A DNA stretch of 64,000 nucleotides from an uncultured Desulfuromonadaceae bacterium. GTDB lineage: Bacteria > Desulfobacterota > Desulfuromonadia > Geobacterales > Pseudopelobacteraceae. How positions within the stretch are numbered: the first letter of the stretch is position 1; every line of letters starts with the position of its first letter. The translations under genes and the position numbers were made by a program. Under the pieces are notes generated by a model. It ran no database searches. It saw only the letters and a program-made list of their open reading frames with translations, and was not told the origin of the DNA. The stretch covers positions 13,575 through 77,574 of the forward strand of contig CAXYUZ010000011.1 of NCBI GenBank assembly GCA_964292275.1. The letters are read 5' to 3'. Positions 1 to 64,000 of this stretch are shown piece after piece.

Positions 1-1842
1 ATCACGCTCGAAGGACAGGAAAAAGACGTGACCACCGCCGGTCTGGCCCGCATGAACATGATTCTGCACGACTTCCCGACCGCCAACATTCTTTCTGGCA
101 ATACACTGGCCGCCCCCAAATTCAAAGACAAAGAGCAGTTACGCACCTACGACTATGTGGTAGCCAATCCGCCTTTTTCCGATAAAACCTGGAGCACCGG
201 CCTCACACCGTCCAATGACCCCTATCAGCGTTTCACCTGGGGAGAACCGCCCACCAAGCAGGGGGATTACGCCTATCTGCTGCACATCATTCGTTCCATG
301 CAGAGCAGTGGCAAGGGGGCCTGCATCCTACCGCACGGTGTGCTTTTCCGCGGCAACGCAGAGGCGACTATCCGACAGAAACTTGTCAAATCAGGCATTC
401 TCAAGGGGATCATCGGTTTGCCAGCCAACCTGTTTTACGGCACCGGCATCCCGGCCTGTATCCTGGTGCTAGACAAGGAAAACGCCACCAGCCGCAAGGG
501 TCTGTTCATGATTGACGCCTCCAAGGGATTCATCAAAGACGGCAACAAGAACCGTCTGCGGGAGCAGGATATTCACAGGATCGTCGATACATTTACCCGT
601 CAGGATGAAAGCGATCCTCGCTACGCCCGGATGGTGCCAGTCAGCGAAATCTCCGACCCTAAGAATGATTTCAACCTCAACCTGCCGCGCTACATCGACA
701 GCAGTGAACCGGAAGACCTGCAGGACATCAACGGACATCTGCACGGCGGCATCCCGGAGCGCGACCTTGATGCGCTTAGCGCTTACTGGCAGCAGCTTCC
801 CAGCGTGCGTGCCACTCTGTTAGAGTCCGCCGGACACCCCGGTTATGCCCGCCTAAAGATGCCACTGACGGAGGTCAAGCCCGCCATCCTTGGCCATACT
901 GAATTCACCGCCTTCAACCAGACCGCCACCAAACTCTTTACCGACTGGCGCACAGCCAACAGTCCGCGTCTGACCGGCTTTGATAAGGATGGACACCCCA
1001 AGGCGATGATTGAAACCATTGCCGAGGATCTGCTGGCAGCCTTCCGCCAGGCTCCGCTGCTGGATGCCTATGACATCTACCAGCACTTGATGGACTACTG
1101 GGCCGAAACCATGCAGGATGACGCCTACCTGATATCCGCCGACGGCTGGATCAAGGGTGCCCAGCCTCGCGAAATACTCCAGGTCAAAAATAAGGAGAAC
1201 AAACTTGTCTGGCCTGAGCCGCATGACTATTTGAAAGGCAAGCGCCGCTTCAAGTCAGACCTGATTCCCGCGCCAATACTGGTTGCCAGGTATTTTGCAG
1301 CTGAGCGGGATGCCATCGAAGCGCTTGATAATGACCTGGAGTCACTTGAACAGCAACTCAGCGAAATGCGCGAGGAACATGGCGGCGATGATGGACTGCT
1401 TGTCGAAGTAATTGAGGGCGAAGGCGAAAAGCAGAAAATTGTCGCAAAGGTTCTCAAGGCACGCCTGAAGGAGATTGGCAAAGACCCGCTATATGAAGAT
1501 GAACGAGAAGCGCTGGAGGCTTACGCGAAACTGATGGAGAAGCAGACCAACACCAAGGCCAAGCGTAAAGCCGCGCAGGAGGCGCTGGATAAGAAAATCG
1601 ACGCCAAATACCCAGCACTGACCGAGACCGAAATCAAGTCGTTGACAATTGATGACAAATGGATATCGCGGCTATCGGCAGCCGTTCAGGGAGAACTGGA
1701 CCGCGTTTCACAGACCCTCACCGGGCGCATCCGCGAACTGGCCGAACGCTATGCCACGCCGCTGCCACAGCTTGTTGATGAGGTGGCCGCCTTGGCAGCC
1801 AGGGTGGATGAACACCTCAGGCGGATGGGGGTGGCGGAATGA
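1..1842 (+). CDS. hsdM: Type I restriction-modification DNA methyltransferase subunit HsdM (5' truncated by window edge)
   Basis: Frame 1 is open from base 1. N6-adenine MTase motif VANPPF and an HsdM-like C-terminal coiled region. The stop overlaps the next gene start (ATGA). Confidence 0.85.
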   Translation: MTLEGQEKDVTTAGLARMNMILHDFPTANILSGNTLAAPKFKDKEQLRTYDYVVANPPFSDKTWSTGLTPSNDPYQRFTWGEPPTKQGDYAYLLHIIRSMQSSGKGACILPHGVLFRGNAEATIRQKLVKSGILKGIIGLPANLFYGTGIPACILVLDKENATSRKGLFMIDASKGFIKDGNKNRLREQDIHRIVDTFTRQDESDPRYARMVPVSEISDPKNDFNLNLPRYIDSSEPEDLQDINGHLHGGIPERDLDALSAYWQQLPSVRATLLESAGHPGYARLKMPLTEVKPAILGHTEFTAFNQTATKLFTDWRTANSPRLTGFDKDGHPKAMIETIAEDLLAAFRQAPLLDAYDIYQHLMDYWAETMQDDAYLISADGWIKGAQPREILQVKNKENKLVWPEPHDYLKGKRRFKSDLIPAPILVARYFAAERDAIEALDNDLESLEQQLSEMREEHGGDDGLLVEVIEGEGEKQKIVAKVLKARLKEIGKDPLYEDEREALEAYAKLMEKQTNTKAKRKAAQEALDKKIDAKYPALTETEIKSLTIDDKWISRLSAAVQGELDRVSQTLTGRIRELAERYATPLPQLVDEVAALAARVDEHLRRMGVAE

Positions 1843-2861
1843 CGAAGGAAAGGAAACTGCAAATCCGCAACAGCACCGCCGAGTTCCTGATCTTCACTCG
1901 GCAGGCGGGCGAGACCGGCATTGAGGTACGTGTCGCTGACGAAACGGTCTGGCTCACACAGAAACTTATCAGCGTCCTTTTTGACAAGGGGCGCAGCACC
2001 ATCACCGAACATCTGCAGAACATCTTTGCAAGCGGCGAACTGGATGAAAAAACAGTATGTCGGGATTTCCGACACACTGCCAAGGATGGCAAGGACTACA
2101 CTACACGCTTCTACAATCTTGACGCTATCATCGCCGTCGGCTTTCGTGTCAACTCCGCCCGCGCCATCCAGTTCCGCCAATGGGCCACCGGTATCCTGCG
2201 CGACTTTGCCATTCGCGGCTATGTGCTGGATAATGAACGATTGAAGAACGGTGCATTCCTGAACAAGGAATATTACGACAACCTGCTGGCAGAAATCCGT
2301 GAAATCCGCGCCAGCGAACGCCGTTTTTACCAGAAGATTACCGACATCTACGCCACCGCGCTGGATTACAGCGTTAGCGCTGAAACCACGCAGACCTTCT
2401 TTGCCACTGTGCAGAATAAACTGCACTTTGCCATTCACGGACACACCGCCGCCGAGCTGATTGTCGAACGGGCGGACAGCAGCAAGGAGCGCATGGGGTT
2501 GACCACCTGGAAAAACGCCCCCCACGGCAAGATTCTCAAACCGGATGTAGTTGTTGCCAAGAACTACCTCACCGAAAAAGAGCTGAAATCCCTCGACCGT
2601 ATCGTCACCATGTACCTGGACTACGCCGAAGACCAGGCCGAACGGAGAATACCCATGACTATGCAGGACTGGGCGCAGAAACTGAACGCCTTTCTCCAGT
2701 TCAACGAACGCGACCTGCTCGACCATCCCGGCAAGGTAACCGCCGAGGTTGCCAAAGCGTTTGCCGAAAGCGAGTTTGAAAAATACCGTGTTGTGCAGGA
2801 TCGTCTGTTTGAGTCTGATTTCGACCGGATGGTGAAGCGGCTACAGAAGGAGCAGGCATGA
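1839..2861 (+). CDS. rhuM: RhuM-family (virulence/Fic-like DNA-binding) protein embedded in the Type I RM operon
   Basis: 340 aa. N-terminal sequence (LIFTRQAGETGIEVRVADETVWLTQKLISVLFDKGRSTITEHL...RFYNLDAIIAVGFRVNSARAIQFRQWAT) is the typical RhuM family. 4-bp ATGA overlaps with hsdM upstream and hsdS downstream. Confidence 0.8.
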   Translation: MTKERKLQIRNSTAEFLIFTRQAGETGIEVRVADETVWLTQKLISVLFDKGRSTITEHLQNIFASGELDEKTVCRDFRHTAKDGKDYTTRFYNLDAIIAVGFRVNSARAIQFRQWATGILRDFAIRGYVLDNERLKNGAFLNKEYYDNLLAEIREIRASERRFYQKITDIYATALDYSVSAETTQTFFATVQNKLHFAIHGHTAAELIVERADSSKERMGLTTWKNAPHGKILKPDVVVAKNYLTEKELKSLDRIVTMYLDYAEDQAERRIPMTMQDWAQKLNAFLQFNERDLLDHPGKVTAEVAKAFAESEFEKYRVVQDRLFESDFDRMVKRLQKEQA

Positions 2862-4129
2862 GTGGAGAAGTGAAGCCGGGATACAAGCAGACGGAAGTAG
2901 GGGTGATTCCGGAGGAGTGGGAGGTGAAGCGGCTTGGTGAGTTAGCAAGTTTTGTTACCAGCGGCTCACGAGGGTGGGCACAGTTCTATTCTGAAAGTGG
3001 AGCCCTGTTTATTCGGAGCCAAAATGTTCGTGATGGCAGGCTTAGTTTCGACGACACCCAATATGTTACACCGCCGATTGGGACTGAGGGTAATAGAACC
3101 AAAGTGGAGCTGAATGATCTGTTAATAACTATAACTGGCAACAGTGTCGGCAACGTTGCTCTGGTGGCTCAGGCATTCGATGAAGCCTATATCAGTCAGC
3201 ATGTTGGCCTTGTGCGTTTAAATGAGCCTAAGTCGGCTGCGTTCATCTGTCGATATCTTTCTCCCAGTTCACCAGGAAACCCACAGATTACAGGGAGTCA
3301 GTCTGGTCAAAGTAAGCCCGGCCTGAATCTGCAAAACCTTAGAGATTTTTGGATTGCTCTTCCACCAACAACTGAGGAGCTCTATGCGATTGCGGCTGCC
3401 TTGAGCGATGTGGATGAACTGTTGAACGGACTGGACCGGCTTATCGCCAAGAAACGTGACCTTAAAAAGGCCGCCATGCAGCAACTCCTCACCGGCAAAA
3501 CCCGCCTACCAGGTTTTACTGGGGATTGGGAGGTAAAGCGATTAGGAAGTACGGCTACTCTCAAAGCACGCATTGGCTGGCAAGGATTAACGACAGCAGA
3601 ATATCTTGACAGCGGGGATTACTATTTGGTCACAGGCACAGAATTCAAGAATGGCTACATCGACTGGAACAGCTGCCACCACGTAGATGAATCTCGCTAC
3701 ATGCAGGACAAATACATACAGTTGAAAAGACATGATGTCCTAGTTACAAAGGATGGAACTATTGGCAAGGTAGCTTTAATTACTGAACTTCCAAAACCAG
3801 CTACTCTTAATAGCGGTGTTTTCGTAATACGGCCTTTAGAAAATGCTTTCCATCCAGAATTTTTTTATTATTTGCTCTGTTCTAAAGCTTTCAAGGAATT
3901 TCTTGGGCAACTCAGTGCCGGGTCAACGATTAACCACCTTTACCAGAAAGACTTCGTAAGTTTTACTTACAAAACTCCTCCAAGTATTGAAGAACAAGAA
4001 GCCATAGCTACTGTTCTATCCGACATGGACGCCGAACTGGCGGCGCTGGAAGCGCGGCGCGACAAGACCCGCCTGCTCAAGCAGGGGATGATGCAGGAGC
4101 TCTTGACCGGGAGGACAAGGCTGGTGTAA
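2858..4129 (+). CDS. hsdS: Type I restriction specificity subunit HsdS (two target-recognition domains)
   Basis: 423 aa. Two-TRD architecture with conserved central and C-terminal repeats (LLTGKTRLPGF...WEVKRLG ; LLTGRTRLV). The second TRD (about 3540-4000) is markedly AT-rich, typical of exchanged TRDs. Confidence 0.85.
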   Translation: MSGEVKPGYKQTEVGVIPEEWEVKRLGELASFVTSGSRGWAQFYSESGALFIRSQNVRDGRLSFDDTQYVTPPIGTEGNRTKVELNDLLITITGNSVGNVALVAQAFDEAYISQHVGLVRLNEPKSAAFICRYLSPSSPGNPQITGSQSGQSKPGLNLQNLRDFWIALPPTTEELYAIAAALSDVDELLNGLDRLIAKKRDLKKAAMQQLLTGKTRLPGFTGDWEVKRLGSTATLKARIGWQGLTTAEYLDSGDYYLVTGTEFKNGYIDWNSCHHVDESRYMQDKYIQLKRHDVLVTKDGTIGKVALITELPKPATLNSGVFVIRPLENAFHPEFFYYLLCSKAFKEFLGQLSAGSTINHLYQKDFVSFTYKTPPSIEEQEAIATVLSDMDAELAALEARRDKTRLLKQGMMQELLTGRTRLV

Positions 4130-4135
4130 ATCTTC

Positions 4136-4243
4136 TCACGCGGAGACGCGGAGAGCGCAGAGAAAGGCTTTTAAAAATGTGGAGTTTAAACCTATTACAA
4201 AGACTTGCTTTCCGATTTTCTCCGCGTCCTCCGCGGCTCCGCG
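4136..4243. repeat. Imperfect inverted repeat / stem-loop in the hsdS-GxxExxY spacer
   Basis: Left arm cacgcggagacgcggagagcg (4136-4156) against right arm ttctccgcgtcctccgcggctccgcgtg (4216-4243), giving about 19 bp of complementarity around a roughly 60 nt loop. Confidence 0.5.
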
Positions 4244-4270
4244 TGAAACTTTTGACTGTAATCACAGAGG

Positions 4271-4714
4271 TTGACCATGAAAGAACTCGACGACATAACT
4301 GGTATCATCATCGACTCCGCAATAAAAATACACAAAGATATTGGCCCCGGCCTTCTGGAATCAGTTTACGAAACAATACTTGCACGTGAGCTGGATCGGC
4401 GAGGCCTCAAGGTGGAACGGCAAAAGATTATCCGGTTTGAGTACGACGATATGATTTTTGAGGAAGGTTTTCGTACCGACCTGCTCGTCGACAGCCGTAT
4501 TGTCTTGGAACTTAAATCCGTGGAAAAACTGGCCCCAGTCCACAACAAGCAACTGCTTACCTATCTGCGTTTGATGAATCTCTCCGTCGGCCTGCTTATC
4601 AACTTCGGTGCCGCCACCCTCAAAGAAGGCTTAAACCGTGTTGTCAACAACTACTCCCCCCCAACATCTCCGTATCTCCGCGTGGATAAAAAGCAGGAGC
4701 AGCCCTATGCCTGA
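4271..4714 (+). CDS. GxxExxY-family protein (PD-(D/E)XK nuclease superfamily)
   Basis: 147 aa. Motif [10 protein letters not shown] followed by D...ELK signature residues ([13 protein letters not shown]). The stop overlaps the hsdR start (ATGCCTGA). Confidence 0.8.
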
Positions 4715-7700
4715 ACAACCCCGTTCCGAACGCAAAACACAGAACCGCGTTATTAACCTGTTTACAGACAGCCTTGGTTATGATTACCTCGGCGAATGGA
4801 ACAAGCGCGATAACAACCGTCCCATCGAAACGGAATATCTACGGGCAAACCTTGCGAATCGTGGCTACTCCCCTACCCATATCTCCGCCGCCCTGCAGAA
4901 GCTGGAAACTGCTGCCGATGCCACCGGCATTACTCTCTATCAAGCCAATATGCGTACCTATCAGCTTCTGCGCTATGGGGTGCCGGTACAGGTTGCCGCC
5001 GGACAGGCACATGAGACAGTTCACCTGATTGATTGGACAGACACGGGAAATAACGACTTCGCCCTGGCCGAGGAGGTAACGCTCAAGGGAGGCTATGAGC
5101 GCCGACCGGATATTGTGCTTTACATTAACGGTATCGCTATTGCCATAATAGAGCTCAAGCGCAGCTCGGTAGAAATTGCCGACGGTGTGCGACAGCTCAT
5201 CACCAATCAGGAGGAGATTTTCAACAAGGGCTTTTTCAGCACGGTGCAGCTTGTTTTGGCAGGCAGCGATTCACAAGGAGTGCTCTATGGCACCACCGGA
5301 ACGCCGGAACAGTTTTTTGTGCAGTGGAAGGATGAAAATAATGAAGAATTGACGGCAAATAGTCATTCTCAATTATCATCTCTCAATTCTCAATTCACCG
5401 CTGGTGAACTGCTCGACCGGCCACTGGCACAGTTGTGCAGCAAGGAGCGGTTGCTCGACCTGATTCGCAACTTCGTTATTTTCGATGCCGGTCAGAAGAA
5501 GGTGCCGCGCCAACATCAGTTTTTCGGAGTGAAAGCGGCCCAGGAACGCATTGCCAAGCGCGAGGGTGGCGTTATCTGGCATACGCAAGGGAGCGGCAAG
5601 AGCATCCTGATGGTGCTGATTGCCAAGTGGCTGCTGGAGTATGACCCGGACGCCCGCATCCTCATCATCACCGACCGGGACGAGTTGGACAAACAGATTG
5701 AGGGGGTTATGAAGAACGCCGGTGTAATCGGCGCTGAATCCCCCTCCCCGCGTATAACATCACGGGCTGAATTTATCCAAAAGCTTGGGGAGTCTACGCC
5801 ACGGCTGCTGTGCGCCCTGATCCACAAGTTCGACGTGGCCGACCTGAAGGGGCCATCATCCAAGGTTACCGGACGCTTCTATGTATTTGTGGATGAGTGC
5901 CACCGTACCCAGGGTGGCGACATGAACAAGCAGATGAAGCGCTGGTTGGAGGGTGCTATCTTCATCGGCTTTACCGGCACACCGCTCCTGCGTAAGGACA
6001 AGCAGATGACGCGGGATGTTTTCGGCACCTACATTCATACCTACAAGTTTCATCAGGCTGTAGCCGACAAGGTCGTGCTTGACCTGAAATATGAGGCTCG
6101 CGACATTCCGCAGAAGCTGACATCACGAAAAGCCATTGATGACTGGTTTGAGAAAAGAACAAAGGGATTGAACAACTTTCAGAAGGCTGTGCTGCGCAAA
6201 CGCTGGGCCACGCTTGAGAAGCTGATGAGCTCCGGCGGTCGCAAACAAATGATCGTCAACAGTATCATTGAGGACTTCGGCCTGAAGCATCGCTTGAGCA
6301 ACGACCGCGGCACGGCCATTCTGGTGGCAGCCAGTATCTACGAAGCCTGTCATTATTTCCGACTGTTTCAGAATACATTCTTCGGCTGTTACTGCGGCAT
6401 CATCACCTCTTTCGAGCCAAACCCTAATGCAATCTCACGCGAACCCAAGGAGAGTGACGAACGTTACAAGTTCGACACCTACACCAAGCACGTACTCAAG
6501 AGTGGCCAGACAACCAAACAGTATGAAGATGAGGTCAAACGCAGATTTATCGAGGAACCGGCCAATCTCAAGCTCTTGATCGTAGTTAGCAAGTTGTTGA
6601 CCGGCTTTGATGCGCCGAGCTGCACCTACATCTATCTGGACAACGAGCTGCACGACCACAACCTGTTCCAGGCCATCTGCCGCACCAACCGGCTTGACGG
6701 AGACGACAAAGATTACGGCTATATTGTGGACTTCAAGGAGTTGTTTGGCGACGTACAGCAGGCCATTGCGGTTTACAGCTCCGACGAACTGGACATTGAC
6801 GAGGCTGGCGGTGATAACAATGTCCACCTGAAAAACTGGCTGGAAGAAGGGAAGAAACAGCTCGACCAGGCCCGAGAGGCGCTGCGTTATCTGTGCGACC
6901 CGGTTCCAGTACCGCGCGAAATGGAGCAATACCTACACTACTTCTGCGGCGACGCCACCAATCCAAACGCCCTGAATGAGACCGAACCGCTGCGGGTTTC
7001 CTTCTACAAGGCGGTTGCCACCTTTGTCCGCGCCTTTGCCGCCATTGCCCAGGAGTTGACCGACGCAGGCTATACGGATGCCGAAGCGGCAGCCATCCAG
7101 AAGGAGGTAGAGTTTTATAGCGACATCAGAGGCGCCATCAAGAAGCACTCCGGCGAGGAGCTAGATATCAAGCCCTACGAAGCGGATATGCGCCACCTGA
7201 TCAACAGCTATATCCAGGCTGACCCGGCGGCAGAGCTGGGGGAGCTGGGCGATATGTCACTGACCGAGCTTATCATTGAGACCGGCATCCATGACGCCAT
7301 TGCCAAGTCACTCAACAAAAAGGGCAAACTCTCCAAAAACGCCATTGCAGAAGGAATTATCAACAACGTCCGTAAGAAGATAATCAGAGAACAACTGACC
7401 GACCCTCGGTTCTACGAGCAGATGTCCAAACTGCTTGATGACCTGATAAAGCAAAGCCGGACCGACGCGAAAGCCTACGAAGAGTTTCTGCGCAAGGCCG
7501 AGGCGTTGGTAAAACGACTGGCGACACGGCAACCAGAAGCAGGTATTCCGGCAGTTCTGCACGGGAAAGACGAGGCCATAGTGCTCTTCAACAATCTGTC
7601 TACGATTCCTGCCACCACATTCCAATACCCTACTGAAGACGAGGAAAGGGCAATGCTTGCCCTTGAACTGGATCATGTTGTCTGTTCAGAAGCCCCTGCC

Positions 7701-7826
7701 AACTGGCAAGGAGACGACGCGCGGGAGATTCAGGTTATGAATGCCTTGTACCCCAAGATGTCCCGTGACCGGGAAGCGACCAGAGCAATATTTGAAATCA
7801 TCAAGAATCAACCGGGCTACCAATGA
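4707..7826 (+). CDS. hsdR: Type I restriction enzyme endonuclease/helicase subunit HsdR
   Basis: Walker A HTQGSGKS and DEAH/DECH box [10 protein letters not shown], with a length typical of HsdR. Start chosen at ATG 4707 (MPEQPRSE...), overlapping the stop of the preceding gene. The track's 4638 start would overlap 77 bp. Confidence 0.85.
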
Positions 7827-8539
7827 ACACGACGATACAGATTGGGGAGCTGTCAATTCAGGTAACCAGAAAGAAGATCAAGAATGTCCACCTGTCAGTG
7901 CATCCGCCTGACGGTCATGTGACACTTGCCGCCCCCTCCGAAACCCGTTTGGAAGTGGCACGGGCCTATGCGATATCTAAGCTGGGCTGGATAAGGGAAC
8001 ATCAGGAAAAGCTGAAGAATCAGGCGCGAGAAACACCGCGCCAGTTCATTGAGCGGGAAAGCCATTATCTTTGGGGGCGGCGTTATCTGCTGACAGTTGT
8101 TGAGCAGGATACCAAGCCCAGCATAAAGCTCGATCATAAACGGATAACCCTGAACGTCCGCCCTGGAAGCTCTGTAGAAAAACGCGCAGACGTCATACAC
8201 GAATGGCACAAGTCACTGCTCCACAAGGTTGTGCCGGGAATTATCGCTGTATGGGAGACCAGACTAGGGATAAAGGTTGCGGGCTATTTTCTGCAGCGCA
8301 TGAAAACCAAGTGGGGAAGCTGCAATCACCAGGCAGGACACATCCGCCTCAATACCGAGCTGGTGAAGAAGCCGAAAGACCTGCTGGAGTATGTTATCGT
8401 TCACGAAATGCTGCATCTGCTGGAGGCAATTCACAGCGAACGCTTTATGACGTTACTGGATGAGCACTATCCGACTTGGCGAGAGGCCCGTGCAGAACTT
8501 AACGAACTGCCGCTGGCGGCTGAGACCTGGAGGGAGTGA
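7823..8539 (+). CDS. DUF45/YgjP-like zinc metallopeptidase (NCBI 'M48 family') commonly linked to hsdR
   Basis: 238 aa. HEMLHL (HExxH) motif in [23 protein letters not shown] overlap with the hsdR stop. Confidence 0.75.
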
Positions 8540-8909
8540 TTCATAAAGGCTATGGCGTTTGGCGTGCTGAATAAAATAGACTAAAGTGAAAAAGATATTT
8601 CACCTTAAATTTATTTGTGAGTTAAATTTGTTATGCCTGAGTCCAAAATTAATTATTAACCATAGGTATAGTAGATTATTTGGGTAAAAAATATATGACA
8701 GGCTGCGTCGCAAAACAGACATTGATTGTCTATTAAAAATATAGATATAGCAACATACGCTATTTATCAAGCATATTTTCAAAAAATAAATTCAAACTAC
8801 TGAGAGATGCTGGGCTACACCTTGTTGCCTACAGATTAAAATAAACAAGTATCAGATCAATCTTGACAACTACAGATTAACACTGGTAACAATTCTTTAG
8901 AGAGAGACC

Positions 8910-9041
8910 ATGCTTAAAAACATTCATCTAAAAGTTATCGCCATTGTTTCCAGACGCAGTCGCCCCACAATAATCATGATATGCGCCCTTCTGACAATAC
9001 TCCTCTGCTGCTTGACTACATTACCGGCGACTACTCAATGA
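8910..9041 (+). CDS. Hypothetical 43-aa hydrophobic peptide (not in ORF track; below size cutoff)
   Basis: ATG preceded by a purine-rich agagagagacc. Encodes MLKNIHLKVIAIVSRRSRPTIIMICALLTILLCCLTTLPATTQ, a single TM-like segment. Lies in the AT-rich spacer. Confidence 0.2.
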   Translation: MLKNIHLKVIAIVSRRSRPTIIMICALLTILLCCLTTLPATTQ

Positions 9042-9096
9042 CCTTTTCAAGATAAATTAGAAAGACTTACATTAAAACATCACAGGAGCAAACTGT

Positions 9097-9540
9097 ATGG
9101 CTCGCGGCAGCTCTGACATTACAACCCTTTTAGCCCCATTGATGATCCGGCTGCCACTGGGCATGATCATGATGGCACATGGTTCCCAAAAACTGCTTGG
9201 CATTTTCGGCGGTCTGGGGCTGACCGGAACATTACGCTCATATGAAGAGCGGATGCATATACCACCCGTTTTTACACTGCTGGCCATCATAGCCGAATTT
9301 GCCGGCGGTTTCGGAATTCTGTCCGGTTTCCTGACCCGCATCTCTGCAGCTGGCGTAACAGCCGTCATGCTGGTTGCAATGTACAAGGTTCACTGGGCTA
9401 ACGGCTTTTTTATGAATATGAACCTCGTCGCCGGACATGGACATGGTATTGAATACAACCTTGCCCTGCTCGGTATGGCGCTCTACCTGGTCATCGCAGG
9501 CGGCGGACAATGGTGTCTGGACAGACTTATTTTCAAATAG
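9097..9540 (+). CDS. DoxX family membrane protein
   Basis: 147 aa with four predicted TM segments. DoxX-like N-terminus (LAPLMIRLPLGMIMMAHGSQKLLG). Confidence 0.7.
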   Translation: MARGSSDITTLLAPLMIRLPLGMIMMAHGSQKLLGIFGGLGLTGTLRSYEERMHIPPVFTLLAIIAEFAGGFGILSGFLTRISAAGVTAVMLVAMYKVHWANGFFMNMNLVAGHGHGIEYNLALLGMALYLVIAGGGQWCLDRLIFK

Positions 9541-9583
9541 ATAGCAACATGCTTTAATGGTTAATTGCACAAGGAGCAGTAAA

Positions 9584-11167
9584 GTGAACAAAAACAATCA
9601 ACAGGAAGTAGATCGCCGCAGGACATTTGCCATCATCAGCCACCCGGATGCCGGCAAGACAACCATAACCGAAAAACTGCTGTTATTCGGCGGCGCAATC
9701 CAGCAGGCCGGTGAAGTCAGGGCCCGTAAATCCGCCCGACACGCCACATCGGACTGGATGGAGCTGGAAAAGCAGCGCGGCATCTCCGTCACATCATCGG
9801 TGATGAAGTTTACATATCGTGAAAACGAGATCAACCTGCTCGACACCCCGGGACATAATGACTTTTCGGAGGATACCTACCGCGTATTGACTGCCGTCGA
9901 CTCGGTCCTGATGGTGATTGACTCCGTCAAAGGGGTCGAAAGCCAGACAAAGAAACTGTTGGAGGTCTGTCGCCTGCGTCACACCCCGATCATGACATTC
10001 ATGAACAAACTCGACCGCGAAGGACAGGAACCGCTTGATCTGCTGGATGACATCGAGAAGAATCTCAACATGCAAACGGCCCCGATTACATGGCCGGTTG
10101 GAATGGGTAAACGTTTCAAGGGAACCTACCACCTCTACACAAAACAGTTGACCATATTTGATGCCGAGGCCGATGATGGTACCGGCAGCATCCTGACCGT
10201 TGAAGGGCTGGACGATCCACGCCTTGATGAACTGCTCGGCAGCCAGGTCGAAGAGCTGCGCCATGATGTCGAGCTTCTGGAAGGGGCTGCCCATCCATTC
10301 GACAAGGAGGCCTATCTGGCAGGGGTCCAGACACCGGTCTTCTTCGGCAGCGCCATCAACACATTCGGTGTTCAGCAGCTTCTGGATGCCTTCATAGAGC
10401 ACGCGCCCGCACCGCTGCCACGCGAAACCGCAACCCGTCAGGTATCACCGTACGAGGAACCATTCAGCGGATTTACCTTTAAAATCCAGGCAAACATGGA
10501 TCCGGCCCACCGGGACAGAATCGCATTCTTCAGGATTTGCTCAGGCAAGTTCACCCGTGGCATGAAGGTGCGTCATGTTCGTCTGGGACGCGATGTCCAG
10601 ATTGCAAACGCAACCATCTTCATGGCCCAGGATCGTACCAATGTCGAAGAAGCCTGGCCTGGCGACATCATCGGTATCCACAACCATGGTACGATCAAGA
10701 TTGGTGACACGTTTACAATGGGTGAGGAGCTGAAGTTCATCGGCATACCAAGCTTTGCACCGGAACATTTCCGCAAGGTCAGGCTGCTCAATCCGATGAA
10801 ATCCAAGGCGCTGGAGAAGGGGCTCGTTCAACTGGCTGAAGAGGGGGCCACTCAGGTGTTCAAACCGCTGATGGGTGCCGATTGGGTTATCGGCGCTGTT
10901 GGTCTGCTTCAATTCGAGGTTGTTATGCACCGCCTGGAGTTTGAATACAGCGTCAAGGTCGCCTTTGAACCAGTCAGCTATGTCACCGCCCGCTGGGTAT
11001 CAGGCGAGAAAAAGAAGATTGAGGAGTTTGAGAAGAAAGAGGCCATGAGCCTCTATATCGACGGCGAAGGAAAACTGACCTATATGGCCGGAAGCCAATG
11101 GCGACTGGAAAATACAATGGAAACCTGGAAGGATCTACAATTCCACAGCACCAGTGAACATTCCTGA
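9584..11167 (+). CDS. prfC: Peptide chain release factor 3 (GTPase)
   Basis: G1 motif [17 protein letters not shown] and NKLD motifs, canonical RF3 N-terminus ([14 protein letters not shown]). Start placed at GTG 9584, 7 nt after AAGGAG. The track ATG is 9557. Confidence 0.9.
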
Positions 11168-11410
11168 CAATGCCGCAGATCACGAATCCATCACTAAAAA
11201 ACAGCCCGGCCAGATTTTCGTTCAAGGCCACCTGGCAGGCAATCTGCGGAATCCCGACCGATCATTTTCCGCTAATCCTGCCAGGGGCACACCAAATCGC
11301 CGTTTGGTTCATTCTCAAGCAGTTAAAACGGCTTGGATTTTCAAATTGCCGGGTTACCAAAACCGGATCAGGGCTGGTTGTACATGCCCACCGCTGAGTT
11401 CATTCAAAAT

Positions 11411-11449
11411 AGCAAAGGCGACCCTGATTAGGGTCGCCTTTGCTATTTT
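11411..11449. terminator. Bidirectional rho-independent terminator between convergent prfC and cheB
   Basis: Perfect 15-bp stem agcaaaggcgaccct/agggtcgcctttgct, followed by a T-run. Confidence 0.8.
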
Positions 11450-11473
11450 ACAAACTATAAACTATAAACCGGT

Positions 11474-12559
11474 TCACCCGGAAAATTTGGATATTTCAAA
11501 ACCAATCTGCCCCAGCGGCAGAACAACATCGGCAACGCCTCCATCAACACAGGCCTTGGGCATGCCATAAATAGTAGAGGTCGCTTCATCCTGAACAATC
11601 GTCACGCCACCCTTCCCCTTCAACTGCTGCATCCCCTTGAAACCATCATTGCCCATACCGGTCAGAATCACACCCAGCATGGAACCATTGGTGGCCTCGG
11701 CCATACTGGACATAAGCAGATCCACAGACGGAATATAAACATACTGAGGGTATTCGCTGATTGGACTAACCTTGACAACAACCGTATTGCCACGTTTAAC
11801 CAGCGACGTATGCATTCCGCCTGGTGCAACCAGTGCCAACCCTGGTTTTAAAACATCACCGTCAACCGCCTCACGAATAGTCATTGAACATTTTGCATTC
11901 AAACGCTCTGCATATGGGCCGGTAAAGGCCTTGGGCATATGGATCCCAACAATAATGCCATAAGGGAAATTGACCGGAATCCTGGACAGAACCTCTTGCA
12001 ATGCAACTGGTCCCCCCGTTGATGCGCCAATACCAACATAGTTTATTCTTTTACCGGCCAGCTTGGAGTTAATTGCCCGCTGAGTGGATGGGGCAGCAAC
12101 CGCCGGCCTTGGAGCCGATGAAACAACCGGCCTGCTGATCCTGGAGCGAATCGCCTCCTTGACCTTACGAACCAGTTCAACACGAAAGATATTCTGTGCC
12201 TCGGAAGAATCGGTAACATTTTTGGGAATATAATCGATTGCACCTGCCTCAAGGGCCTCAAATGTCGAACGGGCACCCTCATTGGTCAGTGTCGAGACCA
12301 TGATAACCTTGGTTGGCGCCTTGACCATAATCTGACGCAACGCCGCAATGCCATCCATTTTAGGCATTTCAACATCCATTGTTATCAAGTCAGGTTTTAG
12401 GGCAACCGCCTTTTCAACCCCCTCAACACCATCGGCCGCAACACCGACAATATCTATATCTGTTTCCTTTGAAAGAATACTGCGTATCGCCATTCTCATA
12501 AAAGATGAGTCATCTACTATAAGAACGCGTGTTTTTCCAGTCTGGGTAGGAAGCATCAT
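11474..12559 (-). CDS. cheB: Chemotaxis response regulator protein-glutamate methylesterase CheB
   Basis: N-terminal receiver (VLIVDDSSFMR...DLITMDVEMPKMDG) and C-terminal methylesterase domain. Confidence 0.9.
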   Translation of the reverse strand: MMLPTQTGKTRVLIVDDSSFMRMAIRSILSKETDIDIVGVAADGVEGVEKAVALKPDLITMDVEMPKMDGIAALRQIMVKAPTKVIMVSTLTNEGARSTFEALEAGAIDYIPKNVTDSSEAQNIFRVELVRKVKEAIRSRISRPVVSSAPRPAVAAPSTQRAINSKLAGKRINYVGIGASTGGPVALQEVLSRIPVNFPYGIIVGIHMPKAFTGPYAERLNAKCSMTIREAVDGDVLKPGLALVAPGGMHTSLVKRGNTVVVKVSPISEYPQYVYIPSVDLLMSSMAEATNGSMLGVILTGMGNDGFKGMQQLKGKGGVTIVQDEATSTIYGMPKACVDGGVADVVLPLGQIGFEISKFSG

Positions 12560-12597
12560 ATCCGCCTGTGATTTAGTAAACCCTGTCCGGGCAGAAA

Positions 12598-13488
12598 CTA
12601 TTTACTGAAAATGGAACTGACCAACTCCTTGACATCCGGAATGGCATCGTCAAGTTCATAGCAGAAACGTTCCACATCCATATCTGCAAGGTCAGGGGAT
12701 TTGGCCTTGAGGATATTCCAGGCCTCCTCTTCAACGAGATTGAAGCTGACCCACTCCCTGCCGCCGTAGTCAAGGCCACGAACGGTGCAGAAAAGATCCG
12801 ACAGATTCACAATTGCGCACAGAACAGGATCAATGGTTGCCTCAGCCGGTTTATGATGCGAGGCAATTACCTCGATATAGGCCTCTGGAAAGTTCCATTT
12901 TCTTGCCATGCACTGCCCGATTTCGCAATGGCTGGTACCGAACTGTTCAATCTCTGCATCGCGGAGAGAACTATTCTTGCCCTTGATTGAATCAAGCACC
13001 TGCTTGAATTCTTCGGCCTTGTAATTACTCAGGAATACAACGCCAAGGTTATGAATGATGCCGCTGATATATGCCTTCTCAAGATCCTGATAGCCCACCT
13101 TTCTGGCAATAATCTTGGAAACCATGCCAACCCCGAAGGCATGCTCCCAAAAAGCACTCATCTCGAATGCCCCGGTATCATTCTCAAAAGCACTGATGAA
13201 TGAGGTGGTCAGCGCAACCTCGCGTATATGACGAAGGCCAAGGTATATCAGGGCCAATTTCAACGATGTTATCTCGTGTGATGGCTTATAAACTGGTGAA
13301 TTAAGCATCTTCATCACCCGGGCAGTCATAACCTGATCCGAAAGCATCAAATCAGCTACCTGCTCAATACTGACATCAGGCTGATCAAGAAGTTGCAATA
13401 CCTGAGTTGCAACAGCCGGAATCGTAGGCAGATCCTCTATCTTGTCTACAAGCTGTTCTGCCTTTTCAATCAATGCACTCTTATCCAT
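12598..13488 (-). CDS. HDOD domain signalling protein within the che operon
   Basis: 296 aa. HDOD-type N-terminus (LPTIPAVATQVLQLLDQPDVSIEQVADLMLSDQVMTARVMKMLNSPVY). Confidence 0.75.
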   Translation of the reverse strand: MDKSALIEKAEQLVDKIEDLPTIPAVATQVLQLLDQPDVSIEQVADLMLSDQVMTARVMKMLNSPVYKPSHEITSLKLALIYLGLRHIREVALTTSFISAFENDTGAFEMSAFWEHAFGVGMVSKIIARKVGYQDLEKAYISGIIHNLGVVFLSNYKAEEFKQVLDSIKGKNSSLRDAEIEQFGTSHCEIGQCMARKWNFPEAYIEVIASHHKPAEATIDPVLCAIVNLSDLFCTVRGLDYGGREWVSFNLVEEEAWNILKAKSPDLADMDVERFCYELDDAIPDVKELVSSIFSK

Positions 13489-13504
13489 ATATCAACCTTT
13501 CAGA

Positions 13505-14332
13505 TTATTTTTTATAGGTAAAGCCGCCTGGAAAATGAACTGTCTTGAATTTGTCATTTACACCATGCAGAGACTCGGATTGGCCGACAAAGAAATATCC
13601 ATAGGGCTGAAGATTGTTATAAAAATGTTGTACAACTTTGGATTTTGATGCGGTATCAAAATAGATCAGAACATTTGCACAAAAGATAATGTCAAATGTC
13701 TTCATAAAGATCATCTTGTTATCATCGTAAAGGTTCAGCTTGTTAAATGTGACAAACTTTTTGACCTCTGGAGACAGGATGAATTTACCATTGTCCTCAC
13801 GAATATACTTACGCTTATAGACATCCGGTATGTTGCGAACGGAGTAGGCGTTATAAACCCCTTCCTTTGCCTGTGCCACAACCGTCTCGTTGATATCCGT
13901 ACCAACAATTTCTATGATCCAATCCTTGAGAAGCGTAGCCCTCTTTTCCTGCAGGATCATCGCCATGGTATAGGCCTCTTCACCAGACGACGAGGCAGCA
14001 CTCCAGATCCTTAATTTTTTAAAACCCATTTTGCTTTTTATATCAACGATCTCGGGTAGAATACGATTTTCAAGTGCATTCAACTGTGGAACATTTCTGA
14101 AGAAATAGGTTTCATTGGTCGTAATTTCATCCATCAGATACTTCAGCTCATCACTACCACGTGAAGACTTGAGAAGCTGATAATAATCCAGATGTGTCTT
14201 GGTGCCGGTTGCATCCATTCTGCGTGAAAGCCGGCTTTCAAGAAAATATTTTTTGGTTGTATGAAAATACATACCACATATATTATAGATAAAATCACGT
14301 AACAGTTCAAAATCCTTGTCTGATATCGCCAC
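13505..14332 (-). CDS. cheR: Chemotaxis protein methyltransferase CheR
   Basis: 275 aa. SAM-dependent MTase fold with a CheR N-terminal domain. Sits between cheA and cheB. Confidence 0.85.
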   Translation of the reverse strand: MAISDKDFELLRDFIYNICGMYFHTTKKYFLESRLSRRMDATGTKTHLDYYQLLKSSRGSDELKYLMDEITTNETYFFRNVPQLNALENRILPEIVDIKSKMGFKKLRIWSAASSSGEEAYTMAMILQEKRATLLKDWIIEIVGTDINETVVAQAKEGVYNAYSVRNIPDVYKRKYIREDNGKFILSPEVKKFVTFNKLNLYDDNKMIFMKTFDIIFCANVLIYFDTASKSKVVQHFYNNLQPYGYFFVGQSESLHGVNDKFKTVHFPGGFTYKK

Positions 14333-14425
14333 GTTCTATCCCTTCACTTCAATTGGTTTAATTTGTATTTTCGTCACGTCCAGGGGTGTTAAAGCGGTAT
14401 TTGATACACCATCACCCCCAACATG

Positions 14426-16246
14426 TCAACGGACAGAACCGCTATCACCATCTTCAACAAGGCCGATCGGATCAATAATCAAGGCAACACGGCCATCCCC
14501 AAGGATCGTTGAACCGGCAATTCCAGGGATATTAGCCAGATAATTGCCAAGTGACTTGATTGCAACCTCCTGCTGTCCGACAAGCCGTGTCACGACTAAC
14601 CCCATCCGTTTATCAGCACTGCCAACAACAACCACATAGCAAAAATCATCCGGTTCACTATTCCGTTGAACCCTGAAAACTGTTTCCAGACGTACAAGCG
14701 GCAGCACCATATCACGCAACTTAAGCACCTCTTGGCCGCCGATTATATGGAATTGACGCTGATCAACCCGTAATGTTTCCAGTACTGATGACAGGGGAAT
14801 TGAATAGATTTCACCCTCAACCTCTACCAGCAGTGATTGAATGATTGCCAATGTCAAGGGGAGGCGCAGGATAAATTCTGACCCCAGCCCTTTCTCACTC
14901 TTGATCTCAATCAGACCGTTAAGCTTTTTGATATTGGTTTTGACAACGTCCATGCCAACGCCACGGCCGGAGAGATCGTTGGCCTTATCCTTGGTGGAGA
15001 AACCGGGCAGGAAGATCAGGTCGAACAGTTCACGCTGGCTCATACCGGCCAACTGTTCCTCTGTGACAAGCCCCTTTTCAAGGGCCTTACGACCAACCCT
15101 GTCAGTATCTATACCATTACCATCATCCTTGATACTGATAATGATCTGGTTGCCTTCGTGAACCGCGGCAAGGATCAACGTGCCCCCCCGGGGTTTACCG
15201 GCGGCCATACGCACTTCAGGGGTCTCCAGTCCATGATCCATTGCATTGCGGATCAGGTGGATCAACGGATCACCGATTTCATCGACAACCGAGCGGTCCA
15301 ACTCGGTCTCCTCGCCAAAGATCTGCAAATCAACCTCTTTGCCAAGATCCCGGGCCATACTGCGAACAATACGCGGGAATTTTTTAAAGACCTTCTCGAC
15401 CGGGAGCATGCGCATCTTCAGAACCTGCATCTGCAGTTCCGAAGTCACAAAATTCATCCGCTTGGTAAGCTTGCCGAATTCATCATTGAAATCGAGATTA
15501 TTGGCATAACCCTGCTGCAAATTCTGATTAATCTGAATCATGCGATTTCGCTCAAGGACAAGCTCGCCAACCTGATTCATCAGGTCATCGAGACGCTTGA
15601 CATCAACACGCACGGTTGTGTTATCGGACAGATCGTCACCCTTACCTTCAGCTGGCTTGGGCGGCGTTGGACTCTTTTTGGGGACAACATCACCGGCACT
15701 CTTCTGCGGAATTGTAGCCGGAACAGGTTCATTAACCGGTGTTGAAGCGGTCTCTTCTGCCTTGGCCGAAGCTGGTTCAACAACCTCTTCACCCGGCGTC
15801 TGGGACTCGGCAACCGCCTCAACCGGTTGCGCTGGCTGAGGCGCAACAACTGATTCCGTCAATAAGGGCAACAACTTGGCAATTGTACCATCAATCTCGC
15901 GTTCCTGGATGTCACCGGCCTTGATATCACTGACCAGAACCTTGACCAGATCCGTAGCTTCAAGAATAACGTCCATTATCTCAGGAGTGACAAACAACTC
16001 CCCCTTGCGCAGACGATTCAGGACATCCTCTGTCTTATGTGTAACCCGGACGAGAAGATCAAAACCAAGGAAACTGGAAGCACCCTTTACCGTGTGAATG
16101 GATCTGAATATACGGTTAAGTAGATCGGCATCATCCGAACTTTTCTCCAGGGCAATCAAATCATCATCAAGCTTTTCGAGCAACTCGGCTGTTTCGGCAA
16201 GAAAGCCTTCCAAAAGTTCCTGATCTTCACAATCTATCGGCGACAT
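14426..16246 (-). CDS. cheA: Chemotaxis histidine kinase CheA
   Basis: 606 aa. HPt domain (SIHTVKGASSFLGF), HATPase_c, and a C-terminal CheW-like domain. Confidence 0.9.
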   Translation of the reverse strand: MSPIDCEDQELLEGFLAETAELLEKLDDDLIALEKSSDDADLLNRIFRSIHTVKGASSFLGFDLLVRVTHKTEDVLNRLRKGELFVTPEIMDVILEATDLVKVLVSDIKAGDIQEREIDGTIAKLLPLLTESVVAPQPAQPVEAVAESQTPGEEVVEPASAKAEETASTPVNEPVPATIPQKSAGDVVPKKSPTPPKPAEGKGDDLSDNTTVRVDVKRLDDLMNQVGELVLERNRMIQINQNLQQGYANNLDFNDEFGKLTKRMNFVTSELQMQVLKMRMLPVEKVFKKFPRIVRSMARDLGKEVDLQIFGEETELDRSVVDEIGDPLIHLIRNAMDHGLETPEVRMAAGKPRGGTLILAAVHEGNQIIISIKDDGNGIDTDRVGRKALEKGLVTEEQLAGMSQRELFDLIFLPGFSTKDKANDLSGRGVGMDVVKTNIKKLNGLIEIKSEKGLGSEFILRLPLTLAIIQSLLVEVEGEIYSIPLSSVLETLRVDQRQFHIIGGQEVLKLRDMVLPLVRLETVFRVQRNSEPDDFCYVVVVGSADKRMGLVVTRLVGQQEVAIKSLGNYLANIPGIAGSTILGDGRVALIIDPIGLVEDGDSGSVR

Positions 16247-16283
16247 TTATACTCTCCTTGAAGACAACTGAATGAAGTCAGAA

Positions 16284-16780
16284 TTAAAGTGAGCCAAACA
16301 GACTTTTTTCCTCGCCGGAAAACATCTTCTCAAGGTCGAGCAAAACAAGCAGCCTGTTGGCCTGATTGATAACACCGGCAATACATTCCTGGTCAATTCC
16401 GGTCGCTACGACTGCCGGTGAAGGCTGAATCTCGCTGCCAGATATGCGAATAACCTCGGAAACGGCATCAACGGTAAATCCCATCAACTCACCATCAACA
16501 TCCATAACCATAATCCGCGTCTGCATATCGTTTTCAGACTCCATGAGGCCAAATTTCTTACGCATGCAGATAATTGGAATAACCTTGCCGCGCAGATTAA
16601 TAACACCATCAACATAATGAGGTGTATTAGGCACACGGGTAACCACCGGCATGCGAATGATTTCACGAACCTTCAGCACGTCAACACCGTACTCTTCTTT
16701 ATCAAGATTAAAACTGACAAGTTGAATCAGTTCACTACGGGATTCATCCGATTTTACAGCCACTAATGCATTACTCATCT
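16284..16780 (-). CDS. cheW: Chemotaxis coupling protein CheW
   Basis: CheW domain. Start taken at the internal Met (MSNALVAV) preceded by GAGGGGG. The track start 16835 adds 18 aa. Confidence 0.85.
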
Positions 16781-17109
16781 TCACACCCCCTCTGTAATTA
16801 TACCTGATGAATCCTTGCTTCCGCAGGCAAATCAAAACAACTTTTCACTCTTGAATCTAACATGTAAAAAACACATTATCAAGCCGGTTAGTCAGTTTAT
16901 ACAACCCCATCCACAATAGCCCGATTATATGTTTCATTTTTCATGAATTTTCTATTTCAAACATCCAACCCCTCCACGCTAAACCAGAGTTGCAAACAGA
17001 ATAAATTTACCACCAACAGGGCAAAAGTCACGTCCAGTCATTTTCTTGACTTTTGATTTTTATCACTATAATATTTAACACTAAACAAAACTCTCCACAT
17101 CGGATATAT

Positions 17110-18504
17110 ATGCAAAAATTCAGTCCCATTCTCATAATCGACAGCGAAACCAAAAGTCGTGACCTGATATCGGCTTTTTTGACATATCAAGGTTTCAACA
17201 CCATTACAAAAACTGAGAATGAATCTGTTTTCGATATTTTAAACGAACAGCAGCCTGCGATCATCATTGCAAAACTGTCAGATCTGGACAACATATCCAG
17301 TCAGTTCTGTACAGAGGCAAAAAAAATCAATCCATCGCTTATCCTGATCTGTTACGGCCAAAAAGACAAACTCCCACTTCAAAACCGGGAAACAGAAAAT
17401 ATCTTCCATGTTTCACAACCACTTAACCTTGATGAACTGGAAAGCATTGTAATGCGCGCCCGCGAACAGCAGACCATAAAACAACAGGAGGAACAGGCAA
17501 ACGGTGTCAAAAAACCACATGCCCTGTTCTCCAAGATCATCGGCAAAAGCAAACCAATGTTTGATCTCTTTGAGATCATCGAGAAGGTTGCGGAATCCAA
17601 TGCAACGGTACTAATCCAGGGTGAATCAGGGACTGGCAAGGAACTTGCAGCAAGAGCAATACACCAACTGAGCGAAAGAAACGGCAAAAACTTCATACCG
17701 GTCAACTGTGCCGCCATTCCAGACGACCTTTTGGAGAGCGAACTTTTCGGCCACGTCAAGGGTTCATTCACCGGGGCCTACGCCAATCGCGCCGGACGAT
17801 TCGAAATGGCTGACAAGGGGACCCTGTTTCTGGATGAGATCGGGGATATGAAAGCCAATCTTCAGGTAAAATTGCTGCGTGTCTTGCAAAATCGCGAAAT
17901 CGAACCGGTTGGGTCAACTAAATCCCAAAAGGTTGATGTCAGGATTATTGCCGCCACCAACAAAAATCTGGAAGAGATGGTCGCATCCAAGGATTTCAGG
18001 GAGGATCTCTACTACCGTCTCTCTGTCATTCCGATCACAATTCCGCCGCTCCGGGAGAGAAAGGACGACATCCCGCTTCTGATCAACAACTTTCTGACAC
18101 TCTTCAACAGCGACAGAAGACATGCCGTCAAAGGATTTTCACAAGAAGCACTGGATATTCTCAGCAACTACGACTGGCCCGGCAATGTCCGGGAATTGGA
18201 AAATCTTGTCGAACGCCTGGTGATCCTTAAAAACAGCGGATTCATAACACCTGACGATCTGCCGGAAAAATACATGCCGGCACGCCCCCAGGTCCAGTTG
18301 GCACTTGCCAGCAGTACGGATCCGTTACCGGATGAGGGTATCTGTCTCAACTCTGCCGTCGAACAGTTTGAAAACAGACTGATTCAGCAGGCGTTGACCA
18401 GAACCGGAGGCAACAAAAAAGAAGCCGCTTCATTGCTGAATCTGAAGAGAACAACCCTGATTGAGAAACTAAAGAAGAAAAACCTGACGTTTAACGACGA
18501 CTAG
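17110..18504 (+). CDS. Sigma-54-dependent Fis-family transcriptional activator with degenerate receiver domain (FleQ/FlrA-like)
   Basis: AAA+ sigma54-interaction domain ([21 protein letters not shown]-like GSFTGA) and a C-terminal HTH. The N-terminal REC-like domain lacks the phospho-acceptor Asp (AIIIAK) and the conserved Thr/Lys. Start taken at the Met after the AT-rich leader. Confidence 0.8.
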
Positions 18505-18512
18505 GAGTTACC

Positions 18513-19343
18513 ATGTCAATCGGCGTCAACGAAAACAGTGCCATCCTCTCTGAGTTACTGGTCAAAGAACCGGCAGAGCCGTCAAAAATCCGTCAACAAG
18601 ATGGATCAGGCGACCTATTTGCAGGAAAGCTCGACTCGGCAATCACCAACAGTGCTCAAAACAGTGCCGCCAGTCAGGATTCTGCCCGCGCACTGGCCGA
18701 GGTTCTGAGACTGCAGATGCTTCACTCCACCATCTCTCTGGCTGGAGACACACCACAGGCCAGTACCATTCCACCTATGTTGAACCGCCAGTCAGCCGCT
18801 ATGCAGTCATTGATCAAGGCCTACAGCGACAATCTGCCTGAGACTGAAAAAGCTGTTACACCTGGCGCTGCAATGCAGCCACTACCCGAAATCAATGACA
18901 CTTCCAAAGTCACAAAGGTGACAGCCGGACAGAGCAGTGCCACGGGGCAGTCCTACTCCCTGCAGGGCATTGACGCCATCATCGCCAAGGCGTCCAGCCG
19001 TTACGGCGTTGACGCCGGGCTTATCAAGGCCGTAATCAAGGCGGAGAGCAACTTCAATCCCAATGCCGTATCCCATGCCGGTGCACAGGGATTAATGCAG
19101 CTGATGCCAGGCACTGCCCGCGGACTAGGGGTTACAAACTCATTCGATCCCGAGCAGAATGTGATGGGTGGCACCCGTTTTCTCCGCGACATGTTGAAAC
19201 GTTATAACGGTGATGTCGACTCTGCCCTGGCAGCCTACAACTGGGGGCCGGGAAATGTTGACCGGCGACCGAACAACCTCCCACGCGAAACAAGAAACTA
19301 CCTTATCCGCGTCAAACAGCTCTACAATTCATATACAGCCTGA
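18513..19343 (+). CDS. Lytic transglycosylase (SLT) domain protein, possibly FlgJ-like
   Basis: SLT motif [23 protein letters not shown]...YNWGPG. The N-terminal region has weak rod-binding-like character. Confidence 0.7.
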
Positions 19344-19472
19344 ACAGGCATCACCGCCCCTCCTTTCCAGACAATCACCAATCCGGACAATCGAGCCGCT
19401 TGCAGTTGCACGATGAATATTTAATGCTATTCTCTAGACAAGGATCGTATTTCTATTTCAGGAGGGACAGCT

Positions 19473-19691
19473 ATGTACGGAGATGATCGGGTTTACAAGA
19501 AAATTGAGGTAATTGGAGTTTCAAAGGTCAGCATCGAAGCCGCCATTCAGACTGCCATTGCAAAGGCAAATACATCACTGGAAAAACTGTCATGGTTCGA
19601 GGTTCAGGATGTACGCGGTCATATCGGACCTGACGGAAAGGTCGCCGAATATCAGGTACTGCTCAAGGTGGCGTTTCAACTTAACGCCTGA
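19473..19691 (+). CDS. Dodecin family flavin-binding protein
   Basis: 72 aa. Pattern VYKKIEVIGVS..EAAIQTAI...LSWFEVQDVRGHI...EYQVLLKVAFQL matches the dodecin fold signature. Confidence 0.75.
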   Translation: MYGDDRVYKKIEVIGVSKVSIEAAIQTAIAKANTSLEKLSWFEVQDVRGHIGPDGKVAEYQVLLKVAFQLNA

Positions 19692-19713
19692 ACTGTCACA
19701 TAAATAACGATAA

Positions 19714-19750
19714 CAAGCGGGGCAGTCAATTCGGCTACCCCGCTTGCTTT
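19714..19750. terminator. Bidirectional rho-independent terminator
   Basis: Stem caagcgggg/ccccgcttg with a T-rich tail, between convergent dodecin and MBL genes. Confidence 0.7.
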
Positions 19751-19759
19751 GAAGCGCAA

Positions 19760-20665
19760 TCAGACACTCAGCCTTGTCCGTTCCTCGGCGGATAAGCCCT
19801 GAACATACTCCGCCATGCCGCGCAAGGTATTGCCGAAGAAATTTCGTTCTCTGGACTGAATATCAGCAGGAAGACAACCAAGATTTTTGAAGTTTTCATC
19901 CCTTTCCAGCAGCCAGGCCATCAGCCGTTCCCCGTCACCATCGGTCTCAGCAACACCCCTGACCCAGAGTTTAAGCTGACGCCGGGCAATTTCAAGATGT
20001 TCCAGCGCATTTTCAACCAGACCATAATGGGCAAACACCATCCTGGCCGGTGCAAGCGCAATCACCCGTTCAATCGACTCCAATGCCACCTCGAGCATGA
20101 ATTTTGGCGGGGTCGCCGGACGCATATAAATTTCACCATCAAGATCACAACGAACACCAGCCACCTCACCGGCAAACAGAAGATCGCCCAAAAGATAGCT
20201 ACAGTGATGCGGGGCATGACCAGGCGTAAAGATGGTGCGAATCCCGCTCTCGCCAACAAACTCTTCATAACAGATGTTCGCCTCCGGTACGGCAACAATT
20301 TCGCCATACGCCTCAGCCACCGCACCAAGCACCTTGCGGGAACCCTCCCACAGCTTTTGCGGCGCAACCATATGACGAATACCATCCGGATGACAGATGA
20401 CCTTTGCCCCGGGAAATTCCTGCAGCAGCGCACCGGTCCCGCCGGCGTGATCAATATGAATATGGGTCAACAGAATATAATCCAGCTGTTCAACGCCAAG
20501 CTGACGCAGAGTAGAGGCAAGTTTTGGAATAGTTGACAAAGGGCCGGGATCAACAACCAATGTCAAACCTTCATCACGATAAAGCCAGGAACTGATAAAC
20601 TTCCGAAACCCCTCCAGGGCAACCTGATCCAGGTCGATACATACAAGCCTGTTGCTCAATGGCAT
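19760..20665 (-). CDS. MBL-fold metallo-hydrolase
   Basis: HxHxDH motif (LLTHIHIDHAGG). Confidence 0.8.
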   Translation of the reverse strand: MPLSNRLVCIDLDQVALEGFRKFISSWLYRDEGLTLVVDPGPLSTIPKLASTLRQLGVEQLDYILLTHIHIDHAGGTGALLQEFPGAKVICHPDGIRHMVAPQKLWEGSRKVLGAVAEAYGEIVAVPEANICYEEFVGESGIRTIFTPGHAPHHCSYLLGDLLFAGEVAGVRCDLDGEIYMRPATPPKFMLEVALESIERVIALAPARMVFAHYGLVENALEHLEIARRQLKLWVRGVAETDGDGERLMAWLLERDENFKNLGCLPADIQSRERNFFGNTLRGMAEYVQGLSAEERTRLSV

Positions 20666-20948
20666 CTTCTCTCCTTAAACAAAAAATCATCCTTCACATT
20701 AGTCCTGCTCGAAAGTTGACAATTTCACCTGAAACAACTGTTTTTGTCAAGATTTCTACAGGATCTGTTCAGAACAAATTATGCATAGCACGCGGATTTA
20801 ACCGGGATTAGTCAGATTATTGACCTTTGAAAGCGGGGCAGTCTAACGAAGGTGTAGAAGCGTGACACGAGCCACGAATCCCCTGCTGACAAAAAAGGCC
20901 CTGCCCGCAATTGCAGACAAGGCCTTGAAACCGGTTACAGTCAGAAAA

Positions 20949-21686
20949 CTAAAGTTCTTTTTCCAACGCATCCGCCCGGTCGCCAGGGGCTGGATGACTG
21001 GAGAAAAGGCTCTTATCGTTACCGTACATCTTTTGCAGCTTACGCAGTGCACTGACAGCAGCCTTTGGATCGTAACCATTCTCTTTCATGAATTTAAGCG
21101 CATACATATCAGCGTCAAGCTCATTCGACTGTGAATACTGGGCATGAGCAAGCTTTTCAGCCAGATCGCCAAGGGCAGACTTCGACAATGCAGCAGCAGC
21201 TCCGCTGCCACTGGCAGCAGCACCTTTTTTCAAGGCAGATGTCGCATAGGCGGTCTGCAGGGCTCCCTTGCTGTGTCCAAGACTGACATGGCCGATTTCA
21301 TGACCGATTACATAACGAATCTCATCGTCTGTCATTACCTTCATCAATCCGGCAAAGACACGAACAGTACCGTCTGCCATGGCAAAAGCGTTAACTTCAC
21401 GCACAAGATAGACCTTGATATCAAGATCCAAACCATTTTCGCTCTTCATTCCCTTGGTAATCTTGGCAAGGCGGACCCCGTACTGATCCCTTTTCGACGC
21501 AACCTTATTCAGCTTGTCATATTCTTTTTTAGCGGCAGTTGCGACACTCTTGACCTCTTCATCGGAGAGTGTTGCCGCCTTGGCCGCATCCTTTCCGGCA
21601 TCAACCATACCACCGATATCCCATGCCTGCGCACTCTGGGCAAACATAACAGCAACAATCCCGGCCAACAAAAACCTCTTCAGCAT
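20949..21686 (-). CDS. M48 family metallopeptidase, secreted/lipoprotein (LoiP/YcaL-like)
   Basis: Signal peptide MLKRFLLAGIVAVMFAQSAQA. HExxH motif HEIGHVSLGH with a downstream E. Confidence 0.75.
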   Translation of the reverse strand: MLKRFLLAGIVAVMFAQSAQAWDIGGMVDAGKDAAKAATLSDEEVKSVATAAKKEYDKLNKVASKRDQYGVRLAKITKGMKSENGLDLDIKVYLVREVNAFAMADGTVRVFAGLMKVMTDDEIRYVIGHEIGHVSLGHSKGALQTAYATSALKKGAAASGSGAAAALSKSALGDLAEKLAHAQYSQSNELDADMYALKFMKENGYDPKAAVSALRKLQKMYGNDKSLFSSHPAPGDRADALEKEL

Positions 21687-21879
21687 CTAGTTTTCCCCCT
21701 GTTTCCCGTATAAACGGTTAATTCAAAAAAACATACATGAGTGTTTTCAAATAGTCAACAACGGATAAATAATTCTGGCTTGCATCGACACCTGTTTACG
21801 TGGCATAATTTAATGTTTTTACGGCCAGTATGGCCCGGCAAACAGATGAAATTTTAACATGACAAAACAGAGGAATTCC

Positions 21880-24210
21880 ATGGCAACCCTTTATATTATC
21901 GGCAGCGGTCCTGGCGACGTAAAACATATGACCGAAGCGGCCCTGTCTGCGATTGCAGAATCCAACACCATCGTCGGTTACGGTAATTACATCGATCTGA
22001 TCAAACCACTCACCACCGGCAAAACAATCGTATCCACCGGCATGATGCGCGAGGTTGAACGTTGCAAAGAAGCGATCCGCCTGACCCGTGAAGGGAACAA
22101 CGTCGCCCTGATCTCCGGCGGTGATGCCGGTATCTACGGCATGGCCGGGCTGATCTTTGAACTTCTTGAAAACGAACTGACTACCGGCGAGGCATTGCCG
22201 CAACCGGAGGTACAGGTCATCCCCGGCATATCGGCCGTACAGGCAGCCGCTTCCGTACTTGGCGCCCCGCTGATGCACGACTTCGCCGTCATCTCCCTCT
22301 CCGACCTGCTGACCCCCTGGGAACTGATCAAGACAAGGATTGAGGCCGCCGCCAAGGCCGACTTCGTCATGGTCATCTACAACCCGCGCAGCAAGACCCG
22401 GGTGACACAGATTGAGGAGGCAAGACGAATCTGCCTCAAATCACGTCCAGCAGAGACACCGGTCGGCATTGTCCGCAATGCCTGTCGCGACGACCAATCG
22501 TTCACGGTCACAACCCTGGGTGAAATGCTCGAACACGAGATTCACATGTCCACCATCGTTACCATCGGCAATGCCAGCAGCTTTATTGACAGCCATGGCA
22601 GAATGGTGACCCCGCGCGGTTATGCCAGAAAATTCAACGCCAACCAGCCTCCCTGCGATACAGACAAACAAAACGATCTCAAACAGCAAGCCAACGCACT
22701 CATGTTCTGTGGCACCGCCTCCGATGTGGGCAAATCCGTTCTCACCGCCGGTTTCTGCCGCATGCTCGTCAACCGTGGTATCAGTACGGCACCGTTCAAA
22801 TCCCAGAACATGTCACTGAACTCATTCGTAACCCTGGAAGGGGGCGAAATCGGCCGCGCCCAGGCCATGCAGGCCGACGCCTGCAAGATCCCGCCCCACA
22901 CCGATATGAACCCGGTACTGTTGAAACCGAACTCTGACACCGGCAGCCAGATCGTGGTCCAGGGACGCCCGGTTGGCAACATGAATGTCCATGAATACGA
23001 TGCCTATAAACCACAGGCATTTGAAAAGGTCACCGAGAGTTTCACCAACCTGTGCAACAATTTCGATTTCATCGTTGCCGAGGGGGCCGGAAGCATCTCC
23101 GAGATCAACCTCAAGCATACAGACATTGCCAACCTGAAGGTGGCTGCCATGGCCGGAGCCCCGGTGATCCTGATTGCCGACATCGACCGTGGCGGTGTCT
23201 TCGCCCAGATCGCCGGTACAATTGACCTGTTGGAGCCGGAGGAACGTGCCCTGGTCAAAGGGGTGATCATCAATAAATTCCGTGGTGATGAATCGCTGCT
23301 GACACCCGGCATCGAATTCATTCAGGAGAAAACCGGCGTACCGGTGCTGGGTGTGATCCCCTGGCTTGCGGAACTCTCTCTTCCGGCCGAGGACAGTGTC
23401 ATCCTCAGTCAAGAGATCAAGAAAACGGCCATGACAAGCGGCAAGGAGATGATCAAGGTCGGCGTCATCCGCCTGCCGCGCATCTCCAACTTCACCGATT
23501 TTGACCGCCTGCAACGTGAAGAGGACATCATCCTCAACTACATCACCACCCCTGAACAGATCGAAGGATTGGATATCCTGATCATCCCGGGCAGTAAATC
23601 CACTATCTCAGACCTGCAGTTCCTGAAAGAACGCGGCCTGTTCGATGCAGTCAAAAACTTCAACGGACGCATCATCGGCATCTGCGGCGGTTTCCAGATG
23701 CTGGGCAACCGGATCAGCGACCCGCAGGGCGTTGAATCGGGCATTGCCGAGGCAGATGGATTTGGACTGCTGCCGGTATCCACCGAGATGACCATTGAGA
23801 AGGAAACTCACCTGGCAACGGGAACCGCAGCAGCAGGGGCAACCCTGATTGCAGGCGGATACAACGGAGAAATCAGCGGCTACGAGATTCACATGGGACA
23901 GACCACCGTTGACCCTGAACGGCCATTTGCCAAACTACACAAACGTGGTGAACAGGATGTCTGCATCGCAGATGGTTCCGTGTCAGCAGACGGCCGGATC
24001 TTCGGCACATACCTGCACGGCGTCTTTGACAACTGCCGCTTCCGTGACGGTTACCTGAACCGTATCCGCACTGAAAAGGGAATGCCGACCAAGGACAACA
24101 GCGCGGCTGTTGAGCCGGATCCTTTTGATCTGCTGGCCGATCACATGGAACGTCATCTTGACATGGCCAAACTATTCGAGATCTGCGGGCTGGATCGTGT
24201 TTCTGCCTGA
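21880..24210 (+). CDS. Fusion protein: precorrin-3B C17-methyltransferase (CbiH/CobJ) N-terminal + cobyric acid synthase (CobQ/CbiP) C-terminal
   Basis: Residues 1-250 are a tetrapyrrole methylase (YIIGSGPGD...). Residues about 270-776 are CobQ, with a DGC/AAA-like ATP-binding N-terminus (FCGTASDVGKS) and a GATase1 domain (IIGICGGFQMLG). There is no stop between the two parts. Start taken at ATG 21880 after AGAGGA. The track start is 21859. Confidence 0.8.
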   Translation: MATLYIIGSGPGDVKHMTEAALSAIAESNTIVGYGNYIDLIKPLTTGKTIVSTGMMREVERCKEAIRLTREGNNVALISGGDAGIYGMAGLIFELLENELTTGEALPQPEVQVIPGISAVQAAASVLGAPLMHDFAVISLSDLLTPWELIKTRIEAAAKADFVMVIYNPRSKTRVTQIEEARRICLKSRPAETPVGIVRNACRDDQSFTVTTLGEMLEHEIHMSTIVTIGNASSFIDSHGRMVTPRGYARKFNANQPPCDTDKQNDLKQQANALMFCGTASDVGKSVLTAGFCRMLVNRGISTAPFKSQNMSLNSFVTLEGGEIGRAQAMQADACKIPPHTDMNPVLLKPNSDTGSQIVVQGRPVGNMNVHEYDAYKPQAFEKVTESFTNLCNNFDFIVAEGAGSISEINLKHTDIANLKVAAMAGAPVILIADIDRGGVFAQIAGTIDLLEPEERALVKGVIINKFRGDESLLTPGIEFIQEKTGVPVLGVIPWLAELSLPAEDSVILSQEIKKTAMTSGKEMIKVGVIRLPRISNFTDFDRLQREEDIILNYITTPEQIEGLDILIIPGSKSTISDLQFLKERGLFDAVKNFNGRIIGICGGFQMLGNRISDPQGVESGIAEADGFGLLPVSTEMTIEKETHLATGTAAAGATLIAGGYNGEISGYEIHMGQTTVDPERPFAKLHKRGEQDVCIADGSVSADGRIFGTYLHGVFDNCRFRDGYLNRIRTEKGMPTKDNSAAVEPDPFDLLADHMERHLDMAKLFEICGLDRVSA

Positions 24211-25171
24211 TCCGCTCGTCATAGCCGCGGCATGCGCACTGGATCTGACAATTGGCGATCCGCGCTGGCTGCCGCACCCGGTCATACTGATCGGCAGGCT
24301 GATCTCGACGCTGGAATCACTGTTGCGCCGTTCACACCTGCCGCTCAAGGGGGCTGGTGTGCTGCTGATGCTGCTGACCGCCGGAATAACCGCCGGTGCA
24401 ACAGCCACACTGCTCTATGCAGCCGGGCAGTACCTGCCCCATGCAGCGGCAGTTCTCATCGCAATCATCATCTCCAGCACCTGCCTGGCGGCACGCTCAC
24501 TGCACCGCGAATCGGCCGTTGTGGCCGAGGCGCTGTTTAACGGCGATATTCAGACCGCACGGACCAGACTGGCCTGGATCGTCGGCCGCGATACCGATCA
24601 ACTGGAAGAACCGGAGATCTGGCGGGCACTGATCGAGACCGTGGCGGAAAACACCGCCGACGGCATCATATCGCCACTCTTCTGGCTGGCGGCGGGTGGC
24701 CCGGTCGCCTGCATGGCCTTCAAGGCAGTCAGCACGCTTGATTCCATGGTCGGCTACAAGAACGAACGTTTCATCGACATGGGTTGGGCCTCAGCCCGGA
24801 TGGACGACCTGCTCAACCTGATCCCGGCCCGTCTGACCGCCGGATTAATGGTGTTTGCCGCACCGCTGACCAGGCTTTCATTTGGCAATGCGCTTAAAAT
24901 CACACTGCGCGACCGTCACAATCACCCGTCACCCAACAGCGCCCACCCTGAATCGGCGGCGGCCGGCGCACTTGGGATCCGCCTCGGCGGCAACTCGACC
25001 TATTCCGGTAAACTATCCGTAAAACAGTACATCGGCGATCCGCTGCATCCCATCGACGGCAACAGTTATCGCGGCATGATCCGGCTGATGTATGCATCAA
25101 CCCTGCTGATGACGCTGCTTTCCGTTGCAGCGGTCGCAATCCTGAGAGGTACCTATGGCACACATCTATGA
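24197..25171 (+). CDS. cbiB: Adenosylcobinamide-phosphate synthase CbiB/CobD
   Basis: N-terminus LVIAAACALDLTIGDPRWLPHPVILIGRLI is canonical for CbiB. Start proposed at GTG 24197, overlapping the upstream stop. The track ATG 24110 would overlap by 100 bp. Confidence 0.75.
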   Translation: MFLPDPLVIAAACALDLTIGDPRWLPHPVILIGRLISTLESLLRRSHLPLKGAGVLLMLLTAGITAGATATLLYAAGQYLPHAAAVLIAIIISSTCLAARSLHRESAVVAEALFNGDIQTARTRLAWIVGRDTDQLEEPEIWRALIETVAENTADGIISPLFWLAAGGPVACMAFKAVSTLDSMVGYKNERFIDMGWASARMDDLLNLIPARLTAGLMVFAAPLTRLSFGNALKITLRDRHNHPSPNSAHPESAAAGALGIRLGGNSTYSGKLSVKQYIGDPLHPIDGNSYRGMIRLMYASTLLMTLLSVAAVAILRGTYGTHL

Positions 25172-26231
25172 TCACGGCGGCAACATTTTCTCCGTTGCCA
25201 GACAACGAGGCTTTTCTGCAACAGAATCGATCGACTTCTCGGCCAGCATCAACCCGCTCGGACTTTCTGCGAATGTCAAAAACGCCATCAGCACTGCCAT
25301 TGACAGCCTGATTCACTATCCGGACAACAGCTGCGGCGAACTGAAACAGACCCTGGCCGAGATCCACGGTCTGACAGCAGAGCACTTCTCCATCGCCAAT
25401 GGCTCCACCGAGACCATCTACAACCTGCCTGCCATGATCAGGGGTAAAAAGGCGCTAATCGTATCACCGGCCTTCAGTGAATACGCCTACGCGCTGCAGC
25501 AGCACCATTGGGAGGTACGACACTTCATCCTTTCAGCGGACAATGATTTCGACCTCGACCTCAACCAACTTGAAGCCGCCCTGGAAGAGGGGTATGACGC
25601 CCTCTATATCTGCAACCCGGGCAACCCGAGTGGCAAGCTGTTCCCCCCGGAGACGATAACAGAAGTCTACAGGCTCTGCGGTGAGTTCGGCACATTCATG
25701 GTTCTGGATGAGGCCTTTATCGACTTCTGCCCGGAATCTTCCGCTGCCGAAGAGATACTCAAGGGAGAACATGGCATCGTCCTCCGTTCCATGACCAAGT
25801 TCTACGGATTCCCCGGACTGCGTCTGGGCTACGCTCTGGCAGTTCCGTCGCTGATCAGCCGACTTTCCGCCATGGGAGGACCATGGAGTGTCAACACCCT
25901 GGCTCAGGCTGCCGGATTGGCCGCCCTGCGCGATAAGGAGTACGCTGCAAACACGCTGACATATATGGAGTCAGAACGTAAACGAATGTTCAGCCTGCTG
26001 TCCGGGATCGAGCAGATCACACCCTATCCATCCAGGGCCAACTTCCTGCTGTCAAAACTGAACAACGCCATGACCGCCAGTGAACTCAAGGAACGACTGA
26101 TGCAAAGCCGGATCCTGATTCGTGACTGTTCCACATTCACCGGTCTCTCCAGTCAGTTTTTCCGTGTTGCCATCAAAACCACAGCGGAAAACGACAAACT
26201 GATCCACTGCCTGAAGGAAACTTTTGCGTGA
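25155..26231 (+). CDS. cobD: L-threonine-O-3-phosphate decarboxylase (aminotransferase class I/II; CobD in Salmonella nomenclature)
   Basis: 358 aa. N-terminal HGGNI motif and a PLP-aminotransferase fold. Follows cbiB with a 17-bp overlap. Confidence 0.75.
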   Translation: MAHIYDHGGNIFSVARQRGFSATESIDFSASINPLGLSANVKNAISTAIDSLIHYPDNSCGELKQTLAEIHGLTAEHFSIANGSTETIYNLPAMIRGKKALIVSPAFSEYAYALQQHHWEVRHFILSADNDFDLDLNQLEAALEEGYDALYICNPGNPSGKLFPPETITEVYRLCGEFGTFMVLDEAFIDFCPESSAAEEILKGEHGIVLRSMTKFYGFPGLRLGYALAVPSLISRLSAMGGPWSVNTLAQAAGLAALRDKEYAANTLTYMESERKRMFSLLSGIEQITPYPSRANFLLSKLNNAMTASELKERLMQSRILIRDCSTFTGLSSQFFRVAIKTTAENDKLIHCLKETFA

Positions 26232-26322
26232 CTTGCAGCACCTGGACATGCTAAAAACTTTTTCATGACCAGCGGCTTAACACCAGTCATTCAAAGTCAT
26301 AATCACGCCAGATGGAGAACCG

Positions 26323-27720
26323 ATGGAATACAAGATCAAGATCACCTGCCCGGAATGCAACTTCTTCAAGGTTTTCCCGGAAGATCTCCTGCCGAATGGT
26401 GCAAAAACACTGACCTGTCCAAAATGCAATAAAACCTTTCCACTGACCGCCGATTCAATCGCCGTACATTGCGAGCCTGACCCGCCGGCCAGTGTCACAA
26501 ATCCCCCTGCATCAGCAGTGCCACCACCATTGCCAGACAGCACCGACACAGCAGCTCAAATACTACCCCCGCCACTGCCGCAAACAGGTCAACAACCTGA
26601 ACCAGGCGAAACATCCAGCCAGCAGGCCGCAACCCCTCCGCCAATCCCGGTTACCGGTCAGCCAGAGGGACAAACACCCGGCAACCCGCAGACCCTGAAT
26701 TTCGACTTCAAGGGAACAGCAAAAGAATACTTCGGCATCTGGATCGTCAACACCCTGCTGCAGATCATCACCTGCGGAATCTACTCCCCCTGGGCCAAGG
26801 TGCGCCGGAGAAGGTTCTTCTACGCCAGTACCCTGCTGCATAACGAGCCGTTCGACTACCTGGCGGATCCTCTGGTGCTCTTCAAGGGGTGGCTGATCGG
26901 CGCTGTCATGCTGATCCTCTACAGTGTCAGCAATCAGATCAGCCCTTTCCTGAGCATGGCCATCGGTATGATCATATTCGTCGCCATCCCCTGGCTGATC
27001 GTCCGCTCCAAGGTATTCAACAACAGCAATTCAGCGCACCGCAACATCCGTTTCGGATTCAAACCAAACTACCATGAATCCTACGCCGTCTTCATGGGAC
27101 TGCCGATGCTGGTGCCAATCACACTGGGAGCGGCAGCACCCTACGTCAAGTACAGCCAGATCAAGTTTCTGGTGGAGAATACACTTTACGGATCAACACC
27201 CTTCACATTCACTGCAAAGGCCAAGGATTTTTATAAACTTTACATCAAGGTCTTTGGCGGTTTTCTGGCGCTTTTCATCATTACGATCGCATTCGGCAGC
27301 ATGTTGGATCTCAGCAGCTTTTTTTCCAAAAAGGCAACAGAGATATCCGACATGCCCGTTTTATTTTTCCCGCTGATGATCTTCGTGGTGATCAGCTATT
27401 TTCTGCTGATTGTCTACCTGACCACCGAACTGACCAACCTGACCTGGAACAAGACCACCATTACCGGCAACAGCTTTAAAAGTGTGCAGAACCCGTTCAA
27501 GGTGGCCTGGCTTCTGTTCACAAACCTTTTGGCAATCACCCTGACATGCGGTCTGCTGACCCCCTGGGCGACGGTCAGAATGACCCGTTACCGTCTTGAA
27601 TGCCTTTCTCTGGAAACAACCAACGGCATCAGCAGCTTTACCTGCGGCGACCAGAACTACACCACAACCGCCACCGGCGAAGAGATCAGCGATGTATTCG
27701 GCATCGATATCGGTTTATAA
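26323..27720 (+). CDS. Zinc-ribbon (MJ0042-type) + Pro-rich linker + DUF898 (YjgN-like) polytopic membrane protein
   Basis: N-terminal CPEC...CPKC zinc ribbon, about 90 aa of Pro/Thr/Gln-rich linker, then two internally duplicated membrane halves (GIYSPWAKVRRRRFF / GLLTPWATVRMTRY). Confidence 0.65.
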   Translation: MEYKIKITCPECNFFKVFPEDLLPNGAKTLTCPKCNKTFPLTADSIAVHCEPDPPASVTNPPASAVPPPLPDSTDTAAQILPPPLPQTGQQPEPGETSSQQAATPPPIPVTGQPEGQTPGNPQTLNFDFKGTAKEYFGIWIVNTLLQIITCGIYSPWAKVRRRRFFYASTLLHNEPFDYLADPLVLFKGWLIGAVMLILYSVSNQISPFLSMAIGMIIFVAIPWLIVRSKVFNNSNSAHRNIRFGFKPNYHESYAVFMGLPMLVPITLGAAAPYVKYSQIKFLVENTLYGSTPFTFTAKAKDFYKLYIKVFGGFLALFIITIAFGSMLDLSSFFSKKATEISDMPVLFFPLMIFVVISYFLLIVYLTTELTNLTWNKTTITGNSFKSVQNPFKVAWLLFTNLLAITLTCGLLTPWATVRMTRYRLECLSLETTNGISSFTCGDQNYTTTATGEEISDVFGIDIGL

Positions 27721-27728
27721 AAACGGCC

Positions 27729-28769
27729 ATGAACAAGTCAGAAGCGGGATATTACGACGGCAAGGTTTCAACACGCTCACAGGTTTCACTGATCAGTGAC
27801 AATCATACCCTGACCATTGTTGGCGACGGGATCCACCAGATCTACAAGCTTGACGAGGTCCGTGTTTCGGACAAAATCGGCTCTGCCAGACGAAATATCC
27901 TTCTGCCGGACGGTGGACTCTGCGATCCGGACAGACAGGCGTTTGCCAATGATCTGGAACGTCTCCAGAAGCGTGGCCACGCAAACAACATTATCCACAA
28001 GCTGGAAATAAACCTGCACTATGCCCTGGCAGCCCTGCTGCTGACGGCCCTGCTGGTCTTTGCCTTCATCCGCTTTGGCGTACCTCCGCTATCAAAATAT
28101 GTCGCCTTTGCCATCCCCCCCTCCACGGAAAACATGCTCGGCAAACACACCCTGGAAACCCTCGACACCCTGGTCTTCAAACCGAGCAAATTGAATCAAG
28201 AGCGCCGCAAACAGCTGACGGCCCGTTTCAAACAGGTCAGCGCCGCCATTCCCGGAACAGAACAGTGCCGTCTTGAATTCCGCAGCGGAGAATCAGTGGG
28301 TGCCAATGCCATGGCGCTCCCATCGGGCATTGTAGTTGTCACCGATGATCTGGTGGCACTGTCTAAAAACGACGACGAACTGGCCGGCGTCATGGCCCAC
28401 GAACTTGGCCATGTCCTGCATCGCCACATCCTGAGACACTCACTGCAAAGCTCGATTACCGGCCTGCTCATCGCAACACTGACCGGGGACATCACATCGG
28501 CCACATCCATCTCGGCCTCACTGCCGACAGCGTTGGTCAACGCCTCTTACTCCCGTGACTTTGAACGCGAAGCGGATGATATGGCCATCAGCTATATGAA
28601 AAAGAGCGCCATTCCGGTTAGCCGCTATGCCGACATCCTCGCCAGACTGCAGAGCCAGCTTGACGGCAAAAAGGGTTCCAAAAACAAGGACGAGCTGCCA
28701 TTCAAAAATTACCTCTCCACACACCCGGAAACAACCGAACGAATCAAACGCGTGCAGGAGTCGCACTGA
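27729..28769 (+). CDS. M48 family zinc metalloprotease (HtpX-like) with novel N-terminal cytoplasmic domain
   Basis: HExxH motif MAHELGHVLHRH plus downstream FEREAD. A TM hairpin follows an N-terminal soluble domain of about 100 aa. Start sits 8 bp after the DUF898 gene stop. Confidence 0.75.
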   Translation: MNKSEAGYYDGKVSTRSQVSLISDNHTLTIVGDGIHQIYKLDEVRVSDKIGSARRNILLPDGGLCDPDRQAFANDLERLQKRGHANNIIHKLEINLHYALAALLLTALLVFAFIRFGVPPLSKYVAFAIPPSTENMLGKHTLETLDTLVFKPSKLNQERRKQLTARFKQVSAAIPGTEQCRLEFRSGESVGANAMALPSGIVVVTDDLVALSKNDDELAGVMAHELGHVLHRHILRHSLQSSITGLLIATLTGDITSATSISASLPTALVNASYSRDFEREADDMAISYMKKSAIPVSRYADILARLQSQLDGKKGSKNKDELPFKNYLSTHPETTERIKRVQESH

Positions 28770-28834
28770 TTCCGATCCAGAACGCCGGGTTCAATGGCAA
28801 CTCAACAGCGACAACAACTAAGGGAGCCTTCTCC

Positions 28835-29440
28835 GTGAAACAGTTCACCAGCAGACTATTCATCACCCTCATCGCACTGACTCCCATCTCCGTTCCGTTC
28901 ACGAACAACGCCCTTGCCGAAACAGAAAACCACAAGGCAACAACAAATCCCGCCAATCCGGCAGAGCATTCCGATCAGTTACCGGGACTCGCCAACGTGG
29001 GAACCATCGCGCCAGGGATCTATCGCGGCGCGGCACCGGAAAAGAATGGCTACGCCACACTGAAGAGGATGGGGATCAAGACTGTCATTGACATGCGGAC
29101 AACCGATAATGAACAGGCCGACGTTGAGGGTGCCGGCATGCGGGCGATTAGCGTACCGATCAAAATGACTCGCAAAGGGCTAAAGGAGAAGGTCGAACAG
29201 GTCATGACGCTGATGGCCGATCCGGCCAACCAGCCGGTCTACATCCACTGCCGCCACGGTCAGGACAGAACCGGAATCGTCTCCGCCGCCTACCGGATGA
29301 AATACCAGGGGTGGTCACTCAGGGATGCAAAGAAGGAGATGCAGACATTCGGATTCAATGACATCTGGGTCAACTTCAACAGCTTCATCACCAAATACGG
29401 CAAGGATCTGCAAAGACAGAACAGGCTAAGCAAGAGGTAA
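28835..29440 (+). CDS. Secreted protein tyrosine/dual-specificity phosphatase
   Basis: Signal peptide. PTP loop HCRHGQDRTG (CX5R). Confidence 0.7.
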   Translation: MKQFTSRLFITLIALTPISVPFTNNALAETENHKATTNPANPAEHSDQLPGLANVGTIAPGIYRGAAPEKNGYATLKRMGIKTVIDMRTTDNEQADVEGAGMRAISVPIKMTRKGLKEKVEQVMTLMADPANQPVYIHCRHGQDRTGIVSAAYRMKYQGWSLRDAKKEMQTFGFNDIWVNFNSFITKYGKDLQRQNRLSKR

Positions 29441-29477
29441 TCCCCGAAGACATCTCAAAATTTCTGGAGCAACTGCA

Positions 29478-30614
29478 ATGACAACCCCTAAAACACGTAT
29501 TGCTGTATTCAGCGTTTCGGCCGGCGCCGGGCACGTTCGGGCGGCCCAGGCGATCCAGGCCGCGGCGGAAAAATGGTATCCGGACGTCGAGGTTACCCAC
29601 ATTGATCTGCTCGAAATCGTGCCAGAACTCTTCCGCAAGGTCTATTCGGAAACCTACATCAAGATCATCGAAAGGCACCCTGCCTTCTGGGGCTATCTCT
29701 ATGCCCGCTCGGACCGCGAAAAGGTCGATTCCGCCCTCTCCCGCCTGAGACTGGCAATCGAAAGGTTCAACACCAGAAATCTCCAGCAACTGCTGAAGGA
29801 ACTAAACCCGGATCACGTCATCTGCACCCACTTCCTGCCGGCCGCCCTGCTGTCGCGTAAGATTGCCAAGGGAACCTTCAACAAGCCGGTCTGGGTACAG
29901 GTAACCGATTTCGACCTGCACGCGCTCTGGGTCCAGGAAAACCTGAGCGGCTATTTTGCCGCCAGCGACGAAGTGGCCTGGCGCATGTCCCGGCGCGGTA
30001 TAAACGCGGATACGGTGACTGTCAGCGGAATCCCGATCATGCCCGTCTTCAGCGAACAGCTCTCACGCCGTGAGTGCGCCGCCGAATTCGGCCTCGATCC
30101 CGACAAGACAACCATGCTGATGATGTCTGGTGGCAACGGTGTCGGTGATATGGGGGCACTGGCCCTCGAACTGATGAAGCTGGATGGGGATTTTCAGCTG
30201 ATCGCCCTGGCTGGCAAGAACGAGGGACTTCTGAGCGCACTGCAGGCAATCGCCTCACGCTACCCGAAACGGCTGTTCCCGATGGGATTCACCAGGGTGA
30301 TTGAACGACTGATGGCTGCCAGCGATCTGGCGATTACCAAACCGGGGGGACTGACAACGGCAGAGTGTCTGGCCGTCGGACTCCCCATGGTGGTTGTTTC
30401 ACCCATACCGGGTCAGGAAGAGCGCAACGCCGACTTCCTGCTGGAAAACGGCGCGGCACTGAAAGCGCCCGATGCAGACTCACTGATCTGGCGCATAAAG
30501 GGGCTGCTGAACAACCCGGCCAGACTGCAGCAGATGGGTGCTGCCGCACGTGCCCTGGGCAAGGGGGATGCCGCCAGACGGGTGCTGGAGCGGATACTGT
30601 CACCGCCGGAATAA
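29478..30614 (+). CDS. MGDG-synthase-like glycosyltransferase (GT28 family, UgtP/MurG-like)
   Basis: N-terminus IAVFSVSAGAGHVRAAQAI and a C-terminal GT-B domain. Confidence 0.65.
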   Translation: MTTPKTRIAVFSVSAGAGHVRAAQAIQAAAEKWYPDVEVTHIDLLEIVPELFRKVYSETYIKIIERHPAFWGYLYARSDREKVDSALSRLRLAIERFNTRNLQQLLKELNPDHVICTHFLPAALLSRKIAKGTFNKPVWVQVTDFDLHALWVQENLSGYFAASDEVAWRMSRRGINADTVTVSGIPIMPVFSEQLSRRECAAEFGLDPDKTTMLMMSGGNGVGDMGALALELMKLDGDFQLIALAGKNEGLLSALQAIASRYPKRLFPMGFTRVIERLMAASDLAITKPGGLTTAECLAVGLPMVVVSPIPGQEERNADFLLENGAALKAPDADSLIWRIKGLLNNPARLQQMGAAARALGKGDAARRVLERILSPPE

Positions 30615-30700
30615 TAATATCGTGACATAGATTTTAAATGATGCGTTACGAGGCCTTGCCGCTAACACACCATTTAAAATCTGAGACTCCTGCAAAATAA

Positions 30701-30790
30701 TTGTCATCCCCGAGTGCCGTTATCAGGGATCCAGACTTTTCAGGCAATCAGAATCTGGATTCCCGATCAAAACCGCTTCGGGAATGATAA
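30701..30790. repeat. Palindromic copy of MITE-like repeat family (module + inverted module)
   Basis: ttgtcatccccgagtgccgttatcagggatccagact ... agaatctggattcccgatcaaaaccgcttcgggaatgataa. The arms are inverse complements and each resembles the 38024-38060 module. Confidence 0.6.
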
Positions 30791-30863
30791 TTTTGAACTT
30801 TTACAAGAAACTTGCTCAATATTTTTTACTATCACATCAACAGTAACCACAGGAGATCAAACC

Positions 30864-33137
30864 ATGGGCTTTATCATCAGTCACTACCAGCTATTAATCG
30901 GGCTGGTTCTGCTTATCATCCTGCTCTGGAACTCGATAGTCATTGTCGGCGGCAATGAGATTGCGGTTCTGGAACGCAAGTACTTCGGGGCCAAGATGCC
31001 GCAGGGGCGGGTTGTCGCCATGTCCAGCGAGATCGGCGTCCAGGCGCGTACCCTCGGCCCTGGCCTGCATCTGCTGATTCCGTTCCTCTACACGACTAAA
31101 AAACAGCTCTTCACCAACATTGCCGAAAATGAGATCGGTATGCTCGAATCCATTGACGGCGATCCCGTACCGGCGGGCAAGATCTTTGCCAAGGTGGTCG
31201 AAGGGCACAACGCCTTCCAGGACGGCGAAGCCTTCCTGCACAACGGCGGTGAAAAGGGGCCGCAGATCCAGATCCTTCCACCGGGTTGCTATCGTATCAA
31301 CCCGGCCCTGTTCCGGATCAAGAAGCTTCCCGCAGTGACCGTTGAAGAAAACGAGGTTGCCCTGATTTCCTCCGTGGACGGTAGCCCGATACCTCCCGGC
31401 AAGATTTTTGCCAAGGTGGTCGAAGGGCACAACGCCTTCCAGAACGGTGAGGCATTTCTACAGAATGGCGGTGAAAAAGGGCCACAGATTGAACTGCTCC
31501 CCCCCGGCACCTACCGGATCAACCTCGATCTGTTCACCGTCCGCAAGGTTCCGGTAGTCATCATCGACAAAGGTCAAATTGGCGTTGTAACCTCCATGGA
31601 CGGGGAACAGATCCCGGCTGGACGGCTTCTGGGACGTCAGGTTCCAAAACATTCCAACTTTGAAAACGGCCAGGCCTTCCTGCACAACGGCGGTCAGAAG
31701 GGGCCGCAAATTGACATACTGCTTCCCGGTACATACCGTATCAATACCGATCTGTTCCATGTCGAGATCAAGGATGCCACTGTCATCCCGGCCAACAAGG
31801 TCGGTCTGGTAACCGCACTGGACGGTGAACCGCTCCCCGAGGCCGAATATGTCGCCAAACCGGTCACCGGCCATACAGATTATCAGGATGCATCCAAATT
31901 TCTGACTGCCGGGGGGCAGCGCGGCCCGCAGTTTGATGTACTCAAACCGGGCACCTATTACATCAACCCGCTGACCTTCAAGGTCGAACTGGATGACGTG
32001 GCAATAGTCGAACGCGGTCAGGTAGCCGTTGTCGTCTCCAACGTGGGTGAGGAACCGCCTGAGATTAAAAACGCTGTGGAGAGCACCGACAGTGAATCCC
32101 TGCAGGGAGTGGACGAACGGGTAAATCTGGGGATTGAGCGCTATGTCGTACCAAAGGGATTCCGCGGTATCCAGCAGGAGGTGGCCGGCCCCGGTTTCTA
32201 CTACCTCAACCGCCGCGCCTACATCGCCTATGTGGTTGACACAACCAACATCAGCGTTGACTGGGACGACGGTGCAGAAACCCGTTTCAACCCGCTCAAG
32301 GTCGTCTCCCGCGACGGCTTTGAAATCAACGTATCGGTCAAGGTTGTTATCCGTGTCCGTCCGGATCAGGCACCATATATGGTCTCCAAGATCGGTTCCA
32401 CCGAGAATCTGATCCAGCATGTCATCCACCCGATGATCGACTCCAGCTTCCGCAACCAGGCATCATCCACCTCGGCGATGAACTTCATGCAGGATCGCCA
32501 GGAGGAACAGCGCAAGGCAGAGGAACGCGCCCGCAAGGAACTGGAAAAATACCATGTGGAATGCGTCTCCGTACTGATCTGCCAGATCATGCTGCCGCAG
32601 GATCTGATGGACACCCAGACCCGCAAGATCATTGCCCAGCAGCAACAGGCCATGTACCAGGATCAGCAGAAGGCCGAGCAGACCCGTATCGCCACCGAAA
32701 AAACACGGGCCGAGGCCGACCAGCAGAAAAATCTGGTAGAGGCGGAGATCGGCGTCAAGATTGCCGAACAGAACAAGGAGAAGGCGATCCGCTTCGCCGA
32801 GGGTGATGCCGAGGGGATCCGCCTCAAGGCAGAGGGTGAGGCCAAGGGTATCAAGGCACGCGGTGAGGCAGAGGGGGCAAAAATTCTCGCCATGGGTGAG
32901 GCGACTGCCAAGGCCTACGAACTGCAAAACCGCGCCGTCGGCCAGCAGGGTGTTACCGCCATCGAAATCGCCAAGCAGATTGCCAGCGGCAACATCAAGG
33001 TCACACCGGACTTTCTGGTTCAGGGGGGTGAAAACATGGGAGGGCTACTGTCGGCATTCCTGACCCAGATCATTGCCGGCAAACAGGCGGCTGCGACCGT
33101 CCAGAACAGTGATCAAACGGAAGTAAAAACGATCTGA
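30864..33137 (+). CDS. Flotillin-like (SPFH/band-7 + flotillin C-terminal coiled-coil) membrane protein with ~5 tandem N-terminal repeats
   Basis: Start at ATG 30864 after AGGAGA; the track start 30714 lacks an RBS. N-terminal TM segment. About five tandem repeats of roughly 75 aa of type (D/N)G.P.P.GKIFAKVVEGHNAFQ.GEAFL.NGGEKGPQI..LPPGTYRIN, then SPFH and an Ala/Glu/Lys-rich coiled coil (EAEGAKILAMGEA). Confidence 0.75.
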   Translation: MGFIISHYQLLIGLVLLIILLWNSIVIVGGNEIAVLERKYFGAKMPQGRVVAMSSEIGVQARTLGPGLHLLIPFLYTTKKQLFTNIAENEIGMLESIDGDPVPAGKIFAKVVEGHNAFQDGEAFLHNGGEKGPQIQILPPGCYRINPALFRIKKLPAVTVEENEVALISSVDGSPIPPGKIFAKVVEGHNAFQNGEAFLQNGGEKGPQIELLPPGTYRINLDLFTVRKVPVVIIDKGQIGVVTSMDGEQIPAGRLLGRQVPKHSNFENGQAFLHNGGQKGPQIDILLPGTYRINTDLFHVEIKDATVIPANKVGLVTALDGEPLPEAEYVAKPVTGHTDYQDASKFLTAGGQRGPQFDVLKPGTYYINPLTFKVELDDVAIVERGQVAVVVSNVGEEPPEIKNAVESTDSESLQGVDERVNLGIERYVVPKGFRGIQQEVAGPGFYYLNRRAYIAYVVDTTNISVDWDDGAETRFNPLKVVSRDGFEINVSVKVVIRVRPDQAPYMVSKIGSTENLIQHVIHPMIDSSFRNQASSTSAMNFMQDRQEEQRKAEERARKELEKYHVECVSVLICQIMLPQDLMDTQTRKIIAQQQQAMYQDQQKAEQTRIATEKTRAEADQQKNLVEAEIGVKIAEQNKEKAIRFAEGDAEGIRLKAEGEAKGIKARGEAEGAKILAMGEATAKAYELQNRAVGQQGVTAIEIAKQIASGNIKVTPDFLVQGGENMGGLLSAFLTQIIAGKQAAATVQNSDQTEVKTI

Positions 33138-33146
33138 CCGGATCGC

Positions 33147-35387
33147 CTATGACGGCAGGGTTGTTGAGTCCTTGGGAGGGTTCTGACAGGAAACCTTGCC
33201 GCCACAGGCGGCCGGCCGATCCGGCATGAAACGGCAGAAGAGCAGATCGCTGCTGTTGCAGGAGATTGCGTCACCACTCCCCCTGAAACAACAGACTCGA
33301 TCAATGTCACGCATGACAGCTGCATGACGTGGATGTGTACTCAAGAACAGCTCGGTCAGTTTATCCACCGGCATAGGCCTGGCATAGTAGTACCCCTGCA
33401 CCTCATAACAGTCATGGGCAAGCAGATAGGCCTCCTGCTCGGCATATTCAATCCCTTCGGCAACCACCTCCAGATGCAGACTGCGGGCCATGCTGATAAT
33501 TGCCGCCAGCAGCTGGTTATCCTCCTCATCCTCATGGACATGCTGCAGAAAGGAGCGGTCGATCTTGAGCACATTGACCGGCAGATGCCGCAGCTGACTG
33601 AGCGAAGAATAACCGGTACCAAAGTCATCAATACTGATCTGAACTCCCAGCCGTTGCAACTCCCTCAAGTAGCCGACCGAATGTTCAAAGTTCTCCATCA
33701 GGGCCCCCTCCGTAATCTCCAGTTCGAGCGCCTGCACACAGAGCCTGTTCTCAACGATTGACTCCTTGACAATCTCGATCAGATTCTGGCGTTGCAGCTG
33801 CAACGGCGAGACATTAACGGAGAGACGGGGGAGATAAACCCCCTGGAGGTGCCACTTCTGAAGCTGATGGCATGCCTCGCGGATCACCCATTCACCAATG
33901 GCCAGAATCTGGCCGGTACTCTCGGCCAGCGGAATGAATTTATCGGGGGGGATCAGTCCCAACACGGGATGATTCCAGCGGATCAGCGCCTCCGCGCCGG
34001 CCCAGCATTTCTTCTGCAGGTTGATCCGCGGCTGGTAATACAGTTCAAGCTCGCCCTGCTCCAGCGCCCTGTGCAGGTCATTCCCCAGGCCAAGCCGCTC
34101 GGAAACCTTCAGGTGAAGCGCGCTGGAAAAAAGTTCCACATTATTTTTGCCCTTCTCCTTGGCCAGATACATGGCCGTATCGGCGCACTTGACGAGCAGA
34201 TCAACCGTTGTCCCATGTTCAGGATAGAGCGCTACCCCGATACTGGCCGACACAAACAGGCTGTTGTCCAGAATTATATATGGCTCAAAGAGACTCTTGA
34301 TGTGCTTTCTGGCAACCATCTGGGCATTTTTAAAACTCTTCACATTTTGCAGAAAGATGATGAACTCATCCCCCCCCAGACGCGCCAGGGTATCATCGGC
34401 ACGGGTCAATCGCGACAATCGCTGCGCAGTTTCCTGGAGCAGGATATCACCGACCTTGTGACCATGGGTGTCGTTAATCAATTTGAAATCATCCAGATCA
34501 ATGAACAGAATCGCCAAAACCTCGCCTGCACGCTCGGCACGCTGGATCGCCTTTTCCAGGCGGTCATTGAAGAGCGTTCTGTTAGGCAGTTTGGTCAACG
34601 AATCAAAATTCGCCATCTCGTGCAACTGGGCCTGACGCTTCAGCAGGGCATCATCACGCTGGGAGATTTCGGAAAGCATTTCATTGAAACTATCCGATAG
34701 CTGATCAATCTCCTCCGTATCACTATGGGCAACCCGCTTGGAAAAGTCCTTGTTCAGACTGACGTCACGCATCGCTTTTGCAATGTCAATCAGCGGCTCC
34801 GTAACAACCCGCTGGAACCGTTCGGCCAGGAAATAGCTGATGGCCAGTGAAAAAAGCATGATGATCACACCGATCCCGGCACTGACCATGATTTTATCGG
34901 CGATAACCCGGCTATCCTGCTCGACAAGTGTTGTGCCGACACGACTCCCGTCCCTGTAAATAGGGCGTTCGACAACAATGGCCAGATTCCAGATACTGGC
35001 GCCGACCTTCTTGCGCAACAGCTCCAGTTGGATGTTATTATCCTCTGGCTGCAAAAAGGCGGTGTCCTGGCTGTAACGCGCACTGATCCGTCCCTGTTCA
35101 TTCAAGACAAAAAACTGTTTTATGGATGGATCGGCCCTGAGTGAAACCAATGAACGCGCAATGGCCTGATCATCACCAAAGGTCAGCGCAGCGCCAACAT
35201 CGATGGCGACAATATCACTCAACGATACCAGCCGGTTGACACTTTCACGATTAAAGGAAATGTAGTTATGCACCAGAAAGCAGACAAAGGAGGCCATCAA
35301 CACAACCAGACAGGCCAGCATAATGACAAGCCGCTGCTTGTTGCGAAAACTGCCGACAGAATGGAAGAAACTTTCGAAGCGCTGCAT
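33147..35387 (-). CDS. YfiN/TpbB-like membrane sensor with periplasmic domain, HAMP, GGDEF (RLGGDEF) and EAL (EALIRW) domains
   Basis: Two TM segments flank a periplasmic domain of about 140 aa. Both GGDEF and EAL signature motifs are intact. About 60 aa of C-terminal tail after the EAL domain is low-complexity. Confidence 0.8.
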   Translation of the reverse strand: MQRFESFFHSVGSFRNKQRLVIMLACLVVLMASFVCFLVHNYISFNRESVNRLVSLSDIVAIDVGAALTFGDDQAIARSLVSLRADPSIKQFFVLNEQGRISARYSQDTAFLQPEDNNIQLELLRKKVGASIWNLAIVVERPIYRDGSRVGTTLVEQDSRVIADKIMVSAGIGVIIMLFSLAISYFLAERFQRVVTEPLIDIAKAMRDVSLNKDFSKRVAHSDTEEIDQLSDSFNEMLSEISQRDDALLKRQAQLHEMANFDSLTKLPNRTLFNDRLEKAIQRAERAGEVLAILFIDLDDFKLINDTHGHKVGDILLQETAQRLSRLTRADDTLARLGGDEFIIFLQNVKSFKNAQMVARKHIKSLFEPYIILDNSLFVSASIGVALYPEHGTTVDLLVKCADTAMYLAKEKGKNNVELFSSALHLKVSERLGLGNDLHRALEQGELELYYQPRINLQKKCWAGAEALIRWNHPVLGLIPPDKFIPLAESTGQILAIGEWVIREACHQLQKWHLQGVYLPRLSVNVSPLQLQRQNLIEIVKESIVENRLCVQALELEITEGALMENFEHSVGYLRELQRLGVQISIDDFGTGYSSLSQLRHLPVNVLKIDRSFLQHVHEDEEDNQLLAAIISMARSLHLEVVAEGIEYAEQEAYLLAHDCYEVQGYYYARPMPVDKLTELFLSTHPRHAAVMRDIDRVCCFRGSGDAISCNSSDLLFCRFMPDRPAACGGKVSCQNPPKDSTTLPS

Positions 35388-35391
35388 CGTG

Positions 35392-35916
35392 TCAGTTCCT
35401 GATGTCGTTAGCCAGCTTTAGCAGTTGGGTACCAAATGAGATCGCTGCCTTGCGGGCAGCCCCCTGGTTGAGATCAAAGGTAATCCGGTTATTTAAGGTT
35501 ACCAGCTGGACCATCCCCCCCTGACGGCTGAAATCGCGCATATCACTGATGGTCAGAATTCCGCGCCGGTTGGCCTCTGCCAGCAGAGAGGCAAGCCGGT
35601 AACGCTCGGACGATGCAATGAACAGGACCTGGCAGCAGCCAAGCTGATCAAGACTCCTGATCCGGCGAACCTCCAATGGCCGCCCCTTGATAATTTTACC
35701 CCGGCTGGTTTCCAGAACCTCATCCAGCGGTGTATTACCGATCAACCCGATTACAAAGGTTGAACAACGCCCCGCTGACGCAGGATAGGTCACAAAGATC
35801 GGCATATTCAGCAGATAGTTGGCCTTGACGCGGTATTCCTGCGGAAAGTCAGCGGCAGCCATTGCTGAACAGGTAAACAGACTGAAGAACAATATGAGCA
35901 GGAGACGTTTGATCAT
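35392..35916 (-). CDS. yfiR: YfiR family periplasmic protein (DUF4154)
   Basis: Signal peptide and YfiR-like sequence (FPQEYRVKANYLLNMPIFVTYP...). Immediately upstream of the GGDEF-EAL gene. Confidence 0.7.
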   Translation of the reverse strand: MIKRLLLILFFSLFTCSAMAAADFPQEYRVKANYLLNMPIFVTYPASAGRCSTFVIGLIGNTPLDEVLETSRGKIIKGRPLEVRRIRSLDQLGCCQVLFIASSERYRLASLLAEANRRGILTISDMRDFSRQGGMVQLVTLNNRITFDLNQGAARKAAISFGTQLLKLANDIRN

Positions 35917-35918
35917 GT

Positions 35919-37931
35919 TCAGAACCGCCAGGTTGCCTTGACTCGAAAACTGATCCCGTCCTGCGCAATTTCACGCAATGCCTCACCGCGGCTGTTATAC
36001 TGTTCAGAACCGGCCGGATGAGAGTAACGGGAATCAAACAGGTTATAGACCGAGGCAGATAGATCCAGATTTTCGATGATATCGCGGCTTAACAGCGTCA
36101 GATTAAAGATAACGCCCCCGGCGATCCGCTCACCAAGACTGTTCAGCCGGGCACTGTTGTAAACCCCCTCCAGGGTTGCAAAACTTTTCCTGAGCGGAAG
36201 GGGCGCCGTCAATGACGCCTTGGCGATATGGCGGGGTGAGTTGGTCACGAAACGTGCTGAATTAGTATTTCTTACATCCTGATAGGTATAATTGATCCGG
36301 CTGATAAAACCGTTTTCCCAGCGCCCCTCGGCATAGAGTTCCGCCCCCTTGGCCTCAACCTGGCTCTGATTCTCGTAAACCAGAAGGCCGTTTGCATCAG
36401 TGACCTGTTCGATCAGATCGCTGATTCGGGTATAAAATCCGTTGATACCAGCCTTGTAATTTTCACCGATATACTGGTCCACCCCTAGCTCGACCGTACG
36501 AATCTTTTCCGGCTTAAGATCCGGATTGCCGCGGGAACTGATCTGATCACCATAATAGAGCTCATAGGCATTGGGTGCCCGGAACGCCTCACCATAGGAG
36601 AGACGCAGCACCGTTGTCAGGGACGGTTTCCAGATCAGGGCCGCACGCGGGTTAACGGTTGAACCGAAGTTGTCGTAATGATCCCAGCGCAAACCGGCAT
36701 TCAGTATCAGATTGTCAAGAATATGGTATTCGTCCTGCAGGTAATACCCCTGTACAAAGAGGCGGCGATTGCTGTCAAGGTAACTGTTGTATTGCGGCAG
36801 AACATCAAAATTCCGCTGCTGCTGACTGAACTGCCAGCGATGTTCCATACCGCCGGTCAACTGATGGGAACCAAGCGACTTGACAAGAAAGATGTCACTG
36901 CCGATCCAGTCCGCCAGCGTCGTATCACGATTAACCGTTCTTATCTGTGTAAGCTCATCCAGGCGGGGATAATCACCATCGAACTCATAATGGTTATAGG
37001 TCAGACGCGCGTTGATATCTGCAAACCCGGCATGGTGATTGTAGTTGATACCGGCCAGCGTATGACGGTCACTGATCTTGGCAGAAGGATCATTTGATGT
37101 CGTTCCATAGGATGCGGTGGGATTATCCTTGTCCCTGGTCTGGTGCAGCACCAGCATGGAGAAGTCCTTCCAGCTCCCCTTGGCCAGCAGATCCCAGGAG
37201 TTTTCACCATCCATCCCCCTGGAAATTCCGCCATTTGTCGCCGCATATTCCGGGAACCAGAGCTTCTGTATCCCGGCAATATCGCGATAGCTGCCGGAGA
37301 TCATAAAATCGGCGCCATTATCAAACTTGCTGCCACCGCTAACGCGCCCGGTCCATGCATTAAAGCTGCCGCCAGAGGCGGAGATTTCCCCCCCGGAAAG
37401 ACTGTTGCCATCACGGGTAATGACATTGATAACCGCCAGAAAGGCATTGGTGCCATAGAGCGACGAACCGGGACCACGGATAACCTCTATTCGCTCGATC
37501 AAGTCCATATCAACCGGGAAGTCGCTCCCCAGCGGGGCCTGTTCATATACCGCGTCATTCAGACGATAACCGTCAACCAGCAGCAGGATCCGGGTATTGT
37601 AATCACCCAGCGGACTGAAACCGCGCAGGCCAACATAGTGATAGCTGCGGTCGTAGGTCGTATAGAAACCACGTACCCGGTTCAGCGCCTCGGCAAGATT
37701 GCGATAACCGCTATTACGGATATCATCGCGGGTAATAATTGAAATCGATGCCGGGGCATCAACCAACTCCTGCTGATACTTGCTGGCGCCGGTAACCGTG
37801 GTCACCTCGGTATTAAGCAGTGATTCCAGCGCATTGGGTGAATTTTCAAGCGCAGCGACGATTTCACCGGCAAAGGTAAAAGGCGAGTTCAGGAGGAGAA
37901 ATAATACCATCAGTGGGAACGTTATCTTCAT
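35919..37931 (-). CDS. TonB-dependent outer-membrane receptor
   Basis: Signal peptide, a plug domain (DAPASISIITRDDIRNSG), a beta-barrel and a C-terminal aromatic (RF). Its stop lies 2 nt from the yfiR start. Confidence 0.85.
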   Translation of the reverse strand: MKITFPLMVLFLLLNSPFTFAGEIVAALENSPNALESLLNTEVTTVTGASKYQQELVDAPASISIITRDDIRNSGYRNLAEALNRVRGFYTTYDRSYHYVGLRGFSPLGDYNTRILLLVDGYRLNDAVYEQAPLGSDFPVDMDLIERIEVIRGPGSSLYGTNAFLAVINVITRDGNSLSGGEISASGGSFNAWTGRVSGGSKFDNGADFMISGSYRDIAGIQKLWFPEYAATNGGISRGMDGENSWDLLAKGSWKDFSMLVLHQTRDKDNPTASYGTTSNDPSAKISDRHTLAGINYNHHAGFADINARLTYNHYEFDGDYPRLDELTQIRTVNRDTTLADWIGSDIFLVKSLGSHQLTGGMEHRWQFSQQQRNFDVLPQYNSYLDSNRRLFVQGYYLQDEYHILDNLILNAGLRWDHYDNFGSTVNPRAALIWKPSLTTVLRLSYGEAFRAPNAYELYYGDQISSRGNPDLKPEKIRTVELGVDQYIGENYKAGINGFYTRISDLIEQVTDANGLLVYENQSQVEAKGAELYAEGRWENGFISRINYTYQDVRNTNSARFVTNSPRHIAKASLTAPLPLRKSFATLEGVYNSARLNSLGERIAGGVIFNLTLLSRDIIENLDLSASVYNLFDSRYSHPAGSEQYNSRGEALREIAQDGISFRVKATWRF

Positions 37932-37988
37932 ACAAAGCCCTCTTAAAAATGCCGACAGAAATCAGTAATAACGGGCCATCAATACAAA

Positions 37989-38125
37989 GCCTGATTAGCG
38001 TACATCTTCCACTAGTTACCAAAATTGTCATTCCCGAAACGTTTCTGATCGGGAATCCAGACTTTAACTTTCTGAAATTGTAGATCCCCGATAAAAACAT
38101 TCGGGGATTACATTCTGAATAGCGG
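37989..38125 (+). repeat. MITE/REP-like repeat element copy B (two internal hairpins)
   Basis: About 85% identical to 38941-39078. Hairpins ATTCCCGAaacgtttctgaTCGGGAAT and ATCCCCGAtaaaaacatTCGGGGAT. Confidence 0.75.
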
Positions 38126-38192
38126 AAAAATCACGCTCATCAGGATGCGAAATATTACTATTTTTATAACAGACAATTCACCAAAGGCAAGC

Positions 38193-38780
38193 TCAGGGCG
38201 ACTTCTGGCCGAACAGGCCGATCATCATAGCAGTGGGGTCCTGCAGTCCTTCTGGTCGCTTCCCATACCAGCCAGATGTCCATTTCAGGGCACCGGCGGC
38301 ATAGAGTTCAAAATGAAGCTGTTTCGTGCCACTGACCTGACCAATCACATCTCCCGCCGCCAGCCGTTGGGAGGGTTTCAGCAGGGGTTTGCGAAGTTCG
38401 GCGTAATTGGCAACAAAATCACCATGATCCACCAGAACCGCATAGGTCACCTCGCCGTTGCGGCGGATATAAAAACGGGCTATCCGGCGGACAACGCCAT
38501 CCTTGATCGCCCGCACATCCGTACCTGCCCCCCCTGGCGGGTAGAGGTCAACACCGGCATGCCGTCTGCGCCCGCCATTACGCGGCGCACCAAAGAACGG
38601 ATAATCATCCGACCCGCGCGGCCAGTGCCCGCAACCAATCGACGTATCCCTCTCAAAGGGATATCTGGGCCTGCCTTCAAAGGGTGGCGTCAGTGCACCG
38701 GCCCCATCGGCCAGGGCCACCACCGGCAAACAGATCAAAAACAACCATCCAGACAGCAGCAAATTTCGTATCATCTTCAT
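38193..38780 (-). CDS. M23 family (LytM-like) metallopeptidase, secreted
   Basis: Signal peptide. HxxxD (HAGVDL) and HxH-like (LHFELY) motifs. Flanked on both sides by direct copies of the 135-bp repeat. Confidence 0.7.
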   Translation of the reverse strand: MKMIRNLLLSGWLFLICLPVVALADGAGALTPPFEGRPRYPFERDTSIGCGHWPRGSDDYPFFGAPRNGGRRRHAGVDLYPPGGAGTDVRAIKDGVVRRIARFYIRRNGEVTYAVLVDHGDFVANYAELRKPLLKPSQRLAAGDVIGQVSGTKQLHFELYAAGALKWTSGWYGKRPEGLQDPTAMMIGLFGQKSP

Positions 38781-38940
38781 CCAATCACCTCAGGGGGAAG
38801 AATATCAGGCGACAAGCGATTGCGAAATCCATTTTTGAAAGGCTGAACAAGAAAATGAAACGATCAGTTCCGTACTGTCCGTTGAGGTTATCCGTGGAAT
38901 TCACTCCGCAAAACCGTAATCAACCGGGCTAAAAAATATG

Positions 38941-39078
38941 ACCTGATTAGCGTCAATCTTCCGTTAGTTACAAACTTTGTCATTCCCGAAACGATTCTGA
39001 TCGGGAATCCAGTCTTTAACTATTTGAAATCATGGATCCCCGATAAAGACATTCGGGGATGACATTCTTAATAGCAGA
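38941..39078 (+). repeat. MITE/REP-like repeat element copy C
   Basis: Direct-orientation copy of 37989-38125. Confidence 0.75.
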
Positions 39079-39277
39079 TGAATAGTTCTAATCAGAAAAC
39101 ATGATGGAGTTTTTTTGCAGAACACGCCGGGATCAGACAGAATCTTTTACCCACCAGCAGCCAAATGACTTTTCAATTGAAAAAAAATTCCGGCAACTGC
39201 ATTATTCAGAAGGATTGGAACTTATTGAAAGTAGAGACTAAGTGAAACCTGCTCTATAACCTGGTTTTTCCTCTGAT

Positions 39278-39362
39278 ATTGTTCCGGTGATTAAACATTT
39301 AAACCCTGCTGTAGGGGCGTATTGCATACGCCCAGATTGGGCGAACATCGATTCGCCCCTAC
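39278..39362 (+). ncRNA. Conserved ~85-nt structured element (copy 1), 5' of ABC-2 transporter operon; candidate cis-regulatory RNA or promoter module
   Basis: atattgttccggtgattaaacatttaaa...GTAGGGGCG tattgcatacgcccagattgggcgaacatcgatt CGCCCCTAC. A 9-bp closing stem with internal hairpins. Two further copies show compensatory changes. Confidence 0.4.
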
Positions 39363-39410
39363 TATTCATATATTTTATCACTGGATCAATAACAACAAGG
39401 AAAATGACAA

Positions 39411-40331
39411 ATGATAACTGCAAACAATCTGGTCTTTGACTATCCCGGCACAAGGGCGCTGGACAACATCTCATTTACAATCCGCAAGGGGAGCATCACG
39501 GCACTGGTCGGCCCCAACGGTGCGGGCAAAACAACCCTACTGCGCTGCCTGGCGGCGCTGGAGGAACCGGCATCCGGCACAATCTCCATGAACGGCCGCA
39601 ACATACTGGCCGACCCGCGCAGCACACACCGCCAGCTCGGCTACCTCTCCGACTCGTTCGGACTATATGAAGAGCTGACTGTACAGCAATGTCTGCACTA
39701 TGCCGCCATGTCGCATGGCATTTCTGAAGGCGAGTACGGTGAAACCATCGACCGCTGCGTCAAGCAACTGGAGATTGCCGACAAGATGCAGATCAAGGCC
39801 GGCGCACTGTCACGCGGACAGCGCCAAAGGTTGGCAATCGCGCAGGCAATCATCCACAAGCCCCAGTTTCTGCTGCTGGACGAACCTGCATCCGGCCTTG
39901 ATCCCGAGGCCCGCCACAGCCTGGCCGTTCTGTTCAAACGCCTGCAGAACGACGGCATGACACTGCTGGTTTCATCCCACATCCTTTCAGAACTGGAGGA
40001 ATACTCCACCGACATGCTGGTGCTGCATGGCGGCAGGATCATCGAGCACAACGCCGTTACCGCCACACAAAACAACCAGCTTGACACCCTGGAAATCAAG
40101 CTTTCATCCCCTGCCCCCGGACTGGGAGCATATCTGACAGCGCAAGCGGGGATAACAGATCTGGAATGCAGCGAGTCAGAGGCAACCTTCTCCTTCAACA
40201 GCTCAGCCGCTGAACAGCACCAACTGCTTAAAGGGCTGATAGCAAACGATTTCCAGATCTGCAGCTTCAGCGAACAGCGCCGCAACATGCAGGAAGCCTA
40301 TCTTAAAACCGTCAAGGGGGTGTCAAAATGA
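39411..40331 (+). CDS. ABC transporter ATP-binding protein (ABC-2 type)
   Basis: Walker A GPNGAGKTT, ABC signature LSRGQRQRLAIAQA, Walker B LLLDEP. Confidence 0.85.
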   Translation: MITANNLVFDYPGTRALDNISFTIRKGSITALVGPNGAGKTTLLRCLAALEEPASGTISMNGRNILADPRSTHRQLGYLSDSFGLYEELTVQQCLHYAAMSHGISEGEYGETIDRCVKQLEIADKMQIKAGALSRGQRQRLAIAQAIIHKPQFLLLDEPASGLDPEARHSLAVLFKRLQNDGMTLLVSSHILSELEEYSTDMLVLHGGRIIEHNAVTATQNNQLDTLEIKLSSPAPGLGAYLTAQAGITDLECSESEATFSFNSSAAEQHQLLKGLIANDFQICSFSEQRRNMQEAYLKTVKGVSK

Positions 40332-41623
40332 GCTTTAATCCCGAATTCCGCCGTAATCTCTGGCTCGAAATATCCCCTTACCGGCTAATCGGCATGCCGC
40401 TGATACTGGGTGCCATCTTCTATCTGGGATACTTGAGCGATGATCATCGCCTGGGTGAATCCGTCGCCAAGCTATCAACTGCACTCCTGTCCATAATCGC
40501 CCTGATCTGGGGGAGCAAACTGGCATCCGAGACCGTAATGAACGAAATTCGCGACCACACCTGGGATGGACAGCGCATGTCTGTCATCACCCCCTGGCAG
40601 CTGACACTGGGCAAGCTGTTTGGCAGCACCATCTACCCCTGGTACGGCGCACTGATCTGCACCGCTGCCTTCTGCATATCAAACGTCGATTACGGCACAT
40701 CCGATACGCTGAAAATTGCCCTGATACTGATTTTGTCAACCGTTCTGGCCCACTCCGTCAGTCTGCTATCCAGCCTGATTGCCATCCAGAAGGAACGCAA
40801 GACCAACCGGGGCCAGACAGCGGCCATGCTTCTGCTGGGGATCATCGTCGCCGGTCCGTTTTTCAGCATGGCGCTTGGCCGGAATGACGCCGTACAGTGG
40901 TACGGACTGGAATATTCCGGGCTCAATTTTCTGCTGGCATCGATCACGGCCTTTGCACTCTGGGGGGTCATCAGTGTGATCCACATGATGCGCATAGAGC
41001 TGAAGATGAAAAACATGCCCTGGACCTGGCTGGCATTCGTGCTGTTCTGCATGCTCTACATCTCAGGCTTTTTCTGCCGTGTACACAATACCCAATTCAT
41101 ATCGGCACCGATCCTGGCCGCCCATTTTGTAGCCGTTGCAGCCGTGTACTTCATGGCCTTTGCCGAACGCAAAGACCGGATCCACCTGCAGATGGTAATT
41201 GCCAATGCCTCGTCCGGCAACTGGCGCGGTTTTCTGGAACGCGCGCCAAGGTGGCTGCTGACGATTCCGTATGTTATCATCAGCGGGGCGGCGGTCATAG
41301 CAACGGCTGAAAAAAACCTTCCCAACATCATTGTCATGGTTATCGCCATCCAGCTGTTCATCATCCGCGATCTGGCGATGATGCTCTTCTGCAACCTGGC
41401 AAAAAACAACCGCCGCGCAGATATGCTCTTTGCGCTCTATCTGGCCCTGCTCTACGGAATCTTCCCGGCAATACTCATGGCCATGGACCAGAAGGATGCA
41501 ACCGTACTCTTCTGGCCGCAACACGATTCAAACCTGTTCTGGGGGATAGCGGCGCCATTCGCCGGCGCACTTGCCGTCTGCCTGGCCACGGTTAAACGCT
41601 GGAAAAGCGGTGCGATAAGATAG
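40328..41623 (+). CDS. ABC-2 family polytopic membrane permease (putative)
   Basis: 431 aa with at least 10 predicted TM segments. ATGA overlap with the ATPase gene. Confidence 0.6.
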   Translation: MSFNPEFRRNLWLEISPYRLIGMPLILGAIFYLGYLSDDHRLGESVAKLSTALLSIIALIWGSKLASETVMNEIRDHTWDGQRMSVITPWQLTLGKLFGSTIYPWYGALICTAAFCISNVDYGTSDTLKIALILILSTVLAHSVSLLSSLIAIQKERKTNRGQTAAMLLLGIIVAGPFFSMALGRNDAVQWYGLEYSGLNFLLASITAFALWGVISVIHMMRIELKMKNMPWTWLAFVLFCMLYISGFFCRVHNTQFISAPILAAHFVAVAAVYFMAFAERKDRIHLQMVIANASSGNWRGFLERAPRWLLTIPYVIISGAAVIATAEKNLPNIIVMVIAIQLFIIRDLAMMLFCNLAKNNRRADMLFALYLALLYGIFPAILMAMDQKDATVLFWPQHDSNLFWGIAAPFAGALAVCLATVKRWKSGAIR

Positions 41624-41703
41624 CAAGTGACGTGTACCATCAATAGCGAACAGCATGTGTTGACTCATACGGCTTTCTGCTGTCAGTAACATTCCATCTC
41701 GGG

Positions 41704-43206
41704 TTACGGCATTATCAGTCTGATGTTATCCGCAGGTCTCTCAAATGCCTTGTATTTCTCCAGGGCATGGCAGGCTGCCGTCAAATCGCCGAAATCTATT
41801 TTGCTGATAAATTCCTGGGCGACGCACATGACTCTTATGAACGCACTTGGATCCTTGTGATTGGAGAGCAGTTTCAGGGATGAGATATATTCGTTGCGGT
41901 ATACGCTTGGAATGATGATCCGGCAGATACCTGCAGCCACAAGCTCGGCATTCATCATTGCCCGCGCAGTCCTGCCATTACCGTCGTCAAACGGGTGCAC
42001 CTCGGATACCAGATACATCATGAACAATGCGCGTGCCAAAGGATCAATCAAAGAGTTGTAGAACGCAAAACCTTGCGTAAGTGTGCCCTTTACCAGTTCC
42101 GGTGAAACAAAATAGGTTGTGCCGGCCCGGTTTCCTTTCTCTTTCAGTTCCCCAGGTCTTTTGTCCGGACGGCCCGCCAGGATCATGGCATGACGGTTTC
42201 TCAAAAGCTCCAGAAAAGATGCGGCATCTGCAGGTTTACGGCGCATATCCTCCAGATTGCCGACCACGCGATAAGTGCCAAGGATATCGTGAGCGTCCTC
42301 AGGACGTGACTGGGGGATTACTCCTGAAAAAATGATTCCCAGGGCTTCATCTACTTCAAATTCAGTCCCCTCAATAAAATTGGAAAAATAGGCATCGAAA
42401 AAACTTTCATTGTAAAAAGCATTCCCGGGCTCGTAAAGGCAACCTCTTTCAGGTAATACCTCGCGTGCCAGAGCAGTGCGGAGAGCTTCAAACTGCTCCA
42501 GCCGCACAGGATCATATGGCTCGCCGCTGAAGTACGATTTTGCTACCATGGTTTTCAATTCAGCTTCCCGTGTCCGGAGCAGGCTGCCAATAATACGGTC
42601 CAACTGCTGAAATTCTTTTTCATGACCTAAATCAGCTGCAATGCTGCGGGCATTATCCCGTATCCTGTTCAACTCATCTTCGCCCTTTATGCGCAGGATG
42701 ATGGTCAATTTTTCCTCGACAGCCGTCTGTCCTGCCGATTTGGATATTCCCCCCTTGTCTTTTGTCGGTGCAAGGTTTTCCAGTAACAGCCTTGCAGTGG
42801 AAGACATATAAAGTCCTCCAACGAACGGCATATCACCATTTGCAGGCCCCGAGCCTATAATCCTGATAATACGCAAACCGGGCAACTCGGTGGTCTTTTT
42901 ATAGTTATAGGAGATAAAAACCGAGCCATCCGCAGCAGGTTGATTTTCAAGCGCAGTGCGGAACCCGATCACCCCTCCGGGTGCCAGCATGCCGACAATC
43001 TGCCAGCGGTTCCTGGCGACAATTACCTCCACCGGCTCGCTCATATTGCGTGTGTACAGACGTGGGCCGATTTTTCTGATGATACCCTGTTTAACCATTT
43101 GCGATACTTCGCGTGACGTATCGCTCTCGGAGAGAAAAACTTCCTGTTGAATATTTTTGTTCCGTAAAGTCATCTGGATACCCGCATCTGGAGATTTTGG
43201 TAACAA
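41704..43206 (-). CDS. Fic/DOC family protein (AMPylase-like) with large N-terminal domain
   Basis: Fic motif HPFDDGNGRTARA. 500 aa. Confidence 0.8.
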   Translation of the reverse strand: MLPKSPDAGIQMTLRNKNIQQEVFLSESDTSREVSQMVKQGIIRKIGPRLYTRNMSEPVEVIVARNRWQIVGMLAPGGVIGFRTALENQPAADGSVFISYNYKKTTELPGLRIIRIIGSGPANGDMPFVGGLYMSSTARLLLENLAPTKDKGGISKSAGQTAVEEKLTIILRIKGEDELNRIRDNARSIAADLGHEKEFQQLDRIIGSLLRTREAELKTMVAKSYFSGEPYDPVRLEQFEALRTALAREVLPERGCLYEPGNAFYNESFFDAYFSNFIEGTEFEVDEALGIIFSGVIPQSRPEDAHDILGTYRVVGNLEDMRRKPADAASFLELLRNRHAMILAGRPDKRPGELKEKGNRAGTTYFVSPELVKGTLTQGFAFYNSLIDPLARALFMMYLVSEVHPFDDGNGRTARAMMNAELVAAGICRIIIPSVYRNEYISSLKLLSNHKDPSAFIRVMCVAQEFISKIDFGDLTAACHALEKYKAFERPADNIRLIMP

Positions 43207-43271
43207 TATTCGGCTACATTGTTATTTTTAGCAACCTAAATTACATATTCACCACAAATAGCACCTTAAGA

Positions 43272-43310
43272 AAGCAAAAAGGCTGCCCGTTTGGGGCAGC
43301 CTTTTTGCTG
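43272..43310. terminator. Bidirectional rho-independent terminator
   Basis: Stem aaaaaggctgccc/gggcagccttttt. Confidence 0.75.
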
Positions 43311-43452
43311 AGCATTCAATAGAAAAACCTAGGTCAAATTCCAGATAAACACCCCTCAAAACCATAACCATTTGATTTAAAAGGATATATTTTTTGTTGA
43401 AAATATTTTAAAGGAATTTTTCCTATAATTTAAAAGTTTACCTGTCAATAAA

Positions 43453-43725
43453 TCAAATAACCGAAGGGGAACGACTGGCAATGCGATCGTACCCAGCCAT
43501 GAAGCCATCAGCCGCCAACCTGTAGCCGCGGCTGTCTGTTGCTGTAAGCATGCGGTTTGCTTCGTCGTATGTGAAGCTGTAACCTATGTTGCTGTTTGTT
43601 GCGGTGAGGATGTTGTCGTTGGCGTCGGTTACGGCACTGATGATGCCGTCGGCGGTGTAGCTGTATGCGGTGGCGTTGCCTTTGGGGTCGGTCTGTCTGG
43701 TCAGGCGGCCAGCCCACTCAAACAT
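43453..43725 (-). pseudogene. Rhs repeat-protein fragment (internally deleted, truncated copy of main rhs)
   Basis: 90 aa matching the main Rhs segment GRLTRQTDPKGN..YSYTADGIISAVTDAN...ILTATNSNIGYSFTYD...RMLTATDSRGY, with a 32-aa internal deletion and a divergent tail. Confidence 0.7.
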
Positions 43726-44383
43726 AATAAACTAACGAAAACCATATCATGTTATTAAAACTATGAACCACAATACTAGACCAAATTGACTTTGTTTTTT
43801 CATATACTAACGCATATATGATGCCGGGGATAAATAGGTGTACAAAGTCAATTCGTAATCCATGCAATACCATGTAAATGAATGCCGAAACAATTACACC
43901 AGTTGATACACAAAAGTCGGATTTAATTATATTGTAAATATAGCGTCTGCAATAAACTGCTTCTAAAACAGGACCAACGAAGCAAAGCATAACCAAAAAA
44001 TAGAGTCTAGCTACAGGCCCGTAATTTAAAAACAAAGTATATTCCTTAGGCTTGGCAAGTAACTTGTTCAGCCATATGCCATATGGAAAATTGATTAACA
44101 CACATAATATTAATCCGCATACACAATAATAAATAAACTTGTTAAAATCAGTGATCTTAGTTTCTTGTGGACTATAAAACAACCCCAGGCAATAGGTCGT
44201 AGTTAAGATCAAAAGGAATAATATTGTGTGTGATACCAGGTGCTCATTCAAATATTTAACTGGAATAACAACATGAACGAGTTGAGTTAATATAAAGTAA
44301 AATATTAACGAAAATATCACATGTTTACTATTTTTAATTTTTGCCATGGCCTTATCAATATTCATGCAAGCTACCCAATGCAA
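43718..44383 (-). CDS. CPBP (CAAX protease/Abi) family intramembrane protein; putative immunity protein for orphan Rhs-CT
   Basis: 221 aa, polytopic, AT-rich. CPBP motifs (PVLEAVYCRRYIY ; VLHGL ; HSFNNMIW). Overlaps the end of the orphan rhs-CT ORF. Confidence 0.65.
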   Translation of the reverse strand: MHWVACMNIDKAMAKIKNSKHVIFSLIFYFILTQLVHVVIPVKYLNEHLVSHTILFLLILTTTYCLGLFYSPQETKITDFNKFIYYCVCGLILCVLINFPYGIWLNKLLAKPKEYTLFLNYGPVARLYFLVMLCFVGPVLEAVYCRRYIYNIIKSDFCVSTGVIVSAFIYMVLHGLRIDFVHLFIPGIIYALVYEKTKSIWSSIVVHSFNNMIWFSLVYYV

Positions 44384-46245
44384 GTATTTGGATTGTCTTT
44401 ATATTTCGGCTTGTTATTGTTAGGTGTTTTGTAATTCTTAAAAGAAGGATTATTGGGATCAATTGGCAAGGGATCCTTCGGCGGCTTCGTTAAAAGGAAT
44501 CCTGGTAAATCAAAATACCCAGGTGAACCATTCATAAACTCATTAGCTAAGAATCTGCCAGCTTTATCTAACGCCGGGAGATACGGTGCAACACGCTCAA
44601 TTAAATTCAAGAATGGGATCAAGCCAGTAGGGTCTGTAAAATTCACCGGATTATTTTGGACATATCCATACAAATTAACATCCCCACCCGCAAATGAAAT
44701 GGGGTCACGTGATATGAATCTTCCTTCCACCGGGTCGTAGTATCTGGCGCGGTAGTAGTGCAGGGCGGTTTCTCTGTCCCATTCTCTGCCGGTGAAGGTG
44801 TAGGTGTTTTTGAAGTCGGTTGTCTGCCTTGGTATGCCGAATGTGGTGTAGCTGTAGCTTTGTACTGTGTTGCCGTTGTTGTCGGTTATGGCGGTGGTGC
44901 TGCCCAGTCCGTCGGTATGGTAGTAATAGTACTGTCCGTTTCTTTCCATGGCAAGGTGTTCGTCGGTGTTTATGCCGTGGGTGTAGTTGGTTGTTGTGTT
45001 TGTGGTTGTGCCGTTTTCTGTTGTTGCGGTTGTTTCTACGGCTATGTTGTCGTTGTCATAGATGTAGTTTGTGGTGGTTGTTTTGGTGTTGCCGTTGGTT
45101 GTTATGGTTGTCTGTTTTTCTGTTCTTCTGCCGAATGGGTCGTATTTGAATGTGATGGTGCGTTTGTCGGTTTTGTTGGTGAGTTCGGCTTTTATGAGGC
45201 GGTTTTCCGGATCCCAGGTGTATGTCCAGTTTTTGTCGGTGTTGTTTGTGGTTTTGGTGATGGGGTTGCCGTTGTTGTCGTGGGTGTAGCTGTATTGTTT
45301 GCCTTTTACCAGTTGGTTTGCTGCTTCATGCTGGTATCTGGTGTCATGTGGTCCAGGGCCTTGTGTGCGGTTGCCGTTGGCGTCGTAGGTGTAGGTTTCA
45401 TATCCTTTGGGTGTTGTGGCCTGTGTCAGGCGATAGATGGCGTCATAGGTGTATGTTTCGTTTGTACTGCCGGTTTTTGCTGTGCGGTTGCCGGTTTTGT
45501 CGAGGGTGTATTCTGCCTTGGTGATGATGCTGTTGTCTGCTTTGGTGTGGGTGATGGCTGTCAGGCGGTCGGCATCGTCATAGGAGTAGGTTGTCTTGCT
45601 GTTGTTGGGATAGTTGAGTGTTGTTCTGCGGTTGTTGTTGTCGTAGCTGTAGCTGAATGATCCTGCCAGTGATGTTATGGATGTGAGTCTGTTGGCATCG
45701 TCGTAGCTGTAGGTTGTGGTTTTTGCGGGGGTGCCGGTTTTATTGATGGTGGCGGTGGTGCGGTTGCCGTTTATGTCGTAGGTGTAAGCAATGTTGTAGC
45801 CGCGGCTGTCTGTGGCTGTCAGCATGCGGTTTCTGCTGTCATAGGTGAAGCTGTAACCTATGTTGCTGTTTGTTGCGGTGAGGATGTTGTCGTTGTTGTC
45901 ATAGCTGTAGCTGATGCTGCTGTTGTCCGGCCATGTTTTTGATGTGATCCGGTCTGCAGCATCGCGGGTGTAGGTGATGGTTTTGCTGTTGGCGTCGGTT
46001 ACTGCGCTGATGATGCCGTCGGCGGTGTAGCTGTATGTGGTGGTATTGCCTTTGGGGTCGGTCTGTCTGGTCAGGCGGCCGGCTTTGTCGTATTCATAAC
46101 TGGTGCTGTTGGCAAGCGGATCTGTGAGTGATACCAGTTTGTCATTGCCGCCACCGCCGCAGGATGCACAGCCGGAGCCGCTGTAGGCCAGTGCGGTGGT
46201 GTGGTTGAGGGGGTGGCGGCTTTTTATTTTATGTTTCCTTCTATT
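44371..46245 (-). CDS. Orphan Rhs C-terminal cassette: Rhs repeats + PxxxxDPxGL boundary + alternative CT toxin domain; lacks start codon upstream of internal Met 45825
   Basis: The open frame runs from the TGA at 46246-46248 to the stop at 44371, with no ATG/GTG/TTG before 45825. 44640-46222 is nearly identical to main rhs 47577-49137. The CT sequence after NPVNFTDPTGL differs from the main gene. Confidence 0.7.
   Translation of the reverse strand, partial: NRRKHKIKSRHPLNHTTALAYSGSGCASCGGGGNDKLVSLTDPLANSTSYEYDKAGRLTRQTDPKGNTTTYSYTADGIISAVTDANSKTITYTRDAADRITSKTWPDNSSISYSYDNNDNILTATNSNIGYSFTYDSRNRMLTATDSRGYNIAYTYDINGNRTTATINKTGTPAKTTTYSYDDANRLTSITSLAGSFSYSYDNNNRRTTLNYPNNSKTTYSYDDADRLTAITHTKADNSIITKAEYTLDKTGNRTAKTGSTNETYTYDAIYRLTQATTPKGYETYTYDANGNRTQGPGPHDTRYQHEAANQLVKGKQYSYTHDNNGNPITKTTNNTDKNWTYTWDPENRLIKAELTNKTDKRTITFKYDPFGRRTEKQTTITTNGNTKTTTTNYIYDNDNIAVETTATTENGTTTNTTTNYTHGINTDEHLAMERNGQYYYYHTDGLGSTTAITDNNGNTVQSYSYTTFGIPRQTTDFKNTYTFTGREWDRETALHYYRARYYDPVEGRFISRDPISFAGGDVNLYGYVQNNPVNFTDPTGLIPFLNLIERVAPYLPALDKAGRFLANEFMNGSPGYFDLPGFLLTKPPKDPLPIDPNNPSFKNYKTPNNNKPKYKDNPNTCIG
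44640..46222. repeat. 1.58-kb direct repeat (orphan copy) of rhs core
   Basis: Near-identical to 47577-49137 with only a few substitutions. Ends at the PxxxxDPxGL-encoding boundary. Confidence 0.85.
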
Positions 46246-46667
46246 TCAGATAGTTCTAAGAGAGCGTCATCTAATTCTTCTCGTGTTTCAATATCAAATG
46301 GCTTCATTGAGTTGATAAGATTTATTAACTGCTTGTATTTTAAAATAGCTGTGCTTAATTCTCCCATATTTTTGTAATTTTGAGCTAAATCATGTAATGC
46401 CCTTATATTATCAGGCTGAATACTCAAAACTTTACAATAGCAATCTCTTGCAGCCATCATATCATTGACGACATTTTTATCATTTGAGCCATCAAGTTCT
46501 CTTGCAAACGCACCTAATTCTAAAACATTACCATTAAGTATCAATGCATCTATATCGTTAGCATTATTACCAAGCAACTTCTTGAGTATACAGATTGCTT
46601 TGTTGTAATTACCTACTAATGATTCTTTTTTTGCGGACTCCAACAATTGAATGCGATTTGTTTTCAA
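46224..46667 (-). CDS. TPR-repeat protein (AT-rich), possible immunity/adaptor gene
   Basis: 147 aa with TPR-like helical repeats. AT-rich codon usage unlike the flanking rhs. Confidence 0.5.
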   Translation of the reverse strand: MKTNRIQLLESAKKESLVGNYNKAICILKKLLGNNANDIDALILNGNVLELGAFARELDGSNDKNVVNDMMAARDCYCKVLSIQPDNIRALHDLAQNYKNMGELSTAILKYKQLINLINSMKPFDIETREELDDALLELSEIEGNIK

Positions 46668-46675
46668 AACAATCC

Positions 46676-46762
46676 TCGTATTTGAATTTGACGATACATT
46701 TGTCAGCTTTATTAGTGAGTTCGGCTATTATGAGCCGTTTTTCGGATCCCATGAAACATGGG
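46676..46762 (-). pseudogene. Decayed rhs fragment
   Basis: cgtatttgaatttgacgatacatttgtcagctttattagtgagttcggctattatgagccgtttttcggatccca is about 80% identical to rhs 45131-45210 and 48060-48140, with AT-shifted substitutions. Confidence 0.6.
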
Positions 46763-46774
46763 AGCAATGAGAAT

Positions 46775-47149
46775 TTACTCAATATATCTTAAAGTTAATT
46801 CACCGCCATCCACTAAATCCTTCATTTGTTCATTGTTTTCCAGTATGTACTGAGAATAAGTAAGTTCTGTCCCACTTACAGGGCGATCATGATCTAAATC
46901 AAATGGTTCAGGATTGCTTATGTTAATTAATTTCCTAAGACCTTCATAAACCATTTTTGCTGCTTTGTTATCGAGAGTCATATCATTATTATAAAAAGCC
47001 TCATTCCTACCAATGACTTCTGCTTTCTCAAGCGCTTCCGTTGATGTTTCGGCTTCAATCAAAACAAAATTTTCATAAACTGGTATTTGTGATTGTGGTT
47101 GTTCAAGGGTTTTAATACTCATAATTATACTTGCAACATACCAAGTCAT
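46775..47149 (-). CDS. Putative Rhs immunity protein (small cytoplasmic protein)
   Basis: 124 aa. ATGA overlap with the main rhs stop. AT-rich. Confidence 0.55.
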   Translation of the reverse strand: MTWYVASIIMSIKTLEQPQSQIPVYENFVLIEAETSTEALEKAEVIGRNEAFYNNDMTLDNKAAKMVYEGLRKLINISNPEPFDLDHDRPVSGTELTYSQYILENNEQMKDLVDGGELTLRYIE

Positions 47150-50100
47150 TTTTTCTCCTTACACTTATCGTTTTGAGTAGAATTTTTTCGGCATCCCAGT
47201 ACTTTTTGAGCTGTTTTAATTTTCATTCTTTCGGCAGTTGATGATGCGTTATTATACTGTTTTATCAGCCAATTACATGGGTCTGGTTGTTGACTAGCTT
47301 CTCTTGAATATTCATTGGCTTTGTTTTGAATACCCCCTTTAGCCATTTGAATTGGTATAGGAATTTCCGGATTAAGCATTGGTTTACCTGTCCAATATCT
47401 CCATGCTTGTACTACCAAGTTATCAGAATTATAATTGTTTTTTAGCCATTCAACGGGGTCTGGACCAGGTCCAGGTTTAATAAAGTTAGGTTTACCGGTA
47501 ATTGGAATTAAAGGTACCGATATCCAAGGAATAGCTATCAATCCATCTGGATCAACCCAATTAACCGGATTCCCTTGGACATACCCATACAAATTAACAT
47601 CCCCACCCGCAAATGAAATGGGGTCACGACTTATGAACCTCCCTTCCACCGGGTCGTAGTATCTGGCTCGGTAGTAGTGCAGGGCGGTTTCTCTGTCCCA
47701 TTCCCTGCCGGTGAAGGTGTAGCTGTTTTTGAAGTCGGTTGTCTGCCTTGGTATGCCGAATGTGGTGTAGCTGTAGCTTTGTACTGTGTTGCCGTTGTTG
47801 TCGGTTATGGCGGTGGTGCTGCCCAGTCCGTCGGTATGGTAGTAATAGTACTGTCCGTTTCTTTCCATGGCAAGGTGTTCGTCGGTGTTTATGCCGTGGG
47901 TGTAGTTGGTTGTTGTGTTTGTGGTTGTGCCGTTTTCTGTTGTTGCGGTTGTTTCTACGGCTATGTTGTCGTTGTCATAGATGTAGTTTGTGGTGGTTGT
48001 TTTGGTGTTGCCGTTGGTTGTTATGGTTGTCTGTTTTTCTGTTCTTCTGCCGAATGGGTCGTATTTGAATGTGATGGTGCGTTTGTCGGTTTTGTTGGTG
48101 AGTTCGGCTTTTATGAGGCGGTTTTCCGGATCCCAGGTGTATGTCCAGTTTTTGTCGGTGTTGTTTGTGGTTTTGGTGATGGGGTTGCCGTTGTTGTCGT
48201 GGGTGTAGCTGTATTGTTTGCCTTTTACCAGTTGGTTTGCTGCTTCGTGCTGGTATCTGGTGTCATGTGGTCCGGGGCCTTGTGTGCGGTTGCCGTTGGC
48301 GTCGTAGTTGTAGGTTTCATATCCTTTGGGTGTTGCGGCCTGTGTCAGGCGATAGATGGCGTCATAGCTGTATGTTTCGTTTGTGCTGCCGGTTTTTGCG
48401 GTGCGATTGCCGGTTTTGTCGAGGGTGTATTCTGCTTTGGTGATGATGCTGTTGTCTGTTTTGGTGTGGGTGATTGCTGTCAGTCGGTCGGCATCGTCAT
48501 GGCTGTAGGTTGCCTTGCTGTTGTTGGGATAGTTCAGCCCTGTTCTGCGGTTGTTGTTGTCATAGCTGTAGCTGAATGATCCTGCCGGTGATGTTATGGA
48601 TGTGAGTCTGTTGGCATCGTCGTAGCTGTAGGTTGTGGTTTTTGCGGGGGTGCCGGTTTTATTGATGGTGGCGGTGGTGCGGTTGCCGTTTATGTCGTAG
48701 GTGTAAGCAATGTTGTAGCCGCGGCTGTCTGTGGCTGTCAGCATGCGGTTTCTGCTGTCATAGGTGAAGCTGTAACCTATGTTGCTGTTTGTTGCGGTGA
48801 GGATGTTGTCGTTGTTGTCATAGCTGTAGCTGATGCTGCTGTTGTCCGGCCATGTTTTTGATGTGATCCGGTCTGCAGCATCGCGGGTGTAGGTGATGGT
48901 TTTGCTGTTGGCGTCGGTTACTGCGCTGATGATGCCGTCGGCGGTGTAGCTGTATGTGGTGGTATTGCCTTTGGGGTCGGTCTGTCTGGTCAGGCGGCCG
49001 GCTTTGTCGTATTCATAACTGGTGCTGTTGGCAAGCGGATCTGTGAGTGATACCAGTTTGTCATTGCCGCCACCGCCGCAGGATGCACAGCCGGAACCGC
49101 TGTAGGCCAGTGCGGTGGTGTGGTTGAGGGGGTTTTTAACCGTCAGGGGCTGGCGGTTGTAGTTGTAGGTGTAGTTTGTGCTTCTGCCGTTGGCATCGGT
49201 TATTGATGAGCGGTTGCCGATTTTGTCATAGGCCAGTTGGGATATGTTGCCAAGGCTGTCGGTGATTTTAACCGGGCGGTTCATGGTGTCATATTCAACA
49301 GTGGCTGCCTTGCCGGCCGGGTTGGTGGCGGTGAGCAGGTTGCCGTTTATGTCATAGCTGTATGTTGTGGTGTTGTTGTTCTGATCGGTTATGCTGCTGA
49401 TGTTGTTGTATGTGTCATAGGCGATTGTTACCACTTTGCCAGCCGGATCGGTAATGGTAAGCGGATTGCCTTTGGAGTCATAGCTGTAGCTGACTACGGC
49501 ACTGGCAGGATCGGTCGTTTGCAGCAGGTTGCCTTTGGTATCATAGCTGTTGCTGGTGACGTTGCCCTTGGGGTCGGTGGCGGTGAGTACCTGGCCGCGG
49601 CTGTTGTAGGTGAATGAGGTGACACGACCAAGCGGATCGGTGATTGATGTGGTGTTGTTGTCGGCGTCGTATGTGTAGCTGGTGGTTTTACTGCCCGGTT
49701 CGGTGCGGGTAAGCAGGTTGCCTTTTGAGTCATAGGTGTAACTTGTTGTATTGCCCAGCGGGTCGGTTATTGCGGTTGGTGCATTAAGGGTTGGATCGTA
49801 TTTTCTGATCCAGATACCTCCGTCTTTCTCGGTGATGGTGCTGGTGGTGCTGTCGGTATAGGTGATGTACTTGGTACGCCCTTCAGGGTCAGTGGCGGCG
49901 CTGTTTTTGCCGGCGGCATCATATACGTTGGTACTTTGAAACCCTTCCGGGTTGGTCTTCTGGCTCATTCTGCTGTTTGAATCATAGACATAGTTCCAGC
50001 TGTTGCCTGCGGGATCGGTAACCTTGTTCAACAGGTTGCTGGTATAGGTAAAGCTGGTGGTTCTGCCGGCAGGGTCAGCAATGGCGGTGATATAGCCGTT

Positions 50101-51114
50101 GGTGACAGTAAAGGTAAGCTTGCGGCCAACCGGATCGGTGATGGAACTCAGATAGCTGCCGTTATAGGTAATGACGGTTTTGTTACCGTTGCTGTCGGTA
50201 ACAGCGGTCAGCAGGCCGGAGTTGTTAAATGACTGCACCAGGCCGTTTTTAAAGGTGCGGGTGTATGTGGAATCACTGTTCTTTACAATGACTGAATCAT
50301 CGGAACTGTTGGCAGGTGGCAGATAACTGCTGCCGGAAAGGGTAAAAACAAGGTTGTCACCATCACCGAGACGAAGTGTAATGGCGCTGGATGATTCCTT
50401 GAGGCTGATGTTGTAACCATGTGTCCAGCCACGCCCAAGCGGCAGATCGGTTGTATCGAGGCTGTTGTAGGATATGTCAAAGGATAAACTCTCAGGTTTG
50501 GCGATGACGGTCTGGGAGTGGTAGTAGTTGCCGCTTTTCAGGTTGGCGGCTGAGTTGGTTGTTGCGGTGTTGGCCGGGCAGGTTTTGCATTGACCGAGGT
50601 CGCGGGGGGGAATAACCGGTGGCGGCGGTGGTGGATAGTTGCAGGTAATCAGGTCGTTACTGGCTGCGCCGCCAGCCCCGAAGAACACCTTTTTGATGAC
50701 ATCGGTATAAACCTGCTTATTGGCAAGGGTGCCTATATTAACTCCTTCAATGGTGCCGGTGTAAGATTTATGCACCAATATGAAGTGTGTGCCCTTGCTG
50801 TTACGGAATACCTTGTTGACATTGTATGAGTTGTTCAAGCCGTATTGCTGCAGTGAGGCTGGGGTTGTTGTGCTGTCGCCATATGAGGCTTCATAGTGTA
50901 CTTTACCGTTCACACAGGTGATTAACGTATCAATGTAATGATGGGTTGTGCTGTCATTGTCACCGGCAGCCGGACAGGTGTCTGCGGTATATTCAATGCC
51001 GATGTTATTAATGCCGTTTTGTACACTGCAAACGCCTTCCGCATTTACAACGGTCGGGGCAATTAATAACGCGGCCACGCTCAAGGCTGAACAGATTTTT
51101 TTAAACGAGAACAT
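47146..51114 (-). CDS. rhs: Rhs/YD-repeat polymorphic toxin, full length, with Sec signal peptide and variable C-terminal toxin domain
   Basis: 1322 aa. Signal peptide MFSFKKICSALSVAALLIAPTVVNA, dozens of YD/Rhs repeats (xYxYDxxGN), the Rhs core, a NPVNWVDPDGL boundary, then about 170 aa of unique CT. Confidence 0.9.
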   Translation of the reverse strand: MFSFKKICSALSVAALLIAPTVVNAEGVCSVQNGINNIGIEYTADTCPAAGDNDSTTHHYIDTLITCVNGKVHYEASYGDSTTTPASLQQYGLNNSYNVNKVFRNSKGTHFILVHKSYTGTIEGVNIGTLANKQVYTDVIKKVFFGAGGAASNDLITCNYPPPPPPVIPPRDLGQCKTCPANTATTNSAANLKSGNYYHSQTVIAKPESLSFDISYNSLDTTDLPLGRGWTHGYNISLKESSSAITLRLGDGDNLVFTLSGSSYLPPANSSDDSVIVKNSDSTYTRTFKNGLVQSFNNSGLLTAVTDSNGNKTVITYNGSYLSSITDPVGRKLTFTVTNGYITAIADPAGRTTSFTYTSNLLNKVTDPAGNSWNYVYDSNSRMSQKTNPEGFQSTNVYDAAGKNSAATDPEGRTKYITYTDSTTSTITEKDGGIWIRKYDPTLNAPTAITDPLGNTTSYTYDSKGNLLTRTEPGSKTTSYTYDADNNTTSITDPLGRVTSFTYNSRGQVLTATDPKGNVTSNSYDTKGNLLQTTDPASAVVSYSYDSKGNPLTITDPAGKVVTIAYDTYNNISSITDQNNNTTTYSYDINGNLLTATNPAGKAATVEYDTMNRPVKITDSLGNISQLAYDKIGNRSSITDANGRSTNYTYNYNRQPLTVKNPLNHTTALAYSGSGCASCGGGGNDKLVSLTDPLANSTSYEYDKAGRLTRQTDPKGNTTTYSYTADGIISAVTDANSKTITYTRDAADRITSKTWPDNSSISYSYDNNDNILTATNSNIGYSFTYDSRNRMLTATDSRGYNIAYTYDINGNRTTATINKTGTPAKTTTYSYDDANRLTSITSPAGSFSYSYDNNNRRTGLNYPNNSKATYSHDDADRLTAITHTKTDNSIITKAEYTLDKTGNRTAKTGSTNETYSYDAIYRLTQAATPKGYETYNYDANGNRTQGPGPHDTRYQHEAANQLVKGKQYSYTHDNNGNPITKTTNNTDKNWTYTWDPENRLIKAELTNKTDKRTITFKYDPFGRRTEKQTTITTNGNTKTTTTNYIYDNDNIAVETTATTENGTTTNTTTNYTHGINTDEHLAMERNGQYYYYHTDGLGSTTAITDNNGNTVQSYSYTTFGIPRQTTDFKNSYTFTGREWDRETALHYYRARYYDPVEGRFISRDPISFAGGDVNLYGYVQGNPVNWVDPDGLIAIPWISVPLIPITGKPNFIKPGPGPDPVEWLKNNYNSDNLVVQAWRYWTGKPMLNPEIPIPIQMAKGGIQNKANEYSREASQQPDPCNWLIKQYNNASSTAERMKIKTAQKVLGCRKNSTQNDKCKEKK
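47577..49137. repeat. 1.58-kb direct repeat (main rhs copy)
   Basis: See 44640-46222. Confidence 0.85.
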
Positions 51115-51235
51115 TTTTAATTCCTTTGTATCGATTTTTCAAATTCACATGGTTCGACAGGCTCACCATGAACGGAATATAAGATGGTTATCATTATGAT
51201 TTTCGAAATCCGTTCACCCTGAGCTTGTCGAAAGG

Positions 51236-52399
51236 TTACTGCACCACCACCCCGCCAACCACCAGACTCCCTTTTGATACCGTTAGAGATCCGCTGATTG
51301 CTGTTGTGCCGGTTTGTGTTGTGTAGCTGCTGTTGTAGCCGCCTTGCAGTTGTATGTTTATATCGCGGTTGAGGTTTATGGTTTCTGCCATCGGCACATC
51401 CCATGCCTTGATGGTTGCATCGTTGTTTGCGGCGTTGTAGGCATTCTGGATGGTGGAGTGGTAATTTGCGCTGCCGTTGGTCAGGTAGACCTGATGGGCG
51501 GTGTCGGGTTGGAAGGTGGCGGTTACGGTGCTGTCTGCGCTGAATGTGAATTGGCAGTCGCCAGTGCCGCTGCATGGGCCGCTCCAGCCACTGAAGGTGG
51601 AGTATGACGGGGTTTGCTGGAGTGTTATCGTATCACCGATGTTGAATGTGGCAGAGCAGTTGCTGCTGCAGGCGATGCCGGTTGGTGTGCTGACGACAAC
51701 GCCCCTGCCGGTGCCGCTGAAGGTAAGGTTGAGTGTGGCGGTGGTCAGTGGCAGGTATTTGAACTGAAATGAACGCCCGCCCAGATTATATGCGGCTCCG
51801 TAGAGTGTTGTCGTGCTGAGATAATGGCTGTGATCATCTTTGGAGATACCGGAACCGGCATCACTGTTTGCGGTTGGAAATGACCTGTAGTCGAAGCGGA
51901 TGGTTCCGTCCGGGTAGAGTATGGCGGCAAAGTTGTTCTGCGTTGCAGATCCTTCCTGATTGTAGTCATCACCCTGCCATTCGATGACTACCCGTTCCGG
52001 TGATGACTTGTGCTGAATAAAAACACCGCCATTCAGATATGACGATTGATCACTGTTAAGAACGGATATGACCGGACCTTTACCGGCATAGGGGAGTGAA
52101 AAGCCATAAGCGGAACCAGGATTACCGAACCAGATATTACCGTTGGTATCCACTGTGATCTGATTGTAACTCTGGCGGTAAAAGGTAAATCCGGAGAATG
52201 AGGCGGGAAGGTTGTAGCTAATGGTTTCATCATCACCGCTGACCGTATCGTAATCAACACTGGAAGCCTGTGGTACAAGCGCAGCGGTGCCGTCCCAAAC
52301 AAATGGCGTCACCTCTGAAATCTGGTAGACGCCATCATCTGCCGCAAAGAGCATGCACGGGGCAAGCGTCAACGCAGCAAGCAAAAGCCGGGTTTTCAT
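51236..52399 (-). CDS. Secreted protein with InlB-B-repeat-like C-terminal domain, upstream of rhs
   Basis: Signal peptide. The C-terminal segment TGIACSSNCSATFNIGDTITLQQTPSYSTFSGWSGPCSGTGDCQFTFSADSTVTATF resembles the bacterial InlB B-repeat pattern. Confidence 0.5.
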   Translation of the reverse strand: MKTRLLLAALTLAPCMLFAADDGVYQISEVTPFVWDGTAALVPQASSVDYDTVSGDDETISYNLPASFSGFTFYRQSYNQITVDTNGNIWFGNPGSAYGFSLPYAGKGPVISVLNSDQSSYLNGGVFIQHKSSPERVVIEWQGDDYNQEGSATQNNFAAILYPDGTIRFDYRSFPTANSDAGSGISKDDHSHYLSTTTLYGAAYNLGGRSFQFKYLPLTTATLNLTFSGTGRGVVVSTPTGIACSSNCSATFNIGDTITLQQTPSYSTFSGWSGPCSGTGDCQFTFSADSTVTATFQPDTAHQVYLTNGSANYHSTIQNAYNAANNDATIKAWDVPMAETINLNRDINIQLQGGYNSSYTTQTGTTAISGSLTVSKGSLVVGGVVVQ

Positions 52400-52517
52400 C
52401 TGATCTCCATGAAATGAGAATAAACATCACAAATACAATTAATTAATAAACTTTTTATGGATTACAGATTACAGAAAGTCAAGATTATTTTAAATATACT
52501 TTCCTAATAGAAGGCAA

Positions 52518-52560
52518 GAAAAAACCCGCACAATCCAGATTAACGGAGGCGGGTTCTTTC
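52518..52560 (-). terminator. Rho-independent terminator after hpnH
   Basis: On the minus strand: aacccgcc-loop-gcgggtt followed by TTTTTTCTT. Confidence 0.7.
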
Positions 52561-52637
52561 TTCTTTATTGACAAGTAAGCGATTGTTTTTATTACATTCA
52601 GCCTAAAACAGAGAAATACAAACAAACCTGTAAAAAA

Positions 52638-53636
52638 CTATGTAAGATTCCAAATAAACATTTCCCAAACGTCTTTCCAGCTCTTGCCGATCTCGTTGAC
52701 GACCGACGGTTCAAAACCGCAGTGCATCATGCATTGGGCGCAGCGGGGGTCTTTGCCGACGCCGTATTTTTCCCACTGGGTTTTTTCCATCATCTCCTTG
52801 TAGGTCGGATAATGGGCATCGGTGATCAGGTAGCAGGGCGCCTTCCATCCCTGGGTATTGCGGGTCGGGTTACCCCAGGGGGTACACTCCAGTTTCTTTT
52901 CCCCTTTGAGGAAGCGCAGATACATCGGTGTTGAGAAAAAGCGATGTTTCTTGCTCATCTCATAAACATCGGCAAACTTGCGTTCGATGTCACGTCTCTC
53001 CAAAAACAGCTTTTCACCAACCGCCTCGTAGCCGAAACCAGGGGCAACCAGCAGGCCATCCACACCGAGTTCCTCCAGATGGGTAAAGAGCATCTCAATC
53101 TCGACCAGGTCGGTTTCATTGAAGATGGTGGTGTTGGTGCAGACGCGAAATCCAAGCTGCTTGGCCTTTTTAATGGCAGCCATGGCGGTCTTGAAGGCCC
53201 CCTTGCGCTCCACGATCCGGTCATGGGTCTCTTCCAGGCCATCCATGTGAATGTTGAGGGTAAAGTTCTGGTGAGGGGTCATACTGTCCAGCGCCTTTTC
53301 CAGCAACAGTGCGTTAGTACAGAGGTAGATATGCTTGCCACGGTCGAGGGTGCCCTTGATCAGTTCAAAGATGTGAGGATAAAGGAACGGTTCGCCGCCG
53401 GTGATGGTGACAACCGGTGCCGGGCAATCATCCACCGACTTGAGACAGTCCTCCAAGGTCATCATCTCCTTGATGGTGTCAGCGTATTCGCGGATGCGTC
53501 CACAGCCGGAACAGGCCAGGTTGCAGAGGTGTGTCGGCTCAAGCATCAATACCAGTGGAAACTTCTCCACCTTGTTCATCTTGTTGCTCATAATGTATTT
53601 CGTCAGATCGTAATTGAGGCGCATTGGAAAACGCAT
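52638..53636 (-). CDS. hpnH: Radical SAM protein, adenosylhopane synthase HpnH-like
   Basis: CxxxCxxC motif (CNLACSGC). Co-located with shc and hpnA. The start is uncertain; internal Mets at MSNKMNK are possible. Confidence 0.7.
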   Translation of the reverse strand: MRFPMRLNYDLTKYIMSNKMNKVEKFPLVLMLEPTHLCNLACSGCGRIREYADTIKEMMTLEDCLKSVDDCPAPVVTITGGEPFLYPHIFELIKGTLDRGKHIYLCTNALLLEKALDSMTPHQNFTLNIHMDGLEETHDRIVERKGAFKTAMAAIKKAKQLGFRVCTNTTIFNETDLVEIEMLFTHLEELGVDGLLVAPGFGYEAVGEKLFLERRDIERKFADVYEMSKKHRFFSTPMYLRFLKGEKKLECTPWGNPTRNTQGWKAPCYLITDAHYPTYKEMMEKTQWEKYGVGKDPRCAQCMMHCGFEPSVVNEIGKSWKDVWEMFIWNLT

Positions 53637-53716
53637 GTAAGTTTAATCCTTTCATTTACCCTGTCTGGCCACCGGTTTCCCGGTGTGCCGAAAATTACAG
53701 CTATCTTTGACCAGCA

Positions 53717-55600
53717 CTATTTTTTTAAAAATTCTTTGACAGACGCCGCGATTCCTGCCGCGTCAATGCCGACATCCTTACGCAGCTGCGCCTGGCTACC
53801 CTGTTCGACGTAGCAGTCGCCGATGCCCAGACGTTTGACACGGACATCCTGCATAGCGTTATCGGAGAGCAGTTCCAGTACCGCGCTGCCAAAGCCGCCC
53901 TGAAGAATATTCTCTTCAACCGTGACAATCACGCCGCAGCGCCTTGCCTGAGCCAGAATCAGATCCGCATCAAGCGGTTTGACAAAACGGGCATTGATTA
54001 CAGCGGCTGAAATTCCGGCCTGACGCAGTATCTCGGCCGCTTGCATGGCCGGATAAACGGTGGAGCCGATGGCAACGATAGCAAGATCGTCACCGCTGGA
54101 GAGCAGTTCTCCCTTACCGATCTCAAGCGCCTTGATTTCCTGGTCGAGCTCGACACCATAGCCAGCGCCGCGCGGATAGCGCATGGTAATCGGACCGCCG
54201 GAATAAACGGCTGTCTTGAGCATATGCCGCAGCTCGTTCTCATCCTTGGGGGCCATAACGGTCAGACCGGGCAAATGACGCAGATATGAATAATCCAGCA
54301 CACCATGGTGGGTCGGGCCGTCATCACCAACCAGTCCGGCGCGGTCCATACAGATTGAGACCGGCAGTTTTTGCAGACAGATGTCATGAAAGACCTGATC
54401 ATAGGCCCGCTGGACAAAGGTTGAATAAATCGCCGTTACAGGACGGAATCCATCGGCAGCCATACCGGCCGCAAAGGCCATGCCATGCTGTTCAGCAATG
54501 CCGACATCAAAGAAACGCTCCGGGAAACGCTCCGAAAACTTTTTCAAGCCGGTTCCGTCGGGCATGGCAGCGGTAATGGCGACGATCTTGGGATCCTGGG
54601 CCGCCAGTTCAACCAGTGTATCACCGAAGACCTCTGTATAACTCTTGGCCGCCCCCTTGGCCGCACCCTTGCCGGTAGCAAGATCGAAGACGCCGACACC
54701 ATGAAACTTGTCCGGGTTATCCTCGGCCGGCTGATACCCCTTCCCCTTCTTGGTCATGACATGCACCAGCAGCGGCCCTTCCAGCTGGGTTACACTGTTG
54801 AACACCTCGATCAGCTGCGGCAGATCATGCCCATCTAATGGCCCGATATAGTCAAAGCCGAGCGCCTCGAAAAGCGATCCGGGAGTCAGAAAGCCCTTCA
54901 ACGAATTCTCCGCCCGTTTTGCAAAGTGAAGGATATCCGTGCCGATGGCCGGGATATGCCCCAGCAGAGACTGCATCTCCTTTTTGAGGTCGCGGAAATA
55001 GCGGCCGGTCATCTTGCGTGAGATAAATGTGGAAAAGGCACCGACGTTTTTAGAGATCGACATCTCGTTATCATTGAGTACAACCAGCAGATTCTTCTTG
55101 AGATGGCCAGCCTGGTTGAGCGCCTCAAAGGCCATGCCGCCGGTGAGCGAACCATCACCGATGACAGCGATCGAACGATTTTTGTTGCCGAGAAGATCAT
55201 CACCTGCGGCCAGTCCCAGCGCCGCCGAGATAGAGGTGGATGAATGACCGACGCCAAAGGCGTCATGCTCGGACTCGCAGCGCTTCGGAAAACCGGAGAT
55301 CCCCTTGTACTGGCGCTGGGTGTGAAAAAGATCGCGCCGGCCGGTAACAATCTTGTGCGTATAGGCCTGATGACCGACATCCCAGACAATCTTGTCCGCT
55401 GGCGAATTGAAACAGTAATGCAGGGCAAGGGTCAGTTCCACCACCCCAAGATTTGAGCCGAGATGGCCACCCGTGGTGGATACCGTCTCAAGCAGAAACT
55501 GGCGGATCTCGCCAGCCAGTTCGGGAAGCTGTTCAGGCTTGAGTCTCTTCAGATCAGTGGGAGAATCAATTTTAGAAAGTAAATTTGGCATAGCTGTCAT
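53717..55600 (-). CDS. dxs: 1-deoxy-D-xylulose-5-phosphate synthase
   Basis: 627 aa. TPP-binding GDG...N motif ([16 protein letters not shown]) and a transketolase-like domain. Confidence 0.9.
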
Positions 55601-55654
55601 CCCATCAGAATCGTTAAGCGTTTATCCTGCATTAGCCTCGCTGACAGGACCGTT

Positions 55655-56641
55655 TCAGACAAATCCATTCTGTCTGAACCACTCTACGGCACGCTGCAAG
55701 GCATCCTTAACCGGAGTTTGCGGCAGTCCCAACTGGCTTACCGCTTTTGATGAATCAAAAAACATGAATTTGGCCGCCATTTGCACGCCTGCCAACGGGA
55801 TCAGCGGTTCTCTGCCGGTCAGACTGGAAAGTGCCTCATTAACATAGGCCGCCATGAGTATCGGTGTGTAGGGGAGCCTGAAACCGGGCGCCTTCAGGCC
55901 GGTAATCTCCTCCAGAATACCGAAGATGGAACAGAGGGTCAGGTTCGTGTTGCCAAGGATATACTTCTCGCCGACATTTCCCTTCTGCTCCGCCAGAAGG
56001 TGACCACGGGCGCAATCCTCGACGGAAATGATATTAAGCCCGGTATCCAGATAGGCCGGCATCTTGCGCCGCAGAAAATCAACAATGATCTTGCCGGTCG
56101 GCGTCGGTTTGATATCCATCGGCCCGACCGGGGTCGACGGATTGACAATTACCAGCGGCAATCCCATGGCAACGAAGCGGTCTGCTTCGCGCTCCGCCAG
56201 GAATTTACTCTTCTTGTAGTCGCCAACCATATCCGCCAGCGTTACCGGGGTATCCTCATTACCAGGCCTGCCATCGCCGGGATTGCCCAGTGTGCCGACG
56301 CTGCTGGTATAGACCACCCGCTCAAGGCCGTTCTTCAGTGCTGCATCCAAAATGGCCGCTGTCCCGTCAACATTTATGCGGTACATATCCTCAGGGTTGC
56401 GGGTCCAGAGACGGTAATCAGCGGCAGCATGAAAGAGTGAATTGCACCCCTTCAACCCCTGCAGCAAACCATCCCGGTTCCGCAGATCCCCCTCCCACAG
56501 TTCCACATCAAGCCCGGCCAGGTTTGAACGGTCGGAGCCGGCACGCACCAACGCCCTTACCTCACGTCCATCCTTGAGCAACTCCCTGACAATGCTTGCG
56601 CCTATGAACCCGGTTGCACCGGTAACAAATGTCTTCATCAA
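55655..56641 (-). CDS. hpnA: NAD-dependent epimerase/dehydratase, hopanoid-associated sugar epimerase HpnA-like
   Basis: Rossmann motif VTGATGFIG. Positioned between shc and dxs. Confidence 0.7.
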   Translation of the reverse strand: MMKTFVTGATGFIGASIVRELLKDGREVRALVRAGSDRSNLAGLDVELWEGDLRNRDGLLQGLKGCNSLFHAAADYRLWTRNPEDMYRINVDGTAAILDAALKNGLERVVYTSSVGTLGNPGDGRPGNEDTPVTLADMVGDYKKSKFLAEREADRFVAMGLPLVIVNPSTPVGPMDIKPTPTGKIIVDFLRRKMPAYLDTGLNIISVEDCARGHLLAEQKGNVGEKYILGNTNLTLCSIFGILEEITGLKAPGFRLPYTPILMAAYVNEALSSLTGREPLIPLAGVQMAAKFMFFDSSKAVSQLGLPQTPVKDALQRAVEWFRQNGFV

Positions 56642-56755
56642 ATCCTGCCGTTCGAATTCCGGTCCAGATTCATCAGACCATTAAAAAAGGGGAAAGCCCC
56701 GCTGCGGCAAACTCGGGGCTTCCCATCACCATTATCGCCTGCCGAACCAGACAGA

Positions 56756-58792
56756 CTATTTCGCAGCCGTCAACCGCCGGTATTTGCCCAACGCGGTCAA
56801 TGGGAAGCAGTTACGGTAGATATGATACTTGATCATGAAATATTTCGGGAAGCCGGTACCGGTAAAGGCCTCCTCATCCCAGGTGCCATCCTCATTCTGA
56901 GTGCTGAGCAGATACTCGACACCCCTGGCAGCAGACCTGGAATCAACCTCACCGGCGGCAAAGAGTGACAGCAGCGCCCAACCGGTCTGGGAGGCGGTAC
57001 TGGGACCATTTCCCATCAGGGAGCGATCGTTGTATGATTCACACACCTCGCCCCAGCCACCATCCAGATTCTGCCTGGACTTGAGCCAGCTGACCGCCTT
57101 GCGGACATAGGGCTGATTCATATCCTCGCCAATTGCCTCCAGACCGCAAAGCACCGACCAGGTACCATAGATGTAGTTGACGCCCCAGCGCCCGAACCAT
57201 GGCCCTTCCGGCTCCTGTTCCCGCTTGAGAAACTCGATTGCCCTGGCAGCGGCCGGAAATGTAATCGGATAGTCGAAATTGCCCATCAGCTCAAGCATCC
57301 GACCAGTCAGATCGGCAGTCGGCGGATCAATCAACGCCTCCAGGTCGGCAAAGGGGATCTTGTTGAGCATATGCTTGGTGTTATCCTTGTCAAAGGCACC
57401 CCAGCCGCCATTTTCGCTCTGCATCCCCAGACACCAGGCAATACCGCGCTTGATGGCCTGTTCCTTGTGCTTCTTGTCGCGAACCTTGACATCCTTGATG
57501 GCCATGATGACAAAACCGGAGTCATCAACATCGGGATACCAGTCGTTCAGAAATTCGAAGGCCCACCCCCCCGGCTCCAGCTCAGGTGATTTGACCTGCC
57601 AATCCCCCTTGCGCCGCACCTCAAGATCTAGCAGCCACTGGGATGCCTTGACCAGCGACGGGTGATCCTTCGGCACCCCGGCCTCCTGCATGGCCACCAG
57701 TGCCAGTGCCGTATCCCAGACCGGAGAGACGCAGGACTGCAAGACGATCGAATCATCATCCTCGATACAGAAATTGGCCAGCGCCTCCAGTCCCTTGACA
57801 ATGGCAGGATGGTCATTGGCATAACCAAGGCAGTGCAGTGCCAGAATCGCATTCAGCATGGCCGGCTGGATGCCGCCCCAGTCACCGGTAGGTTCCTGAT
57901 GCTCCAGAATCCACTGTTCCGCTACGGCAATCCCCTTTTTCTTGAAGGGCCTGATCGGGCTGGACTCATAAACCTTGAGCAGGTGATCAACACCGATGAA
58001 GAAGTTTTTCCAGGTAAACCAGCCATCTTCCTTGGATATGGTGTAATCGGTGGGGCGCGGCGGACGGACAAACAGCTCCTGCACCCTGGCGGATGGCGGC
58101 AGCTTACGAACCGGACGCTCGGCCATGACCAGCGCCAGCGGAATAATGGTAGCGCGGGCCCAGCTGGAAAATTCGTACATATTCAGATAGGCCCAGTCCG
58201 GCAATAGCATCAGCTCGATCGGCATGGAGGGGACGCCAAACCAGGCAAACTCGCCAAACAGGGCCAGAAATGTCTTGGTAAACACGCGGGCCTTGATGAT
58301 GCCGCCGTTAGCCAAAACAAACTCCCGCGCCTTGCACATGGCAGGGTGGTCAGCCGGATAGCCGGCCAGCTTCAGGGCAAAATAGGCCTCAATGGTTGTG
58401 GAGAGATCACCCGGGCCATTGAACCAGACCGCCCAGCTACCATCACTGGTCTGCTTGCTGAGGATATAGTTGGCCAGCTTGCGTTCACGCACCCTGTCAA
58501 CCATGCCGAGAAAATGAAACAGCATGATGTATTCAGCGGTGATGGTAACATTCGACTCCAGCTCGGCCCACCAGTAACCATCGGGCAGCTGTTCGCGAAA
58601 AAAGAAGTCGCGTGTCCTTTCAATTGCCTTGTCAAGGGGACTTTTTGCGGAACCGACCATCTTCTTCCAGATCGATGGCGGCAGATGATGTACCTTTGAA
58701 CTGTTCTTTTTGGATGAATCTACTGCTACAACAACCGGTTCTGTATTTAAAGATGTCAGTGAGGTTGAAATCTGATACTTGCCTGGATTCAT
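56756..58792 (-). CDS. shc: Squalene-hopene cyclase
   Basis: 678 aa. QW repeats and the DxDD-type motif (DVDDSG). Its N-terminus aligns to characterised SHCs. RBS AGGAGC sits upstream of ATG 58792. Confidence 0.9.
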   Translation of the reverse strand: MNPGKYQISTSLTSLNTEPVVVAVDSSKKNSSKVHHLPPSIWKKMVGSAKSPLDKAIERTRDFFFREQLPDGYWWAELESNVTITAEYIMLFHFLGMVDRVRERKLANYILSKQTSDGSWAVWFNGPGDLSTTIEAYFALKLAGYPADHPAMCKAREFVLANGGIIKARVFTKTFLALFGEFAWFGVPSMPIELMLLPDWAYLNMYEFSSWARATIIPLALVMAERPVRKLPPSARVQELFVRPPRPTDYTISKEDGWFTWKNFFIGVDHLLKVYESSPIRPFKKKGIAVAEQWILEHQEPTGDWGGIQPAMLNAILALHCLGYANDHPAIVKGLEALANFCIEDDDSIVLQSCVSPVWDTALALVAMQEAGVPKDHPSLVKASQWLLDLEVRRKGDWQVKSPELEPGGWAFEFLNDWYPDVDDSGFVIMAIKDVKVRDKKHKEQAIKRGIAWCLGMQSENGGWGAFDKDNTKHMLNKIPFADLEALIDPPTADLTGRMLELMGNFDYPITFPAAARAIEFLKREQEPEGPWFGRWGVNYIYGTWSVLCGLEAIGEDMNQPYVRKAVSWLKSRQNLDGGWGEVCESYNDRSLMGNGPSTASQTGWALLSLFAAGEVDSRSAARGVEYLLSTQNEDGTWDEEAFTGTGFPKYFMIKYHIYRNCFPLTALGKYRRLTAAK

Positions 58793-59007
58793 TCACAAAG
58801 CTCCTGAAATCAGCAAATGTTTATACGTTTGCGAAATGTGCTTTTGTAACATATACGGCAATCAATGTATATAATTTTTCTGTTTCAGCTGGCACGGATA
58901 CCGCCTGCAGGCCGCCTTGGGAGCGCCCGTCAGGCAACAACTGAAAATTTGCCAGCACACAATTGCTGTGATATAGATGTAACCTTATTTTTGCATCATT
59001 CAACATA

Positions 59008-59091
59008 TTGTTCCGGCAGTTAAACATTAAAACACTACCTGTAGGGTCGTATTCATTCGCTCAGCTTGGGCAAACATCGGTTCGTCCCTAC
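59008..59091 (+). ncRNA. Conserved ~85-nt structured element (copy 2), 5' of yhbY operon
   Basis: catattgttccggcagttaaacattaaa...GTAGGGTCG tattcattcgctcagcttgggcaaacatcggtt CGTCCCTAC. The inner hairpin shows a C to U change, keeping a GU pair. Confidence 0.4.
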
Positions 59092-59168
59092 CGGTTCATA
59101 TTTAAACCACTGAAGCAATAAAAAACGCCAAAACAACTGACACACCCGAGTCACGAGGAGATTAATAC

Positions 59169-59471
59169 ATGCTGACAGGCAAACAGAAACGCCACCTCAG
59201 AGCCCTTGGGCACAAACTGAAACCATTGATCCAGATCGGCAAGAAAGAGATTGAGGAGTCATTGATCAACGAGGCCAATGCGGCCCTGGATCACCACGAA
59301 CTGATCAAGGTCAAGCTTCTGGAGAGTTGCATGCTGGATAAAAACGAATCATCGGCAATCCTGGCCAAGGCCTGCCATGCAGAGGTGGCCCAGATCCTGG
59401 GTCGAACATTCCTGCTCTACCGCCAAGCAGAAACGCCAATTATCGTACTCCCCACCACCAAGGAAAAATAG
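59169..59471 (+). CDS. yhbY: YhbY/CRS1 (CRM domain) RNA-binding ribosome assembly protein
   Basis: 100 aa. KQKRHLRALGHKLKPLIQIGKKEI...VKL matches YhbY. Confidence 0.8.
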   Translation: MLTGKQKRHLRALGHKLKPLIQIGKKEIEESLINEANAALDHHELIKVKLLESCMLDKNESSAILAKACHAEVAQILGRTFLLYRQAETPIIVLPTTKEK

Positions 59472-59472
59472 A

Positions 59473-60126
59473 ATGGAATTCAAGGCTGTATATTTTGATT
59501 TGGACGGCACTCTGGTCAACTCGCTGGATGATCTGGCCGATGCTACCAATCACATGCTGAGCGGCATGAACCGCCCAACCCTGACCAAACCGGCCGTACG
59601 GCGACTGCTTGGCCGGGGGGTACGCGACCTTGTCGCCAAGGCGTTACAGAGCGATTCCGCTACAGAGATCGAGAGCGGTGTAAAACTGTTTATCGATTTC
59701 AACATCCGTCACATTGCCGACAAGAGCAGACTCTATCCCGGAGTCATCGAGACCCTGGACAAGCTCTCCGACAGGGGGGTCCGGCTGGCAGTCATCTCCA
59801 ACAAGAATGAAGAGCTCAGCCGGCTGATCCTGAAGAGTCTGGCGGTGGATCACTACTTCCAGAACATCTGCGGCGGCGACACCTTTAGCGAGATGAAGCC
59901 CTCCCCGCTTCCGCTGCTGCGCGTCAGCGAGATGATCGGCATCACACCGGATCAGGCTGTCATGGTTGGCGACAGCATCAACGACATCCTGGCCGGTAAA
60001 ACCGCCGGCATCAAGACCATCGCCTGCACATGGGGGTTCGGCGAGCAGGAAGAATTTATTAACGCCGACTATCTGGCTGGCTCCTGCCCGGATCTGGACA
60101 AGCTCCTCCACCAGCAGGCAAACTGA
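59473..60126 (+). CDS. HAD-superfamily hydrolase (phosphoglycolate phosphatase-like)
   Basis: Start at ATG 59473, 2 nt after the yhbY stop. Motif I is FDLDGTL. Confidence 0.8.
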   Translation: MEFKAVYFDLDGTLVNSLDDLADATNHMLSGMNRPTLTKPAVRRLLGRGVRDLVAKALQSDSATEIESGVKLFIDFNIRHIADKSRLYPGVIETLDKLSDRGVRLAVISNKNEELSRLILKSLAVDHYFQNICGGDTFSEMKPSPLPLLRVSEMIGITPDQAVMVGDSINDILAGKTAGIKTIACTWGFGEQEEFINADYLAGSCPDLDKLLHQQAN

Positions 60127-60131
60127 CCGCC

Positions 60132-61871
60132 ATGTACGGCTGGAACGGAGTCATACTCCATATCGACCTGGGACAACGTACCAGTCAACGACAGCAGATC
60201 CCTAAGATATTACTTGAAGAATACCTTGGTGGCAGAGGGCTTGCCGTCCGTTTGATGCGGCCGTTTTACAGGTTCGACCCGTTTGACCCGCAAATGCCGC
60301 TGTTCCTCTCCTGCGGGCCACTCTGCGGAACAGCCGCACCAGCGTCGGAACAGCTGTTCATCACAACACGCTCGCCGCTGACCGGCACCATCTTCAGCAG
60401 CGGCATGGCCGGCAGCCTCCCCATACAGCTCAAGGCAGCCGGTCTTGATGCCATCACCATCTCCGGCCGCAGCAGCACTCCACTAAACATCACAATCACC
60501 CCCAGCGGCGTGGAGTTCACCCCGGCGGACACCCTCTGGGGGAGCGACACACCAACAGCCATTACCGCTTTAGGGAAAAATAGCGCCGTGGCGGTCATCG
60601 GACCTGCCGGTGAAAACCTGATCCCGTTTGCCAACATCATCTCCTCAGACGGCAACAGCTCCGGACGCGGCGGCGCCGGTGCGGTCATGGGCTCAAAGAA
60701 TCTCAAGGCCATCACAATCAGTGGCGATAACACCACACCAGTTGCAAACCAAAGTCTGTTTGAAAAAGCCCGCCAGGATATCATCCGGCTCTTCAATGCC
60801 TCACCAGTCATCTCCGGCCCGCTTGGCATGACCGAATTCGGCTCAACGGTGCTGGTCGACCTACTGGCCCAACGCCGTATGACACCGACCAACAACTTCC
60901 GCCAAACGTTTTTCGAACAATCCACCAACTACTCCGCCACGGCAATCAGATCCCGCTATGCCCCATCCGCCAAGGGGTGTTACAACTGCCCGATCCGTTG
61001 CAAAAAGGTGACCCAAACCGGCGAGCAGCTGCCCGACTACGAGGCGATTTCGCACTTCGGGGCGCTGAACAACAACGCCAATCTGGACGAAATCATCCAG
61101 GCCAGCAACGCCTGTAGCAGATTCGGACTTGATCCGCTGACAACCGCTGCGACCATCGCAACCTGGCGCGAAATCATGGCTGAGCAGGGAACCGGCAGCG
61201 AAATCCCCCTCCTGATCGAGGAGATTGCCTTCCGGCGCGGCAACGGCCAGCTGCTCTCCCTCGGCGCGGCACGGCTGGCTAAAGAACTGGGGCACCCCGA
61301 ACTGGCCATGTGCGTCAAGGCGCTGGAGCTCCCCCCCTACGACCCGCGCGGCGCCTATGGCATGGCACTCGGCTACTGCACAAGCCCACACGGCGGCTGC
61401 CACCTCCCCGCCTACAGCATCACCCATGAAATCCTGCGCAAACCGGTGCCGACAAACCGCTTCTCCCTCTCCGGCAAGGCGCGCATCATCTCGATTGCCG
61501 AGGAAAACAACGCCGCCGTCGATTCGCTGGCCGTCTGCCGGACTGCCTTCCTGGGCGCCAGCCTGGAGGAGTACGCCGAACTGTTGACCGCCGTAACCGG
61601 TCTGGAATACACATCAGGCCGACTGGCGCAAATTGGCCGCCGGATTATCCTGACGGAGCGTTTCTACAACTGTGCCAACGGCTTCCGCCGCAAGGACGAT
61701 TTCCTGCCAGAGCGTTTCTTCAAAGAGCCGGGGAGCAGCGGTGACGGCATCCAGATCCCGCCGCTGGACGCCACACGCTTTGAGGCAGAGCTGGATAAAT
61801 ACTATCGGATTCGCGGATTGAATTCGGAGGGATGTTTTGATGAAATGAACTTCCTGGAACAACAGCCGTGA
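60132..61871 (+). CDS. Aldehyde:ferredoxin oxidoreductase family (tungsten/molybdopterin) enzyme
   Basis: AOR N-terminal domain MYGWNGVILHIDL. 579 aa. Confidence 0.8.
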   Translation: MYGWNGVILHIDLGQRTSQRQQIPKILLEEYLGGRGLAVRLMRPFYRFDPFDPQMPLFLSCGPLCGTAAPASEQLFITTRSPLTGTIFSSGMAGSLPIQLKAAGLDAITISGRSSTPLNITITPSGVEFTPADTLWGSDTPTAITALGKNSAVAVIGPAGENLIPFANIISSDGNSSGRGGAGAVMGSKNLKAITISGDNTTPVANQSLFEKARQDIIRLFNASPVISGPLGMTEFGSTVLVDLLAQRRMTPTNNFRQTFFEQSTNYSATAIRSRYAPSAKGCYNCPIRCKKVTQTGEQLPDYEAISHFGALNNNANLDEIIQASNACSRFGLDPLTTAATIATWREIMAEQGTGSEIPLLIEEIAFRRGNGQLLSLGAARLAKELGHPELAMCVKALELPPYDPRGAYGMALGYCTSPHGGCHLPAYSITHEILRKPVPTNRFSLSGKARIISIAEENNAAVDSLAVCRTAFLGASLEEYAELLTAVTGLEYTSGRLAQIGRRIILTERFYNCANGFRRKDDFLPERFFKEPGSSGDGIQIPPLDATRFEAELDKYYRIRGLNSEGCFDEMNFLEQQP

Positions 61872-62278
61872 GCTGGTTCAAGGCCAAGCCAGCCCCTCAG
61901 CCACCCACCAGCAACGGTGATCTCGGCAAACTGGGTGAGAATCTGGCAACGGAATTCCTGCTGGCAGCCGGATACAGGATCATTGAACGCAACTTCCGCT
62001 GCAAGGGGGGCGAGATCGATATCATCGCCCATGACCCTGTTCAGAATAGCCTGGTCTTTGCCGAGGTAAAAAGCCGCCGCGGCCTCTCCTACGGTGTCCC
62101 GCAACTCGCCGTAACCCCCTTCAAACAACGCCAGATCTCCAAGGCGGCCCTGACCTACATCTCACAACACAAACTGCACAACCAGAACGCGCGCTTCGAT
62201 GTGATCACAATCCTGTTCAATGCGGGTGGCAGTCACACGGTTGAGCAGATCCGGAATGCGTTTGAACTGGCCTATTAA
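61868..62278 (+). CDS. yraN: YraN family (UPF0102) endonuclease
   Basis: GE(I/L)DII...VFAEVKSRR matches the YraN signature. ATGA-like overlap with the AOR gene. Confidence 0.8.
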   Translation: MSWFKAKPAPQPPTSNGDLGKLGENLATEFLLAAGYRIIERNFRCKGGEIDIIAHDPVQNSLVFAEVKSRRGLSYGVPQLAVTPFKQRQISKAALTYISQHKLHNQNARFDVITILFNAGGSHTVEQIRNAFELAY

Positions 62279-62292
62279 AAGCCTGCCGAGCC

Positions 62293-62368
62293 GTAGCTGT
62301 TCGCCCAATCAGGGCGCATGTAATACGCTTCTACATCAGGCATTTGAATATTTAACCACCGGAGCAAT
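62293..62368 (-). ncRNA. Conserved structured element (copy 3, reverse orientation, 3'-truncated), between convergent yraN and cstA
   Basis: Revcomp reads tattgctccggtggttaaatattcaaa...GTAGAAGCGtattacatgcgccctgattgggcgaaca. It shares the 5' two-thirds with copies 1 and 2 but lacks the closing-stem 3' strand. Confidence 0.35.
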
Positions 62369-62396
62369 AAGATCACCTGTTGCAACCCCCGCCAAT

Positions 62397-64000
62397 CTAG
62401 GCCAGCGGCAGATCGTCGGGGCCATGGGGTGAAACGACCGGGCAGTAGATCTTTTCCCGTTCATCATTCATGCCGGGCGGTTTTTCCAACTTCAGCAACC
62501 TGATCCAGACCCGGACATTCTCGACAATAATCAGCGCCACCAGGATAATAATGACCAGACTGAGAACGGTATTAAGCAGCATCCCCTTGGCCAGATAGAG
62601 CCTGATATTCATAAAACCAGCCGCAAATGTGGTGACAGCCATAAAGGCACATGGCAGACCGGTGATCAGCGCATAGTATTTCCTGGTCGAGATCCGCAGG
62701 ATGATCGTTGTACCAATCGCCAGGGCCAGGGCCGCCAGGGTCTGATTGGTCACGCCAAACATCGGCCAGATGGAGGAGACATCCCCGGTGTAGAGCATGT
62801 ACCCCCAGGCAAAGGAGACTGCACCGCTGGTCAGCACGATACCTGGCACCCAGTCGGTTCGCTTGAAGGGAACATAAAAATTTCCGATGATATCCTGAAG
62901 GATGTAGCGTGCCACGCGGGTCCCGGCATCAATCGTTGTCAGAATAAACAGCGCCTCGAACATGATGATAAACTGAAACCAGTATTTCATCGTATGCTGC
63001 AACCCCTCGCCGATATTCGAAAAAATGTAGGCCGTGCCAACGGCCAGCGAAATGGCCCCGCCAGGACGATGGGCAACATCAAGGCCGACCAACCGGCACA
63101 GTTCCGGCAGATTCTGCACCGGCATGTTCAATTTGGCAAAGGCCTCGGCAGAGGTATTGATGGCAAAGTAGTCATTGGGGACCAGGGTAACGGCGGCCAG
63201 GAGCGCCATCAGACCGACAAAGGCCTCCGTCAGCATGGCGCCGTAGCCGACAAAGCGGATCTGGCTCTCCCTTTCCAGCATCTTGGGGGTCGTACCGGAA
63301 CCGATCAGGGCGTGAAAGCCGGAGATGGCGCCACAGGCAATTGTAATGAAGACATATGGCCAGACCGGACCGGGAATGATCGGCCCGCCCCCGGAGATGA
63401 AACTGGTCAGAAACGGCATCTGCACAGTCGGATTCACATAGAAGAGCCCCAGCGCCAGCCCGCCGATGACGGCAATCTTCATGTAGGTACTCAGGTAATC
63501 ACGCGGAGCAAGCAGCAGCCAGACCGGCAGGGCAGCGGCACAGAAGCCATAGAGGGGCAGAATAATCGACAGACTCTGCTTGCTGAAGGTGAACCATCCG
63601 GCAATGGACGACTCGGCAACCGGGGCGCCGAAGTAAACGGCCGCAAGCACCGCCAGCACGCCAAAAACAGTTCCGGACACAATCGCCCCCGGCCTGATCT
63701 TGAACATATACAGACCAACAAGCATGGCAATCGGGATGGTCATCGCAATCGTAAAAACGCCCCAAGGGTTGTTATAAAGCGCGTTGGCAACCGCCACGGC
63801 CAGACCGGCCAGGGCAACGATAATGATAAACAGCGTCACGAAGGCCGTAGTTATGCCGGTAAGCCGGCTGACATCCCTGCGGGCGATAACCGCCAGCGGC
63901 TGTCCCTGATGGCGGACCGAGGCAAAGAGCATGATCATGTCATGCACGCAGCCGGCAAAGACCGATCCGAGCAGAATCCAGAAAAAACCTGGGCCCCAGC
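62397..64000 (-). CDS. cstA: Carbon starvation protein A (CstA family pyruvate/peptide transporter), N-terminus beyond window
   Basis: Polytopic membrane protein with CstA-like conserved segments. The ORF is open to the window edge. Confidence 0.8.
   Translation of the reverse strand, partial: WGPGFFWILLGSVFAGCVHDMIMLFASVRHQGQPLAVIARRDVSRLTGITTAFVTLFIIIVALAGLAVAVANALYNNPWGVFTIAMTIPIAMLVGLYMFKIRPGAIVSGTVFGVLAVLAAVYFGAPVAESSIAGWFTFSKQSLSIILPLYGFCAAALPVWLLLAPRDYLSTYMKIAVIGGLALGLFYVNPTVQMPFLTSFISGGGPIIPGPVWPYVFITIACGAISGFHALIGSGTTPKMLERESQIRFVGYGAMLTEAFVGLMALLAAVTLVPNDYFAINTSAEAFAKLNMPVQNLPELCRLVGLDVAHRPGGAISLAVGTAYIFSNIGEGLQHTMKYWFQFIIMFEALFILTTIDAGTRVARYILQDIIGNFYVPFKRTDWVPGIVLTSGAVSFAWGYMLYTGDVSSIWPMFGVTNQTLAALALAIGTTIILRISTRKYYALITGLPCAFMAVTTFAAGFMNIRLYLAKGMLLNTVLSLVIIILVALIIVENVRVWIRLLKLEKPPGMNDEREKIYCPVVSPHGPDDLPLA

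What the first reader, a model, noticed from the sequence alone, without database searches (positions are those of the whole stretch)
21880..24210. Single ORF fusing precorrin-3B C17-methyltransferase (CbiH/CobJ) to cobyric acid synthase (CobQ)
A tetrapyrrole methylase domain (early corrin ring contraction step) is fused in-frame, through a short Pro/Asp/Gln linker (...TPRGYARKFNANQPPCDTDKQNDLKQQANALMFCGTAS...), to a complete CobQ with its glutaminase domain (late amidation step). Fusing non-consecutive pathway enzymes is unusual. It could reflect scaffolding, or a sequencing/frameshift artefact worth excluding.
Basis: seen in the sequence. Interest (0 to 1): 0.55.

Follow-up and report, generated by a model that had tools for sequence, protein, structure and literature searches.

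The report
Conserved CbiH–CobQ vitamin B12 fusion enzyme
One gene really does join an early and a late vitamin B12 enzyme, but this is an old, widely inherited gene fusion of the Geobacter group already present (under-annotated) in public databases, so it is ordinary and not an artefact.

Summary
Window 21880..24210 (+) is one uninterrupted 776-codon gene. It holds a complete CbiH/CobJ C17-methyltransferase (aa 1-255), a ~20-aa linker, and a complete CobQ/CbiP cobyric acid synthase (aa ~272-776). It heads a translationally coupled operon: cbiH::cobQ, cbiB, cobD.

It is not a frameshift artefact. 279 independent full-length database clusters carry the same fusion with all catalytic motifs, including complete genomes of Pelobacter propionicus, Geobacter sp. 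SVR, Geobacter sp. DSM 9736 and Geomonas spp.

Both halves are under purifying selection (dN/dS 0.08-0.27). The linker evolves near-neutrally, varies from 23 to 88 aa, and is predicted disordered.

In Geobacter and Geomonas the fused gene sits in the canonical cbiH slot (…cbiF-cbiG-[cbiH::cobQ]-cbiB-cobD) and is the only cbiH in the cluster. Outgroups have cbiH and cobQ as separate near-neighbours. So the 'non-consecutive' fusion is a read-through at the seam between the ring-synthesis and late halves of one operon.

Two lineages secondarily lost the CbiH half; the one with readable flanks (L014) carries a foreign stand-alone cbiH. CobQ is also fused elsewhere to CbiF, CbiJ, CobD and others.

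Verdict: real, functional and bifunctional, but ordinary. The practical lesson is annotation: databases call it only 'cobyric acid synthase'.

The parts
21880..24210 (+). cbiH::cobQ fused gene (776 aa; the longest ORF starts at 21859, but 21880 is the likely start)
   Evidence: ORF; SD GAGGA upstream of ATG 21880; orthologue N-termini; Pfam and NCBIfam domains
21880..22644 (+). CbiH/CobJ domain: SAM-dependent cobalt-factor III / precorrin-3 C17-methyltransferase (ring contraction), aa 1-255
   Evidence: TIGR01466 at 307 bits, above the 246 cut-off. Aligns aa 1-255 to crystal structure 2ZVB (E 2e-60), including the terminal TPRGYA. Foldseek top hits are 2zvb and 3nut. Invariant GGD, PG, SLSDL, NP and TPRGY. 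dN/dS 0.08-0.20
22645..22692 (+). Inter-domain linker (about aa 256-271; NQPPCDTDKQNDLKQQ)
   Evidence: Conservation dip and gaps. TPRG-to-P-loop spacing is 23-88 aa, median 31, rich in P/A/S/G/E. dN/dS 0.7-1.2. pLDDT below 50 for residues 246-269
22693..24210 (+). CobQ/CbiP domain: ATP-dependent synthetase module (P-loop GTASDVGKS) plus GATase_3 glutaminase module (Cys602, His713), aa 272-776
   Evidence: NF001989 at 634 bits, TIGR00313 at 540 bits; Pfam CbiA and GATase_3; invariant P-loop, C602 and H713; dN/dS 0.13-0.27
24197..25171 (+). cbiB (adenosylcobinamide-phosphate synthase); GTG start overlaps the fusion's stop by 14 nt
   Evidence: TIGR00380 at 232 bits, above the 166 cut-off; sequence at the junction; the same 14-nt overlap in L007-L010
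25155..26231 (+). cobD (L-threonine-O-3-phosphate decarboxylase); overlaps cbiB by 17 nt
   Evidence: TIGR01140 at 340 bits, above the 290 cut-off; ORF coordinates
21687..21879 (+). Upstream intergenic region shared with the divergent M48 peptidase gene; no cobalamin riboswitch; weak sigma-70-like match at 21744-21773
   Evidence: Rfam at gathering threshold and at E<=10: nothing; promoter scan no better than shuffles

Best explanation
The gene encodes a genuine bifunctional enzyme of the anaerobic (early-cobalt) cobamide pathway. Its two catalytic units act independently.

The N-terminal CbiH unit uses SAM to methylate C17 of cobalt-factor III and trigger ring contraction, giving cobalt-precorrin-4. 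About nine steps later, the C-terminal CobQ/CbiP unit uses ATP and glutamine-derived ammonia to amidate four remaining carboxylates of adenosylcobyrinic acid a,c-diamide. That yields adenosylcobyric acid, which the next two gene products (CbiB, with aminopropanol phosphate from CobD) carry on.

The fusion arose once, in an ancestor of the Geobacter, Geomonas and Pelobacter propionicus group. It arose by read-through at the seam where the last ring-synthesis gene (cbiH, after cbiG) abutted the first late gene (cobQ-cbiB-cobD) of one operon. It has been inherited as a unit since.

The tether is a disordered, freely evolving linker. The likely benefit is only co-expression and one fewer translation start, not substrate channelling. 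In the window's lineage the operon later broke, leaving cbiH::cobQ-cbiB-cobD as a detached three-gene operon.

Shown: architecture, conservation, selection, genomic contexts, single origin. Inferred: both activities (from orthology and motifs), lack of channelling, and that the CbiH half is the only CbiH in this particular genome.
For: (1) Both domains are full-length and above curated equivalog cut-offs. The CbiH half is 48-50 % identical to Salmonella-type CbiH and aligns end to end with 2ZVB.

(2) 279 full-length fused clusters retain GxGPG, TPRG, the P-loop and CGG[FY]Q. Invariant residues are listed.

(3) dN/dS is 0.08-0.20 for CbiH, 0.13-0.27 for CobQ and 0.7-1.2 for the linker. The CbiH half is more conserved than the CobQ half (69-81 % against 64-70 %).

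(4) In Geomonas L001 and Geobacter sp. DSM 9736 L013 the order is cbiD-cbiET-cbiL-cbiF-cbiG-[fusion]-cbiB-cobD, with no other cbiH. This matches the published G. metallireducens / G. sulfurreducens operon '...cobLIM-cbiG-cobQ-cbiB-cobD', which names no cobJ (PMC2700814). For G. sulfurreducens, all anaerobic enzymes except CbiJ are reported present (PMC7726332) and cobamide genes are essential without vitamins (PMC5585712).

(5) Outgroups have unfused neighbours: cbiG-cbiH-cobA-cobQ in L004 and cbiG-cbiH in L005.

(6) Single origin: only one 50 %-identity cluster has this architecture among 1.84 billion representatives. Distances for the two domains covary (Mantel r 0.87, 0/999).

(7) A natural replacement: unfused CobQs P0123 and P0391 nest inside the fused clade in 100/100 bootstraps. 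L014 carries a foreign ring cluster with its own cbiH, only 50 % identical.

(8) The linker is 23-88 aa with no conserved sequence. It has pLDDT below 50, and pTM is 0.62.
Against: No biochemical data exist for any member, so both activities are inferred.

I could not search the rest of the window's genome, or the complete P. propionicus or Geobacter sp. SVR genomes, for a second stand-alone cbiH. In this lineage the fused gene is detached from the ring-synthesis genes. 'Sole CbiH' is therefore shown only for the Geobacter/Geomonas cluster type.

A flexible linker does not exclude transient association in a multi-enzyme complex. No PAE map or multimer model was available to test inter-domain contacts.

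No regulatory element (riboswitch) was found, so how the operon is controlled is unknown.
Confidence: 0.8

Rival explanations
1. Assembly or sequencing artefact: a frameshift or lost stop codon falsely joins separate cbiH and cobQ genes.
For: Raw reads were not available. Indel-prone assemblies do distort this locus, though in the opposite direction: L015 and L016 split the gene into pieces.
Against: 279 independent full-length fused clusters exist, from NCBI isolates, JGI, ENA and Logan, including complete genomes. An independent 98 %-identical assembly keeps the frame. The junction has no long homopolymer, and the other two frames hold 31 and 33 stops.
Confidence: 0.01
2. The CbiH-like half is a redundant or non-catalytic paralogue in this lineage, for example a corrinoid-binding or dimerisation module for CobQ. 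The working CbiH would be encoded with cbiG elsewhere in the genome.
For: In the window's clade the fused gene is physically separated from all ring-synthesis genes. The rest of these genomes could not be searched. Class III tetrapyrrole methylases are dimers (own knowledge), so the domain could serve to dimerise CobQ.
Against: All SAM and substrate motifs are invariant. The score exceeds the TIGR01466 equivalog cut-off. dN/dS is 0.08-0.20, lower than for the CobQ half, within this very clade. In the sister clade it is demonstrably the cluster's only CbiH. Of the two lineages that lost the domain, the one with readable flanks (L014) carries a separate cbiH.
Confidence: 0.08
3. Functional scaffolding or channelling: the fusion tethers an early and a late enzyme so that a corrin 'metabolon' assembles, passing enzyme-bound intermediates along.
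For: Cobalamin intermediates are labile and tightly enzyme-bound (own knowledge of the enzyme-trap work on the aerobic pathway). CobQ is repeatedly found fused to other pathway enzymes: CbiF, CbiJ and CobD. The fusion has been retained for a long time, even after the operon split.
Against: The two reactions are about nine steps apart (PMC7242693), so there is nothing to hand over directly. Linker length varies 23-88 aa, with a neutral substitution rate and predicted disorder. pTM of 0.62 gives no sign of a fixed interface. The CbiH half was lost cleanly once a separate cbiH was available. Every fusion partner of CobQ is equally well explained by operon adjacency.
Confidence: 0.1

Closest known systems
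Stand-alone CbiH / CobJ (cobalt-factor III / precorrin-3B C17-methyltransferase; Salmonella CbiH; structures 2ZVB/2ZVC from T. thermophilus and 3NUT, R. capsulatus CobJ)
   Same: Full-length class III tetrapyrrole methylase fold. It is 43 % identical to 2ZVB and 48-50 % to Salmonella-type CbiH, with all motifs conserved, and scores above the TIGR01466 cut-off.
   Different: It is not a free-standing protein of about 240 aa: its C-terminus continues through a disordered linker into CobQ. It lacks the C-terminal Fe-S extension of B. megaterium CbiH60 (own knowledge; no extra domain was detected).
Stand-alone CobQ / CbiP cobyric acid synthase
   Same: Complete synthetase module (P-loop) plus GATase_3 module with Cys and His. 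NF001989 scores 634 bits over 479/480 positions. It is followed by cbiB and cobD, as in many operons.
   Different: It carries an N-terminal methyltransferase. No close CobQ structure turned up in the PDB searches: none at E<=1e-10 by sequence, and the best fold matches for that half are GatD/MurT-type amidotransferases.
CobD::CbiP fusion of Trichlorobacter (Geobacter) lovleyi and Pelobacter carbinolicus (PMC3403914), and the other CobQ fusions found here (CbiF::CobQ P0211, CbiJ::CobQ P0201/P0131)
   Same: The same acceptor (CobQ at the C-terminus), the same logic (an operon neighbour fused on), and the same pathway.
   Different: The N-terminal partner differs. These are independent events: P0211's methylase is CbiF, matching TIGR01465.
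Classical multifunctional tetrapyrrole enzymes (CysG; CobL = CbiE+CbiT; CbiET)
   Same: Fusions of pathway enzymes, including class III methylases, that are well accepted as bifunctional (PMC7242693).
   Different: Those join consecutive or near-consecutive steps. Here the steps lie about nine reactions apart.

Membership tests
CbiH/CobJ precorrin-3B (cobalt-factor III) C17-methyltransferase (TIGR01466) | Score above the curated equivalog-domain cut-off over the full model | tested here: met
   307.4 bits against a 246.35 cut-off, profile 1-239/239
CbiH/CobJ precorrin-3B (cobalt-factor III) C17-methyltransferase (TIGR01466) | Class III methylase fold with conserved SAM-binding motifs (GxGPG, GGD, PG[IV][ST], YNP) | tested here: met
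   Alignment to 2ZVB and 3NUT; Foldseek TM (target-normalised) 0.80-0.87; invariant columns
CbiH/CobJ precorrin-3B (cobalt-factor III) C17-methyltransferase (TIGR01466) | Genomic association with the other ring-contraction genes (cbiF, cbiG, cbiD, cbiL) | tested here: inconclusive
   Met in orthologues L001 and L013, where it lies directly after cbiG. Not met in the window itself, which has no other cbi ring genes in 64 kb.
CbiH/CobJ precorrin-3B (cobalt-factor III) C17-methyltransferase (TIGR01466) | SAM-dependent C17 methylation and ring contraction activity | not testable with these tools
   Needs an enzyme assay or genetics
CobQ/CbiP cobyric acid synthase (NF001989 / TIGR00313) | Score above the curated equivalog cut-offs over the full model | tested here: met
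   634.5 bits (cut-off 273) and 540.1 bits (cut-off 309.9); profile 2-479/480
CobQ/CbiP cobyric acid synthase (NF001989 / TIGR00313) | N-terminal P-loop synthetase module plus C-terminal GATase_3 with a nucleophilic Cys and a His | tested here: met
   Pfam CbiA 281-510 and GATase_3 533-726; invariant GTxSDVGKS, C602 and H713 across 59 sequences
CobQ/CbiP cobyric acid synthase (NF001989 / TIGR00313) | ATP- and glutamine-dependent amidation of adenosylcobyrinic acid a,c-diamide | not testable with these tools
   Needs an enzyme assay
Geobacterales CbiH::CobQ fused orthologue group | Collinear full-length match to both halves in one polypeptide, followed by overlapping cbiB and cobD | tested here: met
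   62-98 % identity at 98-99 % coverage to 119 clusters. The same cbiB overlap recurs in relatives: 14 nt in L007-L010, 4 nt in L011; the 17-nt cobD overlap recurs throughout L007-L011.

The most novel reading that the evidence does not exclude
The fusion may be more than a passive read-through. The dimeric CbiH module could dimerise CobQ or anchor it in a Cbi multi-enzyme complex, so that an early-step and a late-step enzyme are co-localised and cobamide flux is co-ordinated. Under this reading, CobQ's repeated capture of other pathway enzymes (CbiF, CbiJ, CobD) reflects a general role as an assembly hub of a B12 'metabolon'.
Probability: 0.08. Interest if true: 0.55.

Novelty: new member of a known kind. 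Interest (0 to 1): 0.2.

Why it matters
Mainly for annotation and pathway prediction. Every public record seen here names this protein only 'cobyric acid synthase' or 'CobQ'. The published Geobacter operon string also omits cobJ/cbiH (PMC2700814). Name-based surveys could therefore score Geobacter-group genomes and MAGs as lacking the ring-contraction enzyme. Loss of cbiH is taken as a cause of corrinoid auxotrophy in Dehalobacter restrictus (PMC4285132). Geobacter relatives supply cobamides to organohalide-respiring communities, so calling them producers correctly has ecological relevance.

The locus is also a tidy evolutionary example. It shows fusion at an operon seam, inheritance as a unit, later operon break-up, and loss of one half, with a foreign gene supplying the function in the one such lineage whose flanks could be read (L014). 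It does not open a new mechanism.

Tried and rejected
(1) Artefact hypothesis: rejected (see rivals).

(2) Cobalamin riboswitch upstream: none at Rfam gathering threshold over the whole window, nor at E<=10 for 21500-22000.

(3) Promoter and terminator scan: hits no more frequent than in shuffles, so uninformative.

(4) The genome-contig scan returned only 6 loci, because the derived peptide patterns were too specific. It was useful for outgroups but not for a taxonomic census.

(5) P0211 and P0200 looked like distant CbiH::CobQ fusions in the representative search. They proved to be CbiF::CobQ and CobD::CobQ.

(6) Apparent stand-alone CobQs P0438 and P0412 are frameshift-fragmented fusions in a noisy assembly. 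P0122 and P0124 are a contig-edge fragment and a frameshifted copy.

(7) Literature searches for an explicit description of the fusion (cobJQ, cbiH-cobQ and similar terms) found nothing in the held library. That library omits most subscription journals, so this does not prove the fusion is undescribed.

(9) An internal translation start at the invariant Met275 was considered. There is no Shine-Dalgarno upstream, and this Met is a conserved CobQ core residue (own knowledge of the Salmonella CbiP N-terminus), so I did not pursue it.
Full report
OBSERVATION. The window holds one uninterrupted ORF at 21859..24210 on the + strand (783 aa). The probable start is ATG 21880. Pfam finds TP_methylase (10-223), CbiA (281-510) and GATase_3 (533-726). 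NCBIfam finds TIGR01466 cobJ_cbiH at 307 bits against a 246 cut-off, over the full 239-position model. It also finds NF001989 cobyric acid synthase at 634 bits against 273, over 479 of 480 positions. The coding frame contains only its terminal stop; the other two frames contain 31 and 33 stops. The junction DNA has no homopolymer longer than four bases.

NOT AN ARTEFACT. Three protein searches returned 279 distinct 90 %-identity clusters that are full length (759-831 aa). All keep the four signature motifs: GxGPG, TPRG, the P-loop and CGG[FY]Q. They come from NCBI isolates, JGI, ENA and Logan assemblies. They include complete genomes of Pelobacter propionicus, Geobacter sp. SVR, Geobacter sp. 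DSM 9736 and several Geomonas species, plus draft isolate genomes of Oryzomonas. An independent assembly of a near-identical organism (L012; 98 % aa identity, about 43 nucleotide differences) keeps the frame open and has the same neighbours. Assembly errors do affect this gene, but in the opposite direction. In one noisy ENA assembly it is split into fragments, along with many neighbouring genes (L015 and L016).

ANATOMY. The CbiH half aligns over residues 1-255 with the Thermus thermophilus precorrin-3 C17-methyltransferase crystal structure 2ZVB (E 2e-60). The alignment includes the C-terminal TPRGYA that ends the stand-alone enzyme. It also aligns with Rhodobacter capsulatus CobJ, 3NUT. The CbiH half is 48-50 % identical to Salmonella-type CbiH.

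Across 59 diverse fused orthologues, the invariant CbiH residues include GGD (81-82), PG (115-116), SLSDL (139-143), NP (168-169) and TPRGY (244-248). The invariant CobQ residues include the P-loop GTxSDVGKS (278-286), EGAGS (401-405), DIDRGG (434-439), Cys602 and His713.

Between the two halves lies a segment with no conserved sequence. The TPRG-to-P-loop spacing ranges from 23 to 88 residues (median 31), and the composition is rich in Pro, Ala, Ser, Gly and Glu. AlphaFold2 folds both halves with moderate to good confidence (mean pLDDT 77) but gives pLDDT below 50 for residues 246-269. The global pTM is only 0.62. That is what two independently folded modules on a flexible tether would give. 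Foldseek matches the N-terminal half to 2zvb and 3nut, and the glutaminase part to GatD/MurT-type amidotransferases. No solved CobQ structure appeared.

SELECTION. Nei-Gojobori estimates were made between the window and six relatives. dN/dS is 0.08-0.20 for the CbiH half, 0.13-0.27 for the CobQ half and 0.7-1.2 for the linker. Within the window's own clade the CbiH half is the more conserved one, at 69-81 % identity against 64-70 %. Both catalytic halves are therefore maintained by selection, and the linker drifts.

OPERON AND CONTEXT. cbiB starts at GTG 24197 and overlaps the fusion's stop codon by 14 nt. cobD (threonine-phosphate decarboxylase) starts at 25155 and overlaps cbiB by 17 nt. The same overlaps recur in relatives. 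No other cbi or cob gene lies in the 64-kb window. No cobalamin riboswitch lies upstream, even at E<=10.

The surrounding synteny is prfC, a che cluster, a sigma-54 activator, an SLT transglycosylase, then the operon. It is shared with P. propionicus, Geobacter sp. SVR, Oryzomonas japonica and two metagenomic relatives. The window has two extra genes inserted before the operon: an MBL-fold hydrolase and a LoiP-like M48 peptidase.

WHY THESE TWO ENZYMES. In Geomonas (L001) and Geobacter sp. DSM 9736 (L013) the fused gene lies inside the large anaerobic cluster. The order is cbiM-N-Q-O ... cbiX-cbiC-cbiD-cbiET-cbiL-cbiF-cbiG-[cbiH::cobQ]-cbiB-cobD. It occupies the canonical cbiH slot after cbiG, and it is the only CbiH-type methylase in the cluster. 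This matches the operon published for G. metallireducens and G. sulfurreducens, '...cobLIM-cbiG-cobQ-cbiB-cobD', which lists no cobJ/cbiH at all (PMC2700814). For G. sulfurreducens, all anaerobic enzymes except CbiJ are reported present (PMC7726332). Its cobamide genes are essential in vitamin-free medium (PMC5585712).

Outgroups keep the genes separate but close: cbiG-cbiH-cobA-cobQ-cobU-cobS in a Desulfobacteraceae MAG (L004), cbiG-cbiH in L005, and cobA-cobQ in L003. The fusion of 'non-consecutive' enzymes is therefore a fusion of consecutive genes. It sits at the seam between the ring-synthesis half and the amidation/nucleotide-loop half of one operon. The steps are about nine reactions apart in the pathway (PMC7242693), so direct hand-over of product is not possible.

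ONE ORIGIN, THEN BREAK-UP AND LOSS. I searched 1.84 billion 50 %-identity representatives exhaustively. Only one cluster (P0121) has the CbiH::CobQ architecture at full length; the other spanning hits are fragments. Pairwise distances of the two halves covary strongly (Mantel r 0.87, 0 of 999 permutations). So the halves have been inherited together since a single event.

The window's clade then detached cbiH::cobQ-cbiB-cobD from the ring genes.

Two genuinely unfused CobQs were found, P0123/L014 and P0391/L017. They nest inside the fused clade in 100 of 100 bootstraps. Their operon is cobU-cobT-cobS-(cobC)-cobQ-cbiB-cobD. L014 carries, divergently, a ring cluster organised like the T. lovleyi plasmid pSZ77: cbiE-cbiJ-cbiH-cbiG-cbiF-cbiD-cbiL-cbiK. 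Its stand-alone cbiH passes TIGR01466, but it is only 50 % identical to the fused CbiH half, so it is foreign (PMC3403914). This is a natural replacement experiment: the methylase half disappeared where another cbiH was available. That argues the fused half is the working C17-methyltransferase elsewhere.

HOW UNUSUAL. CobQ is a frequent fusion acceptor. The same search found:
- CobD-aminotransferase::CobQ, the type reported for T. lovleyi and P. carbinolicus (PMC3403914)
- CbiJ::CobQ
- CbiF::CobQ
- CN-hydrolase::CobQ
- ABC-ATPase::CobQ
. Multifunctional tetrapyrrole enzymes such as CysG and CobL are textbook cases (PMC7242693). I found no paper in the held library that names the CbiH::CobQ fusion. 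All database names seen are just 'cobyric acid synthase' or 'CobQ'.

LIMITS. No biochemistry exists for any member. I could not search the remainder of this genome, or the complete P. propionicus-clade genomes, for a second cbiH. 'Sole CbiH' is therefore shown for the Geobacter/Geomonas cluster type and inferred for the window's lineage from orthology, motif invariance and strong purifying selection. No PAE or multimer model was available, so transient complex formation is not excluded.

VERDICT. This is a real, conserved, almost certainly bifunctional enzyme. It is a new member of an existing but under-annotated orthologue group, produced by an ordinary operon-neighbour fusion. Interest is low (0.2). 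The value lies in correcting annotation, because the cbiH is hidden, and in a clean evolutionary vignette.

Noticed in passing
proteins P0196, P0201, P0131, P0211, P0258, P0200, P0135 (one search hits): CobQ is fused at its N-terminus to many different partners in public data: CbiJ, CbiF, CobD aminotransferase, an ABC ATPase and a CN_hydrolase. The CN_hydrolase case is odd, because a nitrilase-type amidase is joined to an enzyme that already has its own glutaminase domain.
   Followed up: partly
L013:4421-4963 and L013:2476-3240 (Geobacter sp. DSM 9736 cbi operon): A PNPOx-like FMN-binding protein sits between cbiC and cbiD, and a class I methyltransferase is embedded in the cbi operon. PMC7726332 reports that CbiJ (precorrin-6 reductase) is missing in G. 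sulfurreducens, so the flavoprotein is a candidate non-orthologous replacement.
   Followed up: no
window:21687-21879: There is no cobalamin riboswitch ahead of the cbiH::cobQ-cbiB-cobD operon, even at E<=10. The big Geobacter cobalamin operons are reported to have conserved 5' elements (PMC2700814 Table 2). Regulation of the detached operon is unknown.
   Followed up: partly
L009:14371-14787; L011:14537-14956: A NikR-like gene (RHH_1 + NikR_C) lies directly downstream of cobD in two relatives and could be a metal-responsive regulator of the operon. It is absent at that position in the window.
   Followed up: no
window:19760-21686 (-) and 26323-28769 (+): Compared with P. propionicus, Geobacter sp. 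SVR and Oryzomonas, the window has an MBL-fold hydrolase and a LoiP-like M48 peptidase inserted between the SLT gene and the operon. After cobD come a Zn-ribbon/DUF898 protein and a second M48 peptidase, so two M48 peptidases bracket the B12 operon.
   Followed up: no
L015 and L016 (ENA ERZ25039545): Many genes in these contigs are split into short pieces (CbiC of 67 aa, CbiX of 101 aa, methylase fragments directly upstream of CobQ). This is the indel pattern of a noisy assembly, and it creates false 'stand-alone' CobQ entries in protein databases.
   Followed up: yes
window:28-8539; window:47146-51114 (-): A type I restriction-modification system (N6_Mtase, HsdR) lies at the left end of the window. 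A 1322-aa RHS-repeat protein (DUF6531 + RHS) lies further right, with small ORFs downstream of it. Both are unrelated to the finding.
   Followed up: no
L017:1619-4613 (-): In one of the two lineages that lost the CbiH half, a phage-type integrase and a rolling-circle Rep gene lie just upstream of cobU-cobT-cobS-cobQ. This hints that mobile DNA was involved in rearranging the locus.
   Followed up: no

Follow-up and report, generated by a model that had tools for sequence, protein, structure and literature searches.

The window analysed here, a stretch of 64,000 nucleotides, carries a gene for a 757-aa protein of the SPFH superfamily in which, according to profile-profile comparison, the SPFH1 subdomain has been multiplied into a tandem array. 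By analogy with solved SPFH assemblies, we consider it probable (roughly 0.6) that the protein assembles into a membrane-attached SPFH cage that faces the cytoplasm and has a tall beta wall resembling that of the vault. Proteins with this repeat constitute a large and uncharacterised bacterial SPFH-repeat family, and the literature search found no account, MVP aside, of bacterial proteins in which SPFH1 modules occur in tandem or in multiple copies.

Anatomy of the gene and of the repeat array

The ORF is real, extending from an ATG at 30864 to a stop codon at 33135-33137. The preceding gene ends at 30614, and the resulting gap of 250 bp 5' of the gene suggests that the SPFH-repeat gene may have its own promoter. 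The encoded protein consists of a transmembrane (TM) helix, the modules R0, R1-R4 and R5, an SPFH2 subdomain, the CC1 and CC2 helices and a C-terminal tail, arranged as follows:

30673..30701, + strand: putative sigma-70-like promoter, TTTAAA-17-AATAAT, a match to the consensus only
30851..30856, + strand: Shine-Dalgarno sequence AGGAGA, 7 nt 5' of the ATG, read from the sequence
30864..33137, + strand: whole gene, encoding the 757-aa protein of the SPFH superfamily and its six SPFH1-type modules
30891..30947, + strand: N-terminal TM helix, aa ~10-28, hydropathy maximum 2.95
30948..31127, + strand: R0, minimal 60-aa membrane-proximal SPFH1-type module, GPGLHLLIPFLY, aa 29-88, with GPGLHLLIPF and without the helix excursion
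31128..31349, + strand: R1, 74-aa repeat, aa 89-162
31350..31571, + strand: R2, 74-aa repeat, aa 163-236
31572..31793, + strand: R3, 74-aa repeat, aa 237-310, modelled pLDDT above 90
31794..32015, + strand: R4, 74-aa repeat, aa 311-384, modelled pLDDT above 90
32016..32267, + strand: R5, a diverged copy and at the same time SPFH1 of the canonical Band_7 domain, aa 385-~468, with GPGFYYLN
32268..32597, + strand: SPFH2 alpha/beta subdomain, aa ~469-578
32598..32795, + strand: CC1, aa 579-644, a long wall helix, predicted by both models to be continuous
32820..33074, + strand: CC2 and C-terminal helices, aa 653-737, Ala/Glu/Gly-rich

The four 74-aa units R1-R4 are all in register and share 41-66% pairwise identity (segment-wise BLASTP, E about 3e-39 to 6e-23), and the tandem repeats are genuine and far beyond chance. 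The repeats were revealed by this segment-wise comparison, as a self-comparison of the whole protein by BLASTP returned the identity match only. Each of the four contains a short helix excursion, FQDxxAFLxNGGxKGxQ, and many repeats carry a single conserved cysteine for which pairing inside its own module is impossible. R0 begins straight after the TM helix; it is recognisably similar to R1 (BLASTP E 5.8e-4) and has a weak Band_7 match at profile positions 3-36. R5 contains an acidic, low-confidence insertion of ~35 aa (aa ~398-432). The original prediction of about five tandem repeats is upheld as far as the array is concerned, with the count revised to four strong (R1-R4) and two diverged (R0, R5) copies, and the consensus string proposed for them fits R1 and R2 closely and R3 and R4 only loosely.

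With 66% amino acid and 70% nucleotide identity to R1, R2 is on sequence grounds the latest R1-type duplicate, and the R1-type unit is present in one, two or three copies among close relatives. R3 is positionally orthologous in relatives carrying 3, 4 or 5 repeats, and R4, which is likewise positionally conserved, is 73-93% identical among relatives. In the wider family, the repeat was found in at least 1262 protein clusters (50% identity) with 2 to ~14 copies, and identity is 63-85% over at least seven phyla. One homologue, 68% identical, belongs to the cultured Sporomusa silvacetica DSM 10669. This cross-phylum identity, together with the positional conservation of R3 and R4, would support a function for the repeats and selection upon them. 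Many relatives are annotated by JGI as 'YqiK' or 'HflC', the family otherwise being labelled generic SPFH/Band 7; the Synechocystis 'flotillin homologue' Sll1021 might, we presume, be a further member.

In the window, the neighbours are an MGDG-synthase-like glycosyltransferase gene and a convergent GGDEF-EAL gene. No conserved neighbour (NfeD, a protease or a cargo gene) was found in the window or in 80 related loci, where no single neighbour family occurs in more than 10 of the 80, and PADLOC returned no defence-system match for the protein.

Identity of the repeated module

Pfam has no model for the repeats, and scans with single repeats yielded no family. Two Pfam identities were rejected: Big_14, which reaches 14-17.5 bits where the cutoff is 27, and CshA_repeat, for which a summed score above the 27-bit cutoff was reached in three long multi-repeat relatives only (51.6, 40.9 and 34.5 bits), with no significant single stretch. 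CshA_repeat scored 17.5-26.4 bits in other relatives where present, and was unmatched in the protein described here. The Pfam Band_7 model (PF01145), on the other hand, matches at aa 435-605 (84.1 bits versus a cutoff of 23.6, E 1.6e-23), the match starting inside R5; in relatives, the Band_7 match opens at profile position 2-3, and its start coincides exactly with the last repeat-like module.

For hhalign, a repeat profile was built from 91 sequences. It aligned to R5 with 97.9% probability (E 2.8e-12, 72 columns) and to R0 with 88.4% probability (E 3.2e-7), as against 0.1% for SPFH2, the negative control. An iterated repeat HMM also matches R5 over its full length (E 5.4e-10). Because profile-profile comparison joins the repeat to R5 as well as to R0, the repeats are, on this evidence, multiplied SPFH1 subdomains, in agreement with the earlier proposal that they resemble the beta module at the N-terminus of the SPFH domain. 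The repeat profile found nothing among PDB sequences, the best match being calmodulin (E 0.89), and the whole protein had no significant match by phmmer.

A full-length AlphaFold model built on 61 aligned close homologues was poor (pLDDT 54.7), its C-terminal helices (653-692, 694-707 and 725-737) being of modest confidence. A 414-aa construct (aa 237-650), which includes R3 and R4, gave a pLDDT of 91.2 and a pTM of 0.73 with a diverse alignment. The SPFH1 and SPFH2 folds followed by the long CC1 helix are present, and the strand order agrees with the analogy first drawn between the GPQ/GPG...P motif and a stomatin strand. In Foldseek searches, the alignments with canonical SPFH chains span 217-283 columns and those with MVP chains 481-498 (E 2e-9 to 1e-7); among solved structures, the repeat region is covered by MVP alone. 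A search of BFVD returned only ordinary viral SPFH proteins and two long giant-virus proteins. Since Pfam at present leaves about 350 residues of these proteins unannotated, the 74-aa repeat merits a domain model of its own.

Proposed cage and competing readings

An N-terminal TM helix is found in this protein and in 116 of 117 close relatives. Here it is preceded by an N-tail of 9 uncharged residues. Across the family, K+R residues average 3.2 after the helix versus 0.09 before it, and the C-flank has more of them in 115 of 116 close relatives and in 76 of 92 distant ones; where the N-tail is long, the TM helix is preceded by a start that resembles a signal peptide. By the positive-inside rule only, the predicted orientation is N-out/C-in, which would place the repeats in the cytoplasm. 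A few relatives carry domains that are often extracellular, namely RTX and VWA and, as a weak match, PG_binding_1.

In the vault shell, nine SPFH1-like repeats are stacked into a barrel wall. By analogy with solved SPFH assemblies, and especially with the vault, the protein would homo-oligomerise laterally into a ring that a coiled-coil dome closes off. R0 is a minimal SPFH1 that retains the hydrophobic GPGLHLLIPFLY loop beside the membrane, and R5 is the SPFH1 still attached to SPFH2. The TM helices and R0 would anchor the ring to the inner membrane on its cytoplasmic side, and the stacked modules would build a tall beta-sheet wall. Such a cage may fence off a patch of membrane plus the cytoplasm above it. 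If the wall is stacked in this way, module number, which ranges from 2 to ~14 across the family, would set the height of the cage and the volume enclosed, and enlargement of the cage by repeat expansion is plausible. Ring formation, subunit number and wall geometry are taken entirely from the analogy.

The likeness to the vault could also be read literally, with the protein being a true bacterial vault protein, that is, a direct relative of MVP that shares an ancestral repeat array and did not arise by independent expansion; TM-less members with 9-14 modules would then be closed capsids, and TM-anchored ones membrane-bound half-vaults. The domain order is equal (beta repeats, SPFH2/shoulder, long helix), MVP is the one solved structure to cover the repeats, and cyanobacterial relatives with 9-14 modules (P0126 from Okeania; P0122) apparently lack a TM helix, the Oscillatoriales being known also to contain close MVP homologues (bioRxiv 10.1101/872010). 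However, the starts of the apparently TM-less relatives (P0122, P0126, P0131, P0136) are possibly miscalled, and Pfam Vault (PF01505), Vault_2-4 and MVP_shoulder (PF11978) are unmatched in the protein (E up to 1) and in 13 diverse relatives, which match Band_7 instead, whereas true MVPs match all five models. The nearest solved relatives by sequence are QmcA and prohibitin, and neither flotillin nor MVP: against the PDB, the family profile found QmcA at E 1.2e-5, prohibitin-2 at 3.5e-5 and also HflC, with MVP at E 0.6-1.8. Comparison of repeat, R5, SPFH2 and whole-construct profiles with tetrapod MVP by hhalign gave probabilities below 8%, a figure to be read alongside a shallow MVP profile (Neff 1.8) and the failure of the SPFH2-versus-shoulder positive control. 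In addition, the repeats remain mutually 41-66% identical and can still be recognised as homologues of the protein's own SPFH1, and this similarity, with the R1-type count varying from 1 to 3, points to family-specific, ongoing duplication. Direct descent from a shared vault array is unlikely.

Two further readings set the vault analogy aside, and both are very doubtful. The modules might form an extracytoplasmic, adhesin-like or Ig-like stalk, with an N-in topology and the bulk of the protein periplasmic as in HflK/C, serving as a spacer or ligand-binding array. The weak summed CshA_repeat signal (E down to 1.6e-13 in a 13-repeat relative) and weak Big_14 signals (E 0.004-0.05) lean this way, as does the pairing of the repeat with VWA or RTX domains in some relatives and the occurrence of repeats without any SPFH domain in another (P0163). 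Set against this, no adhesin-type match is individually significant, Big_14 stays below the Pfam cutoff, one relative pairs the repeat with a cytoplasmic STAND NTPase, the lone cysteine of many repeats has no partner within its module, and the positive-inside rule argues strongly for N-out/C-in. Alternatively, the protein could be an ordinary microdomain scaffold that behaves like FloT/YqiK, its repeats a neutral spacer without effect on assembly. The SPFH2 and coiled-coil regions are indeed canonical, and the JGI labels point in the same direction. Yet a neutral spacer sits poorly with repeats that are so highly conserved, both for R4 and across phyla, that are confidently folded in the model and that are kept in more than 1200 clusters, and the flotillin-specific sequence relationship is not significant. 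The membrane-attached cage with a multiplied SPFH1 wall remains our preferred reading.

Comparison with vaults and other SPFH proteins

The SPFH cages of HflK/C, flotillin, stomatin, prohibitin and erlin have been solved only recently, and the vault is viewed as an odd member of the superfamily, with multiple SPFH1 modules and an unclear function and prokaryotic origin. The preferred reading would place a vault-type wall in a large bacterial family of many phyla, still anchored in the membrane, and as the multiplied modules are demonstrably homologous to the protein's own SPFH1, it would directly show a route from an ordinary SPFH protein to a vault-like wall. The natural series of 2 to ~14 modules would make the relation of module number to cage height and volume directly testable, and might be useful for engineering cages of chosen size. 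A more far-reaching proposal, which we think improbable, is that the family is an abundant prokaryotic counterpart of the vault, comprising TM-anchored, membrane-bound half-vaults of tunable height and free vault-like capsids of the apparently TM-less cyanobacterial proteins with 9-14 modules, with the MVP array derived from the same SPFH1 duplication process that can still be traced here in the sequence, and the family perhaps the source lineage of eukaryotic or Asgard MVP.

The flotillins (FLOT1/2, FloT/YqiK) resemble the protein in their SPFH domain and extended Ala/Glu-rich helical region, and have one SPFH1 as against six SPFH1-type modules here. The 'flotillin-like' label given to the protein at the outset is not sustained, as flotillin-1/2 were found only at E 6.8-9.4 and no Pfam or NCBIfam flotillin model was matched. 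QmcA, stomatin and prohibitin (PDB 8Z5G, 3BK6, 9O9Z) also differ in having a single SPFH1, and the genes for QmcA and stomatin usually lie beside an NfeD gene; no such gene is present here or in the 80 related loci. In the case of the HflK/HflC-FtsH cage (PDB 7VHP, 7WI3), the bulk of HflK/C is periplasmic and the N-terminus positively charged, whereas the orientation predicted here is the opposite; HflK/C is moreover a heteromer with a protease client, and here there is one gene and no linked protease partner.

The closest architectural parallel is MVP (PDB 4V60, 9R86, 3GF5), with which the protein has in common an array of tandem SPFH1-like beta repeats N-terminal to the shoulder (SPFH2). Published work describes the vault as an SPFH assembly in which the SPFH1 module is present several times (PMC11348225; PMC12624060), and so the original statement that the arrangement is not a standard flotillin architecture holds for flotillins but overlooks a precedent. 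MVP forms a closed 78-mer capsid and has no TM helix, unlike the protein described here; its modules are about 55 aa long rather than 74 aa with a helix excursion; and here the copies remain 41-66% identical among themselves, with a copy number that differs from one close relative to the next. Prokaryotic homologues of MVP have been reported from Myxococcales, Cytophagales and Oscillatoriales, and from Asgard archaea with five repeats (bioRxiv 10.1101/872010; PMC12962969), the latter paper, of 2026, stating that they are known from few bacteria only. Like the present family, these proteins combine beta repeats with a shoulder and a cap helix. They were, however, recognised by their similarity to eukaryotic MVP, either in sequence or by reciprocal structure comparison, and are said to be few, whereas the SPFH-repeat family is large, with at least 1262 clusters, and mostly TM-anchored.

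The gene and its genomic setting

The SPFH gene forms a clean 757-codon ORF, with an AGGAGA ribosome-binding site seven bases 5' of its ATG codon and a 250-bp gap separating it from the upstream gene. A longer ORF starting with GTG at 30714, present in a mechanical listing, is not needed. A convergent GGDEF-EAL gene ends 10 bp from the SPFH stop codon. The neighbouring genes (DSP phosphatase, MGDG-synthase-like glycosyltransferase and this CHASE8-GGDEF-EAL gene) are unrelated. Among 80 related loci, no family of neighbours is shared by more than 10 and no NfeD or protease partner gene was found; PADLOC found nothing for the window protein.

Features in the window
26323-28766, plus strand: DUF898 membrane protein, zinc ribbon at the N-terminus
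30864-33137, plus strand: SPFH gene
33150-37931, minus strand: three-gene cluster convergent with the SPFH gene (TonB-dependent receptor, YfiR/HmsC-like DUF4154 protein, CHASE8-HAMP-GGDEF-EAL protein)
41707-43206, minus strand: 500-aa protein with a C-terminal Fic/DOC domain, adjoining the Rhs locus
44374-51114, minus strand: Rhs/YD-repeat toxin locus

The three-gene cluster looks like a c-di-GMP signalling module. The DUF898 gene extends ~120 bp into the start of an M48 peptidase/DUF7092 gene, an arrangement suggestive of a coupled pair. One product of the Rhs locus is a 1322-aa Rhs protein (RHS_repeat E 1e-98, DUF6531, RHS core). Downstream of it, an Rhs fragment of 484 aa resembles an orphan C-terminal cassette; strand composition here is markedly skewed, with GC skew up to +0.32 and AT skew down to -0.49.

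Identity of the repeated module

Pfam recognises a single domain in the window protein, Band_7/SPFH at aa 435-605 (E 1.6e-23; profile positions 16-175 of 176), and NCBIfam gives no significant match. The original prediction of about five tandem repeats held as to the repeats themselves but not their number, as there are six modules, four strong and two diverged.

Modules of the window protein
R0, aa 29-88: weaker copy, directly after the TM helix
R1, aa 89-162: 74 residues, cut at the recurring motif
R2, aa 163-236: 74 residues, cut at the recurring motif
R3, aa 237-310: 74 residues, cut at the recurring motif
R4, aa 311-384: 74 residues, cut at the recurring motif
R5, aa 385-~468: weaker copy, continuing into the Band_7 match

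R1-R4 align pairwise without gaps at 41-66% identity (E 3e-39 to 6e-23). Searched singly, none of the four matches any Pfam family, and the repeat profile has no match among PDB sequences. Several comparisons identify the repeat as the N-terminal beta subdomain of SPFH, termed SPFH1 in the cryo-EM literature (PMC12624060) and present here in six copies. A repeat HMM, rebuilt with ~900 repeats taken from diverse relatives, covers the whole of R5 (E 5.4e-10). In hhalign, a profile of 91 non-redundant repeats, from which one R5-type candidate had been excluded, matches the R5 column block with 97.9% probability (E 2.8e-12, 72 columns) and R0 with 88.4% (E 3.2e-7), versus 0.1% for the SPFH2 block used as negative control, bearing out the predicted resemblance to the SPFH beta module. 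In P0131, P0136 and P0141, for example, the last repeat-like module is where the Band_7 match of these relatives begins, at profile position 2-3, and R0 itself weakly matches Band_7 positions 3-36, differing from the other repeats only by absence of the 17-residue helix excursion.

In the alignment of 91 diverse repeats (A3), F36, G41, G44 and Q46 are invariant, all within the helix excursion and beta2 (FQDxxAFLxNGGxKGxQ), and a majority of the distant repeats have one conserved Cys at the place of Gly-His in the window protein. The pattern could reflect a binding site rather than pure scaffold.

Copy number, distribution and topology

The window protein has >5000 relatives, which carry no annotation beyond 'SPFH domain-containing', 'YqiK', 'HflC' or hypothetical. 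Among close relatives length follows copy number, with three strong repeats at ~687 aa (Ignavibacteria), four at 757-790 aa, and five at 830-850 aa (Geobacter/Desulfuromonadales). R3 and R4 have positional orthologues in all close relatives, while the membrane-proximal R1-type unit is present in one, two or three copies; R1 and R2 share 70% DNA identity, and their duplication is therefore not very recent. Relatives at 63-80% identity are found in Ignavibacteriota, Bacteroidota, Acidobacteriota, Desulfobacterota, Nitrospirota, Spirochaetota and Negativicutes, a distribution that points to strong constraint and probable horizontal spread.

A repeat-only search of 1.84 billion cluster representatives returned 1262 matches at E<=1e-3, 638 of them reaching E<=1e-10. 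Each protein has between 2 and 13-14 copies, and the largest members are from filamentous cyanobacteria (Symploca, Okeania, Microseira). Some relatives carry a C-terminal VWA domain, zinc ribbon or nSTAND1 NTPase; P0121, P0123, P0146, P0200 and P0163 include VWA fusions to the repeat/SPFH core in some lineages and the NTPase in one. One of them, P0163, combines VWA, RTX and four repeats without an SPFH domain, and the module can thus occur outside SPFH proteins. In BFVD, two Harvfovirus 'prohibitin/SPFH' proteins, A0A3G5A4K1 (802 aa) and A0A3G5A5B7 (507 aa), share 545 and 473 aligned columns with the model, and may carry extra modules ahead of the SPFH domain.

The N-terminal tail is 9 residues long and uncharged. 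Family-wide, K+R average 3.2 in the 15 residues that follow the TM helix versus 0.09 before it, a bias toward the C-flank seen in 115/116 close and 76/92 distant relatives, and in relatives with long N-terminal extensions a signal-peptide-like segment comes first. These two observations are consistent with an N-out/C-in orientation that places most of the protein in the cytoplasm. Several relatives appear to have no TM helix. For instance, the cyanobacterial proteins P0122, P0126, P0131 and P0136 have 6-14 modules, an R0-like module right at the start and no detectable TM helix; if the predicted start codons are right, these would be soluble vault-like SPFH proteins.

Predicted architecture and comparison with the major vault protein

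The full-length AlphaFold model from a close-homologue alignment reached pLDDT 54.7, and a 414-residue construct (R3, R4, R5, SPFH2 and the start of CC1, the long wall helix) with a diverse 77-sequence alignment reached pLDDT 91.2 and pTM 0.73. Each modelled repeat comprises beta1 (7 residues), a short-helix excursion (FQDxxAFL), beta2 (KGPQIDIL), a PGTY turn, beta3 and beta4; R5 has the same order plus a disordered acidic insertion. In Foldseek against the PDB, prohibitin, stomatin, erlin, HflK/C, flotillin and QmcA match over only 217-283 columns, roughly as long as the part from R5 on, whereas major vault protein chains (MVP; 9R86, 9BW6, 4V60 and others) match the whole query (481-498 columns, E 2e-9 to 1e-7), and no other all-beta repeat protein is among the top 60 matches. 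The tool gives no listing of the 165 aligned residues; we infer that they correspond to the R3-R5 beta cores, equal to about three repeats of MVP. The architecture is the vault-type variant of the SPFH plan.

The order of elements is TM helix, six SPFH1 modules, SPFH2 and long helices. By analogy with all solved SPFH proteins, the protein would form a homo-oligomeric ring with a coiled-coil dome. R0, which retains the hydrophobic GPGLHLLIPFLY loop, would rest on the membrane, and R1-R5 would stack into a beta wall like R1-R9 of MVP, such that module number would set cage height, at roughly 2-3 nm per module as estimated from vault dimensions.

By both Pfam and fold, the protein belongs to the SPFH superfamily. 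The 'flotillin-like' label is not supported, with flotillins at E 7-9 versus 1.2e-5 for QmcA and 3.5e-5 for prohibitin-2. Its architecture is that of the MVP family, but no Vault or MVP_shoulder model matches it or 13 relatives, whereas genuine MVPs match all five; profile-profile comparison with MVP gave no signal, but neither did the SPFH2-versus-shoulder control. The protein thus has a vault-like wall architecture, but it cannot be assigned to the MVP family. The close resemblance among copies, along with the variation in copy number, favours an independent, family-specific expansion. In the searchable literature, MVP is the only protein mentioned with tandem SPFH1 modules, and no description of the TM-anchored bacterial family or its repeat was found. 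Papers describe the prokaryotic homologues of MVP as few: those of Myxococcales, Cytophagales and Oscillatoriales, and ten Asgard archaeal proteins that have five repeats (bioRxiv 10.1101/872010; PMC12962969). Okeania P0126 has nine modules, a count equal to that of MVP.

Follow-up and report, generated by a model that had tools for sequence, protein, structure and literature searches.

A TonB-dependent receptor, a YfiR-like protein and a CHASE8 sensor form a candidate envelope-spanning sensory cassette with exchangeable outputs

Three neighbouring genes in the 64-kb stretch of DNA analysed here (the window) encode a TonB-dependent receptor (TBDR), a YfiR-like periplasmic protein and an inner-membrane sensor. 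We propose that they form an envelope-spanning sensory cassette with a conserved input half, in which the TBDR relays a ligand, and we put the probability of this reading at about 50%. As read from the sequences of related loci, the conserved unit is the input half, made up of the TBDR, the YfiR-like protein and the CHASE8-HAMP region of the sensor; the outputs joined to it (GGDEF-EAL, GGDEF or a histidine kinase) are exchanged among cassettes. Homology identifies the YfiR-like protein as the predicted periplasmic partner of the sensor CHASE8 domain, in the way that YfiR partners YfiN, and predicts that the cytoplasmic GGDEF-EAL pair sets c-di-GMP levels. From its conservation we infer that the TBDR, too, is part of the input.

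Organization of the cassette

The genes lie on the minus strand in the order TBDR, YfiR-like protein, sensor, with gaps of 2 nt (junction TGA-ac-ATG) and 4 nt (junction TGA-cacg-ATG), and the trio is present as a single copy in the window. A first-pass annotation of this DNA had described three minus-strand genes with these gaps; the open reading frames lie exactly where it placed them, and Pfam bears out all three of its domain calls (TBDR, DUF4154, and a sensor with GGDEF and EAL). The features are as follows.

33147..35387, minus strand: inner-membrane sensor, 746 aa, with TM1, periplasmic CHASE8, TM2, HAMP, GGDEF and EAL (Pfam)
33375..34082, minus strand: EAL domain, aa 436-671 (Pfam E=1e-72)
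34140..34613, minus strand: GGDEF domain, aa 259-416 (Pfam E=7.3e-51)
34662..34811, minus strand: HAMP domain, aa 193-242 (Pfam E=5.4e-07)
34923..35243, minus strand: CHASE8 periplasmic domain, aa 49-155 (Pfam PF17152, E=9.9e-12)
35392..35916, minus strand: YfiR-like protein, 174 aa, with DUF4154 (PF13689) at aa 28-169 (Pfam E=7.2e-36)
35919..37931, minus strand: TBDR, 670 aa (Pfam Plug E=1.4e-21 and TonB_dep_Rec_b-barrel 1.2e-50)
35922..37394, minus strand: beta-barrel, aa 180-670 (DSSP on the AF2 model)
37440..37763, minus strand: plug domain, aa 57-164 (Pfam PF07715; conservation 0.80)
37785..37808, minus strand: TonB box EVTTVTGA, aa 42-49 (hand alignment to CirA)
37932..38192, minus strand: leader, 261 nt, from the stop of an M23 peptidase gene to the TBDR start
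37985-38125: palindromic repeat, one copy, genome-specific, inside the TBDR leader

The 2-nt gap between the TBDR and YfiR-like genes recurs in 10 of 14 Desulfuromonadales loci, a spacing suggestive of translational coupling. Upstream, the leader carries a ribosome-binding site for the TBDR (AAGAGGG, 6 nt 5' of the ATG) and the palindromic repeat, for which a single long hairpin is predicted (-43.8 kcal/mol, z=-4.1). The repeat is absent from related loci and therefore lies outside the conserved cassette. The leader matches no Rfam family at E<=1, and scans of it for consensus promoters and terminators remained at chance level. As the first-pass annotation had recognized, no Pal-like YfiB sits alongside: the 20 kb annotated with Pfam (+/-10 kb of the cassette) hold no OmpA/Pal-like YfiB gene, and the OmpA peptidoglycan-binding motif N..LS..RA..V is absent from the window and from 47 loci. 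Sigma and anti-sigma genes are likewise absent among the Pfam-annotated neighbours of the cassette.

The TonB-dependent receptor

The TBDR comprises a signal peptide (aa 1-21), a disordered N-terminal segment, a TonB box, a plug, a 22-strand barrel and a C-terminal Phe (the chain ends in WRF). The plug, barrel, TonB box and C-terminal aromatic residue by which TonB-dependent transporters are recognized are thus all present. The 22-strand topology was assigned with DSSP on an AF2 model (pLDDT 84.5, pTM 0.86). Among solved structures, the nearest are BtuB, YncD, PqqU and Cir; the best structural match is the BtuB:TonB complex (2gsk), and phmmer aligns the TBDR with CirA (2hdf) over its full length. 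These structural neighbours are only about 20% identical to the TBDR and are therefore unable to suggest a ligand. The reference for the hand-aligned TonB box was the CirA segment that we take to be ETMVVTA.

Residues 42-55 are the most conserved part of the receptor family, with a mean majority fraction of 0.83 and 64% of columns at 0.9 or above. By topology, conservation is 0.66 in the strands, 0.64 in the loops and 0.55 in the periplasmic turns, which are short (2-5 aa) and form the least conserved part of the protein; the extracellular loops L2, L3 and L7 reach 0.71-0.75. Pfam finds no STN domain in the window TBDR or in the receptors of two other loci (L025 and L028), nor is there any other signalling extension. 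Taken together, these features suggest a functional transporter with specificity for its ligand.

The YfiR-like protein

The DUF4154 ('YfiR/HmsC-like') match spans positions 1-142 of the 143 in the Pfam profile, in line with the earlier assignment of 35392-35916 to this family. A signal peptide with predicted cleavage after AMA is apparent on reading the sequence. The best-scoring NCBIfam model is TOL_0243 (NF053591; 107.3 bits, cutoff 125), and the model for true YfiR (NF053586) gives 25.5 bits (cutoff 85). The family profile matches YfiR in the PDB over its full length (3.4e-11), and the top 15 Foldseek PDB matches of the AF2 model (pLDDT 91.9) are all YfiR chains, with TM scores of 0.73-0.82. 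The beta7 strand and the LLKLA C-terminus are conserved in the family, and beta7 reads RITFDLN here and RITFEAN in P. aeruginosa. This strand of YfiR pairs antiparallel with a strand of YfiB, and the same surface binds YfiN (PMC4655355).

A profile alignment places F129 and a non-Cys residue at the positions of Cys145 and Cys152, and at the positions checked this pair is missing from all 74 aligned family members. Of the 74, 65 retain a counterpart of the redox-sensitive Cys71-Cys110 pair; the window protein lacks the Cys71 counterpart. There is a resemblance between the YfiR fold and a substrate-binding protein of a single domain (PMC4655355). In P. aeruginosa, the partner-binding pocket of YfiR binds small molecules very weakly (Kd 35-77 mM; PMC4887326), and this pocket is only partly retained here (Q151/A154/F161/T163/L166).

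The sensor

The CHASE8 domain contains the sequence GAALTF, the counterpart of the YfiR-binding 'AAVVF' motif of YfiN defined by Malone et al. 2012 (PMC3375315). The motif AAL[ATSIV]F is present in 13 of 14 aligned sensors, the exception (L036) having AGLMF. The YfiR-like protein co-diverges strongly with the sensor (r=0.81) and weakly with the TBDR (r=0.31), a contrast drawn from 11 non-independent loci in which TBDR identities span a narrower range. An interaction of the YfiR-like protein with the sensor is supported by the YfiR fold, beta7, the LLKLA C-terminus, the AALxF motif and the stronger of these two correlations.

The GGDEF domain has an intact active site and RxxD inhibitory site (RADD...GGDEF), both conserved in all orthologues, and the EAL signature residues are complete (EAL, N, ExxE, DDFGTG, K, EGIE, QG) and conserved in 12 orthologues. 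Since every catalytic motif is kept in both domains, a dual DGC/PDE, as first suggested, is a fair reading. It is possible, if doubtful, that the sensor is in effect a phosphodiesterase only, with GGDEF serving as a GTP-/c-di-GMP-sensing regulator. Many tandem GGDEF-EAL proteins are net phosphodiesterases, and the best NCBIfam models for the region are phosphodiesterases (DibA, 473 bits; PRK10060, 407 bits; both sub-cutoff). However, the active sites of GGDEF domains with a purely regulatory role are usually degenerate, at odds with the conservation seen here. This question concerns the output alone and is compatible with any model of the input.

Conservation of the input and exchange of the output

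We compared 33 informative loci drawn from Desulfuromonadales, Acidobacteriota, Verrucomicrobiota and Betaproteobacteria. The genome scan was queried with peptide patterns from the window's own subfamily and is therefore not an unbiased sample of DUF4154. The survey of DUF4154 neighbourhoods that had been called for finds a TBDR adjoining the YfiR-like gene, in any orientation, in 27 of the 33, and the expectation that the trio would be conserved together holds: the adjacent, co-directional arrangement of the window, with the canonical order TBDR, YfiR-like protein, CHASE8 sensor, recurs in 25 of them. A CHASE8 sensor lies directly 3' of the YfiR-like gene in 32 of 36 loci. The TBDR-linked form is present in at least four phyla, and, among four distant DUF4154 homologues at 26-38% identity, three have a TBDR in the cluster. 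In the reverse look-up, four TBDR relatives chosen by TBDR similarity alone (45-51% identity) all belong to the same kind of cassette, with unrelated flanks in every case; with four of four, this receptor clade is specific to the cassette. Roughly a fifth of the loci have no TBDR (L020, L023, L026, L035, L039 and L041; also P0076), so the core of YfiR-like protein and sensor can work without one. Gene order deviates in L021, L024 and L048.

Ten sister sensors were confirmed as CHASE8-HAMP histidine kinases, and one genome holds two cassette copies that differ in output. The exchange point is sharply defined in the pair L013 (kinase) and L017 (GGDEF-EAL): the sensors are 64.6% identical over aa 1-263, up to exactly the C-terminal end of HAMP, and unrelated beyond it, and their TBDRs and YfiR-like proteins are mutual nearest neighbours. 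The c-di-GMP theme recurs among the kinase cassettes, with a REC-GGDEF or REC-GGDEF-EAL regulator after the kinase in L029, L032, L022 and L049. None of the cassettes examined in detail has a DNA-binding output able to regulate the TBDR gene.

Possible roles of the receptor

In the ligand relay that we favour, the TBDR would act as an ordinary TonB-energised transporter that brings a specific ligand into the periplasm. The imported ligand would change the complex formed by the YfiR-like protein and CHASE8, and this change would shift the balance of c-di-GMP synthesis and breakdown. In sister cassettes the same input would drive a histidine kinase, often followed by a REC-GGDEF response regulator. 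The logic is akin to that of PfeA with PfeS/PfeR, or of hybrid two-component sensors coupled to SusC-like transporters, except that a YfiR-type adaptor is added. We count in its favour the linkage of the three genes, the constancy of the input beside a varying output, the signs of an interaction of the YfiR-like protein with the sensor, the recurrence of c-di-GMP proteins, the conserved TonB box, plug and loops L2, L3 and L7, the poorly conserved turns, the lack of an STN domain, the likeness of the YfiR fold to a substrate-binding protein and the binding of small molecules by P. aeruginosa YfiR. Against it count the weakness of that binding, the partial retention of the pocket and the loci without a TBDR.

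We consider it unlikely that the TBDR is instead a functional analogue of YfiB. In that model, binding of its ligand or engagement by TonB would make the receptor expose a periplasmic element that sequesters the YfiR-like protein and thereby frees the sensor. The element would most plausibly be the Ton-box strand, acting by beta-strand pairing: Ton boxes pair with partners strand to strand, as in BtuB:TonB (2gsk), no part of the TBDR is better conserved than its Ton-box region, and beta7, the strand that pairs with YfiB, is almost unchanged. An outer-membrane protein, a YfiR-type and a YfiN-type protein would also reproduce the three layers of YfiBNR, and the short TBDR/YfiR-like gap of the window and most Desulfuromonadales loci fits such a partnership. 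However, any working TBDR is expected to conserve its Ton box and plug, the periplasmic rim of the barrel is the least conserved region, the TBDR has neither STN nor another extension, and its co-divergence with the YfiR-like protein is weak beside that of the YfiR-like protein with the sensor; competition with TonB for one strand would also need explaining. This indirect evidence leans slightly away from sequestration, which, if true, would amount to cell-surface signalling without an N-terminal signalling domain or an anti-sigma factor.

Decidedly unlikely, in our estimate, is the broader view that cell-surface signalling has a second, widespread form in which the TBDR is itself the signalling receptor, capturing or releasing a YfiR-type adaptor, with the YfiB-dependent system as a lineage-specific derivative. 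If true, signalling would need neither STN nor anti-sigma factor and could run, for example, through pairing of the Ton-box strand with YfiR beta7; the adaptor would gate CHASE8 sensors with either c-di-GMP turnover or a phosphorelay as their output, and the YfiB system would derive from an older TBDR-coupled module.

It is highly improbable that the receptor is mere cargo of the operon, or a target of its regulation, co-expressed with a core that senses something else, for example redox state or envelope stress. In favour of this view, some lineages have a YfiR-YfiN core that functions with no outer-membrane partner (Malone et al. 2012, PMC3375315), as apparently do the TBDR-less loci here; gene order varies in three loci, and the Cys71-Cys110 counterpart is widely retained. 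Against it, the TBDR stays with the input half through output exchange, is linked to it in at least four phyla amid unrelated flanks, belongs to a cassette-dedicated clade and has no DNA-binding output to control its gene in the cassettes examined in detail. Redox state and envelope stress are signals already proposed for YfiR.

Comparison with known systems

The window cassette shares with YfiBNR (TpbB/AwsXRO/HmsCDE; Pseudomonas, E. coli, Yersinia) a periplasmic DUF4154 protein with the YfiR fold, an inner-membrane sensor with YfiN-type CHASE8, HAMP and an active-looking GGDEF, interface motifs conserved on both partners and a third, outer-membrane component encoded in the operon. That component is a 22-strand TBDR here and the Pal/OmpA-like lipoprotein YfiB there, and the gene order is outer-membrane gene, R, N rather than R, N, B. 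The window sensor has an extra EAL domain, and the YfiR-like protein lacks both the Cys145-Cys152 disulfide, essential for folding in P. aeruginosa YfiR, and the Cys71 counterpart. Both proteins fall below the NCBIfam equivalog cutoffs for YfiR and YfiN (the sensor scores 276 bits over aa 21-410 against DgcN/YfiN, NF007423, cutoff 325).

A claim that the architecture is new would be overstated: NCBIfam already models a TOL_0244 family TBDR (NF053590), a TOL_0243 family YfiR-like protein (NF053591) and a YfiR-like protein-associated sensor histidine kinase ('HK_near_YfiR_like', NF053592) with the same N-terminal region as our sensor. We know of no experimental work on this trio. The window proteins score 145.6 bits against a cutoff of 645, 107.3 against 125 and 148.5 (over aa 13-242) against 194; being under all three cutoffs, they are relatives rather than equivalogs, and the output is GGDEF-EAL instead of a kinase. 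A relative, L028, passes the TOL_0243 cutoff. For TOL_0244, what has been reported is a sevenfold induction on n-C28 alkane in Thalassolituus (PMC6304351).

Nor is the GGDEF-EAL output new. Malone et al. 2012 described YfiB-less YfiR-YfiN[PAS] pairs in Geobacter, Opitutus and Acidobacteria, and YfiN outputs replaced by GGDEF-EAL, kinases, HPT or MCP with interface residues conserved (PMC3375315). The window and its sister loci show the same pattern, but that study mentions no TBDR and calls the location 'highly variable' (PMC3375315), whereas about 80% of the loci here have an adjacent TBDR. It also found YfiB mostly confined to gamma- and beta-proteobacteria and argued that it was acquired later (PMC3375315). 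With the TBDR-linked form in at least four phyla, the idea that a TBDR replaced YfiB probably reverses the history.

We found no paper that links a TBDR to a YfiR-like/YfiN-like cassette. TBDR-coupled signalling is known from FecA-FecR-FecI and from TBDRs paired with two-component systems, such as PfeA with PfeS/PfeR. Unlike FecA-type systems, the window TBDR has no STN and its neighbourhood no anti-sigma or ECF sigma genes. The cassette differs from both types in placing a YfiR-type periplasmic adaptor between receptor and sensor, and in an output of c-di-GMP turnover or phosphorelay rather than direct control of transcription.

Organization and conservation of the cassette

The cassette consists of three genes on the minus strand:

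35919-37931, minus strand: TonB-dependent receptor (TBDR) gene, an ORF of 670 aa with Pfam Plug and TonB_dep_Rec_b-barrel domains
35392-35916, minus strand: YfiR-like gene, an ORF of 174 aa matching Pfam DUF4154 ('YfiR/HmsC-like') with E=7.2e-36 over 142/143 profile positions
33147-35387, minus strand: sensor gene, an ORF of 746 aa with Pfam CHASE8, HAMP, GGDEF and EAL domains

The junctions between the genes read TGA-ac-ATG (2 nt) and TGA-cacg-ATG (4 nt), and an AGGA ribosome-binding site lies within the 3' end of the middle, YfiR-like gene. ORF positions and junction sequences thus bear out the exact coordinates and the 2- and 4-nt gaps proposed in the first-pass annotation, and the Pfam match confirms its assignment of 35392-35916 to DUF4154. 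No further TBDR, DUF4154, GGDEF or EAL genes are present elsewhere in the 64-kb window. Among named relatives, MAGs of Desulfuromonadales and Geobacteraceae come closest to it.

Scanning species-representative genomes gave 37 loci, the neighbours of which were classified using phmmer and Pfam. The scan patterns came from a closer alignment set (A2), and the sample is therefore biased towards the window's DUF4154 subfamily. A co-directional TBDR lies immediately upstream in 25/33 loci with at least 600 nt of upstream sequence, a count that takes in a tandem locus (L032) and two weak matches (L038 and L040). An adjacent TBDR in any arrangement is found in 27/33, adding L021 (immediately downstream) and L024 (divergently adjacent), and the expectation that the trio stays together in relatives therefore holds. 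The TBDR is absent from the remaining six loci (L020, L023, L026, L035, L039 and L041). A CHASE8 sensor directly follows the YfiR-like gene in 32/36 loci. TBDR-linked versions are spread over Desulfuromonadales, Acidobacteriota, Verrucomicrobiota and Betaproteobacteria, and three of four more distant DUF4154 homologues picked by homology alone also sit in a TBDR-linked cluster, one of them with a changed gene order. Several loci are rearranged: L048:5001-10026 carries, in this order, DUF4154, kinase and TBDR genes that overlap, L021:8001-10822 has DUF4154 followed by the TBDR with no adjacent sensor, and in L024:6076-8456 the TBDR is transcribed divergently. In L032:2673-8248 the input genes are tandemly duplicated (TBDR-TBDR-YfiR-like-YfiR-like, then one kinase), which recalls the two-YfiR system of Thauera noted by Malone 2012 (PMC3375315).

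In a reverse look-up, four TBDR relatives (45-51% identity, one from the cultured Geomesophilobacter sediminis) were picked by TBDR similarity only. Each of the four precedes DUF4154 and CHASE8 sensor genes, and the flanks are unrelated; the conserved unit is therefore the three genes, to which this TBDR clade is dedicated.

The leader region and neighbouring genes

Scans for sigma-70 promoters and intrinsic terminators performed at chance level. The TBDR leader was also searched for riboswitches and other known RNAs that could hint at the ligand, and gave no Rfam match at E<=1. A palindromic repeat of ~110-140 nt occurs in three copies, at 30700-30810 (plus strand), 37985-38125 (minus strand) and 38935-39075 (minus strand), each just upstream of a gene and in the same relative orientation; the genes are an SPFH gene, the TBDR operon and an M23 peptidase gene. 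The copy in the TBDR leader (37985-38125) folds into a single hairpin, long and imperfect (-43.8 kcal/mol, z=-4.1). The repeat has no Rfam entry and, being missing from the related loci, is not a component of the cassette; possible identities are a MITE/REP-like element and a shared operator.

The M23 peptidase (38193-38780, minus strand), a small secreted protein of 195 aa whose gene has the repeat in its own leader, is encoded 261 nt upstream of the TBDR on the same strand, and is not conserved beside the cassette in the other loci with neighbour genes listed. On the opposite side, the stop codons of the sensor and of the convergent SPFH/Band7 gene (30714-33137, plus strand) are 9 nt apart. 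The called GTG start of the SPFH gene, at 30714, falls within the repeat, so the true start is probably an ATG near 30864 (MGFIISHYQ...). The SPFH protein has about four internal repeats of ~70 aa (…GHNAFQxGEAFLxNGGEKGPQI…PPGxYRIN…) ahead of its Band7 domain. Elsewhere on the same contig, beyond ABC transporter genes, a cluster at L001:1534-4213 encodes an Rce1-like protease and a Fic-domain protein of 500 aa, together with a short RHS-repeat fragment, and might be a toxin or polymorphic-toxin remnant.

The TBDR and the YfiR-like protein

The confident AF2 model of the TBDR (pLDDT 84.5, pTM 0.86) comprises a plug and a barrel of 22 strands, with an N-terminal segment that is disordered. The TonB box is EVTTVTGA (aa 42-49), the C-terminal residue is Phe, and Pfam finds no N-terminal signalling domain. 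By sequence the nearest solved structure is CirA (123 bits), and by fold BtuB, YncD, PqqU and Cir are closest; all are at ~20% identity, and inferring the ligand from any of these receptors fails. Conservation is highest around the TonB box and in the plug.

Conservation of TBDR regions (mean majority fraction over 45 family members)
TonB-box region: 0.83
Plug: 0.80
Barrel strands: 0.66
Extracellular loops: 0.64 (L2, L3 and L7 at 0.71-0.75)
Periplasmic turns (2-5 aa each): 0.55

The AF2 model of the YfiR-like protein (pLDDT 91.9) retrieves Pseudomonas aeruginosa YfiR as all of its top 15 PDB matches (TM 0.73-0.82), and the family profile matches YfiR over its full length (E=3.4e-11). The beta7 strand, which pairs with YfiB in the crystal complex of P. 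aeruginosa YfiR (PMC4655355), is nearly identical in the two proteins (RITFDLN in the window, RITFEAN in P. aeruginosa), and a C-terminal LLKLA is invariant. Unlike P. aeruginosa YfiR, in which the Cys145-Cys152 disulfide is essential, the window protein lacks that disulfide. Of 74 homologues, 65 retain an equivalent of the P. aeruginosa Cys71-Cys110 pair. In the window protein and three others the Cys71 counterpart has been lost (G57 in the window protein; the positions of interest are 51, 57, 94 and 95). Cys51 and Cys94 (window numbering) are both present in 20 of the 74 homologues and both absent from the other 54, a co-occurrence that suggests an extra, lineage-specific disulfide.

Structure comparison also relates the YfiR fold to single-domain substrate-binding proteins. 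The closest non-YfiR neighbour is one from Rhodothermus marinus (RmSBP; PDB 5z6v, 6k1x, 8wgl), which as a clue to function contributes fold resemblance only. Its gene lies near an MCP gene, and YfiR goes unmentioned by its authors. In Malone 2012 (PMC3375315) the distant YfiR homologues include Rhodothermus and the outputs include MCPs, so RmSBP may simply be a YfiR-family protein. The partner-binding pocket of P. aeruginosa YfiR itself accepts vitamin B6 and L-Trp, with a Kd that is only millimolar (PMC4887326), and is only partly retained in the window protein.

The sensor and exchange of its output domains

The sensor has YfiN-type topology and keeps GAALTF as the counterpart of the 'AAVVF' motif through which YfiN binds YfiR (PMC3375315). 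The GGDEF active site, the RxxD inhibitory site and all EAL-domain signatures (EAL, N, ExxE, DDFGTG, K, EGxE and QG) are intact and conserved in orthologues. Among the Desulfuromonadales loci, 12 have a GGDEF-EAL output, one a hybrid kinase (L013) and one no adjacent sensor (L015). The other loci mostly encode CHASE8-HAMP(-PAS/GAF)-HisKA-HATPase proteins with or without REC and Hpt domains (ten confirmed by Pfam), with GGDEF-EAL in L036 and GGDEF only in L030.

A single Geobacteraceae MAG (CAIYZD01) holds two paralogous cassettes, L013:4021-6843 (hybrid kinase carrying Hpt and two REC domains) and L017:5208-7313 (GGDEF-EAL), as well as a third copy, L012. The TBDRs of L013 and L017 are mutual nearest neighbours, as are their YfiR-like proteins. 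Identity between the sensors is 64.6% over residues 1-263, after which they are unrelated. At the sequence level the outputs have been exchanged precisely where HAMP ends, a clean case of domain shuffling in which one input cassette drives interchangeable outputs. Kinase-type cassettes are in several cases followed by REC-GGDEF regulators (L029:11231-12244, L032:11022-12035 and, ~2.4 kb downstream, L022:8967-10211) or by a REC-GGDEF-EAL response regulator (L049:8391-10450), which points to c-di-GMP as a recurring end point; the kinase-type cassettes probably also end in its control.

A model for signal input

The YfiR-like protein would bind the CHASE8 domain and control the sensor, a view supported by homology and by the conserved interface motifs. 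The TBDR accompanies the periplasmic input half of the cassette whatever the output, and this co-travel makes it most likely part of the signal input. As its route into signalling we favour a ligand relay, at a probability of roughly one half, in which the TBDR would import a ligand that would then be sensed in the periplasm. The receptor bears all the marks of a working, ligand-specific, TonB-energized transporter, and has neither a signalling extension nor a conserved periplasmic rim. Within the Desulfuromonadales, a small and non-independent sample, divergence of the YfiR-like protein is closely matched by that of the sensor N-domain (r=0.81), whereas TBDR divergence follows the two loosely (r=0.31 and 0.46, respectively). 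The resemblance of the YfiR fold to a substrate-binding protein argues the same way, as does the binding of vitamin B6 and L-Trp by P. aeruginosa YfiR, albeit with the weak affinity and partly kept pocket described for it.

An alternative that builds on the first-pass annotation's placing of the TBDR in YfiB's position has the TBDR capturing the YfiR-like protein as YfiB captures YfiR. In its favour, YfiR binds YfiB through strand pairing, the Ton box is generally a strand-pairing peptide, and the 2-nt TBDR/YfiR-like junction is strikingly conserved; with the ligand relay better supported, we regard such capture as rather unlikely. That the TBDR merely shares the operon and contributes nothing to the input is more doubtful still, even with about one fifth of loci managing without it.

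A ligand-specific TBDR hard-wired to the module offers a tractable way into what YfiR-type repressors sense, as the receptor's ligand, once found, becomes a candidate for the signal. A functional link would mean that in Desulfuromonadales, Acidobacteriota, Verrucomicrobiota and Betaproteobacteria many histidine kinases and c-di-GMP enzymes receive input from the outer membrane, by a route new to the experimental literature.

Comparison with known systems

The trio is known to curators, as consecutive NCBIfam models describe a 'TOL_0244 family TonB-dependent receptor', a 'TOL_0243 family YfiR-like periplasmic protein' and a 'sensor histidine kinase, YfiR-like protein-associated'. The window proteins match these models best or nearly best, yet none of the three reaches its cutoff. 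For the YfiR-like protein, TOL_0243 is by far the better match at 107 bits, versus 25.5 bits for true YfiR, and a relative, L028, clears the TOL_0243 cutoff. The literature searched, in which subscription journals are thinly covered, yielded no paper on a TBDR-YfiR link. The sole data on TOL_0244 concern induction on a long-chain alkane (PMC6304351), and its connection to the Alcanivorax alkane sensor OmpS rests only on a reported '40.3% similarity'. P. aeruginosa PA3268-PA3271, considered as such a cassette, is not one: PA3270 is the PacTA toxin-antitoxin gene and PA3271 is CrbS. The architecture is already catalogued, and the cassette is widespread.

Malone et al. 2012 (PMC3375315) described YfiR-YfiN[PAS] as an ancient modular core that in Geobacter, Opitutus and Acidobacteria lacks YfiB and carries a GGDEF-EAL, kinase, HPT or MCP output; the authors called its genomic context variable, left TBDRs unmentioned and argued that YfiB was acquired later. 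The earlier description of a YfiR/YfiN-type module with a TBDR at YfiB's place and a dual GGDEF-EAL output stands, except for its notion that YfiB was replaced by the TBDR, which probably reverses the history.

Follow-up and report, generated by a model that had tools for sequence, protein, structure and literature searches.

The DNA analysed here, called the window, is a 64,000-nt stretch from an uncultured Desulfuromonadaceae bacterium in which a short gene for a secreted-type peptidase lies between two direct copies, B and C, of an imperfectly palindromic repeat. The arrangement raises the question of whether repeats and gene form one unit, as was suggested in a sequence-only reading that saw in it a composite cassette or a site of repeat-mediated excision, or whether the gene merely sits between two insertions. 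The evidence points to the latter: B and C are very probably separate insertions of a 154-base non-coding MITE of the IS1595 type, and not the ends of a cassette. The genes concerned are the following:

35919..37931, minus strand: TonB-dependent receptor gene (Pfam), the first of a row encoding the receptor, a YfiR-like protein and a GGDEF-EAL protein
38193..38780, minus strand: M23-family peptidase gene, 195 amino acids with a signal-peptide-like N-terminus (Pfam PF01551 Peptidase_M23, E=8e-12)
39411..40331, plus strand: ABC transporter ATPase gene (Pfam), divergent from the M23 gene

A single M23 gene bracketed by B and C had been claimed, and the Pfam match bears this out. Copy B lies 58 nt upstream of the start codon of the TonB-receptor gene, and copy C falls within the 630-nt intergenic region between the M23 and ABC ATPase genes.

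Limits and anatomy of copies B and C

A repeat search of the window returned B and C as a direct repeat (37990-38143 and 38942-39095) with 84% identity over 154 nt, while the alignment of the whole family gives 83% over 155 nt, with a longest identical run of 18 nt. The sequence-only reading had placed the copies at 37989-38125 and 38941-39078, with about 85% identity. The repeats are therefore real and longer than described, and their limits (37990-38144 and 38942-39096) are set by outer terminal inverted repeats on each copy that were missed at the time. Their parts are as follows:

37982..37989, no strand: left target-site duplication of B (ATACAAAG), identical at 5 of 8 positions to 38145-38152, decayed
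37990..38144, plus strand: MITE copy B, 155 nt, IS1595-type and non-autonomous, matching positions 1-154 of the MITE profile with 138 bits
37990..38012, plus strand: left terminal inverted repeat of B (CCTGATTAGCGTACATCTTCCAC), by direct reading against the consensus CCTGATTAGCGCTAATCTTCCGC
38024..38064, plus strand: hairpin module B1, of the ATTCCCGA...TCGGGAAT type (24.8 bits with the nhmmer module profile; six-module alignment)
38079..38116, minus strand: hairpin module B2, of the ATCCCCGA...TCGGGGAT type, inverted relative to B1 (nhmmer, 31.5 bits)
38122..38144, minus strand: right terminal inverted repeat of B (GCGGAAAAATCACGCTCATCAGG), predicted to pair with its left counterpart in the long hairpin
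38145..38152, no strand: right target-site duplication of B (ATGCGAAA), 5 of 8 against the left one
38934..38941, no strand: left target-site duplication of C (AAATATGA), 7 of 8 against 39097-39104
38942..39096, plus strand: MITE copy C, 155 nt, a full-length profile match with 145 bits, its right inverted repeat decayed
38976..39016, plus strand: hairpin module C1 (nhmmer module profile)
39028..39068, minus strand: hairpin module C2 (nhmmer module profile, 41.7 bits)
39097..39104, no strand: right target-site duplication of C (AAACATGA), 7 of 8 against 38934-38941

The interior of each copy is built from hairpins. A scan of the window with the nhmmer module profile found six modules, every one of them in B, C or a third element, copy A, and the pattern TCATYCCCGA-N8-14-TCGGGRAT occurs four times in the window against 0.00 expected from 100 shuffles. 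In the alignment of the six modules, the second module of each element corresponds to the first type in reverse complement, which makes each element a nested palindrome. The two hairpins claimed for each copy are thus present in both B and C, inverted relative to each other. When the hairpins were folded, a check that the sequence-only reading had proposed, each element was predicted to form either two small hairpins or one long one, better than shuffled sequence with z values from -2.5 to -5.4. The elements, at 154-155 nt, are non-coding: the only open reading frames crossing B or C are short, overlapping ones without family support.

A family of mobile elements with 8-bp duplications

The sequence-only reading depended on the repeats also occurring away from this locus, and they do: full copies beyond this locus number over 30, and the modules run into the hundreds. 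A search of metagenomes for the left inverted repeat together with the module pattern yielded 31 loci; the 154-nt element, with inverted ends that match, is present in 30 of them. A near-perfect relative was recovered by a module-pattern scan of one genome per species, in a Desulfobacteraceae MAG from GTDB (L099). It has 24-nt inverted ends, CCTGATTAGCGCTAATCTTCCGCT...AGCGGAAGATTAACGCTAATCAGG, with AAAGCCAA on either side. The flanks of the 30 metagenome loci, of L099 and of the two window copies all differ, and the intergenic regions that hold them are unrelated; elsewhere, the MITE copies are solitary. The consensus terminal inverted repeats are about 23 nt long (CCTGATTAGCGCTAATCTTCCGC ... 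GCGGAAGATTAGCGCTAATCAGG). Those of B and C are decayed yet recognisable, in copies that are 79% (B) and 81% (C) identical to the family consensus, against a mean of 90% for the others.

Insertion leaves a clear trace in the flanks. For 21 unique two-ended copies (from the window, the metagenome loci and L099), the 8 nt before the element were compared with the 8 nt after it; they match at 7.14 of 8 positions on average and perfectly in 13 of the 21, against 2.7-3.0 in shifted controls. The duplications of the family are 77% A+T, and the bases beyond them are also biased: reading outward, T, G and A at positions 9, 10 and 11 are found in 32, 25 and 21 of the 42 flanks, respectively, a symmetric preference for TCA-N8-TGA. 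These target-site duplications prove insertion events and, together with the terminal inverted repeats, identify B and C as MITEs. In the window itself the signal is uneven, as the 5/8 match of B barely exceeds background.

The same evidence bears on a reading in which B and C would be integron attC sites and the M23 gene a gene cassette in an array without an integrase. A short gene between two direct, imperfectly palindromic sequences of about 150 nt does recall such an array. However, the ends of the elements, CCTGATTAGCG.../...CGCTAATCAGG, lack RYYYAAC/GTTRRRY core sites on direct reading, each element has its own 8-bp duplication, the copies elsewhere stand alone in unrelated intergenic regions, and the window ORFs yielded no integrase. 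It is thus extremely unlikely that B and C are attC sites.

No description of the present MITE family was found in the literature searched, and excerpts from Geobacter genome papers mention many multicopy sequences, the present one not among them. The left inverted-repeat pattern was also searched for in viral contigs, where it gave no match.

The link to IS1595-type transposases

The terminal repeat of the family is also found beside IS1595-type transposase genes. A DNA search of plasmids with a metagenome contig stretch (L128) as query found plasmid pIAE1 of Trichlorobacter lovleyi, in which the end CCTGATTAGCACTAATCTTCCGC, identical at 22 of 23 positions, lies about 75 nt upstream of an ORF of 211 residues. 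This ORF has Zn_ribbon_IS1595 and DDE_Tnp_IS1595 domains and shares about 50% identity with annotated IS1595-family transposases. In L128 itself, the family end (21/23) is followed after about 100 nt by an IS1595-type ORF, residues 1-69 of which match Zn_ribbon_IS1595 (E=1.6e-14) before another gene interrupts it. A third case is a contig named L143, which holds a transposase remnant beginning MKMNRIQF, as in pIAE1. The copies in pIAE1 and L128 are truncated, and the searches recovered no intact, autonomous IS that has the inverted repeat at both ends. A homologue search with the 69-residue fragment found none, as the query is too short, and no transposase, integrase or Y1 gene was seen among the window ORFs scanned.

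The window organism, like the host of pIAE1, can be placed near Geobacter: it belongs to the Geobacteraceae, with an RF3 protein 92% identical to that of a 'Geobacter sp.' MAG and 86% identical to that of Geotalea. The size of the duplication agrees with this assignment to IS1595, as members of that family generate 8-bp AT-rich direct repeats (PMC12561309). The closest known parallel is an ISHwa6-derived MITE from the archaeon Haloquadratum walsbyi (PMC3852290, Table 4), with 165 bp (against 154 here), 25-bp inverted repeats (against about 23 nt) and an 8-bp duplication, as in the present family. Both are non-coding and have an inverted repeat in common with an IS1595-type transposase gene. 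The present family differs in having bacterial hosts (Geobacteraceae and other 'delta' lineages), in an interior that is an inverted hairpin pair from an independent repeat family and not derived from an IS, and in that its intact parent IS was not recovered.

A proposed mechanism for the two insertions

Five things are observed: terminal repeats in inverted orientation, duplicated target sites, a preferred target sequence, copies at many independent loci, and the occurrence of the repeat beside IS1595-type transposase genes. From them, a mechanism of mobilisation in trans can be proposed. As the MITE carries no gene, its terminal inverted repeats of about 23 nt would serve as putative binding and cleavage sites for an IS1595-family DDE transposase supplied by another element. 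This enzyme would make an 8-bp staggered cut at AT-rich targets of the TCA-N8-TGA kind, and the 8-bp duplication would follow from it. Copy B would have inserted between the stop codon of the M23 gene and the start codon of the TonB-receptor gene, and copy C in the divergent promoter region of the M23 and ABC genes. The M23 gene would then be a short gene that happens to lie between two intergenic insertion sites. Both copies are probably inactive now, and they may have a regulatory effect on the neighbouring genes. The interior of the MITE is a captured inverted pair of hairpins of about 35 nt each, and copy A is such a pair in bare form; the pair itself belongs to a far wider family, which would spread by another route that leaves no duplication.

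If read in this way, the 'bracketed' peptidase gene becomes a short gene between two MITE insertion sites. MITEs of this kind also matter for annotation, as they inflate ORF calls, and the repeats they create break assemblies.

Bystander gene or cassette

A competing explanation holds that the block from B to C is, or once was, a composite transposon or exchangeable cassette, which either brought the M23 gene or allows its loss through recombination of the direct repeats. A point in its favor is that two copies of one mobile element bracket the gene, and members of the IS1595 family have been reported to form pseudo-compound transposons (PMC12561309). The homologues of the gene also fit. The nearest ones outside its own population are 61-66% identical and none exceeds 66%, despite the presence in the same database of sister species with an RF3 protein 92% identical. 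In addition, five M23 homologues (53-61%) from five other organisms all lie in a bioA, M23, bioD-bioB-NosL context without modules. The location of the homologues at biotin genes, together with the lack of any that is more than 66% identical, suggests that the M23 gene of the window has moved or is a divergent paralogue.

Against a cassette stand the flanks of the elements. Copy C has a 7/8 duplication of its own, which indicates that it inserted by itself, and the outer flanks of the B...C block agree at only 4 of 8 positions, the background level; taken together, both facts argue against a joint arrival of the pair as a composite unit. Besides, the GC content of the M23 gene (0.583) and its GC3 match those of its neighbours, and no remnants of biotin genes or other genes were found in its flanks. 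In E. coli, efficient RecA recombination needs roughly 25 bp, and the 18 identical bases that B and C share at most fall below this minimum.

Related contigs agree with this picture. In three other samples, contigs with 98.3-99.8% identity to the window retain B, C and the M23 gene, and no gene-less variant appeared among them, in a look-up that could return only contigs encoding M23. Look-ups with the exact M23, ABC ATPase and YfiR-like proteins led to the same population only. Another contig (L205), considered as a rearranged variant, was rejected as a low-coverage chimera. With a separate duplication around C, outer flanks at background level, copies only 83% identical, no long identical runs and three variants that retain the arrangement, the composite cassette or excision site of the sequence-only reading is unsupported at this locus, and a cassette, present or past, is quite unlikely.

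A further argument for such an origin comes from L143. This contig contains a 928-bp unit composed of a left inverted repeat, the transposase-start remnant, a response-regulator gene as passenger and a full MITE, with a perfect 8-bp duplication, TTTTTTAT (8/8), around the whole. The unit lies just upstream of a TonB-receptor/YfiR-like operon homologous to that of the window, apparently at an equivalent site: the 20 nt after its MITE agree at 15 of 20 positions with the 20 nt between B and the TonB-receptor gene of the window, in organisms with TonB receptors only 35% identical. This likeness of the junctions hints at a shared, possibly cassette-like history. Copy B may thus go back to an old insertion in a common ancestor, or the site may be a hotspot.

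In compound or pseudo-compound transposons built from two IS1595-family copies (Tn7560 / ISApl4, PMC12561309), two copies with IS1595-type ends likewise surround passenger DNA, and the L143 unit resembles them in its single outer 8-bp duplication. In the window, unlike in these transposons, the copies each have their own duplication and decayed ends, and no evidence was found that the block of B, M23 and C moved as a unit. Separate MITE insertions remain the preferred explanation for B and C.

Copy A and bare hairpin doublets

The third element of the window contains the hairpins without the MITE ends:

30698..30793, no strand: copy A, a bare hairpin doublet, with modules A1 (30700-30738, plus) and A2 (30752-30793, minus)

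Copy A matches the MITE profile with 82 bits, only over positions 27-138, and lacks the outer inverted repeats and the duplication. The third palindromic copy announced at 30701-30790 is therefore real, within slightly wider limits, although it shares with B and C only their core. It lies 84 nt past the stop codon of a glycosyltransferase gene and 70 nt upstream of the ATG, at 30864, of a Band7/flotillin-like gene, in agreement with the claim of a copy in the leader of the latter. Copy A caused the ORF call of the Band7 gene to extend 50 codons too far.

Bare doublets of this type are common. A set of 74, from many phyla, shows no duplication (1.9/8) and has ends of the form YGTCAT...ATGACR. 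These observations agree with an explanation of A, B and C alike as REPINs, paired REP hairpins that a REP-associated tyrosine transposase (RAYT) moves in single-stranded form. Two inverted hairpins with a short spacer are the anatomy of a REPIN (PMC3337134, PMC3116915). Moreover, among the near pairs at the 119 genome loci listed, the convergent arrangement is the most frequent, with 61 of 108. Compensatory T-A/C-G changes in the stem and the common orientation of the copies in phage contigs point the same way. However, Y1 transposition accounts for neither the inverted repeats nor the 8-bp duplications of B and C. No Y1/RAYT gene was seen among the ORFs scanned in the 64-kb window, and all-against-all clustering of the ORFs around the modules, at the 119 loci listed, revealed no enriched protein family and no associated transposase: the families it brought out were those of histidine kinases/response regulators and of ABC proteins.

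Two RAYT-like genes in related loci were considered as mobilisers of the module and rejected. The one in L128 (Y1_Tnp and DnaA_C domains) is an insertion into the IS remnant without flanking modules, and the one in L119 is not flanked by modules either. Given the duplications of B and C, the missing RAYT and the lack of an enriched family, the REPIN reading is open only for copy A and the MITE core, and as an account of all three elements it is improbable.

The 'MITE/REP-like' label given to the repeats is nevertheless apt in both halves, with terminal inverted repeats and 8-bp duplications in B and C, and a REP-doublet-like core that is shared with copy A. A MITE with a captured REP-like doublet bridges two kinds of small mobile DNA normally considered separately. 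Known REP families are typically genus- or species-specific. The core resembles REPINs and REP doublets (PMC3116915, PMC3337134) in its intergenic location, the absence of duplication and the single long hairpin. It differs from them in that no cognate RAYT was found, in that B and C move or moved by what would be a DDE route, and in a module sequence conserved across about 20 phylum-level labels and present in phage.

A hairpin module of wide distribution

The module is a hairpin of about 35 nt, GTCATYCCCGA...TCGGGRATCCAG, and an inverted pair of it makes up both the MITE core and copy A. With one genome examined per species, it was found in at least 119 genome stretches under at least about 20 phylum-level labels, for a scan pattern whose chance matches in 596 Gb were estimated arithmetically at about 120. 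The family is real despite these chance matches, as indicated by a bias in loop length (one length in 127 of the 159 matches listed), conserved flanks (G...CAG), the presence of partner modules, and covariation, with the variable stem position being T-A in 101 cases, C-G in 48 and mismatched in 3 among the matches listed. When the module sequence was looked for in the full texts of papers, nothing but primers came up.

The module is also present in viral contigs, one of which is confirmed as a tailed phage by PHROGs matches (major head, adaptor, neck and tail). This phage has at least 12 single modules, which share one strand and lie between the genes of its structural operon. The conservation of the doublet hairpin across very distant phyla and phage calls for a shared recognition factor or vector. 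The presence of this wide hairpin family inside a MITE is the more unusual part of the finding.

The tailed phage is also among the arguments for a further reading, in which the elements would be selected regulatory or structural hairpins, such as attenuators, mRNA stabilisers or protein-binding sites, and not mobile DNA. The strictly intergenic positions, the strong covariation of the stem and the folding scores would agree with such a role, and so would the MITE/TonB-receptor junction that seems to be kept in the two organisms with distant receptors. On the other hand, a scan of the locus detected neither T-tract terminators nor promoter matches above chance in or beside the elements. No Rfam 15 family matched the window at the gathering score, with only sub-threshold hairpins of miRNA precursors appearing in E-value mode. 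The orientation of the modules relative to genes varies between contigs, and the duplications prove insertion. Regulation as the primary nature of the elements is therefore unlikely; a regulatory role could be secondary and co-opted, which is compatible with their being MITEs.

A more speculative scenario, proposed tentatively and with rather less than even chances, would connect these observations. One module, GTCATYCCCGA-loop-TCGGGRATCCAG, would have spread without target-site duplication through some 20 phylum labels and through tailed phages, where it would form arrays of one orientation between structural genes, and been captured between IS1595 ends, and pairs of such ends may shuffle small genes into a hotspot at TonB receptors. 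If so, the module captured in the Geobacteraceae and their relatives would have gained a second, DDE-driven route of spread, and the genes shuffled to the hotspot upstream of the TonB-receptor operon would be that for M23 here and that for the response regulator in L143.

A comparable proposal exists for the dRS3/NIME repeats of Neisseria (ATTCCC-N8-GGGAAT; PMC3898611). Unlike in dRS3, the interior of the module spans 13-15 nt and not 8, the conserved flanks GTCAT... and ...CCAG belong to the unit, and no link to the integration of filamentous phages was seen. Common to both are the 6-bp inverted termini, ATTCCC...GGGAAT, which are identical, their abundance in intergenic DNA and the proposal that they flank and shuffle small gene units. 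The similarity is a resemblance only.

Units with MITE ends and MITE copies with insertions

The IS1595-type MITE seen on either side of the window's M23 peptidase gene also occurs elsewhere with additional sequence inside or around it:
L143 4950-5893 (JGI Ga0209211_10014624): unit of 928 bp edged by MITE inverted repeats
L134 7752-7959: MITE copy with an insertion in its central spacer
L148 9022-9206: MITE copy with an insertion in its central spacer

The L143 unit holds a transposase-start remnant, a gene for a 170-aa response regulator and a full MITE; a perfect 8-bp duplication, TTTTTTAT, stands on both sides of it. Downstream lies a TonB-receptor/YfiR-like operon, and the junction of the unit with this operon, compared with the junction beside window copy B, is identical at 15 of 20 positions. 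Of the two spacer insertions at L134 and L148, one is a hairpin that is found in the L143 unit too, and the other is a CAGTCTGA microsatellite of three repeats. The flanks of L140 and L145 and a flank of L004 show additional repeats: some MITE copies are themselves enclosed by another palindromic repeat (...TTCCGTTCGCGCTGAGCCTGTCGAAG...), and further short hairpin families (GTCATTGCGAGCGAAGCG... and ATTCCGGC...GCCGGAAT) are present at loci of several phyla, at times sharing one doublet with the hairpin module of the MITE core.

Insertion sequence remnants are found at another of these loci:
L128 8398-9372 (JGI Ga0351948_1006): 324-aa gene with a Y1_Tnp (IS200-like) domain and a DnaA C-terminal helix-turn-helix domain

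This gene interrupts an IS1595-type transposase remnant and is adjoined by an IS3-like OrfA fragment; thus, several IS remnants are stacked at this site.

The hairpin module in phages

Among the viral loci carrying the module (L161-L202), the tailed phage IMGVR_UViG_3300028837_002970 (L201, L184, L172 and L168) contains at least 12 copies. All of them lie opposite to the gene strand, in the short gaps separating structural genes, and often directly upstream of the next ribosome-binding site. The modules are likewise co-oriented in other viral contigs.

Surroundings of copy A and the start of the Band7 gene

Copy A, the bare hairpin doublet without MITE ends, bears on the start of the Band7 gene:
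30622-30689: long, nearly perfect hairpin, TAGATTTTAAATGATG...CACCATTTAAAATCTGA
30714-33137: Band7 gene, upstream start
30864-33137: Band7 gene, downstream start

The hairpin directly follows a glycosyltransferase stop codon, shortly before copy A, and is the source of sub-threshold miRNA-like matches on both strands. On the public contig the Band7 protein is called with 807 aa from a GTG codon within copy A. Because an AGGAG ribosome-binding site is placed about 8 nt upstream of the ATG at 30864, the sequence suggests that the true product has 757 aa and starts at this ATG.

The M23 peptidase

The protein encoded at 38193-38780 and its homologues carry QLHFE in the place of the classical M23 motif, HxH. 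An alignment of seven proteins (the window protein, P0002, P0005, P0009, P0014, P0018 and P0023) shows this Q without exception, and HAGVD (HxxxD) is retained in this subfamily. The homologue genes are situated between bioA and bioD-bioB.

Other repeats and loci in the window

A second repeat family of about 90 nt, unrelated to the MITE or the module, has three copies in the window, alongside two larger loci:
39276-39365 (+): repeat copy, the nearest to MITE C, at a distance of only 180 nt
59005-59095 (+): repeat copy
62290-62385 (-): repeat copy
43500-51100: RHS/YD-repeat toxin genes
28-8539: Type I restriction-modification system (methylase, specificity and restriction subunits)

The repeat contains a hairpin, GTAGGGGCG...CGCCCCTAC, and inner palindromes such as GGGCGTATTGCATACGCCC, and has no match in Rfam. 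The RHS/YD-repeat region, which includes a duplicated block of 2919 bp with segments 90-100% identical and small ORFs downstream, is a polymorphic-toxin locus adjoining a Fic-domain gene. In the Type I system, a RhuM-family gene sits as an insertion between the methylase and specificity genes.
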